Part shown: one piece after another, positions 1-64,000 of the stretch
Layout: the number at the start of each line of letters is the position of its first letter
Position numbering within the stretch: position 1 is the stretch's first letter
NCBI GenBank assembly: GCA_964106915.2
Contig: OZ066926.1
Direction: 5' to 3' (one strand)
From: Podarcis gaigeae
Lineage: Eukaryota
DNA: 64,000 bases
The notes under the pieces: generated by a model
The model's database searches: none
The model's input: the letters and a program-made list of their open reading frames with translations, nothing else
Told to the model about the DNA's origin: nothing
Made by a program: the position numbers and the translations under genes

Positions 1-249
1 AAAGTATGGAAATATAGGTTGTTAGGCCTTTAAAATATGCCTTTTCAAGTGAGTGCCAATGTTTCCTCCTTCCCCTAGCATAGAAAAAGGTGTTTGATAA
101 GTTAAAAATGGTTTACTTACAAACTCTCCAAAAGTCAGATTAATCTGCTTTCCCATGCAGCAGCCAGAAAAAAATTGTACAGGCAGTAAAACTTAGCTTA
201 CTTGCACAGTGGTGAAAGCTCTTAAATTGGTAAAGCAATTCAATAGTGG

Positions 250-2040
250 CTTGTGAGAGCCATGCGGTCTGAGCTGGAGCAACTAACTAAATCTCTTGGG
301 AACTACTCTCGGAAGGAGACCAATGGCTTGAATACCTAGTTCCTCCCAAGGTGAGGGGGAATGACCTAGTCTAAGCCTGGCAGTACAGTTTATTCTGTGT
401 TATTAATCTCTTCATGCATTAGACTTAAGCATGTCAGTTATATGAGACTGGTTATCCCACAAATGCTAGGTGGTGTGGGGAGCGCTAGTGGCAGCCCCTC
501 TAGCTGTTTCTCCTGAACACCCTAACACTTCCCCTCTGTTGGCTGACAAAGCTGTGTGTGCCCCCATTGTCTTCTCACCAGTCTCTAAGCTGGCCTGCTG
601 CAACCAGGTGCACCAAAGGATACTGCCCTGTTGAAGTAAGAGTCTTTTCTACATGGAATGAGAGGTTTTTCAATCTGCTACTGTGTCCAGGGTAGCAAAA
701 TAGTGTGGGCTGGCTCTCCTGTTCACAATCTGCCCTTCCAATTCCCTGTTGAAAATGATGTATGTCCAACACTGCTGGTTTTCCTCACTGGTATTTGATT
801 AAATCCTAATCTGCTCATTCCCTAGGAATCTGGAAATTTGAAAGGTCTCACAGCATCATACTTTCTCCATGGGGAGGGCCAACAGATATGAGAAGGCTAA
901 TAGCTGGGCAAACTGTGCTGCGGCAAAATTGAGGGCCAAGCTAAGATTGTTAGTGAGGTCAGTCACACAGGCCAGCTGCAGAACCTGTTTTGGAGAAGCA
1001 TAGTTATAGGGAGCAGCATCCTGAGCCAAAATCGGTTGGTTTTGTATACTTCCAGCTGTGACAACTGACTCTGTGTGCCTCCAGATAACCCTTTCTGCTT
1101 AGATATCTATCCCACAGAATCCAGAGCAGAGTATTCTGGAACATGTTCTCTTGGGAGTTGGACGTCCCTCTTCTAGGGCATTAATTTAGATGAATCACCA
1201 GGCCAAGCTCTTGGGCCTAGCTGTTGCCCTGCTTGGACTGATAGTACAATCTAAAACACACTCGCCACTTCCCTGTAGCTGCACATTTGTGGGAGAAGAG
1301 TTGGTAGTCATGGGCAAGCTGCCTTTCAGGAGAGCGTGTTTTCTCAAGGAGGAACCTCTGGTAGGTTTCTAAAGAATTGTGGAACACAGTATGAAAATCA
1401 TTCCTGAGCATGGATGAGAACCCCCAGGCTTGCAGGCCTCATTAGGTCTCCCAGGGATCCTAATTTGGCCCACGAGGCAATTTCCCCCCAGCCACAACCC
1501 TGGATGTCATGACATAAAGCTACAGCTGCAAAGGAACAAGCAGAAACCTTAGGCTGGGCTCCCAGGTGTTCATCTACATGAGACCTGCATTCAGCAGCAC
1601 CTTTTAATCCATCAAGGGTTAAAAATCTAATGGAGGATTCCACTGTCAAACTAGCCAGGCAAGTTTCTTGGTCAGTTAATGGCACTATCTTCTGTCATTA
1701 GTATAACAAGGGAGGTTGCTTTGGCCTGAAGACAAATGGGTGGGCTCTCCTCCCTCACTTGGTGAGAAAGATAAAAGCCAGAGTTGTGTGTGCAGCTGGC
1801 ATAGGAGCAGAGAGACAGAGCCATGCTTGACTTTGGCTTGAATCCAAGGCTGTGACTGGATGGGAGAAGCAGGACCTTCTCATGTGCTAATGCTCCATTG
1901 TAGTCTCAGGTTGTATATGTGTGCAAATGACCCAACTATCACAAAGTCTTTTTTGTTCCTCATTACAAGGAAACCAAACGCTGGATAAGCAATGAAACCC
2001 ATGGAGTCTCACACCTCTCAGAGATTGGGGTGGCGTGAAA
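250..2040. mobile_element. Degenerate LTR-like/retroelement remnant in a ZDHHC11 intron
   Basis: The terminal segment ...ggagtctcacacctctcagagattggggtggcgtg resembles a squamate LTR-type repeat end as I recall it; no intact ORF; boundaries uncertain. Confidence 0.25.
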
Positions 2041-2131
2041 AAATACAATTAAATGCATACATTCAATTGGTAATTGTACAGCCTTCCACAGATTATGGCT
2101 AACTGGAATCTTTCTGTTAACGTGTTCATAG

Positions 2132-2256
2132 GTTTTTCTTCAATGCGATTGCTTCTGCTGCTCTTGGAATCCTTCTGCTGATTATGGTGATGATATATGT
2201 CTTCATCCAGTATTTCGTGGACCCAGAACGGCTCCGCACATCTCCCCAGTTTGAAA
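2132..2256 (+). CDS. ZDHHC11: Palmitoyltransferase ZDHHC11, internal exon just after the DHHC domain (TM3)
   Basis: ag|G...GAAA|gtattg; translates (W)FFFNAIASAALGILLLIMVMIYVFIQYFVDPERLRTSPQFE, matching the ZDHHC1/11 'NYWFFF...QY..P..LRT.P.E' segment; lies upstream of TPPP on the same strand, as in the known ZDHHC11-TPPP synteny. Confidence 0.88.
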
Positions 2257-3342
2257 GTATTGTTCCACTGACTTAAAAAAACTTTTTACACCAATGTGAC
2301 CTAGTAGTACTTTTTCAAGGTAGTGCCTATGGTTTCTTAAACAGAAAGGGGTGGTCATTAAGAGGGAAAACCAGCTCATGATTGGTATAGTACTGCCTAG
2401 ACAGGCATTTGAGCAATGTCCTTCTCTCAACCAAAATTTGTATATGCAAACATTAGGGTTCATTTGTACAACTATTGTAATTTTGAGGGGTGGCCACACA
2501 AAGTAGTATAAACATGTACTTGTTCTTTTCAAAATATAATAAAGTAAGACCCCAGTTGAGAGGACTTTCACAAGACTAATTCACCATGTAGGAAGGAAGA
2601 TATCATTGAGGTGGGAAGGTTTTCATCTGTGAATTTGTCAAGTCCTATTTTAAAGCCATCTAGGTTGGTGGCTGTCACTGCCTGTTACCACCCTGTATGC
2701 AAGATTTCTTAGTGCAGACAACTGTGCCAAATGGTTCACATCAATGCAACATATCATGTTACTACTGTCTGAAATCTGGAAATATTTTATGAGAGATTCA
2801 CCATGTACTTCCAATCAGATTCCAGTTTTCATGTTCTACATTTCTGAGTTTGTTGGAAATTTCCAGTAACAAAGGATATAAGTTTGTAATTATGTTTTCA
2901 TTAGTAAAACTGTCCAGAGTGGCTGGGGAAACCCAGCCAGATGGGCAGGGTAGAAATAATAAATAGTATAGTAAGTAAGAGTAGTAGTACTGTATAGTAA
3001 GAATGTGAAAAAAATTCATGCAATATTCTTTGCTGAATTTTATTGTGTTATTATCTTCCTGAGTGGGTCATGGAAACTGCTATTCTGAGTGATGCTTTGT
3101 ATAGGGCAGAGGGCAGGGGGGATGAGTTTATGGAACCCAGAAAACCTTGGGAACCACTGCTTTAAAAGTGTGTTTTAGTCAATATTTATTTATTCACTGA
3201 TATCTGGCTGTTTGACCAGCATAGACACTTAGGGAACAGTTTCGAAACTCCTGCCATAGTATTAGTACAAAAGGGAACATCATTCATTTCTTAATTGAAA
3301 CCAGAATAAAATTACTTCTCCCCGTTATTTTTTCTCCAATAG

Positions 3343-3498
3343 GTGTCACTAGAAATGGTACCTGGCTGGTCTTTCTTCCTGTTGCTCCAGTAGAGACGAC
3401 AGCAGCTGGCATCCTGAGTGTAGCAATATTAACTGTGGTTTTGGGATCTGCTTCTTTCTTGCTGCTTGGACATTTGTTGACGTTTCATCTTTACCTCT
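3343..3498 (+). CDS. ZDHHC11: ZDHHC11 internal exon (TM4)
   Basis: Polypyrimidine tract + ag, donor gtaagt; phase 1-1 compatible; SVTRNGTWLVFLPVAPVETTAAGILSVAILTVVLGSASFLLLGHLLTFHLYL contains the family motifs WLVFLP and LLGHLL.FH.YL. Confidence 0.9.
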
Positions 3499-3750
3499 GT
3501 AAGTAAAACAATTCTGAAAAACACAGGGTAGGGGAGTGCAAATGAAGGGCTCAGTTTATGCAAAAGACAGGCTTTTATCCCCAATCTTAATGGTGCCCTG
3601 AGTGTACACTATTTTCTCACTAAAGGGAACGATGGTCAAAGATAATGTGAAAGCTCACTGAATTTGCTGACACCCATCTATCTAAGCTGCAAAGCTTTAG
3701 GGATTTATAGTTTTTAAATCTTAAAAAAGCACAAACTTCCATGTACGCAG

Positions 3751-3872
3751 TGAATAAAAAGATGAACACATATGAATACATGACTCGACATCGACCCAGG
3801 CTGTCTACCATATCTCGAGAAACAAGCACAGAGGGAACATCAGATACAACACACACAGTGGACTCTTTACAG
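3751..3872 (+). CDS. ZDHHC11: ZDHHC11 internal exon with the TTxE-like motif
   Basis: cag|TG...CAG|gtaaga; LNKKMNTYEYMTRHRPRLSTISRETSTEGTSDTTHTVDSLQ (NTYEY corresponds to the DHHC TTxE motif); phase 1-0. Confidence 0.85.
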
Positions 3873-4703
3873 GTAAGATCTTCTGTCCCCCTTAGATTTG
3901 CCTTTCCGTAGCATACCTGCTTCTAGTATATATTCATTTGGAAGATCAAACGTGTCGCCCTACTCAGGTGTTCGCCTCAATATGTGTGAATGAAATGTGC
4001 GGAGGAGGCAGATGTGTGCATGAAAGCCCCACCTCCAACATCTGCACATGCCAGTTCCATTTGAAACCTTCCCACATTGAGAGTGATCTGAAAGAACACA
4101 CTTAGAATCCTCCCCATGATCAGGAACCATATATTTTCAGGGTTCCCAAATCACAATGAGGATTTTGAGTTCACCTGAATGTGGTTAGACTCCCCCTTCA
4201 GCAAGGGCGTTGACTTGGGCCCCAGATAATGGGTGCCCAATGTTGCCCAAGACAGAACAAGACACCCTCTATGAGAAGTTTAGGTTCTGTTTAGGTGGAG
4301 GAGAGGGGGGTCCGAGTGCTGTGGCCTCCTCCCCATGCTGCTTAACTCGCTTGGCTGTTCCACTTGCCTTGACACTTTGCCCTCTGGGGCTCATGGTAGG
4401 CCATGGAACTGGCTCCTCTTGCTCAATTATAGGTGGGGAAAGGGTTAACCCCTCTTTTTCCAACGCCCTGATGTAAACTGTACCACCGCTGGGTATGTTC
4501 AATGCTTTGAAGCTATGAACCATTCATTTCATGGATATCCTGCCTGATTTCCAATTTGGCCTTTAATCTTTCAGCTTTTGCCATGTGAATTCTAGACAAC
4601 ATTTAGAACTCCTCTTTAACGCGCATTTAAACTTAAATCCTAAAAAGCAGTATCTATCTGGCACAGGAGCAACCCTCTTATAGGTTTGTGTTCACATTCT
4701 TAG

Positions 4704-4756
4704 GATGTAACTGAAGTAAGAAAACCAGATGAAGTAGCACCCTCCTCTATATCAGG
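4704..4756 (+). CDS. ZDHHC11: Putative ZDHHC11 C-terminal tail exon
   Basis: ttcttag|GAT...GG|gtaagt; phase 0-2, open frame DVTEVRKPDEVAPSSISG; supported only by splice signals and phase. Confidence 0.6.
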
Positions 4757-5190
4757 GTAAGTAAACAGATACATGATTATCATTTTACTGAGCCCAGTGT
4801 CCAATGAGCAAGTGAAAATTATTGCAACCAGAAAGAAGAAATCGGGTTTATTTAGGAATTTGCCTTTCATCAAACACCAGGTAAAGAAAACCGTAGTAAT
4901 AACACTGCATACACCTGTTTTCCATAGAAAATATTCTGACTCAGGTCTGATTCATATGTAACACAAACCATGGTTCTGGGCTTAGACAAAACACTAAGCA
5001 AACCCAGCTTACCTTTGGAAAGAGTTAAGGCAGGAGGACCGAGGAGAAGAGAAGAGCTTTGATTTTTCCTTTGAGCATCTGCATGCCTGCTCATTCATTC
5101 TTAGCCATAGTTTGGCTTAGTGTTTTATGAGAACTGGCCAGTGGGTTATTTCTGTTCCAATTAAAATCTTCTCAAGCTTCAACTGCTTAG

Positions 5191-5236
5191 TAGAAAACAC
5201 AGCCATGATATATCATTGACAGGTTGTGACCATAAT
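5191..5236 (+). CDS. ZDHHC11: Putative ZDHHC11 tail exon with tandem TAGTAG acceptor (start 5191 or 5194)
   Basis: Phase 2-0, (R)KHSHDISLTGCDHN then gtaagt; bridges the neighbouring predicted exons in frame; the acceptor is weak. Confidence 0.45.
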
Positions 5237-5629
5237 GTAAGTAATCCATCTTGGAGTTCATTGCTCAAAACACGAATCAATTAGGGGCAGATGAGAGCCA
5301 TTTTTTTTTTCTGGAAACAGAACAATAGAAATATCAATCTGATAGTGCTTCTACCATCATCATAAGGTTGGCATACTTTAGTTGGGAGACTATGCCTTCC
5401 AAAAGGAATTAAAACAAGGAATAATGTGGACACACCACCAAAATGCCAAACAGCATGGTGTACCAACCATGTCCCCCTCATTAACCATATATAGAAGAGG
5501 TCAACCCATGCCTGGCAGTAGGCAAACATCTCCATGGTGAGACAACTCCATCACAGTCCATAGATATAATGATGCAACAACACCATCAACTTGTATGAAT
5601 GCTTGAGTCTCCTTATCCTGTACACACAG

Positions 5630-5782
5630 TCTGCAAAGAACAAACCTTTAGACACCCACACAGCCACAACTCAATTCAAAGAAGCATGTATGGAGAATTC
5701 TAGGAGAAGTTTTAAGTCCTGCTGGAGAGTCAGTGTCCCTGTGGGTGGGAGGAACTTTCCTCCCAGAAAAGGGAAGGCGCAG
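5630..5782 (+). CDS. ZDHHC11: Putative ZDHHC11 tail exon
   Basis: cag|TCT...CAG|gtgaga; phase 0-0; SAKNKPLDTHTATTQFKEACMENSRRSFKSCWRVSVPVGGRNFPPRKGKAQ. Confidence 0.5.
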
Positions 5783-6076
5783 GTGAGACCATAATTATAT
5801 CTTCACAGAACCACTGCAGTAGCTCAGAATTAAACAGTGCTGAGACAGGAAGCTGAAGGAAGGGGTTTTAGGTCACACCAGGGAGAAGATGTGGTCGTTT
5901 TTAAAATATCCATTTCCCACAAGTTTTGCATAGTTCTGGAAGTCTGCATGCAAACCAGCTGGAATAATTTCAGAACTATTAGCTTGGTTGTTGCATATGC
6001 TCATAAGAGGCCATCTCTGCCCAAAGCATACCTGCAAGGGAATAACTTAAGTCTTTAATTTTGCTTTGCTCCCTAG

Positions 6077-6223
6077 AACTCATGCCAATTAACTGCACTT
6101 GATCAAGAACAGCATCAGGAACAGGTGGCTTCCTCAGAGACGGCCTGTGTAGCATTTCCAGAAGATTACTGTGTTTCATCGATGCGAAATGACCATTGTA
6201 TGCACTTGATTCAGCATAGCTAA
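6077..6223 (+). CDS. ZDHHC11: Putative ZDHHC11 terminal coding exon
   Basis: ttgctttgctccctag|AAC; only phase 0 stays open: NSCQLTALDQEQHQEQVASSETACVAFPEDYCVSSMRNDHCMHLIQHS-stop (TAA 6221-6223). Confidence 0.5.
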   Translation, partial: NSCQLTALDQEQHQEQVASSETACVAFPEDYCVSSMRNDHCMHLIQHS

Positions 6224-6979
6224 AGGGAAAGGTGGAATGCCAGTTCCTGCTCTCAGTTGGGTCAAAACTGGACACTGAAATCACAAGATGTTCCCTTCCT
6301 TATCCAAACCAGCATGCTTCTTTTGTCTCTGAGAAGGTGCTATTATGTGGAAGGCTGTGGCCAGTCAAAAGACCACATGTAAAGAACATGGTGGACTTGG
6401 AGGATGCACCAGATCATCCTTCTAGACGAGGTCTGTGTGTACAGAACTGATGAAATTTTGGTCTGGAGGTTCTCCATTCTATGATAATGAAGGGCTTGAA
6501 ATGTTTTTCATCAGCTGGCAATGCATTATATGAAGACCAGCTGATAACAGCTAAGGAGGAGAGGGTGAGGGTAGGCAGAGGGTGGCTGGATAGGATTTCA
6601 GTGACAGGAATCATTTTGAGGCCCATGCTGATGACCAATGTGTCTCCCAACTCTTGTCTCTGTTTAATGGGAGCGGCATGTGTTTCCTGAAGTTGTACTT
6701 CAAGTGTGAATAATCTCAGCTGAAGAGCCAGCAGATATCCACAAGGCAAGAGTAGCCGTTCACAGGTTCTTCCTTGCACAGAACCAGTAATAGCTACTGT
6801 TGTGAATGCATTTGAGAGTCTCTCCCTAGTAAATGGGAAGCTAGTAAATGGGTAGCAAAATATGTAGCAGATCACAGGATATAGAGAAGATAGCTTGGAG
6901 GGTAATCATTTGACATTGCCAAAAAGAGTAGTAAGTCTTAGAGTCAAAAGTATCCTCCACGTGGCATTGGGAAGGCTCC

Positions 6980-7200
6980 AATAAATTAGACTGATTTCTC
7001 CAAAATGTATTTATATAAAGTGTCACCGCAGAAAGTTCTGCTTATTAATGCCAGTTGGAAAATACTTTCCTTTCTGTCTCTACGCTGAAAACCAGTTTTT
7101 TTAAATAGAAAATGGATTGTGTATTTGATCCTTTTTTAAAATGCTATTTCTTATAAATAAATTATATGATTTTGTGGCATTACAGGAACATTTTAATAAA
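6980..7200 (+). terminator. Candidate ZDHHC11 polyadenylation signals
   Basis: AATAAA at about 6980, 7156 and 7195 in AT-rich sequence downstream of the predicted stop. Confidence 0.4.
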
Positions 7201-7649
7201 CTCCCCCCATTAAACAACGCAAGAGTCTGTCTAGCCTAGTTACATGTAAGATTGGGTTTACTTGACTAAAAATTACAGAGGTTGATTCTCATTTGCACTT
7301 TACATGGGGGAGTGATCCTTTAGATTGGAAAGTTTTCTAGGTTTATAATATGTGTACAATGAAAGGAAAATGTTATTGAATGAAATGTACTTGTTTTTTA
7401 ATCCTCATTCTTTTCATAAAAAGCATTAAAGATAATAAAATTATTATTTTAAAATTGCCTTTTAAATATGAGGAGGAATATAGTCTATGAAATATTGGTG
7501 GCATATAAGGCAATTTTGTCATAAAGAGCCTAACACTAGGCTGCTTCGTTCTGGAGGTAAAGGTTAGAAAGCACATTTCTGAAAAATGAAAGTCACCCAA
7601 AGCTTATATTAAAAGAAACACAGGAAATTAATTGTACAAGTGCATAGAG

Positions 7650-8850
7650 AATAACAACTAGCCAAGCGGCATCAATTCTGACCCTGTAGAGTTAGCAGCA
7701 ACCAGTTCTATGTGGCTGCTCTCAGTCTCTGGGAGCTTGCGACCAAGAACATGCGATCAGGACTAGTAAGCAGGGGCTTTTGCGAGGGTGTTTAGTGAGC
7801 TGGTTTGAGGGGAAGCCTGGAGTGCTATGACACAAGACCTGGGCAGTGACCTGGAACACCTGTGCTATGTTTGTTTTCCTGCCTGAGGGTGTATGAAGTT
7901 ACACCTGCAGCAAATGTAAGCTGGTTGCCTTGCTGGAAGAGAAGGTTCAGCAACTTGAGGTTCACCTCTGCAGACGTAGAGTCATCAGAGGAAGATATTC
8001 TAGATGTAGCAAAGCAGATTGTCCTGGATTAGTGATGCTGTGGGGGGTGGGATGCCCCTAGAGAGGAGGAAGATCACTAAATGCAGGAAGCAAACCCCTG
8101 GAGGAATGTGACACACAGAAGCAGGACTGTCAATAAATGTGTTGTGTCTTTGGGGCAGTACAATTGATTCCAGGCCCTCCCCTTGGACCCTTAATTCTGG
8201 GCCACAGGAACAAGGACAGAAGTTGCAGGTCTCAGAACATACACAGATGGCTAGAGAAGGAGCTGTATATAGAAGGATTCCTGCCACTGCCCAGAGGAGG
8301 ATGTGATGTGCTGTGGTGGCAGGTGACTCCTCTACTGATGAGACAGAGGTTGCAGTGTGCAGGTGTAACAAGATGTCCCAGGAGGTGTGCTGTCTTCCAG
8401 TTGCAAAGATTCAAGGTGTGACAGAGAAGTTACCAAGTCTTATAAAGCCCATCGACCATTACACCTCCCTCCCTCCCTTGTACGCCATGTGGGTACAAAT
8501 GATACCACCAGACACATATAGCAAGGACATGAGACTATGGGTAGGAAGCTGAAGGCACTTGAGGCACAGGTGGTTATTTCCTCACTCCTTCCTGTTGAGT
8601 GATGGCCCTCAACAGGATGGCCCAGGAAGAAAGAGGAAAATACTGGAAGTAAAACAGAAGTGCCTGGTGTGCTCTGGACCATGGGGTCACGAAGAGTCAG
8701 AAACAACTAAACAACAACAACAACAACAACAACTGGCTGTGCAGATGGTATTGGGGAAATATTAGCTTCTTTGACCATGGTTCTCACTTCCATGAAGAAA
8801 GACTTCTGGCAAGAGATGGGTTGCACCTCATAGAGGTTGGCAAGAATGTG
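7650..8850 (+). mobile_element. CR1 LINE 5'UTR/ORF1 remnant (coiled coil + SGNH esterase domain)
   Basis: Degenerate peptides CSKCKLVALLEEKVQQLE (about 7906-7960), SQEVCCLPVAKIQGVTEKLPSLIKPIDHY..VGTND and RKILEV/NWLCRW are typical of CR1 ORF1; frameshifted. Confidence 0.75.
8657..8733 (+). mobile_element. 3' tail of a BovB/RTE LINE with (CAA)n, nested in CR1 ORF1
   Basis: gcctggtgtgctctggaccatggggtcacgaagagtcagaaacaactaaac(aac)n is the BovB-type 3' end; it interrupts the CR1 ORF1 peptide KILEV|NWL. Confidence 0.7.
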
Positions 8851-9895
8851 AATTAAATTAGGATTAAATTTAGGTTTGTTTCATAATGCCCAGTCGAACG
8901 CTATTTCTCCCATCAACTTGTTCTAATCAGATAGTTGAGGGGCAGAGTCCTTTGCCCCATTGTCAAGAACAGGAAGACTTTGCAGAGGGTAACTATGCAA
9001 CTCAGTCATAACTTTTGATAACAGCAGCCTAGCAACTGGGATTTATAAACAGCAGCTGGAAAACACATTTCTTTCACCATTTTGCTGAATTATTTGTTTT
9101 TAAGGCAGGGAACCTGGCACTCATTTTACATGTTTGTTTTTAAAAACACGAATGTCTTTCTCAAAAGCTGATAATACAAATATTCAAATGTGAATGGGGA
9201 ACTTAATCTTGGAGGTTTGCCCTGTGCAGATGTTGAGGGAAAACACAGAGCTTTATCTTCTCGGGATGAGGAATGATCTCAACGGTAGCTGTGTTTAACA
9301 AAGAGATCTATAATGACCAGTAAACATAATCCAAACAATTGAATAACTGAACAGGGAAACTTTTCAGGGGAGGAAAAGACATAGGCTTTCAAATCTGTTA
9401 ATTTCCCCCTCCCTTCTTTGGAATCTAGTGGTTTGGCCAAAGACAAAACTGAATTTTGCAATTAGCAAAAGCAATCAGGAAAAAAACCTAAATAATAATT
9501 AGTATGCAAACATTTGTATCACCACAATGATGGCTGCGTTGCCACACTGCCCACCCAGTGTTGCCTGCCTCAAGTTCTGAATTTTTTAAAACCAGAAGAT
9601 TATGCAGCTGAAGTCTTCAGAGAACTAGAGAAGTCTGCTAGTGTTCCTGAGCAAAGTGACTATTCATAGAAAAGGAACATAAGCCCTTTTGCTAAATAAG
9701 TGTACGAGCTGGTGTAGCATATTGGCTAGGAGGCCAAAGATGCAATAACCCCACTTATTCAGGAGTAATTTTCACTGAATTCAATATGGTTTACTTCTGA
9801 GTAGAAATGGTTAAGATTGGGCTATACATACATGAATCAGAAAGTCCTTCATTCAAATATCTCTTTGGCCACACACTCACTCGATTACCTTAGGC

Positions 9896-10398
9896 CAGGG
9901 GTTTTCAATTTTTAGAATCCACAGCTCCCTTGACCAACTACATTCTTTCTGTGGCACCCCATGGGGCTTAGCAGCCCAGTTATGGTCACCGCTTGACTGC
10001 AGAGCTTGCAGTCTCTCACCCTTTTCCGAACGCCCTCCCTTGTGGAGTGTTCCCTCAGTCTCTCTCCTCTCCCCTCTCCTTGGGAGTCCTCTGGGCAGCC
10101 GCAACTGCCACCCCTGGTCTCTCAGCTGCCCCCTCCGCCCCAAAGAGAGGTGACTTCTCACACTGCCACACAGAGGCCTGGGAAGCACCCCCTGACCAGC
10201 CCCAGAGGCACCATTTCTCTGGGGGGCTTATAGCCAGAGCTGCTGCAACAAACAGCTGTGCAAGCCTTTGGGAGGCAGAGATGCGAGAGGGCATGGGGGG
10301 GGGAGAGAAAGAGGGACAGAGGCCACTGTTGCCATGGTACCCCTGACCATCCTTCAAGGCACCTGAGGGTGCCATGGCACACTGGTTGAAAACCACTG
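9896..10398. mobile_element. Non-autonomous hAT DNA transposon
   Basis: TIRs CAGGGGTTTTCAA / TTGAAAACCACTG; 8-bp TSD ccttaggc / ctttaggc (1 mismatch). Confidence 0.75.
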
Positions 10399-10611
10399 CT
10401 TTAGGCATGCTACTCTTCCTGTCTGCATTATGGGGCTAATGCTAATCAATCTGGCAGAGTTGTTGCAATGATTGATGCTACAAGGTAATGTATATTACAT
10501 GCTTTGAACATTCAAAAGCGCTATACAAATGTTGTGCATTTTTGTACTGCTAATATTGTATACCAGTTCAAATGGAGCTAATCAAACCTTGAATGTGCCA
10601 TTGTAAATGTA

Positions 10612-10775
10612 AAGTTGCCAATCAGAATGCTGGTGGTTCAAATCCCCACAATGGGGTGAGCTCCCATTGTTCAGTCTCAGCTCCTGCCAACCTAGCAGTT
10701 CAAAAGCATGAAGTGCAAGTAGATAAATAGGTACCACACTGGCGGGAAGGTAAACAGTGTTTCCATGCGCTGCTT
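10612..10775 (+). mobile_element. Truncated Sauria SINE
   Basis: ggttcaaatcccc...ctcctgccaacctagcagttc...gcaagtagataaataggtacc core shared with the full copies in this window. Confidence 0.75.
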
Positions 10776-10888
10776 GCGTTCGTTGTCACCCATTCTTTTA
10801 ATCAAAGATCTTCCTCCTGGAAACCTTTGAAACTATATGGATACATTTGACTTCAAACTTTGTAATTTAGTGTACACTTATGAAGGAT

Positions 10889-11220
10889 AAAAGGTAAAGG
10901 GACCCCAAACCATTAAGTCCAGTCGCAGACTACTCTGGGGTTGCGGCGCTCATCTTGCTTTATTGGCCGAGGGAGCCGGCATACAGCTTCCGGGTCATGT
11001 GGCCAGCATGTCTGAGCAGCGCATGGAAACGCTGTTTACCTTCCCGATGGAGCAGTACCTATTTATCTACTTGCACTTTGATGTGCTTTCGAACTGCTAG
11101 GTTGGCAGGAGCAGGGACCGAGCAACGGGAGCTCACTCCATTGACGGGAATTGAACCGCTGACCTTCTGATCAGCAAGTCCTAGGCTCTGTGGTTTAACC
11201 CACAGCGCCACCCGCGTCCC
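10889..11220 (-). mobile_element. Sauria SINE
   Basis: Reverse complement runs GGGACGCGGGTGGCGCTGTGGG to ...ccctttaccttt tail; tRNA-like head with GGTTCAA box. Confidence 0.9.
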
Positions 11221-11326
11221 TTGCCATTGTAATCAGAGCAAAATGAAATACAATCTATCCTGCCTTTTCTTCCTCATTTTGATTGGGTGATATCCAGCAT
11301 TGTAAGAGTGGAATTCCCTTCCTATC

Positions 11327-11873
11327 TGTGCTGTTCCCGGGGGAAAGGTACCGTTACCGTAGTCTGAGTTCACAAGATGAGAGGCGAGGTCCGAATCAGG
11401 GAGCCGGGCGGGGAACAGGAACGCTGGAAGGTCAGAAGCAGGAGGCCGGGCAGGGAACAGGAACGCTGGAACGTCAGGAGCAGGAGGCCGGGCAGGGAAC
11501 AGGAACACTGGAAGGTCTGAAGCCAACAACGACGTTGCTCCCGCAACCTGGGACCGGGCTGACTGACCTTTATCTTCTTCTAAGGCCAGGGGCGGTCCTG
11601 GCCCCCTGGAGCCCCGCCTCCTCTGGCCTTAAGGCGAGCACTCCTCCTGGGAGCAACCAGTTCCCTTCGCCTCTCTGCCCTAAGCCTCTGCAGTTCAGAG
11701 GAGGCCGAAGGGTTACTGGGCCCCGGAGGAGGCTCACCTGTAGACACTGAGTCCTCAAGCACCTCTGGGGCCAGAATGGTTTCACCTGGTGCCTGCTCCT
11801 GAGGATCTGACACAGGTGCAGGCTCCTCAGAATCTAGGCCTTGCCCCAGTTCAGCCAGCCCTGGAGGCGGGGA
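11327..11873 (-). repeat. 3' LTR lacking its first 61 bp
   Basis: Aligns to 15260-15760; three copies of the 42-bp repeat and a 4-bp duplication (ctga); joined directly to integrase sequence at 11873/11874. Confidence 0.95.
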
Positions 11874-12012
11874 TCTTAGTGAAATGGTCGGAGAAAACTA
11901 GAGAAAACTAGAAGGCAGGTACAGCCTCGAGACGGGGGTAAGTCCACTACAAAGTCCAGCGAAACCGTGTGCCAAGGACGTGGTGGAACTGGCAATGGCT
12001 GAAGTAGGCCGG
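11874..12012 (-). pseudogene. Frameshifted start of the integrase core
   Basis: An alternative frame gives [42 protein letters not shown]; 10-bp tandem duplication gagaaaacta at 11891-11910; then a deletion junction into the LTR. Confidence 0.85.
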
Positions 12013-15000
12013 GGGTTGCCCGGTAGGGCCCTTGGCCCGCCGGCAGACATCACAACCAGCAACGTAGCGAGCCACGTCAGCTTTCAGGCGGGGCCACCAA
12101 AACTCACGGCTTACCAGATGGGTGGTCCGATACCGCCCAAAGTGCCCCGCTGCTGGGGCATCATGGGTCATCCGGAGAACCTCAGCCCGCAGTGGCCCTG
12201 GCAGGATGTACAGGCGACCATGGTGCAGCAGAAGGCCCTGATGCAAGACCAGCCCCAGATACTGAGGGCTGGACCCTTCAGCCAGCTCCCGGAGTTGTTC
12301 CTGGGCCCAAGCGTCGACCCGCTGCTGTTCCTGCACCCGAGCCTGCAGTGGCTCAGCCTCCTGGGTGGCCAGGAATGCAGCTGGTGGTAGGATCGTGGTG
12401 GGTACTGCCTGCTGTACCGTGTCTGCGTTGTCTTCAGGTTTCCGGGACAGGGCATCCGCCTTCTGGTTTTGGGAACTAGGGATGTAGCGGATCCGGAACT
12501 GGAACCGGGAAAAGAACAACGCCCACCGGATCTGCCTTCGGTTCAGCTTGCGGGTGGTCTGGAGGTACTCCAGGTTCCGGTGGTCGGTTCTCACCTCCAC
12601 TGGGTGTCGTGCCCCCTCAAGATGGTGGCGCCAGACCTCAAAGGCCACCTTGATGGCCAGTAGTTCCCGCTCCCACACGGTATAGTTACGCTCCGCTGGA
12701 AGGAGCTGGCGGGAATAGAAGGCACAGGGTAAGAGTGGCGCTTCAGGTCTATACTGCTGAGACAAGACGGCACCGAGAGCTGTACTGGAGGCGTCGGTCT
12801 CCACCACAAAGGGTCGAGAGGGGTCAAGATGTTGCAAGATCGGCACTCTCTGGAAACAGGCCTTCAACCCCTGAAACGCCTCCTCTGCCTCCTTGTCCCA
12901 GGAAAACGGCGTCTTGGGGCGCAGTAGCCGGGTCAATGGCGTGGTGTGCTGAGCATAATCTGCAATGAAGGTCCGGTAATAGTTGGCGAACCCCAGGAAA
13001 CGCTGTAGGTCCTTGCGGTTCCAAGGTGCCGCCCATTCTCGAACCGCTGCCATCTTCCCAGGATCCATCTGCACCCCATCTGGAGAGAGCCGGTGACCAA
13101 GGAAGTCCACAGACCGCTGATGGAACTCGCACTTGCTGAGCTTTGCATACAAACGGTGCTCGCGCAAGCGCTGCAGCACGGTCCGGACATGACCCTCATG
13201 GCTAGCCGGGTCACGGGAGTAAACCAGAATGTCATCCAAGTACACCACCACGTACTTGTCTAGCAAGTCCTGGAACACGTGGTTGATGTACCGTTGGAAC
13301 ACAGCAGGCGCGTTGCACAAACCGAAGGGCATAACCAGGTATTCAAACTGCCCGTGCCGGGTCCCGAATGCTGTCTTCCACTCATCCCCGTCTCGGATCC
13401 GAATCAAATTGTAGGCCCCCCAGAGGTCTAGCTTGGTGAACACCTGCGCCCCTTGCACCCGCTCCAGCAACTCCGAAATAAGGGGCAAGGGGTACCGGTC
13501 TGGGATGGTCATTTTGTTCAGGGCCCGGTAATCATGGCAAAGGCGGAGCTCCCCACATTTCTTCTTAACAAAGAGCACTGGCGCAGCGGTGGGCGAGGTA
13601 GAAGGCCTGATGAAACCACGCTCCAGGTTCTTGCGCAAGAAGTCCTGCAAAGCCTCACGCTCTGGCTCTGTTAGAGAGTATAAGCGACTCACCGGTAGGG
13701 GCGCTCCGGGCTGGAGGTCTATGCCACAGTCAAAAGACCGATGCGGCGGCAGCTGGTCTGCCCCCCGTTCCTCGAACACGTCTTGGTAGTCCCGGTACAC
13801 GGCTGGGAGCGTGGGTGCTGCCTCCTCCGTGGGTGCGGCCGCTAGCATCTCGGACTGAGCATGGGAACATGGGTCTGGGAAGTGCACAGTCCATTTGACC
13901 CAGTCAATCTGAACATTGTGAGCCTCCAGCCAGTCCATCCCGAGCACCAGGGGGAACCGGGGCATGGAGGCAATGTCCAAGGTTCGCACCTCCCGGTGCT
14001 GCTGGAGACACAGGACCAAGGGCTGGGTCTCCCGAGTGACGGCACCCGAACGCAGGAGCCGTCCGTCAATTGCCTCCACCTGTACCGGTTCTGGCTTGTT
14101 CTGAAGTGGCACCTGATGATGAGCGGCAAAGGCAGCGTCCATATAGGAGCGGGTTACCCCCGAATCTACCAAAGCGTGGGTAAGAATCCAGGGCCCACCT
14201 GGAGGGTAGAGACGCACCGGTACCATGAGATGTCGCAATTCCACTGGTGAGGGCCCTTCTTGCATGGTTTGGGACCCCATGTTGCTAGGGCCTTCGGCTA
14301 CCGAGGTTGGCGGTCTCCCTGCGACTGGTATCTTCTCGGGACAGGAACGGGCATAATGTCCACTCCCACCACAGTAAAGACACAGGTTCCCCTCCCGACG
14401 CCGCGACTTCTCCGAGGGGGAGAGGCGAGGTCGCGCAGCCCCGAGCTGCGTTGGCTCGACTGGCAACTCGGCTGTGGGCGTGGACCTGCTGGGAAGGACT
14501 GGCGCTAGGAGCCGGGAGTGCTGGCGATCCCGGGCCTGGCGACGGTCCTCCAACCGATCGTCTATCTGCAGGCTCCGCTGAATGAGGTCGTCCAGTGTGG
14601 TGGGACGATCCATCATGGCCAACTGGTCCAGTATCTCGTCCGACAGTCCCTCAAGATACTGGTCCCGTAGTGCAGAGTCATTCCAAGACAAGTCTTGTGC
14701 CAACAGCCGAAATTCTGTGGCGTAGGCGGCGGCTGTGGACTTGTCCTGCTTCAACCGACGAATCGCCCGATTGGCTTGGCTCTCCTTCAGAGGGTTACCA
14801 AACACAGTCTCTAAGTGGTTACAAAACCCCACATAGTCCGTTAGCAAAGGAGAGTCTTGCCGGAGCAGTGGCAAAGCCCACTTGGACGCCTGGTCCTTTA
14901 ACAAACTGATTAAAAAGTGCACCTTGGTGCGGTCGTCTTGGAAGTTCCGGGCTCGCCCCTGAATGTACAACTTGGCCTGGGTGAGGAACATGGGAAAACT

Positions 15001-15195
15001 GGCCGGGGCCCCATCAAACTTCTCAGGTAAAGCCACTGGGTACTTGCCAGGAGCCGGGGCGTCGGCCCCAGGAGCCGGTAGGGCGTCCAAGCGCTGCTGA
15101 AGTGCCGTAACCGCGTTGCTGAGCTGCTGCACGGTGTGAGTCAAGGCCTGGTTCTCCTGGGCTATTGGCAGCAGCGTAGCCGCTTGGTCGGCCAT
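11947..15195 (-). CDS. Gag-Pol polyprotein in a single ORF, truncated in integrase
   Basis: From MADQAATLL: coiled coil, PEKFDG capsid, CCHC knuckle [14 protein letters not shown] (about 14341-14382), protease LVDSG (about 14160), RT YLDD (13231-13242), RNase H TDAS/ERELLA/TDHRNL/ADALSR, integrase HHCC (H..H..CDVC); frameshift at 12011-12015. Confidence 0.93.
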
Positions 15196-15243
15196 GGCTT
15201 CTGGCTCTTCCCGAACGCACCCCAACAAAGGGGGAGTGCGGGA

Positions 15244-15259
15244 GGTGGCGGGAGCAAAC
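15244..15259 (-). promoter_or_regulatory. Non-tRNA primer-binding site (self-priming type)
   Basis: GTTTGCTCCCGCCACC immediately after the 5' LTR lacks the TGG of tRNA PBSs and is complementary to GGTTGCGGGAGCAA at 15439-15426. Confidence 0.7.
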
Positions 15260-15821
15260 TGTGCTGGTCCCAGGGGAAAGATACCGTTACCGTAGTCCGA
15301 GTTCACAAGATGAGAGGCGAGGTCCGAATCAGGGAGCCGGGCGGGGAACAGGAACGCTGGAAGGTCAGAAGCAGGAGGCCGGGCAGGGAACAGGAACACT
15401 GGAAGGTTTGAAGCCAACAACGACATTGCTCCCGCAACCTGGGACCGGGCTGACCTTTATCTTCTTCTAAGGCCAGGGGCGGTCCCGGCCCCCTGGAGCC
15501 CCGCCTTCTCTGGCCTTAAGGCGAGCACTCCTCCTGGGAGCAACCAGTTCCCTTCGCCTCTCTGCCCTAAGCCTCTGCAGTTCAGGAGAGGCCGAAGGGT
15601 TACTGGGCCCCGGAGGAGGCTCACCTGTAGACACTGAGTCCTCAAGCACCTCTGGGGCCAGAATGGTTTCACCTGGTGCCTGCTCCTGAGGATCTGACAC
15701 AGGTGCAGGCTCCTCAGAATCTAGGCCTTGCCCCAGTTCAGCCGGCCCTGGAGGCGGGGACTCCTGTGCAGGCTGGGATTCCTCTGGTTCAGCCTCTGAA
15801 TCGGAATCCCAGGCCATCACA
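15260..15821 (-). repeat. 5' LTR (562 bp, TGTGATGG...CAGCACA)
   Basis: About 98% identical to 11327-11873; GATAAA TATA-like box at 15461-15456; two copies of a 42-bp internal repeat. Confidence 0.95.
15467..15817 (-). CDS. LTR(U3)-encoded 116-aa acidic/Pro-rich protein with basic RRSARL tail (putative)
   Basis: ATG at LTR nt 5 in strong Kozak context (GTG ATG G); stop just before the TATA-like box; frame also open in the 3' LTR (11580-11873). Confidence 0.5.
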   Translation of the reverse strand: MAWDSDSEAEPEESQPAQESPPPGPAELGQGLDSEEPAPVSDPQEQAPGETILAPEVLEDSVSTGEPPPGPSNPSASPELQRLRAERRRELVAPRRSARLKAREGGAPGGRDRPWP

Positions 15822-16550
15822 CTATCCTTCTACCTGTAGCCTCTTGCCCTGCCTTCATCAGGGTGTCCCACCTTTACCTGCCACACAACTGGCATTTTAC
15901 ACATTATCCTACTTGTGTAGGGCAAGTGAATGTGGATTGGGATGGATCCATGGAGCAAATTATGACTTTGGATAGGACTAATTCAGTCCACAGGGAGGCT
16001 TTGCCACACTGGTGCCTGGGAAATGCCTTGGAAACTGTGTATCTGGATTAAGGAGGCAATAAAATGGGACACCATTTTGATAAGCACCATGCTCGTGTGC
16101 ATGCAGGAGCCACACTGAAGGCACATAAACTGTCACATGGAAGCACCCACAGATAGTTATCAAGTGTTAACTGGTTTAAATTGGCTCCTAATAAATGAAG
16201 TAAAGCTTTGGGCAGCAGCAAACAGGCCTCCATCACCCAGCAGGTGAGGCAGCTTAGAATGCAATGGGCCTTTTGCTGGTCCAGCTCTGCCCACTCCCCA
16301 ACTTGTTTCAGTGGTTAATAATGGCTTCTGTTCGTGGGGATACCCCCAACACTAGCTTCCACCCACCATTCAAAAACTGCAGCAAGGAGGGACAATTCTA
16401 TCTCATCCAAACCTGTTCCAACATTTGCTCTACCCATTAAAAAAAACCATTAAAACTGTGCTTCTCTTCAGATGGAACAGAATCCTAGCTTATTTTTTTT
16501 TGGGGGGGGTGTCCTGTGGTGACTGAACAGAAGCTTAAAGAGTGATAGTA

Positions 16551-17131
16551 ATCATCATCATCATCATCATCATCATTTATTATTTATACCCCACCCATCT
16601 GGCTGGGTTTCCCCAGCCACTCTGGGCTGCTCCCAACAGAATTAAAAGCACAATAGAACATCAAACATTAAAAACTTCCCTAAACAGGGCTGCCTTCAGA
16701 TGTCTTTTAAAAATAGGATAGCTGCTTATTTCCTTGACATCTGATGGGAGGGCATTCCACAGGGCGGGTGGGCACCACTGCCAAGAAGGCCCTGTGCCTG
16801 GCTCCCTGTAACTTTGCTTCTCACAGTGATGGAACTGCCAGAAGGCCCTCAGCACTGGATCTCAGTGTCCAGGCTGAACGATGGGAGTGGAGACGCTCCT
16901 TCAGGTATACTGGACCGAGGCCGTTTAGGGCTTTAAAGGTAAGCACCAACACTTTGAATTTTGCTTGGAAACGTACTGGGAACCAATGCAGATCTCTCAG
17001 GACTGGTGTTATATGGTCTTGGCGGCCGCTCCCAGTCACCAGTCTAGCTGCCGCATTCTGATTTAATTGCAGTTTCCGGGTCACCTTCAAAGGTAGCCCC
17101 ACATAGAGTGCATTGCAGTAGTCCAAGCGGG
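16551..17131 (-). mobile_element. L2 LINE 3' fragment with (ATG)n/AATAAA tail
   Basis: SRLDYCNALYVGLPLKVTRKLQLNQNAAARLVTG..HITPVLRDLHWFPVRFQAKFKVLVLTFKALNGLGP is the L2 ORF2 C-terminus; (ATC)n at 16551-16576. Confidence 0.9.
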
Positions 17132-17943
17132 AGCATGATAGCACTTTTTTATCAGTTGCCTCCCCCTTGCTGCTGAGGATTATATGGTAAATTGCCCCAT
17201 GATCTTTGGATGAAGAGAAATATAGAAATTAAATAAGTAAATAAATAAAATAAGATTGCTCTTCAGTTCCATGTACTGGAGGCTCCCTGTTTTATACCTA
17301 TGCAAAACTGTATCTGTCTTGATGTCTTCACAATAGCTAGTGCCAACAACTGGGCAAAAAGCATCTTGCTTTAGGATAACTCCCATGAATTTTTATGTAT
17401 TTCAGAAGTGTTGGTAAGTAAATAGTAAGCAGAGCATGCATTATGGATGAACTTCATTAATGTTTTCTAATCCCAATGGACCACAGTGAATTGCACAGTT
17501 TTTTGTTTGTTTTAGTGTGTTTTAGTGTTCTCACTTTGTATTTTTATGTTGTGAACCACCTTTTGATCTTTGGGTGAAGGGTGGTGTAACAAACAAGCAA
17601 ACATATACTGTAGGTACAGGCAACGTCGTTTTTATGCCGTGCAGGGAAATTGGCATCAGGGAATCTGAATACTGGCTTATAGAAAGTAGGCATCGTAGCC
17701 TTACCAGTGCCAGGAATGAAATTATGTTTTAAATGATGCCCTGTTTCCAGGAGGAAAACACTAAATCATGTGAAGCCTGTTATCACTCCTCCCACCCCCA
17801 CCACACAGATACCCTTGTTTAAAAGGTAGAAGTGATTCTGGCAAGGATTCACAGGACACAGTTTTTTATTTTTTGTAGAGAGGTCCCAACTGGTGGCTAC
17901 TTACCCATTTCCTGCCTCCTTTCCCACGTGTGTTGATGGCAGA

Positions 17944-18200
17944 TTAAAAACCATGTTCAATTGGTTTTACAAAGTCAATAAAAGTACACCATGTTGCACA
18001 GAACCTGTAGATCCCCCCCCCCCCCCGCTCGGGACGTTCGCTTTGTTTGTCTGGACAAATTAAGTGTTTTGCAATGTTGCATTCCTGCAACCTGAGAGAT
18101 TTCCATTTTTTTGCTACCACTAACTTAGCTGCTGTTAGCAAGGGCAAGAGAAGATCTTTCTTGCTTGAATCTCGACGCTGCCGAGTAAAGATAAGAGAGG
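17944..18200 (-). mobile_element. Degenerate L1-clade ORF2 C-terminal fragment
   Basis: LLTAAKLVVAKKWKS...F..TW..FIDFV resembles the non-mammalian L1/Tx1 ORF2 C-terminus. Confidence 0.5.
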
Positions 18201-18347
18201 CGGTTTTGGGTCTGGGCTGTCTTGTCATCAGGCTGGTTTTTGCGGGGTGGAACTTCCCTCCAAAGGGGGTAAATTCGGGGCTGCGCCACCACGCAGGGAG
18301 CGTGGTAAAGGCTATGCGCTTGTGCGGTATGTAGGTATGTGTATTTA

Positions 18348-18569
18348 CAGTGGTGCCTCGGGTTACTTAATTCGTTCCGGAGGTCTGTTCTTAGCCTGAA
18401 ACTGTTCTTAACCTGAAGCACCACTTTAGCTAATGGGGCCTCCTGCTGCCACTGCGCCGCTGCTGTGCAATTTCTGTTCTTATCCTGAAGCAAAGTTCTT
18501 AACCCGAGGTACTATTTCTGGGTTAGCGGAGTCTGTAACCTGAAGCGTCTGTAACCCGAGGTACTACTG
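18348..18569. mobile_element. TcMar (Tigger/pogo-like) MITE
   Basis: TIRs CAGTGGTGCCTCGGGTTAC / GTAACCCGAGGTACTACTG, TA flanks; same family as 28430 and 51909, opposite orientation. Confidence 0.85.
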
Positions 18570-18589
18570 TAGTCTACCGCCCTATACTC

Positions 18590-19480
18590 CGAGATCTCAG
18601 GGCGGTTCAGGACATAAAATTACAATATAAAAAACACCCCCAAGCCTTCTTGGGCTTGATGGCTGGAGGGACTGGAGACGCGCCGTGACGCAGCCACCTG
18701 CTGCTGCCCGCGGGGAGAGCGCTCCGGGCCGCCGGGGGCCGCGGGAGGGCGCGGCGAGGGCCACGGCAGGCGCCTGGCTGGGCGGAGTCCCGCGTCCGGC
18801 CCCTCGACGGCCCTTCGCCAATGCCGGGCGCGCAGGGCGGAGCCGGCCGGCCGCCTCAGAGCCGCGCTCGCCGCGCCTCGCTCAGCCGCCGCCGCCGCCG
18901 CCGCCGCGGACGCGTCTTCTGCTGGGGGCTCCGCGCGCCCGAGTCCGGGGCCGAGAGGGGGCAGCGCGGACGGGCAGGAGGCGAGCCCGTCCGAGCGGGG
19001 AGGTAAGCGGGGCGAGGAGCGGGGCTTGGCGGGACTGCGCGCCTCAGGCAGCGCCGCCTTCCCAGGAGCGCCCGCCAGTTCCGGGTCCCGGGTGGCCTTT
19101 TTTGGGCGGCGGCGGCGGCGGCGGCCAGGCAGGCGGCCCCCCAGAGCTCCGCGCCCGGCCGCTGAAGGCTGCCGAGTCCGACGGGCGGGCGGGAGGGAGA
19201 GGCGCCGGCAGCCCCGGCGCGCGCGGGTTGCGCCTGCTGCTGCTGCTGCTGCTGCCTCTGGGCGCCCGCGCCGGGGAAGGCGCTGCTGGCTGGCCGCCTC
19301 CCGGGCTGCAAAGCGAAAGCGCAGAGGCATGCCAGGGCCGGCGCGGGAGGGAGACGGCGCTCTCCCCTGCTGAAGTTGGCGTCTAAACATTGCCGGGCTC
19401 CGCTGTTGCCCTCTTCGAGGAGAGGTCCCGGCTGCTGCTGTGTTTGAGCCCAGGCTCTCGGAGCTCGTGGAGCGGTCGAA
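18590..19480 (+). promoter_or_regulatory. TPPP: CpG island / TPPP promoter
   Basis: Very GC- and CpG-rich; CRE-like GTGACGCA about 18685, GC boxes GGGCGGAG at 18780 and 18835, CCAAT at 18818; lies upstream of TPPP exon 2. Confidence 0.8.
18850..19002 (+). other. TPPP: Putative non-coding first exon of TPPP (TSS approximate)
   Basis: Strong donor GAG|gtaagc at 19002/19003 inside the CpG island; exon 2 begins only 4 nt before the ATG, so an upstream UTR exon is required; contains (GCC)7. Confidence 0.65.
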
Positions 19481-22400
19481 ACAGAGAGATGGCATTCTTT
19501 GAAATTGCAGGAGCCTTCTTGCAATTAAAGGGACGGATCCCTTTGGACCTCTTGCTCGGAGATGTGCACCCTTCTGCTCTAATAGATCTTGCTTTAAAAA
19601 ACCGACTCCCTTTCTAGATCCTTTCTGCCCCTCAACCCCAGAGAAATCGGAAAGATTTTGCTGGCAAATAAACAGCATCTTCCTGTAAACAGAAGCTACA
19701 CACATACACGAGGGGGGTGGATGGTGGCGCCTGGGCGGGGGATGTGTGTGGATGTGATGGGGGAATCTTTAGGTTCTTCCTAGTTATGGCTTCTAGATTT
19801 TTCTGGTGTTTGTCTAGGTGCTTCAGTGTTACGTAATAGATCTTGAGAACTGGAGTCTGTGTCAGACTCGCTGAGGACCCCCTTCCCTTTCCCCTTCCAT
19901 TGCAGTGTTTATCTTTCATTTTCTGGGGAAGAAGGTTCCTGAGAAGAGGTTGTCAAGCAATAGCTGGGTGGCAGCAGCAGCAGCAACTGAGGCATGTCCT
20001 ACACAAGGGAGAATAAATTATGCACCTTCCCTGGAGGTAGCAGGTGCAATGGAAATGATTCACACTGGATCCTTCGGTTCCACTTTCTGATTTCATTCCC
20101 GCCAGAGGGAGAGCAATATTTACTCATTTCCTCAGCATGTTGCTGTCTGTGCACAGCACCTGATCTGGGCTGCAGTCCTCAGACCTGGCCATTTCCGAGC
20201 AAGCCCCTTGCGTCAGGCAGGAAGATTGCAGAGAGAGGGAGCTGGAGGGCTGGGGCAAACCCCCAAAACACAGGGGCTCAGGTGGTCTTGTGTCCTCTGC
20301 AGCAGGGGGGGGAGGCAAGATCTGTCGGCACACAGTCCCTGAGGCCCCTTCCCTGAATTTTCCGCTTTCATTCTTTTACAGCCTTTTGATTTACACAAGT
20401 CAATAGAAGGGAAAGGCAGGCAGGCAGGATTCTACCTTGTTATACAGTAACACCCCCCCCTTCTGCCTTCTAGTATGCTGACCAGTGAGGACAAAAGTAC
20501 TGAGGTGACTGGAACTATATCTTAGTAAATAACTGTAAAGGGTAAATATATCTTGTGTTTTGATGTGTCATGCCCTATCTGGGCATGAACCACACCACAG
20601 GAAGTGTGTGAGGGGGCTGCGCATGTCTGCACTGTGTCCCAGCAACCCCCTCCCCCCAAAGTGCTCCCTGTGTCTTCAGTGAGCAGCCATGTTGGGTCTG
20701 ACCCTCTGACTTGGAGGATCTTTGTACAAGTAAAATAAACGATGGCTTGTCGCAGTGATCTGGGTGCTAAGGAGAGCCACTCTGCACAAGCTCAGAATCT
20801 TTTTATTATTATTTCAGGACAGTTGCATCACTGGAAAACCTCTGGAGATTAGATTATTTTTATTCTGCCTGTTACAGTTTTGGCCTGGTTCTTGCTAAGG
20901 TGGCGAAACCTGTGCCTGAAGGGTACCATTTTATAGTGTAGGTGGAGGCTCGTTAGAAGGAATGCATTACCTGCACATAGAAAACTGGTATATCAAGGAG
21001 AAGACTAGCCTAGAGCCCTTCTCTCATTGGCATGTTGGTTTTCTGTGTGCTCTTAACCACCTGCTTGGTTTGTTCATAGGGAAAGAAGAGCAATTTCTCA
21101 GAACTTTGTAAAATTGAAAACTTTGCAGTCGATGAATCTATTACTAGGGAGATCTAAGTAACCAAAATTACATTCTTATGCCATTTCCATATGATGGAAA
21201 ATACAGATTAGTTTTTGTCTACATGGACAAAGTGGTTCCTCCACTTTTTCAAATGACACTCAAGTGTGGTAGTTCTGAGTTCTATTGTCTATTGTGTCCG
21301 GAGACAATAGTTATTTCAGAGAGCTGAAGAGTGATCTAAGATGGGCATCATTGCCAATGGTGTGCATGCTCATCCCACTGTAATGTCTCTTCATAGGTTT
21401 GTAACTTTTTGGGGGGTAATTCAGAAACCTACAAACTGGTTTCTGAATTACATTGCCTGCCTTTCATGTGAAATTGCTGTATGTACTAACTTTTAATGAA
21501 GTATCCACATGAAGCCTTCATCCAATCATTGTCTTCCTTCATTTTCCCATGGTGCTTCCACCTTTTCCCAGGCAGAAGAAGGTCCTCCTTTTCCCAGAAT
21601 GGAAGAGTTTGTGCTGTTTACACAGTTCTGGATGCCTTCAGTGTTACTCCTCCATACTTTTAGAAGGGGGTGGGTGACACATCCAGAAAGGGGGCCTATT
21701 GCAGCTCAGCACACATTCATAATAGGATTTCTGGCAGGTGCCATTTCATGACCATATCTAACTAGGCCTAAACGCATACCTCTCTGGTCTCTTTAAATGA
21801 ATGAGAAAAGCCATAATGCCTTCACATTACGGTAGTGCACTTGTGTATGTGAGTTTATTGTGGGTTTGTTGCCACTCATGCTTGCAATTTAGTTTTTGCA
21901 GCATCTCTATGATGTCCTGCTCATCAAAACGCCATCCCACATTTCCTCCCTTTAATTCGGATTTATCATTTCTGCAGGTTGTTTTTTAAAAATGTGTTAG
22001 GTATTCTTCATATTTCAATGGGGAAGAAAATGGGGTGCCATTTTGATGAGGGTGATACTGTGTGGACACTGCAAACAAACACGACTCCAGAGTACTGATG
22101 AATCAACAATAAACTCACATAGCTGTATTCTTATTTTTATTTAAACTATTTATTACATGCTCTTGGGTCCATAGCTCCATCAGCATTGGTGCTGAGTCTC
22201 AGTGCCACTATAGAGAATGCCCTCTCATGTCACCTCGTACTGTATCTCAGGCGATAGAGGTGCAAGCTTTCAGTCTCCTCCTCTGGCAAGCAAAATACGA
22301 CGAACAGCACATGCAAGCTTGTTAATGTGGTGGGAATCCATAATCTCCCTGAAAAACTGATCCATAGGCCCAGGAGCTGCTTACCCACAACTCTCCTCAT

Positions 22401-25400
22401 CCCTGGCCATTGGCCATGCCTGCTGGGCAGCAACATCTGAAGAGGCAACTTAAGTATTGGCACTTAGTGAGACCATATGAATGTTTGGGCTCACACCCGC
22501 TTTGCCCTGCCCAGTCCTTTTTGCTGCTGCACTGTGCTGTACCAAGGCTTGGCTTGGCTTGTCATCCAAGTAGGATTCATGGTTAAGCTCTTGCCTCACT
22601 ATTCGCAAGCAAGAATAAACGTTCACGATACTGTCCAGCAGCAAAAAGGACTGGGCAGGAGCAAAGTGCCTGCAAGCTCCTCTCCAGGAGTCCTCATGCT
22701 CCTGTAATCTTGCTAAGCAGCAGTTTGGTGTAGCTCAATGTTCAAAACAGGCCACAGAGTAGCTATAAGGATAAGAGGAGAGATGCCCACTTTGGCTGCT
22801 TTGAGCTTTATGGTGGTTACCTGGAACATTATTCTTTGCTTGCTAGGACAATGCAGACTACTATTTTGCTTTGAAGTGCTCGAAAGGAGTTTTTGCAGGA
22901 GCCGAACAAGCGTTGCCTGGAACCAAACACTGGATGTTGCTCTGTACCTGGAGATATTTTGTGCTCTGTTATCTCAGCCTCAGAAAGGCACCCAGCTAGA
23001 GAGGATGGTTATGTAGGAGGGGAGAAGTGATGCAGCATGTGAGCATGAGACATGTACAAACAAAATTGTTTAGAGAAAGCTGTCATGACGAGTTCTCCCG
23101 AGAGCAGGGAGCCACCTACCTGCCCATCAGCTGATATAGAAACAACGTCTGATGACTTTCGTGTCTTGCATAGTGCTCCATGAGACCCTCTGAAGAAGCC
23201 CCTTTCAAAGGATGGCAGAAGCACTCTGAAAGGGGCTTCCCAAATCCCACCCCTTAATTGTAGTCTCTTCCTAAGTCCCTTTTCATCTTGGCCAGCACCT
23301 TGAAAGGGATTTAAGCAAAACCTGACAATCAGCTGATCTAGAGAATCCACTCCGCATTTATCGCCCTTGTTTTGTGTCTCTGTGTGCATCTTTTTCCCTC
23401 ATTGGCTATCTTGGTGCTGAGATTTGCTAGCGTAGGTAGATGACTGAATATGTAATTAGGATTGGTGTCTTGAACTGCAAAACACGGCTTGCATATTCTG
23501 CATCCCACTGCAGCTCAGTGCACCATTTGATTCCTGTTCTTTATAAATTCCTGAAACATTTAACACTATCCTGTATTAGAATGCTAACAGTAGCAGTTTG
23601 GAGACTGAGGTCACATTTACCCCTGTGATATTGGTATCTATCACAGGATAGATGATCCATCTGTACTGTACTGTTGCTTGTTTTCAGGCTTGCAAATAAC
23701 CACTAGCCTGCTTGCCTGCTGGAGTGAAAGAATATTTTCCAGCCAACCAGGTTGGACAGCTTTTGCAAATGAGAGGGCAGTTTATTCTTCGTTTATTTCG
23801 GGCTGTCAAAAAGACCCAGCATAGGTGTACATGAGCTGTTGTGCTAAGAAAGCTGCCTTGTGCCTTTGCATTTACTCCTGAGAAGAGATGCAGGCCTTTG
23901 CTATGTTTTGCTCTACCTTGGTCTGACCATTGGAGTTGTTTTATATGTCATTATCAGCACCATTTCTGTTCCTCCAAGCAGCTGAGAATATATGGTCAGG
24001 TCAGCTGATTTATTTAGGCAGTTTGAGCATCTTTTCTCTTGCCTCAGAATAATTCCTGTGTGTTTTGGAAAGAGGCCAGTAAAGTCCATATAGCAAATCG
24101 CTATGATGCTGCCATTTTTACTCTTATTTGCAGTGTACTTTTTAAATTAATGTGCTTTATGTATTATTAGCTTGTTCTATCTGAAAGGTCCTTTTTATAG
24201 GCATTTATCAGCATAGATACTTTCTGGTGAAGTTTATGTAGGTTGATTTTTTTCTATTTAAAAAAGCAACAACATTTAACCTGAAATTGATTTCACAGAT
24301 TTTGTATGTAAATGTGTTATATAATTTCAAATTTTAAACAACATTTCCATTTCCATTTTGTTGGAGGCATGTGGGAAATGTGTAGCATTTGAACAGTCAG
24401 TTACTTATTTTAATTTTATAAGAATTTCTGTTACAAAAATGAGAGAAGACTGGCCAGTTTTTAAGGAGTCCTGTAGCACCTTGAAGAGTGAACATTTTTT
24501 GTGGCATAAGGGTTTTATGTTTTCTTCTTGTAGGGTAGAGTCTACTTCTTAGATGCAGCTATTTCCAAGCTGAATCAATGAAGCTTCTGACTGTGATTTA
24601 TTTTGGTCAGAATTCACCACAAGACCACATTTTAGGCATGTTGGCTCCTTGGTTTAGGATAGTGACTTGTTTCCTATTTCCTTCAACAGCCTTCATGATA
24701 AACAATCTGACATGATTATGCTAAAACAAGAAAAACTACTTTGCTCTTAATGCCTAATGAAAAAACCCAAAATTTGGCAAGATAAAAAGTTCATGTGGAT
24801 TGTTTGTTAACACTTCCATAAGCTCAAAAATGTTGGGTTTTTTTAATTTAAAAAATGAACAAATGTTCACAAGGGAAGGTTGTGGAAATGCTTGTGTGTG
24901 AAATCATATGAATCACCTGAAAACTGCATGGATTGGTAGGGTAGCAAGCTAGCTAGGCCAAAATCCTTATTCCATTTGCAGACAGGAGATACAGAATAGC
25001 TCTAGTGACCACAGTAAAGCTGAGGTCCAATTCACACATTGTGGTTTTTCTGGTGTACACCTAAGATACTCAGAGTGTGCACCTATTGCTTGATGTGTTT
25101 CTGCAGACACATATGTCATACATTTGTCAGATTGCAGCTCCCTTTTGAGCAGCAAATCCAGGTTTGTTTCTTTGTCAGACATGAAGCTGCCTTGAGTGTC
25201 CCTATCGGACTTCCAGACATAGATACCAAACAAATGCCACATCCCCTGGGACTGTAAACATCAACTATTCAGCAGGTTGGATTCTGACAACCAGTATTCC
25301 TATCCAGTGGCAACTGGTCACAGACCTCATGCAGTTGAACCCATGAAGAATTTTGGTCTCCACCAAAGAATGGCTCCCTTCACTCTTGCTTGCAACAGCC

Positions 25401-26419
25401 GTGCTCAGCACAGAGTGAGAGAAACATCCCAGCAGAGGCAGTCTTCTCTTAAGACTATAGGAACTTCTTTGCTGGATCACATCAAGGTGCAGCTTTGAGA
25501 AGAGTTCTGCTTTCAGCAGTGCTCAGATGTCTAGATGCTCACAAGCAAGGTCTCCACTTATTGCTTGCCTTCAGTATCACCCCTGAAGATAAGTCAGGCA
25601 TGTCCACTTTCAACCTGGCAGCTGCAAGAACAAACTGGGATAACAGACTAACAGCACTAGCTGGGTTTGAATTGGAGGGACCAGACCTGAGAGTCATCTA
25701 CATCAGCCTTGGGTCATCTGGAAGGGCCAAATATTCCATCAGGTGATAGGCCACCCAACCTTTAGAAACATTTCCCCATCTGACATTGTCCACAATGTGG
25801 TGACTCTGCAAAACTGACTTGTCCCTTGGAAAGCTGGTTCTTCACTCTGGGTTCACCCCAAGGCACCCTTCATGCAATCTTGTCAAGCTTCACCAAAAAT
25901 TAAATTTGGGTATCAGGTCTTTTTTCAGCCCAAACTCACTGGAACACAGTTTGGCACCTTTCAGAGGAAAAGGGAGGCAGTCGTGGTGAGTTCTGGCACC
26001 TCTTTTTCTAGAAAAATAGCACTAGATTTCAGAATTTTATGGTTCCTAGCCCCCCACCCCAGCTCCACAATTAGAAAAAGGGTTGCAAACAGGCACTTGC
26101 CTGGTCACCTGTGTGGCAAGTACATGATCAGGCAGGGAAGTGCTGCAGATATTGGTGGCTCTTCTTCTTCAGGCTGATTAAGGTAATCACACTTCAGCTT
26201 TGTGTTCATTTCCACCTCAGTGTTGAAATGAGATAGAGCACAACTGTTTAATTAACTTGTAACAGTATTCCATAGAACTGAATTTAACAAGGTGGGGACG
26301 GAGTGGGGGATTAAACGGTCAGATTGCAGAAATTTAATAGAGCCAGGAAAGTGAAATTGACACCCTGAAATCTCTCTCTGATGTCTTCAAGCAGTCACCA
26401 CCTCTTCAATTTGCCTCTG

Positions 26420-26441
26420 ACACACACACACACACACACAC
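26420..26441. repeat. (CA)n microsatellite
   Basis: Direct observation. Confidence 0.9.
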
Positions 26442-27129
26442 AACGCAGCAGCTGTGCAGCACCCTAGAGCTGTACAGGGCAGCTGTTCAGAGCTCACTAA
26501 AAGAAACAGTGATCCTTTTCTTTATCAGTGCTAATGTTTACTACGAGACCCAGGGATGCGTTTAAAGTCATCCATGTAAATGCTGATCCTTTGTGACACC
26601 ATTTGGCTGCAACAGGGGATGATGGCATGGCTGCTCTGCACTAGTCCAGGGCACACACAACATCTACTTTCATGCAGGATTTCCAAGCAAATCCTGAAGG
26701 CCTTTTGCATTAGAGTTTTGGTGGTTCCTTTCTAATTTGCCATCTAATAAAAACCAAAAACAGATTATGTCCAGTTTCGGCAATGCCTTTATCTGGAAGC
26801 TCTTGGGGGGGCTTTGTTCATACAGAATGAGTGGCCCATGGTACTCAGGTCAGCATTCCCTCTTGGAGCTGGGCAGAGTTCACTTACTGCTCCATTCGTC
26901 AGCTGCCATTCCTCCAAGTAGCATGCTCATTTCCCCCCCTTCATTCTCACAACAACCCTGTGAGGTCGGTTAGGCTGAGACAAAGTGACAAACTCAGCTT
27001 TACAAGCAAGTGACATGGTTAAGCAAAGATATTAATCCTGCAGTAGCTCTCAGGATCTTTCGTTGAGACCGGTCAGGTTGTTTCTTATTGAGCAAATCTC
27101 AGATTCTTTGCCTTATAGGCACTTAGGCC

Positions 27130-27276
27130 CAGTGGCGTAGCGTGGGGGGTGCAGGGGGGGCCGGCCTCACCGGGCGCAACATCTGGGGGTTAGGGTAAGG
27201 GGGCGCAAATCCACGGGTTAGGGGGCGCAAATTACTTGCCTTGCCCCGGGTGCTGACAACCCACGCTACGCCACTG
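27130..27276. mobile_element. 147-bp hAT-type MITE
   Basis: 17-bp perfect TIR CAGTGGCGTAGCGTGGG; perfect 8-bp TSD CTTAGGCC (27122-27129, 27277-27284). Confidence 0.9.
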
Positions 27277-27432
27277 CTTAGGCCTTTGTCACGTTTTGTT
27301 TGGTGCTATTTGCTAACTTCATGGACAAAAAGACTATTCAGACCGATCTCGGATGGACCGCAGTTTTATTTGCACAGATCAACTGATCCTTTTCCCTTGC
27401 GTGAAGCACCTCTGTTAACACCACATGGGTAC

Positions 27433-27680
27433 CCGTATTTTTCGCTCTATAAGACGCACCAAACCACAAGACGCACCTAGTTTTAGCGCAAAAAAAAATA
27501 TTCTGAATCTCAGAAGCCAGAACAGCAAGATTGATCGCTGCGCAGTGAAAGCAGCAATCCCTCTTGCTGTTCTGGCTTCTGGGATAGCTGCGCAGCCTGC
27601 ATTCGCTCCATAAGACGCACACACATTTCCCCTTACTTTTTAGGAGGGAAAAAGTGAGTCTTATAGAGCAAAAAATACGG
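27433..27680. mobile_element. TcMar-type MITE (CCGTATTTTT TIR family)
   Basis: TIR ccgtatttttcgctctataagac / gtcttatagagcaaaaaatacgg, TA-associated; near-identical copies at 41660 and 44055. Confidence 0.85.
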
Positions 27681-27859
27681 TAGCTGTCAGGGTACTTTGG
27701 GATGTTTAGCCAGATATGGCAATGGGAACGTGCAGTCACACTCAGAAAGTCCCATAAGCTTCAGTCTTGTCTCCGACGTTTAGCATCTCTATGAAGCTTC
27801 TGGGTGGCGGGGGCAGGGCACAATTGGGGGAAAAAGTGTTACCAATATGCAAATAACCC

Positions 27860-28290
27860 CCAGCTTTATGCCAGCATTTCATCAGAATTAGGAGATGCTG
27901 TTGAAGTGCTGGACCAGCGTCTGGTCTCAGATATGGGCTGGATGAGGGTCAGTTAGCTGAAAGTGAATCCCAGGAAGTCAGGTTTTGTGGGTCAGTGGTT
28001 TATAGGTTTGGGAATTAGGGAGTTGGCCAGTTCAGGATGGAATAGTGCTTTGCCTGAACGACCAAGTTTGCAGCTTGAGAGCGCACCTTGATTCCACATT
28101 ATTGCTGAAGGAATGTCCCTGCCCATGTCCAGCTGGTCTGTCCAGCATCCTTGGACTAGAACATCTTGACCTCAGGAACCCATGCACTAATATCCTCCCA
28201 ATTTGATTACTGCAATGTGCTTTACGTGGACTGCCCTTTCTGGCTGCTTGACAATGTGAGACAGGGCATTGTTAGGGGTGGCCCCCTGAT
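27860..28290 (+). mobile_element. Old L2 ORF2 fragment
   Basis: Degenerate ..WMRVS.LKVNP.K.. and FDYCNVLYV motifs. Confidence 0.6.
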
Positions 28291-28429
28291 TATGAAACCA
28301 TGACTTCATTTAGCACAAGATGAAAACTGTTTTGTTTACCCAGGCCTTTGAAATATAATCAGCCTTATTGCTGACAGTGTTACTAGGAACATAGTCAGCT
28401 GCCTCCTGTAGAGTCGGACCATTGCTCTA

Positions 28430-28652
28430 CAGTGGTACTGTACCTCGGGTTACATACGCTTCAGGTTACAGACTCCGCTAACTCAGAAATAGTGCTTCAG
28501 GTTAAGAACTTTGCTTCAGGATGAGAACAAAAATTGTGCTCCGGCGGCACGGCAGCAGCAAGAGGCCCCATTAGCTAAAGTGGTGATTCAGGTAAAGAAC
28601 AGTTTCAGGTTAAGAACGGACCTCCGGAACAAATTAACCCGAGGTACCACTG
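28430..28652. mobile_element. TcMar (Tigger/pogo-like) MITE
   Basis: CAGTGGTAC...CCGAGGTACCACTG with TA flanks. Confidence 0.85.
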
Positions 28653-30111
28653 TATTTGGCTCAGTTTTGTCCACACTGAGTGGCAGTGGCTCTCCAGAAT
28701 TTCTGACTGAGTTTTTCCCCTGTGCTGCCCAGAAATGCCTAGGGTGGAACTGTGTGTAAAGTAGATGGTCTACCATTGAGCTACGGCACTTCCCATCGTG
28801 CATGTTGTTTTTGTGTTAATGCTAGTTTGTATTGTTGTGCTGTGTTACTTTGTGCAACCATTTGGAGAAAGGGTTGGAAATAAATACATCTCTTGCAAAG
28901 CAGATATAGTTTCATAGTTTTTTTTTTGCAGTGTAGGGGAAAGCATGTTATGTAGCATTTTCTTATTTTTGATTACTCTCTGCAAATGTCTTATAGAGAA
29001 CTTAGGGCAGCTGCAGAGCTAGACTTGCTTTGCCCTCCCCAGAGTGGTAACAGAGACAAGGCAATTTGGAAAGAGGTTCTGTATGAAACTACAAAACCCG
29101 TACGTAAACTAATATGCTGTATTGCCCCCCCCCCCCGGTCCCCAGCCATTATGTGCCCTCTGAAAAATCAGTAAATTCTCTTTAGGATTTCCTTTCCTAA
29201 AGGGAGCCTTGGATAACCTGTGTTCTGAGAAGAACTGCAGCAGCTGACAGTAAAATCAACTGTGTGTGTAGCGTAGAAACATGTCTCTTAATTCAGCCCT
29301 GAGCAGAACTGAGAAACAGGCTGCATTAACGCTGATTCTTACTGATGCTTATAAAAATTGGGCCAGAGATGCATTCACAGTGATGGCCTTAAGCCAATCA
29401 TCATCTGAATTAAGAGAAAACAACTATTCTCCTGCGCCTGCCCAGCCCATCCAGTTATTCTGAGTATGCTTTGTCAAAAGATGGAATGAAAATACCAATA
29501 TACTGTAGTATTCTGTTATCAGGAAATTTCTCTGTGCAAGCCCTCTATGAAATGAGCAGGAGCTGCTGCACAAGGACACACAAACTGTTGCTGATTGAAT
29601 TTGATGCCCACATCTGCATTGGGTGGGAATGTCTGTTCCCATTTAGTACTGCAGGAACACATACAGTAGTAGTAGTGGGACCCTCCAGTTTTTAAGCATA
29701 TGGGGGAAAACTATCCGTTTCTTTCCTTTCCACTCCCTGTATTCTCAGCAGCCAAAGTAACAGTGGGAGTTTTCACTGGAATACGTGGTCCAGGCTTCCT
29801 GTGTGTTCGACCACAAACTTGAGGGGGAAATTGCCAAAACTGAGCAAACTGCTCATTTTTCAGAATTCCCCATCTCTCCCGCCTTTGCATATTGCAGAAC
29901 TGGTACAAATCAGGGTGCAGCTCTTATTCTCATAGATGTCTGATATGGAACTTTCCTTTATTGTGCATTTCCTGGTACGTTCTTGACTATTGCAGACTGA
30001 CATTGAGGTCCAGGGTATCTTTCATAACACTGTGAACCAAGAAGGGGAGGTACTGCAAGTAAGAGAAAGAAATGGGAGATGAATGATTTCTTTTTAACTT
30101 TCACACCATAA

Positions 30112-30246
30112 AGAATCATAGAATCATAGAGTTGGAAGAGACCCCAAGGGCCATCGAGTCCAACCCCCTGCCAAGCAGGAAACACCATCAAAGCACTCCT
30201 GACATATGGTTGTCAAGCCTCTGCTTAAAGACCTCCAAATGAGGAG
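30112..30246 (-). mobile_element. CR1 LINE 3' end
   Basis: Reverse complement ends ...ctcttccaactctatgattctatgattct, the CR1 octamer tail. Confidence 0.8.
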
Positions 30247-31742
30247 CACACTAGTGAGTTGTGACCACAGAATAGGATTATAGGTTTGGTGCTAAATTAT
30301 AGCATCTGAGGCAGAGTTGACCTGTTCCAGAAACAAACTTTGTTTGGAGGCGGCTCCCCTTCTAGCGATTTCTTTCCCCAGAGTAGATTTCCTGGTTGAT
30401 TCAATTAGTGCTTTAAGAGAGACATTAAATGCATTTCTTTTCTACCATGCCTTTTAAGATTTCAACTGAGTATTAGTTTTAAATATGGGATTTGTAACAA
30501 ATATTGGTGTGTGGAGTGTTCCTGTTCAAGGTTTCCTGACTGTCCTGTTCTTTTCCAGGATACCCTTTTTTCTGTGTTTTGTGGCCAAGCATGCTCAGCC
30601 CTCGTTGGGTTGCTGGGGTTTTTTTTTTGCTTTTGCCCCCTTAGGTCACCCCAAAACCTTTTGTACTTCTTCAAACCTTGGAGCCACCTGGTCTCTTTCT
30701 TAGCTACATAAGGATCCACACTCAGATAATGTGTTTGCTATTAGCATATATAGGATCCTGTCTCCCGCTTTTATGATATATAGTGCCCTTCCAGCTGCAT
30801 CGTTCGCTTCTTCTTGGCAGTTTTTATTTGTGTTTTATTGTGCTTCTTTTTATCTAATGTTGTGAGGCATTTTGAGGACCTTGGCTGACAGAAAGTGGAA
30901 ATTAAAATATTTATATATGAACTATTTCACTTGCAAAGGTTTGCAATTCTTGTCAGTTGAGTAATACTGGGGAGAAACTTGTGTGACCCTAAATTGCTGC
31001 AGTCTTAGCAATTTACATACATTGTGCTTGATGAACCCTGGCTGGAACAAGTATCTGTTATACAGTGACTGGAATAAATTGTACAACCACTATCCTTACC
31101 CGGCCGTTACCCACTTCCACCCTTATCTGTCCTGACATGATCTCTGTAGTTGAACTGTTGATGGACTTGTTGTCCTCTTTGCCTGTCTATGCTGAAAACA
31201 AGACTTCCATTGTACTCCTGACCAATCTATGTCTGCTCTGTCTAAAATGGAAGTCTGTCACTTGACAGGTGTCATCAGACGTGTCATCCGAATGTCTTCT
31301 TCTGGGGCAGGATGCTTTGGGAGGTTTTAGGTGGGAGAGGGCACCAGGAAACTCATACTGTTGAGCATTAGGATTATTTCTGTTGCTGGTTGTGCTAGCA
31401 AAGATGATGGCAACAAAATTTAAAAACAAGTGTCATGGGAAGATAATGTTGCACACTTCTTTTCATGCCTGACAAACTTCTGGGGTTTAAGCACACCAAG
31501 GACCAGAGAGCTCCCTGGGCCAGATTCCAGCCTCAGACCCTGAGCTCCTCCTTGGAAGCCCTGGCTGCTGGACAGGAGGTACATTGGGGAGACAGAGTCT
31601 TCCATGGGTGATAATTTCTAGGATGAAAAGCTCCTGGCAGAAGTAGCAGCTGTGGTGAATCAGCAGTACACCATGCATTATTAGAGCACAGAGGTGAATT
31701 AGAGCAACTTCCGGGCGTTTGTGGGAAGAAGAGTGATAATTA

Positions 31743-31892
31743 CCGTATTTTTCTGTGTATAAGACTAGGTTTTTTCTTTTTAAAATATGTTTAAAATTGG
31801 GGGTCGTCTTATACATGGATACAATCTCCCCCCATTTTCTTTATTTGGAGACCCCTAAAACAGGGCATGTCTTATACACAGGAAAAATATGG
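31743..31892. mobile_element. Short TcMar-type MITE related to the CCGTATTTT family
   Basis: TIRs ccgtatttttctgtgtataagac / gtcttatacacaggaaaaatatgg, TA flanks. Confidence 0.75.
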
Positions 31893-34619
31893 TAATTGTG
31901 GTTGATAAGGTACAGAGACTAGAAAAATACACCAAAAATACAGTATACACCAATATACTGTAATTTTAAAAGCCTAAATAGTTAAAATAGCCACGCAGAA
32001 TATTTGCAGTAGGTGCACATACGTTTTTCTTGCTTTGCAGATATAAAGGAGGGAAGAGTAGCTCAGAATAGCCACTTTCAAAGTGGCTAGAGTTTTGGGG
32101 AGGGGTTTCTAAAGCAGGTGGGGATGTTGTGTGGCTCACCTCGTAAAACTGACCCCTGTTTAGCAAGGCAGATTGCATAACGTTGGTTTACCTGAAGATC
32201 ATAATTGTTCTAATGTTGGGAGACACTCACAGAGTAACCCTTACTCAGATGTAAGTCCTGTTGAGTTTTGCATGGTGTACTCCCTTGGATGTGTACCCAG
32301 GATAGTAGCACCTACAGTTTTTGAAATTTGCTGGGGATGTTGGTGGACCACTTAAACTTTTTGTTGTTCAAAAAGATCAAAGTACAGATCTAAGTACATG
32401 CTGTACATAACACACTTTCCCACCCTCCTCCTTCAGTGCTGGCATTGTCAAAACTAGTGATGCTTTATGAAAGCATGGGTTGGCGAATGCTTAGGGAGAA
32501 ATTGGCAGACTGTTCCAGTGCCATGTTATGAAATTGACAGGCCACTGCCAGGACCTTGACCTGTATTTTCAGAAAAATGAATTAAGTGAGGGCAAAGTGC
32601 ACATATTCCTGACTGCTCTACAGCCTTCTTAGGTTCCTGAATAGAATTTGTAGGATAGAGCTTGCTTGAGAACTTTTGCTTGTAACATAACTAGTTTGAG
32701 ACAGTGGTCAGATTGCTGAATTTTCCCTTCATGTCCCATATGGTTTCTTGGGCAGTGAAGCATTTTTAATGGGCTAGTAATGCCTGTGGATTTGTTTTCC
32801 AGGCTATCTTAAAAAAGAATAACATGCCGATGGTAATCTTACTGTTGCTCAGATACTGGTATGATTAATTTGATCCAAAAAAAATCCTTTTTTATATAAA
32901 AAAATACATTTCTTGTAAACAGATTTTGTGGTTTGGACAGCTGGCATGACTGCCTCCCTAGAGTCATTCAGTGCCACTGTCACCTGTATGGGTGGCTCTC
33001 ACTGCTGCCGCCTCCTCCTCCTCCTGCTGCTGCTTTTGCTGTTCCCTGCTTGTCTGGGAAAGGCTGCTGTGTCAATCATGGCTTCCCCCCTGTATTTGGA
33101 GAGTACAGGATGAGACCCCATGGAGCAAACAGGGAGACGGAACAGGGCTTCCCCCTCCCTTCTGTTCATCTGCCTCATGGGCCTTTGCACTGGCCCCTAT
33201 CCTGCACCCCCCCCATATACTGCTGCTCACACTGCCTCACCTGGTGCAGGCACCTACTTAAGACTGTTTGCTTGGACTTACAGAAGTAGAATAACAATTC
33301 CCTTGAAAGGAATTACTGAAATTTTTAAAAATATGAATCGTTTTTCCGAAACTGCTAATGATGTTCAAAATTCACCCTAAATGCCATCTTGGGCTCGACA
33401 CTCACACATGCTGTACATTCCTTGCTTGATCTCTCTACGCTTCCTGGTTGGCACTTGAATGAAAAACGGAAACTGAAAAGCAGATAAGAGATATGAGAGT
33501 TCTGTCCATGGTGTTAGGTCTCTCAAGGCTGAGGCCTAGTCTACATATCTGGCCAAATAAAGTAGGAATGAAGATTTTAGCCAGGGTGTGCATGCCTTTT
33601 TTATGTTGTTATTTTTCAGATTACATTAAGTACATTTGAGAAAACAGCTGTTCCAACAATATACAACAAACAACTTGACCTGGTCTTTTTACAGATTTGT
33701 GTCATGCTGGATAATAAAGTTTCATTTGATTATTCTAAAAGGTCACACCATATTTTTTCATGGGTAGTGCATGGTTTCCTGCCACAGTCCAAATAATTGC
33801 CGTATTCAATAAGTATTTGCCATGTGCTGTAGAAAGAAAATGGGTTATGCTTGCCTCTGGCTGCTCCAACTTGTCATGCCAGCTTCTCAGCCAATGCTAT
33901 GGACCACACTCCAGCATACCAAGAGCCCATGCTGAGACCAGCGGAAGCGGCTCTTGGGAGTGGGACCGGTGCAGTTGTACTGGGCACGGTGCTTCTGAAG
34001 CGCCGGAGGAGGCTCCACCACTATTGCCCCAATGGGAGGCGGAACAGGGGCACCAGATTTGGGGGCCTCTGAAATTTGAGACTCCAAGGTCTGCCACAGA
34101 GACCAGTCCCAGTTCGCCAGCATCTGGCTATCTCCATTTGTGCTGCTGTTAATAAAAAAAGCCTAAGAGAGCATTGTGGGGGTGGCGGCAGCTCTGGAAG
34201 TAGAAGACTGGCCGAGTAGGGAGCAGCCTAGTTTAGGACATTTTACGCTTGATATGCTGGTTTTCTTCTGCCTGAGAGTTTTTACACAGGGAAGTATGCA
34301 ATAATGTCCTTCTGTACTGTCATTCTGAAGTGGTGCAGGCCACTCTACTCCCTCAGACTGCAGCATATGTAGACTGGGCCTCATTCACTCATGCCAACAA
34401 GCCATCCCTCACCTGACGTTGAACATCTGTTTTGGAATTAATACTTTTCAGTTGTGAGAGCAGTTTAAGAGAAACAGAACAAAAAATTGCATATTGGTTT
34501 ATTTTATGAAAAGGCCAAAAGCAGGGCAGTTCTGTTTAGATGTGGTCTGGTTTTTGTTTTAATGCAAGCAGTGGCCTACAAAGAATCAATTTCCTCTTCT
34601 CCATCTTCTCTTTAGCACA

Positions 34620-34930
34620 ATGGCTGACAACACAAGTAAACTCACCAAGCATGTGAACAAAACACCTCCAAGGTCTCCTGCAGATTCCGCAAAAGAAAAA
34701 GCAGCCAAAAGGTTATCCTGCGACTCAAACAGCTCCCACGACGGGGCCAGTGGGCCAGAGCTAAGTGCTCTTGAAGAGGCTTTCAGAAAATTTGCTATCC
34801 ACGGGGATACGAGAGCCACGGGGAAAGAGATGCATGGGAAAAACTGGTCCAAGTTGTGTAAGGATTGCCACGTGATTGATAGCAAGAACGTGACTCTCAC
34901 CGATGTTGACATCGTCTTCAGCAAGATCAA
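34620..34930 (+). CDS. TPPP: Tubulin polymerization-promoting protein p25-alpha, first coding exon (exon starts 34616)
   Basis: MADNTSK...KTPPRSP...AAKRLS...[57 protein letters not shown]; the disordered N-terminal tail is specific to TPPP1; acceptor tttag, donor gtaatt, phase 2. Confidence 0.97.
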
Positions 34931-35281
34931 GTAATTTCTCCCTCCGCTTCTTCTGCCTTATCTTACATCTCCCCCCCCCCCCCCGATATTTGTATTGCTT
35001 AGTCTGTTTGTGAGTAATAATAGGTGGAATATGTTGGTTACATATACCCCAATTACATCATAAACATTGTTTTTAAGTTCTGTAAAACGCGGGGAACACC
35101 ATGCTATCTTCAGATATTGTTGGACTTCAGCTCTCTCCAGCCCCAGCTAGCATGGGCAGTGATCTCAGGTGATGGAACTTAGAGTCCAGCAGTATCTGGA
35201 GAGCACCAGGTTAGCTCCGCCATGCTTTACAAGTTTAGACTGCACATCTGAGTTTATTTTTCTGTAGTAATTAGCATTCAC

Positions 35282-35662
35282 GGGACGCGGGTGGCGCTGT
35301 GGGTAAATGCCTCAGCGCCTAGGACTTGCCGATCGAAAGGTCGGCGGTTCGAATCCCCGCGGCGGGGTGCGCTCCCGTTGCTCAGTCCCAGCGCCTGCCA
35401 ACCTAGCAGTTCGAAAGCACCCTCGGGTGCAAGTAGATAAATAGGGACCGCTTTCTAGCGGGAAGGTAAACGGCGTTTCCGTGTGCGGCTCTGGCTCGCC
35501 AGAGCAGCGATGTCACGCTGGCCACGTGACCCGGAAGTGTCTTCGGACAGCGCTGGCCCCTGGCCTCTTGAGTGAGATGGGCGCACAACCCCAGAGTCTG
35601 GCAAGACTGGCCCGTACGGGCAGGGGTACCTTTACCTTTACCTTTACCTTTACCTTTACCTT
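35282..35662 (+). mobile_element. Full-length young Sauria SINE with (TACCTT)n tail
   Basis: 14-bp TSD taattagcattcac; CpGs intact. Confidence 0.95.
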
Positions 35663-36420
35663 TAATTAGCATTCACAGGTTACACATTCCAGGCGAAAAT
35701 ACATTGAGTGATAGCCAACAGTCATACTCAAGAGTCAACACATTGAAATTAATGGCCTTAAGAAAATTAAGTATATTTTAATTGACAAAATGTATGTACT
35801 GTTTTAATTAATAACATCAAAGCATAGAAGCATATTAAATTATTGATTAAAATACCAATGAAATCAAGCATTAGCACCATGTTGGCATAACATTTATTAA
35901 AATATAAACAAAATAAGTAGTTTTAAAACAAATGCACAAAGTTAAAATTATTTGTCTGGATAGACTTGTCTTTAAAAATGCTTTTAAGAGGTGCCAAAAA
36001 TAATTCTCCAAAGTGTAGGTGCTGCTACACTAAAGCATCAGTTCCTTGCAAGTGAGGAACAAACATTATGTGGCAGTTGTAAAAATGTCAGTTCTGCAGA
36101 TAGAAGCAGTTGAGCGGGTGCATACAAGGTAAGGCAGTCCTTCAAGTCAACTTAAAGGCTTTATATACTAATAGTAATATCTTGAATTTGACTTAGAACT
36201 TTAAAAAAAAAATTTCAACAAGACTAAATATAACTAACCTTGTATATTGGTCATTATTAGCTTCACTTCTGAAAATCTCCCTAATACTATTTTTATTCTG
36301 GGACAATTACTGTGCACTGGATATTTGTGTGAGAAAAACTGTTTTGCAGATTAGATGTATAGTGCCTGGTATGTACACTTCTGAACTGTTTTGGAGTCTG
36401 GCTTTTGCTGAATATTGTTA

Positions 36421-36780
36421 GGTAAAGGTAAAGGTACCCCTGCCCGTACGGGCCAGTCTTGACAGACTCTGGGGTTGTGCGCCCATCTCACTTAAGAGGC
36501 CAGGGGCCAGCGCTGTCCGGAGACACTTCCGGGTCACGTGGCCAGCGTGACATCGCTGCTCTGGCGAGCCAGAGCCGCACACGGAAACGCCGTTTACCTT
36601 CCCTCTGGTAAGCGGTCCCTATTTATCTACTTGCACCCGGGGGTGCTTTCGAACTGCTAGGTTGGCAGGCGCTGGGACCGAGCAGCGGGAGCGCACCCCG
36701 CCGCAGGGATTCGAACCACTGACCTTTCGATCGGCAAGTCCTAGGTCTGAGGCTTTAACCCACAGCGCCACCTGCGTCCC
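36421..36780 (-). mobile_element. Full-length young Sauria SINE
   Basis: 12-bp TSD tgaatattgtta; same subfamily as 35282. Confidence 0.95.
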
Positions 36781-36994
36781 ATGAATATTGTTACCTTTCT
36801 TTAAAAGAAAAGGAGAGATAGCGAGAGCCTGGCTACCTGATGCCGTGCAGAAGGAAGGGCAAGGGGAGCCCATCCCTTCTTCTCAATGTGCTACTTGAAC
36901 ACAAGGCCTGGTTACAGCCTGAAAGGTGCTTGATGGAGCAACCTAGCTGAAGCTCAGCAGGCCTGACTTTGGACAGGGCCTCGATGGGAGTAAG

Positions 36995-37130
36995 TTGGGG
37001 GACTGTAGCTTAGCAGCAGAGCAGCTGCTGGGCAGGCAGCTGGTATTGGGTTCAATCCCTGGCATGTTTCCAGGTGGAAGCTGAAAGAACCTCTGAAGAG
37101 GCTGCTGCTGCCAGCCAGAGAAGATGGACC
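36995..37130 (+). mobile_element. Degenerate tRNA-derived SINE
   Basis: ggggactgtagcttagc...gggttcaatccctggc resembles A/B boxes of a tRNA head. Confidence 0.45.
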
Positions 37131-38766
37131 AGTGGCAGGGCTTTTTCCCCCCAGCTGGAACTCAGTTCTGGCACCTCTCAAGTGGGCGCCATTGCCATTC
37201 TAAGAGAACAAGGGAGGTCCTTGTGGCAAGTTCCAGCACTGGCCAGGGTTCTGACCAGGTGTAAAGCAACTTCCTATAAAGGAGTATGAGATAACAAAAT
37301 GGACTGTGCTGCCCCTGGCTCTGTGCTAGGAATGAGCTTCCTGGATCCCATTTTGACATTATAATAAGAAATTGGGGGGCAGTAGGTTCTTCGGCTTATG
37401 GTTCGGAAATAGTTCCTTGGATTGAAACTTGGCGGTGTAGGAGAGGTGGGTTGAGAATGGTCCATGCCAAACTCGGGTAGGAAATGACTTATTCTGAATG
37501 AGCTGAATGTTTGATGAGTGATTCTCGCATTTTGACGGGTGATGTCCATTTCTGCCCATAGAGTTTGCTGAGGTGGACTTAGGAGAAAATGTCTGTGTTA
37601 TTAATGGGTCTTTTGGGGAAATGTTTTGTAAGGTCAAAAGGGAACATTTGGTATGTGCTGTTACCTAGTAGCAGTATAACATATTTGTAGATTTTATTTA
37701 AAAGGTACTTTCCCGGCTAATGTTACTCTATGCAGGCAGTAAGAAAATTCTCACACATGCTCAGTATGAACCAGTGTGGTCTCACAACACCATATACTTC
37801 TGAAAATGGAAAGCTGAGTCAGATTCCCTCAGAGCTAAAGTCTGTATTTCACTTGAGGAAAGCTGTATTAGGGAACTCCTTGCTGCAAGGAAAGCACTGT
37901 TTCACTTCTCACACCTTGTCATGGAATTTGTTCTAGGCTCTGTTTTTTCCCTTAGCCTGTTGAAGATGTAATATGATGGAGATCAGGATTGCAATGAGAG
38001 GTTTATTAAGATAAATGTTTGTTGCTTATATAAATTATATGCAGTTGTTTGGAATCCTTTACCTAATTACTTAGAAGGCAGGTGTTTTTACTAACTGCTA
38101 GTGACACAAATCAACACTGCAGTATTATGCAGAACTACTCTGCCTGGACTTCAGTCCTTCCATAGTTTGGCTTGTAGTTAAGTAAGTTTGCAAATAGTTA
38201 CAATGCATTTCAGCAACCTATAAAGTCCAAAGTGTGAATCCTATCTGTGCCATAAGCTCAAAAACTGTTTAAAAGGAAGACACTCTTTTTATCTCTTTCG
38301 CTGATTCTGCACTATGGAAGACTATTAACCTACTGGACAGAATTTTTGTTTCACGGTTTCAAAACTAATCATATCCCTGTGTGGGAAGAGGTACAGGAGG
38401 AGTAAGGAGGAATGTTTCACCTGCGGCTGTCCTCTACTAAAGCAGGGGGCTGGGCTAGAATCACTAGGTGGCCATTCAAGATCTTTCCCACCTTACCATT
38501 ATATGTGGATGGTGGGTATTACCAGTTAGGCGCCTGCAGCATGGAAAGAGTGGCTTCAGTTGCATAGGCTCAATGCGTTAGTGCAGTGAAGAGGCAAATC
38601 TGGGACTTGAGTTCAGTCTGCCACTATCAGCCATCCAGCTCCAAGGTGGTACAGAAGCTGGAACTAAACACAGGCCAGGACACCATACCATATCTCCTGA
38701 ATAATGCATTTTCCTGTAATTTCCCACCATTTTGAAACAAAAACAAAGAATATGTATTAACTAGAT

Positions 38767-38902
38767 CAGTGTTTCCCAACCTTGTGCCTCCAGATGTTTT
38801 TGGCCTACAACTCCCATCATCCCTAGCTAGCAAGACCAGTGGTCAGGGATGATGGGAGTTGTAGGCCAAAAACATCTGGAGGCACAAGGTTGGGAAACAC
38901 TG
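38767..38902. mobile_element. 136-bp palindromic hAT MITE
   Basis: Perfect 58-bp inverted arms with a 20-nt spacer; perfect 8-bp TSD AACTAGAT. Confidence 0.95.
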
Positions 38903-41659
38903 AACTAGATGTTGAAACTATGAATTCGCGTGAGAGAATCACACGCCCCTCCCATGAAAAAAGTGCTGCACATTGAAAACTAGCCTGTCAAGAGGGGGTG
39001 GGTGGGTTCTGGCCTAGTCTCTATCCTGACACGCTAGCTTTCTATCTGCAGAGCCCTTTTATATGTGGAGAAATATTCAGATATACCTACAGTGTAAAAT
39101 GGCGCAGCCCAGTAACAGCTGGTGCATATGATTCGCCGAAAAGGTTATTTTTTGCTTTACTCCTGCCCTTCCTCTTGCCATCCAATGTGTAGTAAATAGT
39201 TGGATTATGTTGCCATCCTCCGTTTAACAGATGTCAGCAGCCTGGATTAAGCAGTCTCAAAAAAGTGTTAAAATAGCCGTCTGTAGCGATCAACAGATTG
39301 AGGTCACATATTTTAATATTACACCATTAGTGCCCCATTAACCAACTTCATCCATCCATTGTAAGATAACACAGTACATGCTTCCATCATTTCCCCTCTC
39401 TTAAAGCAACAGTCAATAAAACCTCACTTTGGGTTTTCTGGTTTTACTCTGTGGAAGGAGAAATAGGCAGAATCTGACTGGGTTTTTTAAAATAGTTGTC
39501 AAGGAATAGCAAGGAGAAGAGGTTAACAAGGTAATACACAGCAGACTACAGGTGATTTGTGATGTTGTGTGATGCTGAATGAGAACACCTGTGCAGGAGA
39601 AGAGAGGGCCACCCAAAGTTATTCTAACCCTATATGCCCAGTTGCTCAGAAACAAGTGTGTAGAGAGTATCAATAAATAGTTGTGTTAGGGTGGAGCTAG
39701 GAGTTTCCTGTTACTGTTCTTGTTTAAGAGAGACAATAAAGTTCTTGTTCAGCTTCCTCACTGGTGTATCCTCTAAATCTTCCATGACAGTAAGTCCTCC
39801 TTGTTCCCTGATAAGTGTGCTTATGATTGCAGACTTTGTTGTTATTTTGATTGTGCAAACAATGAATTTGGTACTAGACAGAGAACTAGGCATCCTAAGA
39901 AACTCAACTTTCCTTAAAAATAATATAAGTTTCTAGTCCCTAAGGTTGCAATGATGAACATTTGACCATATTTGCTGCTCTCAGAAGGAAGGAGATGACT
40001 CTGCACATCTGGAGGGCACTGGCTTCAGGGTTTTACATGGTTCTTTCCATCCCATAACTAGCAAAATGTGATACAAATATTGCAAAACAAAATATGTACA
40101 GACACAAATGTATGGAAAACTTCATGCAGGTTGCCAACCAAGCTTTACTCAGAGTAAACCCATTGAAATTAATGGAGGTGAATTAATTATGGCTATAAAT
40201 TTCAGTGGGTTTACTCTAAGTAGGACTTGCATAGGATACAATCCTCGGCTTTCCTTGACTCAGCTGTGCACTCCTGATAATACACTGAAACTGACCATGT
40301 GTGTATTTTATATCCTGGTAGGGGAAGGAGGAGCCAAAATTTTCTAAGAATAGATACGAGGAGCCTATGACATATTGCTTTGGGCATATAAATTTTCCTT
40401 TTTATCGGGGTCAGCAACTGTTTGCGGGAATTTGATACTGCAGATATGCCATAAGTCATGTTGCCTGGCTGGTTGTAGTAATCAAATAGCCTCCTGTATA
40501 AATACTTTTTTTATTTACAAAGCCACAGCCATGGTGGATGCCACTGAGAAATATGGCCATAAAGTTGCTCATTTGATGCCATTCCTTGACAGAAAAAAAT
40601 CCAAATATTGCTGCGCATACTGGCATGTTGCTATGGCCACAGGAGGCCTGAATGACATCATGCCCTAGATCTCTTGTGAGCATTTATTTAGAAAGATGTC
40701 TCCATAGAAACATTTGTTTGTATATGTGTTTTTCTCTGATGTTACCAAGTGTTACATTTTAAATGTGGGTTTCTGTACCAGATTGCTAGCAACATTAATG
40801 TTAACATAAAGAGACACTATAAATACACTTAGGTCTCTTCACACCCCAAATTAGATAATTGGGGGAAAGAACCCATCAAAAGAATAAATACTGGGGGGGG
40901 GGGGTTGGGAGGAGAGAGAAGTAGTTGTTGGTTTTCCATGGAGTGCTCCTATGGCACACTGTGTCTTGACTTGTGAAAACTTCCACCCATGTTGTCAACA
41001 ACTCAAGTTCCACTTGCCAAGCTGTTTTAGCCCGGTTCCCACTGTACAGGTCACACGGGTCTCTCACCTGAGGCAAGCATGCCTGCATCATGCAAGTAGC
41101 TACAGCAAGTCAAGTAAGCCAGATGTGGCCGTTGTCCCTGACAGCTGGGTAGAGGTGCATTTTAGGCAAGGAAGCCTCTTCTGCCCTCCTTGTATCTTGT
41201 TGCTTAAGACTTCAAAGGGGTGATCATTTCACATTTGCCATTCCTTTAAAACAAGTCCTTTATGAAATTAGTTGGAGCAAAGCTGTGCTGGTTGAATGCT
41301 TCCTTGTGATCTCTGGAAACTCTGTAAATGCTTTATCTAATAGGGTGAGCTCTTCTTGTGGCTAATTGACATACACTTTCAGCTCTTGAAATGATGTGCT
41401 AACAATGTTTTCGGTGATCAGTCACCTGGCTTTCAAATCAATTGATCATTAAGCAGATAATCAAAATCTTAGTAGAAATGCATTTTTAAGGAAGCATGAG
41501 AAATACTTTGGATGAAGTTGCACTTTTTAATGTGTTGGGGCTATAGGTTTGTTTTTTGTTTTGGTCCTCTTTTTATTATGTATTTTGAGTTCTCATTTTG
41601 TATCTTTATGTTGTAAAGCCACCCTGTGATCTTCAGATGAAGGGTGGTATACAAACCTA

Positions 41660-41909
41660 ATTTTTTGCTCTATAAGACGCACCAGACCACAAGACGCACC
41701 TAGTGGAGGAGGAAAACAAGAAAAAAAATATTCTGAATCTCAGAAGCCAGAACAGCAAGAGGGATCGCTGCGCAGTGAAAGCAGCAATCCCTCTTGCTGT
41801 TCTGGCTTCTGGGATAGCTGCGCAGCCTGCATTCGCTCCGTAAGACACACAAACATTTCCCCTTACTTTTTAGGAGGGGAAAAGTGAGTCTTATAGAGCA
41901 AAAATACGG
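41660..41909. mobile_element. TcMar-type MITE (CCGTATTTT family), left TIR clipped, next to an L2 3' end
   Basis: Near identity to 27433-27680; preceded by an L2-type tail tgtaaagccaccctgtgatcttcagatgaagggtggtat. Confidence 0.85.
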
Positions 41910-42060
41910 TAATAATCATATCCCTGAAAGATCTGGTCTGAGGTTGGGGGTACTTTTAGAAGCCCAAACGGCCTGAAGGGCATTTCAGTAGCTGCGGTTT
42001 TTGTGCCAGATGTGGTTCTTCCTGAGAAAATTGGATCTTTCCATAGTTACACCTTTTTGG

Positions 42061-42270
42061 CAGGGCCGGCCCACTTGTGAAGCAAGGTGAGGCAACCTCC
42101 TCAGGTGGCAGGAACCTCAGGGCGGCAGATCTGGCCTCAGCTTCTGTCATGGTGGCAGCGACAGTTGTGCCGTGCTCCCACCCCCGTTCCCGATGTTCAT
42201 CTTAACTTCCCTCTTCTTCCCTGGCACCATTTTGTGGTTTGCCTCAGTACTAAACTGTCTTGGGCCAGAA
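42061..42270. mobile_element. Degenerate non-autonomous DNA transposon (related copies at 63030-63235 and 63600-63960)
   Basis: Shared motifs gcaaggtgaggca and accattttgtggtttgcctcag in both orientations. Confidence 0.5.
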
Positions 42271-44054
42271 AACAGAAGTACCATACTGGCCCAAATATAA
42301 GCCGCACCCACAAATAAGTCACACCTTTAAAATTCAAGGGGGGGGGGGAGAAAAAAAGACAATACCTGAATATAAGCCGCTCCCTTAAAATTGGGTTACA
42401 GGCTGAAAATCGCTGCGGTTGGTAGAATTGTAACTCTGAGCCAATTTAGGCCTTTGATCTTGCAAGCCCGCAAAAATTATCGTACAGTCGCTAAAATCGC
42501 AAATTGCTATTCAATTGCTACAATTCCACAGGCACTCACACCCGTAAATGGCAAATGAACAGTCTCAAGCTTGCAAATTGTCAATAAAACATTACCACTA
42601 CACTGTGTGGTGAGATCTTTTAAAAGCTATTAGACAAATCAATGGGTGCAAAAGTTCTCATGTTAAGGAATGGCAATTTTTAATATGTATTTGTTTTTAA
42701 TTTCTGTATTAAAATGGTGCTAAAATACCCAATAACCCTGGCCCACCTCCCAGCTGATCAATTTAAAGCCTATAGCCCTAGTTTTAATCCTGGAGATCCT
42801 GGGTGATCGCATTCTGCCTCGATATAGTTGGCACCTGCACAGCATGAGAATTGCTTTTGTGTTCTAACCTTGGGCTATACAGTAAATAGATGAGAAGAAT
42901 GCAGTGCGTCTCTTGAGAGAGTTTGCCTTTTGTGCCAGATACTAAGTGGACTGTCTTTTATAGGGTCTATATTCTCTCCTGGGCTGTGTCTGGGATACTG
43001 ATGTATGTTGACCTGAATCCGGGAATGTCTGCGATGCAGCTGTTCATGCTATCCAAAGCTGTTTCATGTGCATATAAATCAGGCCTGAATGATCTGAATG
43101 CCTGAAAGCAGAAAGCAGGCTGGTCAATTTGGGATTGGTATATATACCAAGTATATAGAGAACTAGTCCAATGCCAGTTTTCAAACACATTTGGAGCGCC
43201 TGAGCATGGGGACGCCAAGGAAAAATATCCCCGACTGGCATTTTTGCCAGTTCCAGGAGAGGGTCATTAGCAACCAAGGCTGCAGTCAGCCCCAAATTTT
43301 GTTGCTGGAAAACAAACTGCCTGGACTTCCACATGTGATGACAGCAGGTTCTGATGCTGCGGTCCAGCAAAATAAATGCAACATAAAGAAGGGTATAAAT
43401 ACAAAATTTATAGGAGAATTAATAGCAAGAAGCCAGCCAACCTTCAGCCAGTGTACTGAATCTTTGCTAAAAGGCTGGCTGTGCCCTGAAATGGGTAGGT
43501 TTCCCTCACTTTTTGGATAAATTTTCTTCCACACTTTTTTCTGGATGATTCTGAAGAACTGCACTCGTTTTGGGAGATCCATTGGTTGGCTCACAGCATT
43601 AGTTCTTGGACAGAACCTGGGTTGTAATACTGACCATGGAAGCTCAAATCAGTTTCCCTGTCTTCTTGTATTTTTTAGAGTTTAAAATCCATAGTGGGTG
43701 CATTGGAAAGGATCACAAGGGCCAGTCTAGTCCAACACAGGAATCTTTTGTCCAACGTGGGGTTCAAACCCGCGACCCTGAAAATAAGAGTCATGACAGA
43801 GCTATGTGCTTGTAGTCACTCTCCTGTAACAAGTATGATTGGGGTGGGACTTTTTAAACTTTTGCTTTTAGTTTGCAGATGACTAAGATGTATGTGTGGA
43901 CAAGCTGGCTAGTTAAAACAACAACATACAACACCTTATTTGTTACCAACTTTGGGGGACTAATTTGTGAGGCTTCCAAAGAGCTTTGCTCAGAATATCG
44001 TGGGGTTGCACATTATACTGGATTTTTTGTATCATTGACGGCCAGTTTTATGTA

Positions 44055-44313
44055 CCGTGTTTTTCGCTCTATAAGACGCACCAGACCATAAGACGCACCT
44101 AGTTTTTGGAGGAGGAAAACAAGAAAAAAAATATTCTGAATCTCAGAAGCCAGAACAACAAGAGGGATTGCTGCGCAGCGAAAGCAGTGATCCCTCTTGC
44201 TGTTCTGGCTTCTGGGATAGCTGTGCAGCCTTTATTCACTCCATAAGACGCACACACATTTCCCCTTACTTTTTAGGAGGGAAAAAGTGAGTCTTATAGA
44301 GCAAAAAATACGG
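44055..44313. mobile_element. TcMar-type MITE (CCGTATTTT family)
   Basis: Both TIRs present, TA flanks. Confidence 0.88.
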
Positions 44314-45171
44314 TATTTGCACTGCTGTCATTATTATGTGGTAAAGTGAGGTGAATTGGATTGTGATGTGCTTCTTATTTTCCAGCACATTTCAGTGGGG
44401 GATAAGGGAGCATGAGTTGTTCAAACCAGCACATCAAAATTGCTTCTACTCGTGTAACATTTGCTCAGCAAATGTGATGTTGTGTTGTGGATACAGGTTG
44501 ACCTGAAGGCTGCTTTCAACTGCAGAGTGAGTATCCATTAATCATGATGCTAGGCTGCCACAGCTACACGCCAGGCAAACAGAAATCCTGAGAGTAGAGT
44601 TACGGCACAAGAATGGAAACATTGGCTTGTTAAATGCTAACCAAGCAACAGATGAACTGATCACTTGGAGCTGCTTGGGACATGATTAAAAGAGGTAGCA
44701 AGGGATTTTGGCCAAAGGAGTACAGTGCAACGTATTAATTGCATCTTGTTACAGAATGGACTCCCATCAAAAAACAGTCTTTGCATGCTTTGACAGAGAC
44801 GATAATTGGTGTGAAATTTATGTACTATATATAGATAAAGGGAGACTTGTGTATTGCTAAAGGAGCCGAAATTGATGTTACATGAAACCATTCCTCTTTT
44901 GAGTTTTCACGTTGACTTCAATGATGTGGTTAATATCTAGGATTTTATTTTGTTTTTAACTCCGGAAGGGGTAGGAAATGCAAGCATGCACCTCTTGCCC
45001 TTTTTCATCTCTTGGTATTTTACTTATCCCATTTGAAAGTTGTAGTGATGTGGGAATGAGAGTTTAACTTCTAAAACCATGTACGTAGCACAGAAACTTA
45101 GTTTTATGCACTAAGGCCTATTCTGAGAAAGTAGAATAGTAAATAAGACACCTCTAAAATATTGTCCTGTT

Positions 45172-45525
45172 GGGACGCGGGTGGCGCTGTGGGTAAAACC
45201 TCAGTGCCTAGGACTTGCCAATCGTACGGTCAGCGGTTCGAATCCCTGCAGCGGGGTGAGCTCCCGTCTTTCGGTCCCAGCTCCTGCCCACCTAACAGTT
45301 CGAAAGCACCCCTAAGTGCAAGTAGATAAATAGGTACCGCTTTCTAGCGGGAAGGTAAACGGCATTTCCGTATGCTGCGCTGGTGCCGGTTCGCCAGAGC
45401 AGCTTCATCACGCTGGCCACGTGACCCGGAAGTGTCTCCAGACAGCGCTGGCCCACGGCCTCTTAAGCGAGATGGGCACGCAACCCTAGAGTCGGACACG
45501 ACTGCCCGTACAGGCAGGGGTACCT
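45172..45525 (+). mobile_element. Sauria SINE
   Basis: TSD taaaatattgtcct; full head and core. Confidence 0.92.
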
Positions 45526-46951
45526 TAAAATATTGTCCTATTTTTGCCATTTCTGCTTGTTGGGCAATTTTGTGAAATCCAGGTCCTCATATGTAAGATA
45601 TGCAGAAGTAGCACATAGATCAGATCGTAATCCCCTGTTGCTCTCTTCTTTCTGCTGGGTGCTGGTTTGCATAGGCAGTAATTGTGCCTGGGGTCTACCA
45701 TTGGCCAGACTGATCAGGGTTGCTGGCAATCCAATGACACTTGGAGGTCCACAGATGGGCCACCCCTACCCTAGAGCACCATTTCAAGACCCACTGGAGA
45801 CCAGGGTGTGTGGGGTCTTCACTCATTTTCAAATACAGTATCCTACTTCCCTGACCTCCAGCTGTGGACACCAGTGAATGCTGGAATCTCTCTTTGTTTT
45901 TGTCTCTGTTTGGACTTCCCAAAGAATAACTATGTGGGGTTGGGTGAGGTGAAGCTCACAAGGACATGATTTTTTTAAAGAGCTCTTTAATTATAATCAT
46001 GTTTCCTGCAAAACACTCCCCTGCAGAACAACTGTAGAAAAATCACCATAGCGACCAGTGCCGAGGTGAATTATAGCATCTGTTTACATTTTTAGGTTGC
46101 TAAACAGGAGATTAATATAGGAAGTGAAGGAAGCATGGCTGAACTTTTCCTCAGTGGGAAAATGAAGAGGCTGAATACAACAATGGCAGAAACTGAATTT
46201 AGCCAGGACACCTGAGTTAGTTTAACTTCCCTGTTTCCATCACAGCATTTGCCTGGAAACAGAAGCTTGAGGATCTGAATAGCAACACCATTGCCTAACT
46301 TTTTATGGGCAAGGTGATTTTCACACTACAATGCACTGGTAATATTTGAGGGCTTGTTCATATTATTAATGGTGTTGCTTTTAAAAAAAAAACCAACAAA
46401 AACTATGTTGTAGCTGAATATTGTTTTTCTCTAGAGAAACCATTTGGTTTGTAAAAAAATGTTGTTTCACATTCTCTACTTCCCTGAGGGACAGGAAGTT
46501 TCAGTGAAGCTGTTTTAGAGGCTCAAGTTCCTTGTGAGGACTTTGTTCTGGGACATGTGCTGCCTTTTGTTATAAACTACTTATTTACAAAATGTGTGAG
46601 TCTCTCACATGGGCAACTACAAGTTTCAGAGCAACACCAGCTTGCTACTCTAATGTTTCTAGAAGTAGTTTTTGCCCGCCACAGGTCTCTTAGCACCTTT
46701 AATAAACAAGCTTTACTCTCACATTATTTTTGTTTGTTCCTGCCTCGGGGGATGGAGTCAATTAATAATTTACTTTATTGCAGGAACAAATGACAGGAAA
46801 GATGCCAGTTTGATCTGAACAACCCTTTATGTATGTGCTTTATGTGTTTTTATCTTATGCTGGTCTATCATAATTGAGAGAATGAGTATTTGTACGCCCA
46901 ACTTCTACAGTTGCCCTATTGACTATTTAGCATGTGCTACTTATGGATGTA

Positions 46952-47302
46952 GGGATGCGGGTGGTGCTGTGGGTTAAACCACAGAGCCTTGGACTTGCCG
47001 ATCAGAAGGTCGGCGGTTCGAATCCCCGCAACGGGGTGAGCTCCCATTGCTCAGTCGCAGCTCCTGCCAACCTAGCAGTTCGAAAGCATGTCAAAGTGCA
47101 AGTAGATAAATAGGTACCACTCCGGCGGGAAGGTAAACGGCGTTTCCGTGCGCTGCTCTGGTTCGCCAGAAGTGGCTTAGTCATGCTGGCCACATGACCT
47201 GGAAGCTGTACGCCGGCTCCCTCAGCCAATAAAGCGAGATGAGCACCACAACCCCAGAGTTGGCCACGACTGGACCAAATGATCAGGGGTCTCTTTACCT
47301 TT
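46952..47302 (+). mobile_element. Sauria SINE (second subfamily)
   Basis: TSD tacttatggatgta; tail gatcaggggtctctttaccttt. Confidence 0.92.
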
Positions 47303-49992
47303 TACTTATGGATGTAGGTGCTTTTGACAGAATGTCTTCTGATACAACGGGGCAACTCTTTGGTGCAAGATTAGCTGCAGCTCTCTAATTGCCACACTTT
47401 TACCTTATGCTGACCTATGGCCATAATAAAGATTCCTCCTCCTCCTCTTCTTTCTTCTTCTTCACCTTTTTAAAAAATTCTTCACCAATTTAAAGCACAC
47501 ATGCGCGTGTCCGTGCACCCTTCATGTAGAAATTTAATAGACCAGGTAGAAGCATTATTGTAATCCTTAATACGCTAGTTTGTACATAAGAAAGGTTTTC
47601 ATGCTGTTTTCTCTCCCCAGCTTCCCGCCAGCCTGAAGTGCACAGCCAGAATTTTGATCCCTCCTTTAGCACAATTTGTAGAATGGGTCTTAAAATTTCC
47701 AGGTCCCTGCATTGTGACATTGGCAACTAACTCTCTCATCTAGGCCTGCTAGAATACTGTGGGTCTGGTTCACTGCGCTCCATTTTTAATCTTCTGGGTG
47801 TTATAATTTCACTGGCCTGATAGATGTTTCTGTCCTGTAGGTTCGTCCCACTGTTATGGCTCCACTATTTTTAGAAGATGTCTGAGCCTTCTCTTGGTGT
47901 TTCTTGCTGTTCAGAATGGATGAGTACTTGTCTTCTAGTTGTTTGCAGATTCTTCCTAGGCCCCAGCTCGAGATCAGGATGTAGCTGGCCTGGTTTATGC
48001 TAGGTTCTTTCTGGGCTGACTTAATAATGCTGCTCTCTTTAATTAACAGCAAAGCCATACCAGCTATGGTACCCTGCAGAAGTTACTTGGCATCCCCACT
48101 CCAAAACAGAAACCATCCAGACATTCATATATTTAGAAAGTCTTTAATTAATGTTCATTTTCCTTTCCTCCTTATTGGAGGTGTCTTTAAGTGCTACTCA
48201 CTATGGCAAATGAGGAAAGGTTTTATAAGCTGGAAAAGATTCCAGTTCTTCTTTTATTCTTTTCTAGGCTCTCAGTGTGCCAATGATATCTGAGATATTT
48301 ATAGGTTAGCAATGTCTGTGGATTCTGGAGCACTTTGCTGTTTCACAGAGGAAACAGCCCTAAGTGTGCAGTCATCAGGGTATTATATCTCATGGCTCCC
48401 TGAATATGTACCTCTCCAATAAATGTGTTTACAAATACACCGAGGGTTTTTGGAAACAAATATTATATTTTAGGTATACACATAAAGCATTTAGGATATG
48501 TACACCTTAAAAAATAGTGATGTGCAAATCAGCTCTTATCTGCAAGATTGATGGAGAGGCTCAGGAAAAAATAATGGGTCTAGCTCAAGAATCAACATCT
48601 TTAACTCGAAGGGCATGTTGGAACTGTTAGCGTAATGAGTACAAGAGGCTCAAGCAGGTTCCTTGGAACGCTCACATTTGTCATTTATGACCAAGAGCTC
48701 CCCAGGTTTTACAGAAATGAACTGCCCCCACTGTTGGAGGCAGTATGCCTCTGAACTGCAAGGGAGGAGGGCGCTGGGGCACTCAGGATTTGCTTGTGGG
48801 CTTCCCATAGACATCTGGTTACCGCTGTGAGAACTGCCCTGTGATTGGATCAAGGGCGGTATAGAAATTAATTACCGGTAATTGAATTAATTAAATGCTG
48901 GACTAGATGGACCTTTGGCCTGGTCTAGCATGCTCTTTTCTTCTGGACTCAAAATATTTATATTTATTTCAGAGATTTATATCCCTTCCCAGGCAGCTTC
49001 TACGACATGGTAAAACAACGGAAACTTAAATAGAAATGGAAAACAGAACAAAACCCATGTATGCTTGTAAACACCCCTGGTTTGAAATTTTCTGCTGCTC
49101 CACAGAATAATGTGCCTTTTGCTCAGCTGAAACGAGTGCCAGCTTGTCCCATTTATGGAGGCTATCAGCTTGTGCTAGGTAGGCATCTAGCATAGCAGTA
49201 AAGTGCTGTTCCTTGCAGTGATTTGTGGTACCAGCCAAATGTTCATTTTTTTATTCTGATACACTCAGCTGTAAGGATTATAGGCTTATTAAATTAAGGA
49301 AATCAGTACATGAATTTTTTTTTAGTCAATGGCAGCCTTTTTCTTATTCATATTTAATATCAGTAGAACTCCTAATTTAATGTGCCACAAGATAATGCCT
49401 CTCTTACAAATAATAATAATAATAATAAAAATAAATAAATAAATAAATGGAAACATGAAAATGATGAGCGAGTGGCCTTGTAACAGGACAGCAGGTCATT
49501 GTGCTGTTGTTAATCCTGTTCAATTGCTGACTTGCTCTGTGCTTAACAATAGTGGGAAACTATATTGTTTAAAGAAATGCTGCGTTGTTTGGATGTACTT
49601 CTCAGTAAACACAAGAGGCCACAGGGCAGTGCATATGAGGCATGGCTTGGACGCTGTCAGAAATCCCTCCACTGGCCTGAGAAATGGCTTCATAGCAGGA
49701 AGATGGGCAGACTGGCACTCGGATGGTAGCTGCCATCATCAGTTCACGTGCTGTTGCATATCTTACAAAGGGATGTGACAGAGAAATGTGAAGGGGGGGG
49801 GGTGAGTTAAGAGGGTCAGGAATGGACTGCAGTAGCAGCTCCCCCCCTCACTTCCTTCCTCTCAAGGGGTGCAAATAGCCAACGGCCTATAACAAGCCAG
49901 TAGTGAGCCACAAAATTCCCAGTTAGCAGCAACCTATTTAGATATAAAAACAACAACAATAACATGACTGAAGACTCTGAAATAAGATGTAA

Positions 49993-50335
49993 AAAGGTAA
50001 AGGTAAAGGGACCCCTGACCATTAGGTCCAGTTGTGACCGACTCTGGGGTTGCAGCACTCATCTCGCTTTATTGGCCGAGGAAGCTGGCGTACAGCTTCC
50101 AGGTCATGTGGCCAGCATGACTAAGCCACTTCTGGCAAACCAGAGCAGCGCACGGAAATGCCGTTTACCTTCCCATTTACCTATTTATCTACTTGCACTT
50201 TGACGTGCTTTCGAACTGCTAGGTTGGCAGGAGCAGGGACCGAGCAACGGGAGCTCACCCCGTAGGGGGGATTCGAACCGCCAACCTTCTGATCGGCAAG
50301 TCCTAGGCTCTGTGGTTTAATCCACAGCGTCACCC
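49993..50335 (-). mobile_element. Sauria SINE (second subfamily)
   Basis: (AAGGTA)n reverse tail, shared core. Confidence 0.9.
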
Positions 50336-51908
50336 ATCTGCAAATTCCACCATGATTAGAGTGTTTTCAGTACTAGAGTACCTGAGAGCAAACCGTTCAT
50401 CTGAGAAAGTGATTTTTTTAAAAAAGGAGAAAGTATGGATAATTTAAGAGTATACAAACCAAAATATGAGAGCAAGCCTGAGCAAGTGAGCTCAAGATGT
50501 TGGACATATTATTTCTGAGAGAAACTCTGGAAGCAGTTCTCATTTAAATGCAAGCGTAACAGAAAATTGCATTAAGGTAATGTTGAGATGGTACCTAATT
50601 CTAGCAATGACCAATAGAAGAAATAGTAACTATCCAAAAACATGTCGGGAAAGAAGCAGGAGGCTAATATTATATGTGGTGGAAATACTGTAGAGTGCAG
50701 AAATATCTAACAGAAGTTCGGAGAGCGCCGATGAATACAGGTCCTGCTTGCAGACTTCCCGTAAGGATCTGCCATTGGCCACTGGAGAACAGGCCCCTGC
50801 TCGACTGGATGGGCCTTTGGGCTGATTCTTCAGGGCTGTTCTTAGATTTGTATGTTCCCAATGCATGTCTTTTGGATAGAAGAGCGTCTTCCACCTCCCC
50901 ATGTATTTCCAGAATGGTTGGTTGATTAGGATGGGGAGCCTGTGGCTGGAATACATTTCCTAACACCCCTGACCGTGCTGGCTGGAAGTTGCAGTCAAGC
51001 AACATCTGGAGGGCCACATCTGGAGGGCCATTCCTGGCTTGAGCACTTAGTGGCACAATGCAACAGAAACAGGCAATATCCATCTACAATGCACAGTCTG
51101 AGCCAGCCGTCTGAGGCATCTCTAGACTTCTTGCTGGAGCCCCTTTCGTCCTCCGTTGGGCTCCCTCTGCCAGCAGGGCCCACCTGACACCCTCGCAAGA
51201 CAGGAAGCCCTTTCTACCCCACCTCCCCGCAAAAAAACCCTGTGTTGCTGCCCAGTCCTGCCCTGTGAACGGCTGCTGCCCTCAGCCAGGGCTTGCTTGG
51301 AAACCTCTAGTCCTGTGAAAAATAAACTGGGCTTATTTACTTCTGAGTTTAAAAATAAAAATAAACCTTGCCCTCTTCTTCAAGCCTCTTCCCTCCGTTC
51401 TCCCCTTCTGCATGTCTGTGTGTGTTTGTGTCTCCCTTCTCCCTTCTATAGTTTTGTTCTGTAAAATTTTATCACATTCTTTCTAGTTTGGCTTGGTTTA
51501 TAAAAGAAAATAAACAATCAAATAACTGGTGTTCAGGGATACACACACACACATTCAACTAAAACTCAATAGTGAATTATATTTAAATATCTAAAAGCAT
51601 GACACAGAATTGGCTTCTTGTTTAGTAATGTAATTAAAGTTTTAGGGAACATCCTCTTACATTAACTTTGATATCTGTGCTACTAATTACTTCTGCAGCT
51701 TTAATTTTAGAGAAAATGTGTTAATTTAAAATTATCTCTATTATAAAATTACAGTTGTAGTAATATGCTAAAGGTAATTTAAAACATTATCAGTTTTAGA
51801 CTCCTAAATATTAGCAGCTGCCAAGATATTACCCCGTTCTACATAGATCCATCCTTATTTCAGACATTGTAATATATTGGTATATCACAATGTTTAGCAG
51901 GTGATATA

Positions 51909-52134
51909 CAGTGGTACCTCAGGTTACAGACGCTTCAGGTTACAGACTCCGCTAACCCAGAAATAGTACCTCGGGTTAAGAACTTTGCTTCAGGATGAGA
52001 ACAGAAACCGTGCTCCGGCGGTGCAGCAGCAGCAGGAGGCCCCATTAGCTAAAGTGGTGCTTCAAGTAAAGAACAATTTCAGGTTAAGAACGGACCTCCA
52101 GAACGAATTAAGTTCTTAACCCGAGGTACCACTG
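51909..52134. mobile_element. TcMar (Tigger/pogo-like) MITE
   Basis: CAGTGGTACCTC...GAGGTACCACTG, TA flanks. Confidence 0.88.
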
Positions 52135-53304
52135 TATCACAATGTTGAAAACCAGACATTGCTCAGCCCTAGCATGAAATACGAGTTTGTGCATTTTGGC
52201 AGATGTTTACTAATAAACAGCTGTGGTGCCTTAATAGCATCAAATGCGTTGCAAGTGAATGTCAAGGTCTCCCCCCCCCATGTCATCTCCCCCCCCCCCC
52301 GTCCTTCATTCCTTTCATGTTCCTCCAGCAAATTATTTCTCTCCTCATCCTCTTCTTCTTTTTTAAACACCAAACAATGTGGCTTCTGAGGGGCAAAAGC
52401 ATTGAAGTTTACTGAAGCTCTAAACATTTTCTCCCCATGGGAACCAAACTGACTTCTTTGTCCTTTGATCCCAGACAATAATTTACACAAATTGCCACAG
52501 AGTTGGACATGATCTGTTTGTGTATAAACTGGGCCTTTAACGTTATATTTATGAGCGAAATGAAGTGAAGTTTCTCATGAACTGAACTACTTGAGGCGAG
52601 AGAGTCACAGGACGCTCCGCAACCTCCATCCCCCTCTTGGCATGCAGAAAATGTCCAGGAGATTTCTGAGCTGCACCTTTTTCCCTGGTGCATTAGTCTT
52701 CTATGTGCAGAGAGTTGGGAAACATTCAGATATGCAGTCTGAAGTGATGCAGAGCAGGAAAAGCTCTATCACGCAATTGCATGTTCTTGGATAAATGGTC
52801 CTCAGTCTGTCAGCACTACAGACAAGACAGATTGAGGACCACAAAATTTAAGTTCCCATCACTCCTCAAGGTCCAGTGCCCCTGGCTAATTAGTTTGTGG
52901 CCCAGTTAGCATGTAACATTAAGCCAAACCATGGTTTAGCTGCAGGTAGCAAGGCGACATGACAACCAGGGGCAAATTGAATTTGTCAATTTTTTTACAA
53001 GTCCCCACATGTTCATGCATCACCATAGTTTGGCTTAGTGCTATGTGCAAATCAAGCCGATATAACTCCTGTTTGAATGTGTTATACAGGGAGCGAGTAA
53101 ATGAGGAAATAGGGTGCAGTTGGAATGAGGTGAGATCATGAAAACTGAGCTGTATTCAAGGTGCATGATATATCTCTACCTGCTCTTCTCTCCTACCTTG
53201 TCTGTAAAAAGCATACCTGCTGTATGTTACAATAACCAGACTAACTGTCCCCGGAAGATAATCAGTCTCACTGCAGGACTGCTCAGTAACAAGGATGGAG
53301 TAAC

Positions 53305-53570
53305 TTCTTCTTTTTTGACGATCACTCATAGCCCAGTAAGGTTGTCTTCTATGAACATGGTTTTAACAGTGTGTCCGTAAGTGACTATGGAGGCCAATTC
53401 TGGATCCACACGTCCTTCCACAGTGGGGACACCGGTTTCCGGGCGGGAGCTTGATCAGAGTGAGGGTTTGCCAAACGTGACTTCCTTTCAGCATGTTTCT
53501 CCCTTTCGTCCTGAGCTCGAGCGTCTTCAAAGCCCATGACACCTTTGGTAAAGGCTGTAACAAGGGGGTT
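53305..53570 (-). mobile_element. 5'-truncated RTE-clade LINE 3' end
   Basis: C-terminal zinc finger CPHCGRTCGSRIGLHSHLRTHC, (GAA)n tail, 18-bp TSD taacaaggatggagtaac. Confidence 0.8.
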
Positions 53571-53589
53571 TAACAAGGATGGAGTAACA

Positions 53590-53943
53590 AGGGGGAAACC
53601 ACTGAGCCTCTTGGCCCTGCTGATCGGAAGGTTGGCGGTTCAAATCTGTGCAACAGCGTGAGCTCCTGTTGCTCTGTCCCAGCTCCTGCCAACTTGGCAG
53701 TTCGAAAGCACACCAGTGCGAGTAGATATATAGGCACCACTGTGGCAGGAAGGTGAACAGCGTTTCTGTGCACACTGGCTTCTGTCACGGTGTTCCGTTG
53801 TGCCAGAAGTGGTTTAGACATGCTGGCCACACGACCCAGAAAGCTGTCTGTGGACAAACGCCTGCTCCCTTCGCCTGAAGCAGGATGAGTGCTGCACCTC
53901 ATAGTTGCCTTTGACTGGACTTAACTTCTTCTTTTTTTACCTT
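53590..53943 (+). mobile_element. Older Sauria SINE
   Basis: Diverged core ctcctgccaacttggcagttcgaaagca; flanked by taacaaggatgg. Confidence 0.8.
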
Positions 53944-54654
53944 TAACAAGGATGGCTTTACAATCTGACTCTTCGAGCAGTGGTGTGGAGTCACTAATCC
54001 AGGTCATTCTGTTCATTTTTCACTCTCATGTGCAAAATAGTAAGTCGATAAAGCAGCAGAAAATTATTGAAAACAGCAGCTGTTGATGCTTTTTGGTTTG
54101 GAGAATTTTTTTCTGCTTTGTGTTTACTTTTGGGGTTGTTTCTGTGGTCTGTTTATATCACAGTTCTTTGTTGCTTGGAGTGACAACACATTCCATACTA
54201 GTTGGAGTGCTTTGCTTGGTTATTCTAAATTGGCCTTTCTTGGTTAGAAGTTAATATTCCAGATAGATTCCTTCCAGCACTGTTTCTGTTGAACATGCTG
54301 GTGTGTCCACAGGGCCCCTTTAATTTAAGACAACAGCAGTTTGCAGGCTTTTATAGGAGGTGGGACAAACTGCCAGCTAGGTTCCTTTTTCTTTTCTTTT
54401 CTGCCACAACAATGTGATTTACCAACCAAACAGCTTTGGCTGGCGGGTGGAGTGCAGCTTTGAGGGTGACTCCCTTAATGCCAGCTTCTGCTTCCTTCTC
54501 TTACATATTTGGAACTGGAATACTTCTTCAGCTTGATTGGCAGACAAAATACAGATGTCGTTTCCTGGCTCTGTCGTTTGCCTTTGCAGGCAAAGAAAGA
54601 GCAGTTGTGAGAGCAGTTGCAACCAAGCCAGTTTCATAAGTTATAAAAAAATGC

Positions 54655-55156
54655 AGCCCATAGATTGTATTACTGTAGCCTGTTCACCTCTTTGCTGCAA
54701 GATGGTTGAAAAACTTTAGCTGGTGCAAAATTCATTGACCAGGTTGCTTACTGGGACAAGATGGTTTGCACATATAGCACCAATTCTGGCCCAGCTGCAC
54801 TGGCCGCCATTCAAAGTGCTGGCTTTGACTGATGAAAGGCTTAAAACCTCAAGGACTGTCTCTCTCCATAAGAAACAAACTGGACCCTGCGATCCTAATC
54901 TGAGACCCTTCTTTGTGTGCTCTCCCCAAGGAGGCACTCCTGGCATCTTCATTAGGCGCCAGGCAAAAACTTTCCTTCATAACAAGGCCTTTAGCTGATT
55001 CACATTCTGTGACTTTTTAAATGTGTTTGTGGGCAAGGGTTATTGGTTTGTTTGTTTGTTTGTTTGCTTGTTAGTTTTCATTATGTTACGTATTTTGTGT
55101 TTTTGTTTTGTAGATCGCCCTGCAATCTTCAAATGAAGGGCAGTATATAAATGAAT
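54655..55156 (+). mobile_element. Degenerate L2 3' fragment
   Basis: KL.LVQNSLTRLLTG..HIAPILAQLHW..FKVL peptide and L2-type 3' UTR. Confidence 0.7.
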
Positions 55157-55158
55157 TG

Positions 55159-55451
55159 GGGACTTGGGTGGCGCTATGGGTTAAACCACAGAGCCTAGGA
55201 CTTGCTGATCAGAAGGTCGGGGGTTCAAATCCCCACGACGGGGTGAGCTCCCGTTGCTCGGTCCCTGCTCCTGCCAACCTAGCAGTTCGAAAGCACAAAG
55301 TGCAAGTAGATAAATAGGTACCGCTCCGGCAGGAAGGTAAACGGCGTTTCTGTGCGCTGCTCTGGTTCGCCAATAAAGCGAGATGAGCGCCGCAACCCCA
55401 GAGTTATCCGTGATTGGACCTAATGGTCAGGGGTCCCTTTACCTTTACCTT
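55159..55451 (+). mobile_element. Sauria SINE inserted in the L2 tail
   Basis: TSD tatataaatgaat; internal deletion relative to other copies. Confidence 0.9.
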
Positions 55452-57150
55452 TATATAAATGAATAAATAATAGAGAGGTCATGGTTGATTTGCCATCTGA
55501 CCCTCACTGGCGCAGGGAACACACAGAGAGTGATAGGAGCAACATCCCCAGCACTGGAAACCTCTTCTGTTTAAAGGCAGCTTTTCTGGCCCTCTTAGCC
55601 ATGGGGGGAGACAATTGCCTACAAAAGCTTCAGGCTGCTCATTCATCCTGACTGACTTCATTTAGCACTGAAATTGGTCATGGTGACTTCTGGCATTGGC
55701 TCTGGGTTGTTTGGGATGAGAATTATGTAGAGGTTTCTATACCTACAAAGCAGGTACAGTTATCTAGCGCAATTGGCTTCCCTTGTTGACCCATATAGAC
55801 TTTGCCATTTTCCCAGAGGCCAGGCATTTCCTATTATTACAGTTGACAGCTGAACACAGTTGAGAAAGGTGCTGCTGTTTGAGTGCAGGAGGTGGGCCCT
55901 GTCTTTTTAGACTGTTTTATTACTTTAATTTCTAACCTGGAGGAACTAAAATAAATATTTAAACTAATATAAAAATCAGCTGATGAAAACAGATTCTGAA
56001 AGCAATGCCTAAATTGATTCAGCATCATAAAGTAGACCAAAAAATAATCTATCGAAAGCCCAGCGGAATAAAAAACGTAACCCACTACCTAAAAGTATTC
56101 AAGGATGATATTCAGTAGGTATCCTTAGGAAGAGAGTTCCAATGGGAGGGAGGGGGCCATAGCTGAAAAGGCCCTGTTCACAGTGCTTTCCAAGCTGACA
56201 TCTTAGAAGTCATAGTTATTCCTCTTCACCGGAATAGATTTATGCAGTCTATGCAACTGAAGCCATCAAGCATCCCAAACTATTTTACCACTCCAAACTA
56301 CCCTACTAGCAGCCATTACCATAAACAGGGAATGACTGAATTGGAAGGAAGCCTGGTGGTAACCTGGTCCAGCACCCTGCAAACAGATAAAGAATATTTC
56401 TTTTTAGCCAATTAAGAGAGAGAATTAACAGGGTTAACTAATATGCCAGTGTCAGCACAGAGTCATACATGGATGTATCATAATGCAGACATACACATTA
56501 TTTGGTGCAGAGGATGATATTTTATATGCTAAGCAGCATATTCCATAACCTCTAAACCTTTTTATGTGACTGTTGAATATATAGATTTTCCCCCTTAAAA
56601 TGACAATTTTCCCCCAGGGGAAAAAGGGGGGGGGGAATCTATCTTCCCCACAGCTTCAGAATTTCCCAGTTTTATTTCTCTTATTTACACAGCTTTATTC
56701 ATTTTGTCCTGTTGTGGTGCTTTTCATCTTGATTTTCATTTTCTGGTCAGAACTACTGACCATTATCACTGAGTTTATATCCTCAAAGCTTGGTTTAGAC
56801 TTTCTCTACACCATAATTGTTTTTGTTTTCTTTTCTCCTGTATTTCCTTTTCTTCTTCACAATGTGGTACATTTCTTAAATAGCTTATATTTGAATTTTG
56901 TGTTTCTGACTGGCTCTCTAGTTCCATTCATTATTTTAAAGGAAAAAACACAGGCGAATGCTCTCCCCCTTTTTGTTTTGTTTTGAAAATCAGTCTACAT
57001 GTGATCTAGCATTTCCAGGCTGCAGCCATTCTCGCTGTCATACTAGTTCTTGTTCCTTCTGCTGCAAAACTATACAGTGTGTTTTTCTGAATATTTAAAC
57101 CCACATTTTAGGAAAACATAATATTGAGAGATAAAAATACTTTGATGAAA

Positions 57151-57286
57151 NNNNNNNNNNNNNNNNNNNNNNNNNNNNNNNNNNNNNNNNNNNNNNNNNN
57201 NNNNNNNNNNNNNNNNNNNNNNNNNNNNNNNNNNNNNNNNNNNNNNNNNNNNNNNNNNNNNNNNNNNNNNNNNNNNNNNNNNNNNN
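57151..57286. other. Assembly gap (136 N)
   Basis: Run of N. Confidence 0.99.
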
Positions 57287-59976
57287 ATAGCCTGAATTTA
57301 AAATTTAAAAGCATTAGCGGGAGACCTCAGTACTGATCTGCCAGGGTCTTTGCAAAGCTCTGTTCACATTAAACTCTGTTCAGCTATAGCATTAAACCTC
57401 GCTTGGGTGTATTTTTCCTAACCTGGTTGCTGTTCAGATGATCCAGTTTTCATTCATCTTTTCTACTTCCCAGCAAGTCACCAGATGTTCTTCCACCCAG
57501 TTTTAGCCAAGGTTATTTCCAATCACTCCTTAATTCAGACAGGTTGGTTTAACGAACTGGAATTAGCATCTTCCCTGGATAGATAGCCCACTTACAACCT
57601 AAGTTCTCCAAACACCTGGGTGTTGTTATGTGATACAACATTCACTCCAGTTTGAGTAAAATAAATTGCCCTAAATTAGAGATGTGTGTAGAACCATGGT
57701 GAGTATTTCGTGAAGATATTGCTCGATATCCTTTAGGATTTATCTTAGAAACTGAGTAATTAGGTCAGGCAGTCACTGCCTAACTGGCTTATGCTCGTGT
57801 TTCTATGTGGTACGACTATTGACGAATAATTCTGAGCCTGAGGCAGATTCTGCCTCTTTCAAATCCCTGAAAGTGTAGAACTGGAACAGAGTATTCAGCC
57901 TTTGCCTGTCCTCAGTTCACCTTCAGTTCCACATCCTATAGGAGAGTTGGATTTTAGCTCCACAACATAGAGGGGGGGGGGAGAGAGCATGGAAGGCTGA
58001 GAAGCAGTTTGTGAATTTGTGTGACCATGTTAGATGCCACTACAGAGAAGGGAGATTCCTACTAAGAGTGAGGAGAGATGTCAGACCATTTGGAAGTCCC
58101 CACAATAGTATTTATTATTATTATTTTTAACTTCCAATTCCGGGGTCAGAGGAGAGAGGGAGGGGAGCTATTTTAAGTTTCCAGGAAAATGGACTAATGA
58201 TGGCACAGATTGGTTTAGCAGTATGCCTGTAAGCCAAACCACAGCTTAGCTGTGGGAAGCATGGGAGCAGCAGGACCAAGGAAAGGGGTTTACATGCATT
58301 TGCAGTAAACCATGGTTTGGTTTAGTGTTTGCTATGCATGAGTCTGGTCTGATCATTATGTTTGTGGGTGGGTGGAGAAAACCCATGTGTGTTGAGTAAG
58401 TCAGACTGGTTTCCCCTGAGTTTTGAGCTGAGAAATGCAGTATTTTTCAGATACTTTTCAAAAGCCATTGAAACCAGAGAAATGACAAGGAAGAGAATAT
58501 ACAGAGGACCGATTACTAAAGTAATAACTCAGCTAAAATAACTGTGTCAGTGGCTGGTAACGGATTAACTGAATAAAATGTGTAACAAGTATGACAAGCT
58601 CATGTGTGGCTGCTTGGTGTGAGAAGAGCAGGGGTTTTAAAACTCCTCTGTGAAGTTGGCGAGTTGTGTAGCTGCAGCACAGAGCTAGGGCACAGCTCCT
58701 CTGCTGAAGTCATTTCTCTAAGACCAAGGTCATGACTTAACTGCTCCTCACAGATCTCTTGGCATCTGCACAAGAACAGGGATGATACTTGATTAGCCTC
58801 AGGGCAGATTTCCAGGTGGATAAATTACCTGGCAGTCAGTGACGACACAACAAAAAATTATCCTTATGCGTTGTAATTTAAGAACACAGCAGAATGGGAA
58901 AGGTGTGACCTGTATGGTTTTTTTTTTGTGTGAAGACTGTTTGCTTAAAAAATGGTCACAAAATGCTCAATATGACCATTTCTGTTGCATATCAAAAGTC
59001 TCCCCAAAAGACCTCCTGGCACCCTCTTTTATTGCTGTCATCTTGCCATTTTACTTTCTTAAAAGCCAGTTGCCCCAATTCAACTAAAGTTCCTTGTGCC
59101 TAAGTATCTTCTTCTCATTTTTCGATAGTAAGCCCCCCAACTGAGCATCGCAGAACTAAATTCTAACTAAACCACCATAAGATTGTGTTGTAGGTCCCAC
59201 TGAAAGCAATGGGATTAAGAAAGTTGCAACAAGCTTGTTCCATTGGACAAGGTGACAATCCTATGTCTCTTACCAGTAAGCCCCATTGAACTGAACTCAC
59301 TGGAATTTATTTTTTCAGTGGACAAGAATAGGGTTTCACTGTAAGGCCTGCGATTGCCTTTAGCTAGATCAAGGCCAATATTCATGCACGTAGTTAAGAT
59401 AAAAGAATGATCCAAGAGCACAGCTGAAAAAATAGTAATACTATTTAAGACAGCTAAAATAAGTTCTTTTTGAATACAAATTTGAAGCTGAAGTTGGAGC
59501 GCTGATATTTTCCCTCTGAAGGGCAACCCACAGACTGAGGGACAGTGGAGTGGAGTTTGTGTGTGCTTGCCCTTGCCCCTATTCCCATACTAAGACCTCA
59601 TATGTTCACCTAGAGCTTCCTGTAGTTTTGAGAAAATTAGCAGAGCAGCGACGTCTTCCCAAAGTATTCCTAGAGTGGCACTACACTGTTAATAACAAAG
59701 ATTGATAGCAAAGGGGAAGGTGCCTCTCATGATCTACTCTCTTTCTGACATCAAATGGATCTTCGACTTCTCCAAAGCATAGAAGGCAACCAGTGGGGAC
59801 AGTAAAACTGTTTTAGAGCCGAAACTTAAGTTTAGATGTTCTGTTAAGAGTTGCATAGGACATGGAAACCAGGAGATTCAGTGGCCCACATGGTAAATAC
59901 TGTTTGTGCAGTAATCCTTGTAGGTACATTCAGATGTTTCTGTAACGTCTTCCCATTTTTGTTTTGTCTGCTTTAG

Positions 59977-60127
59977 GGGGAAATCCAGGACAATTACTTT
60001 TGAGCAGTTCAAGGAAGCACTTCAGGAGCTGTCCAAGAAGCGTTTCAAAGACAAGAGCAACGAGGAAGCGGTGCAAGAAATGCACAAGCTCATTGAAGGG
60101 AAAGCCCCCGTCATAGCTGGAGTCACG
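59977..60127 (+). CDS. TPPP: TPPP second coding exon
   Basis: ctttag|G...ACG|gtatgg; phase 2-0; (K)[50 protein letters not shown]. Confidence 0.97.
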
Positions 60128-60615
60128 GTATGGGACCCTGATGCTCAGTAACTCTGACATTCTTTTCTAAGGCCTCTCTTCAAATCATAGACTTCTCATT
60201 TCCTCTCACAAGAAGAGTCCTGAAGTTTTGATCAACCCAGCAGGATGCTCATCTGGTTTCACTCTAATGTTCTCGGTGGCAGCTTTTGCGAAGCCAGAAC
60301 ATTCCATAAGAGTTGTATCCTAATGACCAATATTCCTGTTCACCTAATGCTTAAAGATTTTGATTTCTGCTAGAAACTTGTTTTCAGTTAAAATGTGCAA
60401 AACAAAATGCAGAAATTCTGTCTTTCCTACTGCATAATTCTCAGAATGTGGGTTTTCTGGGTTGTAGGACTTTGATAACATGCCACTTGCATATGAGCCA
60501 TGGAACAGTTCAGAACAAAGATAGCAGCCTTCACTCTGCACCAGGGCATTGTGTGGCTCCCACTGTACCAGCAAATATCACCCCCACCCCACCCCCCACA
60601 TCATGTGGCTAAATG

Positions 60616-60773
60616 AAATAATAATAAAAAAAGTCCAGTAGCACCTTAGAGACCAACTAAGTTTGTTCTGGGTATAAGCTTTTGTGTGCATGCACACTTC
60701 TTCAGATACACTGAAACAGAAGTCACAATTAAAAAAAAAAAATGCGTCAGACCAACATGGCTCAATCTAGAAT
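60616..60773 (-). mobile_element. Penelope-like element terminal (pLTR) fragment with an inverted piece
   Basis: 12-bp TSD tgtggctaaatg; ttagttggtctctaaggtgctactgga motif and a hammerhead core on the - strand. Confidence 0.75.
60672..60709 (-). ncRNA. Minimal type I hammerhead ribozyme motif, core G mutated
   Basis: GTAT-CTGAAGA-a-gtgtgcatgcacac-(A)AAA-GCTT-ATAC; the canonical GAAA reads AAAA at 60683. Confidence 0.7.
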
Positions 60774-60895
60774 TGTGGCTAAATGGGTGAATGATGCAAG
60801 GGTGGAAATGGATGAAGCCAGCTTCTGACTGTCTTCAGCGAGAATAAAATCGGCTCTTTCACTCTTGCATCTTTCCTATTCTACTCCAAGCTTAG

Positions 60896-60899
<4 letters not shown>

Positions 60900-60927
<28 letters not shown>
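60900..60927. repeat. (TG)n microsatellite
   Basis: Direct observation. Confidence 0.9.
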
Positions 60928-60930
<3 letters not shown>

Positions 60931-61952
60931 GGCTGTCAGTGATGTCAAGGGGAGCATGGTGCAGTCTCCAAATAGTTGGATTTGGAAGGATCGAGCTGCC
61001 CAAGCTTAGTCAGATGATCATTCCTTTTTTTAGAACAATACTTCAGCCATTTAGTTTCCCTTTGCCACGTGTATAAAGAATTTTGCTGTAGTCTGCATAG
61101 TTCTCATCAACATACAGCTAAATGGAAAGTGAGAACTTTGAACTCTTTCCAAGATGGGGCAAATTCCATGTACCCCACTGTATATAAGTACGAAGGGGCA
61201 ATCACTGTGGCTTTCTTTGCTGACCTATCTCCCCCCCCCCCCAAAAAAAAAAGGCTGCACATTCTGGTGCATTCTAAGCCACCCTGGGTATTTGATCACC
61301 AAACTGCAGCCCAGTCCTAACTGTGGAAATGAGTTGCTTGCTTCTACTCTCAAAATCCAGGGCTAATTCTGAAGATTAACAGAGCAAGGCGAGCCATCGC
61401 CAGCCCATGGCATTGCCAAGTAAGCAGTGGCACTACCTCTTTCACACTAGCTTTATCAACAATATTATGGGTTTAAGGGCACCAAAGGCTCACTTACCAA
61501 ATACCATGATGGTGTGGGGAGTAAGCAGCAGTGGGTTGCCACTGCTCACCTGACCTCTGGTCAGTTGTGTTTCTGCGACATACCAGGCGGTAGATGAGGA
61601 GAAAGGTTGGCACAGTACAAATATGCCAGCCGAGCTGAGCACTGATGTCACCACTGACTCCATCTCCTGCTAAGTGGTAGCAACCAACTGGAGGTTAGGT
61701 AAGCCATGGCAGCCCACCCACCCACCCCCATCCGCTACTGGGAGAAAGCTGTGCCATTATTCCTGGTTCAAGACCCATGGCACTTTATAGAAATTGAACT
61801 GAAGCTGAGAAGTTTGCTGAGGTGATGGCTGAGCTGGAGGGCCACGCTCTGCTCCTTACCTCAGTGGAACTTAATATGATGAAAACCTAAGATTGATCAA
61901 TGAAGGAGGTCAACCTGTTCCAGTGCCTGGGAATAGAATCCCCCTAACTCAA

Positions 61953-62316
61953 GGGACGTGGGTGGCGCTGTGGGTAAAAGCCTCAGCGCCTAGGGCTTGC
62001 TGATCGAAAGGTCGGCGGTTCGAATCCCCGCGGCGGGGTGCGCTCCCGCTGCTCGGTCCCAGCGCCTGCCAACCTAGCAGTTCGAAAGCACCCCCGGGTG
62101 CGAGTAGATAAATAGGGACCGCTTACTGGTGGGAAGGTAAACGGCGTTTCCGTGTGCTGCGCTGGCTCGCCAGAGCAGCGATGTCACACTGGCCATGTGA
62201 CCCGGAAGTGTCTCCGGACAGCGCTGGCCCCCGGCCTCTTGAGTGAGATGGGCGCACCAACCCCAGAGTCTGTCAAGACTGGCCCGTACGGGCAGGGGTA
62301 CCTTTACCTTTACCTT
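61953..62316 (+). mobile_element. Full-length young Sauria SINE
   Basis: TSD taactca; (TACCTT)n tail; same subfamily as 35282 and 36421. Confidence 0.93.
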
Positions 62317-64000
62317 TAACTCATGTAATGTGGTCAATGCCTCTTAGGACCTGTGGACTTCAAAGCGTGATGTGTACACAAAGGTGCCCCAAATTCAAAA
62401 TGCAATCTTGAACAGTGTTTTCTGTGAAGCAGGCACTCCCACCAGAGGCCTCTGACTGCACAGCTACCGGACAAGCTGAGATTTGACTTAAGAATAATGT
62501 GACATGTACATGGTTGATTGCTATGGATTAGGAAAACGGCAAAGAACTGAATCTGTGGTTTCTTAAAGGCTGACCCCACTCTTGTATCGGAGACCTTTGC
62601 TGTTTCTTTGATGCCTTGGTTGATATATATGTAAAGCATGGTGGACATTAATCAAGTTTAGAACAGCTGGCACTTGAACTCTTCCATCCAACCTATAAAT
62701 TTCACAGCATCCACAATGAGCGGTGAAAAAGAAAGGAATGGAAACTCTTACGCCATTTGAATTGTTATCTCCAAGGTTCTTTTGAGCACGTCCAGCAGAG
62801 CCATGGATTTTCCTAGCTCAAATTCCATTTTTCTTTTGAAGTAGATGCCTTTAGAGGCAGAATGTTCAATCATCCTGTCTCCCAGAATGATTTGTGCTAA
62901 GAGGTGACCAGGAAGGCTTGCAGCCACCAGCTTTGAAAAAGGACGTGGCAGTGTTCCATCATGCCTTTGGCTGGACTTTGGAAAGCCCAATGTTTACTCA
63001 CTTAGGAGCAATTTGGAAGGAATTCCCAGTCTTTAGGGCAAGCCCAAGACATTTTGGCACCTGAGGCAAACCACAAAATGGTGCTTCCTCCCCTGGCCGG
63101 GCAAGAAGGGATGAGTGAAGATCCTACATCGGGAACAAGGGGGGGCTAAAGATCTATATATGGGATCTGCTGCCCCATGGATCCTGCCTCCTAAGGCATT
63201 TGCCTCACCTTGCCTCATGGCTAGGTCGGTCCTGCATCACTTACTGTTTTCTCGGCACTGGCAAAATTTCTACTGGCACCAGTCCACAGTGAAAATAATA
63301 GCATTTGCTCAAGTATCAGATATCCCTTTTAAATTTCTGCCACATGCTGAAGGGGCAAATTGTTTTAGTTTTTTTAAATAAATTAATTATTTTAAACCCA
63401 AATAATGACTTTCTTTTTCAGTATTGAAAGCTGTAGTGGGGGGGGCCAACCTGGCCATATTGGACTGTGTGCATGGTCACCGCCCATAAATGCACTGAAG
63501 ACAAATGCTGTGCTTTAATTCAAAAACCTTTGAAGTGGCCTCCTATATGATGGTTAGATAGTAAGAAAGTGCTGTGGCAAGGCCTGCTGTACCACACAGG
63601 AGGTAGGCAGGGCTGACCCACCCATGAGGCAAGGTGAGGCAGAGACCTCGGGCGGCAGACCTGGGCCCAAGGAGCATGCCGCTTTGCTGACTCCTCTGCC
63701 TGTGCAACTGTGCTTCCATCTCTGCTGCCACACCTCCACCACCTACTCCTCTGTGGGCATACCAAAGCCATCCCCTGTGGCAGTGGCAAGGGTGTGTGCG
63801 CCTGGTGGCAGGGCACACCCATTGTGAAGGAGGCAGGGGCATGGCAGCAGCATGGTGTCTCCGTGGAGGAGGAGGCAGCAGCGCATGCTTGCAGTGGAGT
63901 GCAGTGGCAGTGGGGTTTGCCTCAAGCAGCAAAACGTTCTGGGCCAGCCCTTCAGGAAGGTTAGTCTTCCCCCTAGGGCAGGATGGTTAAGGTCTAGCTA

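Follow-up and report, generated by a model that had tools for sequence, protein, structure and literature searches.

A defective chromovirus copy in Podarcis gaigeae with a predicted self-primer in its LTRs and, in its family, a U3-coded integrase tail

Anatomy and family of the element

The stretch of DNA analysed here, referred to as the window, comprises 64,000 nucleotides of Podarcis gaigeae (contig OZ066926.1 of assembly GCA_964106915.2). On its minus strand lies an LTR retrotransposon (Table 1) with the order gag-PR-RT-RH-IN between LTRs and a target-site duplication, which is the Ty3/gypsy arrangement found in the Tf1/sushi group. A single frame from the ATG at 15195 encodes the capsid, a CCHC motif of the CX2CX4HX4C form, protease, RT, RNase H and the integrase zinc finger. 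When compared to family member P0021, the copy is without the remaining part of integrase, and the deletion also takes away the chromodomain, the PPT and the initial 61 nt of the 3' LTR; a chromodomain is found at the integrase's C-terminal end in P0021 and P0023. Just ahead of the deletion junction there is a short tandem duplication (CTAGTTTTCT, twice) at 11890-11915. The LTRs are identical at 491 of 502 aligned nt, with insertions of 4 nt and 42 nt in the 3' LTR.

Table 1. Coordinates of the element and of its features in the window
Feature	Position	Strand	Remarks
Target-site duplication GATAG, upstream copy	15822..15826	-	
LTR retrotransposon	15821-11327	-	5-bp target-site duplication GATAG at both ends
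5' LTR	15260..15821	-	562 nt, TGTG...CACA
Coding U3	15467..15821	-	117 codons V-M-A-W...; in intact family members, Pol continuation past chromodomain and PPT
RRSARL codons, HMGN-like motif	15518..15535	-	context PRRSARLKA; putative function
GATAAA, TATA-like box	15456..15461	-	also the sole poly(A)-type hexamer in the LTR (13 variants scanned)
Predicted self-primer GCGGGAGCAA	15426..15435	-	predicted transcription start 15435 (T/G junction)
42-nt pyrimidine-rich unit of R-U5	15336..15413	-	edges approximate; about 2 copies in 5' LTR, 3 in 3' LTR
GT dinucleotide between LTR end and primer-binding site	15258..15259	-	unpaired by primer; putative role
Primer-binding site TTGCTCCCGC, then CACC	15248..15257	-	
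Leader hairpin behind the primer-binding site	15209..15243	-	z -2.4
gag-pol frame	11947..15195	-	ATG at 15195; frame lost near 12010
Deletion junction	11873..11874	-	about 1.07 kb absent relative to P0021
3' LTR	11327..11873	-	truncated at 5' end
Second copy of GCGGGAGCAA	11535..11544	-	in 3' LTR, 30 nt behind GATAAA
Target-site duplication GATAG, downstream copy	11322..11326	-	

The RT-RH region is 95-96% identical to that of Podarcis muralis gene models, including P0021 and P0023. In a tree of 104 RT-RH sequences, the element falls with those of Podarcis, Anolis and Naja (support 0.96), adjacent to elements from amphibians and fish, and its neighbors are chromodomain-bearing relatives; deep supports in this tree are at most 0.86, and it was built without a named Tf1 or sushi-ichi sequence. 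Two loci of the fish clade, L030 and L048, carry the self-priming signature described below. In all likelihood, this copy, which is defective, comes from a lacertid family of Ty3/gypsy chromoviruses belonging to the Tf1/sushi group.

Elsewhere in the window, the first part of a p25-alpha (TPPP-family) domain is encoded by an exon at 34773-34931 on the plus strand, and a very GC-rich stretch, possibly a promoter island, was noted at approximately 18600-19800, at a distance of about 2.8 kb from the 5' LTR. A SINE family, which we take to be Sauria-SINE-like, occurs in many copies on both strands (10590-11220, 35280-36780, 45170-47310, 50000-50340, 53590-55450 and 61950-62320), with one copy about 100 nt behind the 3' end of the element.

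Primer-binding site and predicted self-priming

A preliminary description of this DNA had proposed that the 5' LTR is followed by GT-TTGCTCCCGC-CACC instead of a TGG-starting primer-binding site (PBS) and that a perfect 10-nt complement of this site stands in both LTRs. Both observations were confirmed, the complement GCGGGAGCAA being located at 15435-15426 and 11544-11535; beyond these two copies it recurs in the window only as the PBS itself. The locus presents the combination that serves as the criterion in the consulted passages of PMC6317226, namely the lack of a tRNA-type PBS together with 10 nt or more of complementarity to the LTR, beginning 0-5 nt behind it. The extension of the match to 13 of 14 nt is real in the window copy, but in contigs of run X1 one or two letters at 15243-15244 are often absent. 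The outer pairs are thus variable, and it is the 10-nt core that constitutes the feature. A 14-nt primer starting at 15439 is less likely, given this variability and the length of 8-12 nt seen in relatives, and a splice-made primer is unnecessary, the complement being contiguous. Among the 40 variant rows listed, none falls inside the primer or PBS, which carries no evidential weight as 148 further rows exist.

It had also been stated that GCGGGAGCAA lies about 25 nt downstream of GATAAA. The distance is 26 nt in the 5' LTR and 30 nt in the 3' LTR, where GTCA is present twice. RNA reads of relatives often have 4-5 extra letters between GATAAA and the primer and mostly show the letter of the 3' LTR at 15425; the 3' LTR therefore looks closer to the family. 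Folding gave a primer-PBS pair probability of 0.73-0.99 for starts from 15435 to 15440, at most 0.13 for starts at 15434 or 15432 and approximately 0.37 at 15445. The predicted start narrows to 15435, a T/G initiator, which the 3' LTR form places 30 nt behind GATAAA.

The same hexamer could be read in another way, as a poly(A) signal with the RNA ending near GGGAGCAA, a start further upstream and priming by the RNA 3' end or another route. The LTR contains no poly(A)-type hexamer other than GATAAA, none being found behind the primer, and a GT-rich stretch does follow the primer. Neither starts nor ends pile up in three RNA runs, which carry another species label and are thin (127-267 reads each on LTR and leader); the missing start pile-up is in line with this reading. 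Against it, the start at 15445 lowers the probability of the duplex as given above, and across relatives it is the 5' edge of the complement that falls on an initiator behind TATA-like boxes, while its 3' ends vary (see below). We regard this reading as highly improbable, slightly more so than priming by a host RNA, which is discussed further on. GATAAA could nonetheless serve as both promoter and poly(A) signal. In two bulk RNA runs, reads on the start of U3 (15700-15821) are mostly in the orientation opposite to those on 15300-15520; these may represent antisense read-through into solo LTRs of relatives.

To place the signature among relatives, loci were collected by an RT-RH alignment search, in which the best 80 of 584 confirmed metagenome stretches gave 79 loci, and by an alignment-based scan of IMG/VR, which gave 64 loci of which the 3 close ones were taken. 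A single-sequence scan of viral contigs produced no match. The 61 other IMG/VR loci (25-33% identity), which from their size would be caulimovirus-like, were excluded from the priming counts, and three of them were used as outgroup. The resulting 82 loci, of which those from metagenomes are probably for the most part non-vertebrate, formed 73 clusters, and 57 of these were testable in having a candidate LTR end upstream of gag.

In 23 of the 57 clusters, 9 nt or more of perfect complement start exactly 2 nt behind the candidate LTR end; 30 swapped controls had a mean of 0.9 and a maximum of 3, and each of the other offsets within 0-6 gave 2-6 clusters. For 10 nt at offset 2, the count was 10 clusters against 0.2 in the control. 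The other 34 clusters fell short of 9 nt at this offset; many contigs are without an R region. Clusters with at least 8 nt number 27 and carry 25 different sequences, 8-12 nt long. In these, the 5' edge of the complement coincides with a pyrimidine/purine (Y/R) initiator in 23 of 27 (120 of 383 for chance matches), the base behind the complement is C in 20 of 27 (29% expected from the comparison), and the 3' ends are variously AA, AG, GT, CT and AT. A TATA-like box occurs 26-38 nt upstream in 11 of 26 clusters versus 7 of 98 control windows. The window element fits this pattern in its offset of 2, its T/G edge and its TATA-like box, and in the following C as regards the 3' LTR and most reads. 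These loci are kin by descent, for which reason p-values overstate their independence, although the letters differ between clusters; three AT-rich or repeat-like matches that are probably due to chance (L007, L008 and L034) were retained in all counts.

Compensatory change between R and the PBS, which the preliminary description had suggested looking for in subfamilies, was thus sought across the clade rather than among lizard subfamilies, and the same geometry was found with unrelated letters. This recurrence with different letters, together with the Y/R edge, lends support to self-priming and, indirectly, to a start at 15435. The possibility that the match arose by chance in a GC-rich LTR was also weighed. 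At least 10 nt of perfect complement to the 18 nt behind the LTR arose in 46 of 5000 dinucleotide-shuffled LTRs, and 27 of 3332 interior 18-mers had such a complement to the real LTR; a 10-nt match somewhere in the LTR is therefore expected at a level of about 1%, before its position behind GATAAA is required. That position, the Y/R edge and the offset of exactly 2 all speak against chance. It is rejected by the finding of the pattern, in other letters, for 23 of 57 clusters as opposed to 0.9, and is the least credible of the explanations considered.

Several AT-rich relatives have their complement at offset 0 instead of 2 (L007, 10 nt; L008, 11 nt; L014, 13 nt; L046, 10 nt). L038 is also AT-rich and falls in the same group; in L001, another AT-rich relative, no complement was found. 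Offset 0 is nearer to the geometry of Tf1, in which the PBS adjoins the LTR. At many of the PPT-LTR junctions of loci L004-L080, a 3-nt spacer (TAA, TAG or TAC) separates a G-rich PPT from the TG of the LTR.

The complement in R might instead have a structural role, in folding, packaging or strand transfer, with a host tRNA half or another small RNA priming at the PBS. The search for tRNA genes covered the 64-kb window, which has none. No tRNA-type PBS was found, the first TGG occurring only 36 nt behind the LTR. A tRNA 5' half that ends at about nt 39-40 necessarily includes U33, whereas the last 10 nt of the would-be primer are free of U. Across 27 clusters the PBS takes 25 different forms, and each matches its own LTR, which also argues against a host primer. 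Half-tRNA priming is known in copia elements, and in the consulted part of the plant survey concerned it is reported solely for copia lineages (PMC6317226). Judged from these sequence features, such priming is very unlikely here.

Self-priming is supported by the grouping with vertebrate chromoviruses, by the PBS not being of tRNA type and by a geometry that recurs with unrelated letters, and the following course is in our view very probable. Transcription would begin at 15435 and nt 1-10 of the RNA would pair with 15257-15248. The RNase H of the element would then cut behind this duplex and free the primer, in the manner of Tf1, where the primer is the first 11 nt and the cut falls between nt 11 and 12 (PMC7175516, in part). 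From this primer, RT would copy GT and then U5-R, and the DNA end would bear two extra nt. The constant 2-nt offset suggests that such a dinucleotide overhang is removed by integrase, which would trim it.

The GC-rich hairpin noted earlier behind the PBS is real yet modest: 15205-15247 folds at -19 kcal/mol (z -2.4), and 3 of 200 shuffles equal it. The whole leader (15435-15190) is not more stable than its shuffles (z +0.74), and a search of Rfam returned a chance-level match only. Tf1 requires a three-duplex 'pretzel' in which both flanks of the PBS are paired with LTR sequence, according to the portion of bioRxiv 2022.12.06.519325 that was available. In a crude test, a leader-side duplex of this type was not found in the window element (shuffle p 0.98-1.0) and the U5-side duplex was unremarkable (p 0.86 for the 5' LTR and 0.44 for the 3' LTR); by the same test, relatives had duplexes at p of 0.05 or less in 6 of 21 cases on the leader side and 2 of 21 on the U5 side.

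Passages of PMC6317226, PMC4600332 and bioRxiv 2022.12.06.519325 describe self-priming as common or implicated in Tf1/sushi elements from fungi to vertebrates, citing Butler 2001 and Lin and Levin, and hairpin priming is mentioned for some chromoviruses (PMC3601003, in part). The signature is already described for the vertebrate Tf1/sushi group, and the lizard case adds a member. A literature search that covered few subscription journals, with repeat databases outside its scope, returned no paper on a self-priming gypsy LTR element in a lizard. In the sections of the cited literature at hand, the mechanism is demonstrated for Tf1 and elsewhere only implicated; the lizard element yields a sharp prediction (start at 15435, a 10-nt primer and a 2-nt unpaired spacer) and a geometry that is testable throughout the clade.

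Coding U3 and its HMGN-like motif

The preliminary description addressed priming only and does not include the coding capacity of U3. Here an open frame with an ATG at 15817 ends in TAG at 15469-15467, the stop lying 5 nt ahead of GATAAA, and its product has an acidic, proline-rich stretch followed by a basic block. The Podarcis family proteins, which are automated gene models, include eight with a chromodomain. In seven of these, Pol runs through RGGPGR(G/E)DG, the translated PPT, into V-M-A-W, five of them reaching the end of the U3 frame and two leaving it early, while the eighth (P0020) has a stop 3 residues past the chromodomain. At the junction, D-G-V-M agrees with an LTR that opens with T-GTG-ATG, and this favors a frame without splicing. 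In these predicted proteins, the Pol frame of the family is shown to pass the PPT into the 3' LTR, adding approximately 117 residues behind the chromodomain. Gene models in which the ATG of the 5' LTR is spliced into gag or a receptor gene (P0003, P0005-P0008) were judged to be prediction artefacts and were not used for read-through; the tails behind the chromodomain of frog gene models, for the most part spliced chimeras, gave no information.

Variation within U3 was examined among the 40 listed rows mentioned above, which contain 17 U3 variants. Twelve of these are synonymous, where 26% would be expected at equal rates (transition bias raises this expectation), and 12 of 17 fall at third codon positions (p 0.002); for gag, 5 of the 11 variants listed are synonymous. 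A 6-residue deletion in the tail leaves the frame intact. Identity amounts to 22-23 of 24 residues in the basic block versus 47-56 of 60 in the acidic part. On this pattern of variants, the U3 frame looks to be under selection. A PPT was recognisable in 41 relatives; the frame enters the LTR in 10 of these and in none continues past 35 residues. Pfam has no family for the tail, and a lead from a protein atlas (0.76) was not counted as evidence. Whereas the priming signature is ordinary for the group, the coding U3 is the less expected part and sets this family apart.

Tails were also observed in other elements. A second Podarcis family from Podarcis muralis (P0044, P0292 and P0293), distant at 52-53% RT identity, combines a degenerate chromodomain with a long acidic tail of 140-300 residues behind it that is without RRSARL. 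In the fish-clade locus L030 (4296-4446), 24 residues extend into the 3' LTR and end in SPEY after RGRPR-type basic repeats, which is a short LTR-coded tail in another lineage; protein P0169 has the same end.

The tail of the lizard family contains the sequence RRSARL. The pattern R[RK]SxR[LI] was found 10 times among 293 proteins, six of these in the family tail, and the core RRSxR(L/I) with its three arginines is present in the window and in six family proteins. Binding to the nucleosome acidic patch is described for HMGN through RRSARLSA, for Dsup through RRSSRLTS and for Dot5 through RRSARIAT (PMC12487698 and PMC13347269, each in part). It is conceivable that RRSARL of the tail binds this patch as well, a proposal that follows from the motif and that we advance tentatively. 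More tentative again is the broader model, in which the whole U3 of the family, to 5 nt before the TATA box, would code a tail that furnishes the chromodomain-bearing integrase with an HMGN-type acidic-patch anchor on a flexible acidic linker. U3 would then be both a promoter and an integration-targeting gene in a self-priming element.

An explanation toward which we lean slightly is more ordinary: U3 may be open by accident, or the tail may be a spacer or nuclear localisation signal, with RRSARL an ordinary basic motif devoid of nucleosome binding. RRSxR-type motifs frequently occur at the ends of retroelement integrases, the integrases of many relatives end in short basic tails, and RRSARL was picked after the fact. 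Moreover, an in-frame reading by eye of loose ends at 15546 in RNA reads of relatives yielded RRSACL, with the anchor arginine lost, in runs X23 and X24, and RKSARL in run X21. An accident is unlikely in so far as the variant pattern and the in-frame indel show that the frame is kept, and an ordinary basic motif has to be set against a match to HMGN, Dsup and Dot5 that covers all three of the arginines tested in those proteins (PMC12487698 and PMC13347269, as far as available). The literature search, covering few subscription journals, returned no paper in which RRSARL or an HMGN-like motif is joined to a retrotransposon integrase. If RRSARL does bind nucleosomes, a retrotransposon integrase would share the HMGN anchor in addition to having a chromodomain, and this would bear on the choice of insertion sites by vertebrate chromoviruses.

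Comparison with known systems

A close likeness is to the vertebrate Tf1/sushi elements (sushi-ichi, Amn-ichi, -ni and -san of the GyDB V-clade). With these the lizard family shares the Ty3/gypsy order, a chromodomain at the integrase end (in family members), a Gag with CCHC and a PBS complementary to its own LTR in place of a tRNA. It differs from the non-yeast members of the group, which for the most part use a -1 frameshift according to a portion of bioRxiv 2022.12.06.519325, in having Gag and Pol in one frame.

In this last feature it resembles Tf1 and Tf2 of Schizosaccharomyces pombe, and the predicted RNA 5' end is complementary to the PBS as in these elements and in Tj1 of S. japonicus. 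There are differences to the fission-yeast elements as well. The primer has 10 nt here and 11 nt in Tf1, the PBS stands 2 nt behind the LTR, the leader-side 'pretzel' duplex of Tf1 was not found in this element, and the Gag proteins of Tf1, Tf2 and Tj1 are without the CCHC that is present here.

The extension of the polyprotein into the 3' LTR has a parallel in the centromeric chromoviruses of plants known as CRM group A. In that group the 3' LTR codes a putative targeting domain, a CR motif stands in for the chromodomain, and priming is by tRNA-Met (PMC3059260, in part). The lizard family, in contrast, retains its chromodomain, which is followed by an acidic linker and a basic motif, and has no tRNA PBS.

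The motif of the tail differs from that of HMGN in reading RRSARLKA where HMGN has RRSARLSA and in being part of a transposon polyprotein. What it has in common with the HMGN, Dsup and Dot5 motifs is the RRSARL core, placed after a proline in a region of low complexity.

Follow-up and report, generated by a model that had tools for sequence, protein, structure and literature searches.

The reading frame that occupies most of U3 in a Ty3/Gypsy retrotransposon family of Podarcis gaigeae very probably encodes, in the family's 3' long terminal repeats (LTRs), the last ~117 residues of the element's own integrase, to judge from the sequences of the family copies. This tail ends in RRSARL, predicted to bind the acidic patch on nucleosomes, and it is plausible that the motif would anchor the integration complex on chromatin. 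The frame lies in a 64,000-nucleotide stretch of contig OZ066926.1 (the window), where a sequence-only reading had tentatively taken it for an accessory protein (chromatin tether, anti-silencing factor or transactivator), translated from the ATG of the LTR by way of a spliced or subgenomic RNA. Of that reading, a coding frame under selection, the conserved RRSARL and a plausible role in chromatin tethering survive; the separate protein does not, since copies of the window's family (family A) carry the frame as a continuation of pol and the sister families C and D lack the ATG.

The element and its U3 reading frame

The window element is on the minus strand and consists of a 5' LTR, a single Gag-PR-RT-RH-IN frame in the usual Ty3/Gypsy order (Pfam) and a truncated 3' LTR, flanked by a GATAG target-site duplication. 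Its features are as follows.

15260..15821, minus: 5' LTR, 562 nt, with TG...CA ends; TGTG start at 15821
15467..15817, minus: U3 reading frame, 116 codons, ATG at LTR nt 5-7; passive duplicate in this 5' copy
15593..15817, minus: residues 1-75, a linker rich in acidic residues, Pro and Ser and predicted to be disordered; between families its length changes in steps of 3 nt
15542..15586, minus: predicted charged helix, residues 78-92 (low-confidence model)
15518..15535, minus: RRSARL, HMGN/Dsup-like motif, residues 95-100
15456..15461, minus: TATA-like GATAAA, starting at LTR nt 361 (15461), 6 nt past the stop of the U3 frame
15426..15440, minus: self-primer, where the transcript is inferred to begin; pairs with the primer site
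15243..15257, minus: self-priming primer binding site, adjoining the LTR
11947..15195, minus: single frame for Gag-PR-RT-RH-IN (zinc finger), probably starting at 15195; the frame shifts soon after the zinc finger
11327..11873, minus: what remains of the 3' LTR after loss of its first 61 nt; U3 frame open, RRSARL at 11631-11648
15822..15826, minus: target-site duplication GATAG; second copy at 11322-11326

The window copy is defective, having lost the integrase core, GPY/F, chromodomain and PPT; family copies have the chromodomain at the integrase C-terminus. Because the integrase core, chromodomain and PPT are gone, the continuation of pol into U3 is invisible in the window. Positions 15440-15426 are complementary to 15257-15243 at 14 of 15 nucleotides, 10 of them in a perfect run, consistent with self-priming as in the Tf1/sushi chromoviruses (PMC6317226). 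We class the element as a self-priming chromovirus of this type: like them it has a single gag-pol frame, GPY/F, a chromodomain and sushi-like LTR ends (PMC6317226, PMC3601003). A first look at the DNA gave 1741 candidates, the best 40 at 99-100%, for what is a young and abundant family; the closest named relatives are Podarcis records.

The U3 frame at 15817..15467 translates into the 116 residues originally quoted. It was said to fill U3 exactly, and nearly does: the stop lies just before GATAAA, as described, whereas R would start ~25-35 nt beyond this TATA-like box, a U3/R border placed by the position of the self-primer pairing just past GATAAA. The frame is indeed open in the 3' LTR remnant as well, and the product is bipartite as proposed, with 18 D/E, 10 S, 16 P and no K/R in residues 1-75 and 10 K/R in residues 76-104. 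The accompanying caution that GC-rich DNA yields long frames by chance was well placed. The GC content is 62%, and in 20,000 composition-matched Markov simulations the U3 frame stayed open in 3.1% and some frame in 25%, making openness by itself weak evidence; we judge the frame real because it is conserved, rather than merely open.

The tail matches no Pfam family, the HMGN domain included, and has no usable match in the ESM Atlas; a PDB sequence search with the 39-residue motif region gave 0 matches. An AlphaFold model of chromodomain plus tail was poor (mean pLDDT 50, chromodomain unfolded), with a helix at 149-163 weakly usable only (best block pLDDT 72).

The pol-to-U3 junction in family A

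Where family copies retain the 3' end, the Gag-Pol frame leads from the chromodomain across the PPT and on into U3. Of 155 distinct chromodomain loci collected from the assembly, 145 have the junction. The spacing is 164 nt, which is in frame and forms the central class, in 72 of these, 163 nt in 30, 165 nt in 30 and another length in 13; sorted by phase, 73 junctions are in frame, 35 have a stop overlapping the U3 start and 37 are in the third frame. An earlier set of 58 pattern matches had given 25 in frame, 21 with stop overlap and 12 in the third frame, and none of the first four 3' ends inspected was in frame, three having the pol stop over the U3 ATG. Within the window's own subfamily 9 of 20 junctions are in frame and 8 have a stop overlapping this ATG.

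The spacing variation resides in a G run centred on 8, the G6 of the PPT being stable in 127 of 138 copies. On a 144-copy tree the out-of-frame states are unclustered (50 changes, against 48.0 +/- 3.3 when shuffled) and equally common on short and long terminal branches, and 11 duplicates that share one flank show four different junction spacings. In three short-read runs from other organisms G-run indels make up ~1-9% of summed contig depth, a quantity that differs from copy count and comes from contigs that drop rare variants. The simplest reading of the variation is an in-frame element overlaid by homopolymer error or recurrent slippage; the 9 of 20 in the window's own subfamily and the loss of rare variants from contigs speak against it. 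If error predominates, the assembly overstates frameshifts in G8 runs, where about half of the copies differ by one G. The case carries a more general caution: an open reading frame in the LTR of a Gypsy element may belong to the terminal part of pol, and G-run errors in an assembly can mask this.

A stop-restart at TGATG was our first reading of the junction and was dropped after the wider junction count, family D, the tree and the short-read contigs. A search with a loose PPT pattern returned 11 matches against 7 in the control, none with integrase upstream. As a separate observation, 26 of the 58 junction pattern matches fall on a single 29.5 Mb contig (C32), ~2% of the genome and possibly the W chromosome; the 11 copies at ~24.6-27.3 Mb of this contig share one flank and are thus segmental duplicates.

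Sister families and related records

In family B (30 loci) the U3 frame spans 141 codons and again contains the helix and RRSARL; the sole junction found is in frame. Families C, D and E cross the LTR edge in the same codon phase, with a tail that is acidic and then basic. The LTR of family D starts TGTCAGG and has no ATG, and 16 of 16 junctions among its 30 loci are in frame, some of these junction loci being partial or tandem. One of two junctions is in frame in family C and one of three in family E; one family F copy reads through in frame with two stops. The LTR ATG is kept in families A, B and E and absent in C and D. It sits in the integrase attachment end, for which the published Sushi 5' motif is TGTYANR (PMC3601003), and is therefore likely a by-product of that end.

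The families differ in the motifs that their tails carry. All end in a basic block, and none of C, D and E has RRSARL. In 19 of the 21 C/D/E junction loci scanned (L263, L293-L308, L323 and L324), a helix, an acidic linker and FxGF follow right after the chromodomain, a pattern found in 0 of 145 A/B junctions; one family F copy (beside L395) has two FxGF motifs in tandem. This arrangement matches the definition of LEDGF/HRP2-binding motifs (hydrophobic helix, acidic linker, FxGF) given in a publication on TND-interacting motifs whose passages name no transposon carrier (PMC9987994), making the C/D/E motif a candidate of this type. That two lineages have different chromatin-type motifs in one region would support a targeting role. 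LEDGF is the host factor used by HIV integrase, and if our reading is true the FxGF lineages converge on it. We put forward tentatively, as a real possibility, that squamate sushi-type elements possess a swappable, partly LTR-encoded integrase tail of host-mimicking motifs, RRSARL for the acidic patch in some and FxGF for LEDGF/HRP2 in others.

A tegu-protein search of the genome returned mostly family A matches. Five of six P. muralis records with a chromodomain carry the fused tail. Gene models of the Ensembl type can bridge frameshifts, a caveat on such records. Records from Rhineura, Salvator, Naja and Crotalus combine a chromodomain, a similar junction of the G-[DG/S]-x-V-M type and an acidic tail, and P0074, a chromodomain-integrase fragment from ENA that is only distantly related to the lizard family, has a tail ending in RRSARL; in all of these the LTR edge was placed from the junction peptide. 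A further 145 representative proteins were mostly unrelated multi-chromodomain proteins, with one case of RRSARL after a chromodomain and the acidic tails of the four named squamates. RRSARL may reach beyond squamates.

Selection on the tail

The expectation that a functional frame would show dN/dS below 1 and indels in multiples of 3 was largely borne out. We estimated dN/dS from pairwise divergence between groups, net of that within groups (kappa 3), using the 15 of 24 family B copies with intact phase and at most 20 copies per A subfamily. Between A and B the tail gives 0.36-0.43 (CI 0.24-0.61), a sign of purifying selection, distributed unevenly: 0.11-0.16 in the first 17 codons, 0.58-0.76 in the linker, with a CI reaching 1.0-1.4, and 0.27-0.37 in the helix and motif. 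Among the A subfamilies the tail gives 0.38-0.84, most CIs spanning 1, and the other sense frames 0.8-5.3; the comparisons share branches and so are non-independent. Constraint is stronger on GPY/F plus chromodomain (0.11-0.21) than on the tail.

Nucleotide-only alignments give a similar picture, with the third-position excess seen without guidance from the protein. Mismatch by codon position is 0.14/0.13/0.57 in the first 17 codons and 0.26/0.13/0.38 in the helix-motif part, and of 1487 gaps, 1195 have a length divisible by 3. Each of the six A subfamilies has RRSARL as its commonest form; the motif is present in 130 of 144 indel-free family A copies and recurs in family B, in line with the predicted conservation of the motif; its RRSAR core is exact across A and B despite a dS of ~0.7-0.8. 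For families C, D and E there is little codon-position signal between families, a comparison that is uninformative because the alignments lost phase. C/D/E copies chosen for reaching the basic block contain on average 0-0.25 stops in the tail frame and 2.7-4.9 in the other frames. Overall, the pattern is consistent with constrained ends on either side of a disordered spacer.

RRSARL and the nucleosome acidic patch

RRSAR corresponds to the modelled core of HMGN2, in which the fifth residue is the arginine anchor, and HMGN-related motifs are also described for Dsup and Dot5 (PMC12487698, PMC13347269). The complete core is present in the tail, in a chain predicted to be disordered, where PRRSARLKA resembles PPRRSSRLT of Dsup and RRSARIAT of Dot5 (PMC12487698, PMC13347269); the tail octamer RRSARLKA matches 7 of the 8 residues of the HMGN octamer RRSARLSA. 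HMGN, Dsup and Dot5 are free chromatin proteins, whereas the RRSARL tail is part of an integrase within a polyprotein and its binding is a prediction.

We modelled tail residues 72-110 with H2A/H2B of the same genome. The complex scored 0.71, against 0.02 for the best of three controls, with at least 92% of contacts shared between runs and a partner pLDDT of at least 64. Among microbial pairs, 51 of 78 solved and 2 of 108 mismatched ones attained the mark used, as did 39 of 65 and 2 of 126 among eukaryotic pairs; peptides fall outside this calibration. In the model, tail residues 92 and 94-100 contact H2A 61-66 and H2B 45-51 and 106-110 (counting Met), and R99 is placed against H2A E61 (mature numbering). 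This modelled surface is the one contacted by Dsup and HMGN2 (PMC12487698). Similar HMGN/Dsup complexes have been solved and the model may recall them, so the docking indicates likeness and not binding. On balance we lean slightly towards RRSARL binding the acidic patch in vivo.

A model for the tail, and its alternatives

Genomic RNA would end in U3-R, and with U3 present at its 3' end only, ribosomes translating pol would enter the 3' U3. Protease would then release an integrase in which core, GPY/F and chromodomain are followed by a disordered acidic spacer, a basic helix and RRSARL. The chromodomain would recognise a histone tail, with RRSARL docking on H2A/H2B at the same time, and RRSARL may double as a nuclear localisation signal (NLS). 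Since reverse transcription copies U3 into both LTRs, 5' and solo LTRs hold a silent duplicate. The suggestion that solo LTRs spread the protein through the genome is less likely on this model: their frame, like that of the 5' LTR, lies upstream of its own inferred transcription start and would not normally be expressed.

A separate accessory protein, made from the LTR ATG through a spliced or subgenomic RNA or by stop-restart at TGATG, would account for the ATG shared by the LTRs of families A, B and E, for the overlapping stop-start at 35 of 145 junctions and for the strong conservation of the first 17 codons (dN/dS 0.11-0.16). We nevertheless regard it as improbable. The frame is kept in families C and D without an ATG, the ATG lies within the attachment end, and the 35 stop-start junctions are mirrored by 37 in the third frame, form no clades and are rare in short reads. 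RNA runs of another organism listed no splice joint, but at an integrase depth of ~1-5, too low for this to count on either side. Still less probable, and largely refuted by the sequence comparisons, is a functionless read-through tail that owes its open frame to GC content and constraint on the promoter. Chance openness in the simulations and the near-neutral evolution of the linker fit this explanation; it is opposed by the third-position excess and gaps of 3n, by the dN/dS of 0.8-5.3 in the other sense frames and by the scarcity of stops in the tail frame of the C/D/E copies, which were preselected.

An integrase tail whose basic block acts mainly as an NLS or as a DNA/RNA-binding signal, its likeness to HMGN being incidental, is possible but somewhat doubtful. 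A basic block ends the tail in every family and RRSARL is limited to A and B; moreover, the C-terminal NLS of Ty1 integrase also has a targeting function (PMC7459421), and K/R-rich stretches of beet chromovirus integrases have been likened to NLSs (PMC3605345). On the other hand, the exact RRSAR core is retained between families at the dS given above, RRSARL also ends the unrelated chromodomain integrase record P0074, and the complex model puts the motif on the acidic patch. The roles of NLS and tether are in any case compatible, and an integrase tail that would act as a chromatin tether is the reading we prefer.

Relation to known systems

The closest precedent is that of the plant CRM elements, whose targeting motif the 3' LTR encodes; a pol that reaches into this LTR and carries such a motif is known for group A of CRM and for some members of Reina (PMC3059260, PMC3605345). 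The lizard tail, in which pol likewise extends into the 3' LTR, would be a vertebrate variant. In CRM group A a CR motif replaces the chromodomain, the primer site is that of tRNA-Met and the host is a plant (PMC3059260, PMC3605345). The lizard element has a true chromodomain upstream of the PPT, with the tail after it, is self-primed and lives in a vertebrate. It therefore works like CRM but is no member of that group, having kept the chromodomain and self-priming. From described Tf1/sushi (V-clade) elements it differs by an extra selected U3 tail of ~100-140 residues with short motifs of chromatin type. Among the titles and abstracts covered, incompletely, by our literature search such a tail is undescribed for vertebrate chromoviruses, and an earlier description is possible.

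Retroviral coding sequences that overlap U3, such as MMTV sag and HIV nef, give separate proteins from spliced RNAs. The lizard frame shares the coding U3 with these, but it is joined to pol as its continuation, and its start codon, absent in C and D, is unconserved across families. TND-interacting motifs find their likeness in families C, D and E and in one F copy, and are absent from the window's family.

To our knowledge, the choice of integration sites by vertebrate Ty3/Gypsy elements is largely untested. If our reading is true, it describes a new way for such elements to choose insertion sites, a mobile element joins the short list of carriers of HMGN-like motifs, and the plant CRM architecture gains a vertebrate parallel. 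Sister families with different motifs offer a natural comparison for insertion-site preference, and a selected tail with recognisable chromatin motifs allows direct, cheap tests at the level of peptides.

Further observations

The gag-pol frame of the window element can be read without a stop from an ATG located in R of the 5' LTR (15426), where the 3' LTR has ACG. R/U5 holds a 42-nt tandem unit (11350-11520 in the 3' LTR) whose copy number is unequal between the two LTRs; as the unit equals 14 codons, the gag-pol frame stays open. Two Podarcis host gene models, P0022 and P0008, start with a U3 tail derived from an LTR, P0022 containing the entire family B tail including RRSARL, a possible case of exonisation or of annotation artefact. 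Elsewhere in the window, a host gene's CpG-island promoter or first exon lies at ~18650-19400, some 3 kb away from the 5' LTR, and short interspersed repeats present in many copies, which we take to be SINEs of the Sauria type, are found at 10590-11213, 35278-35644, 45167-47307, 53592-55451 and 61949-62316.
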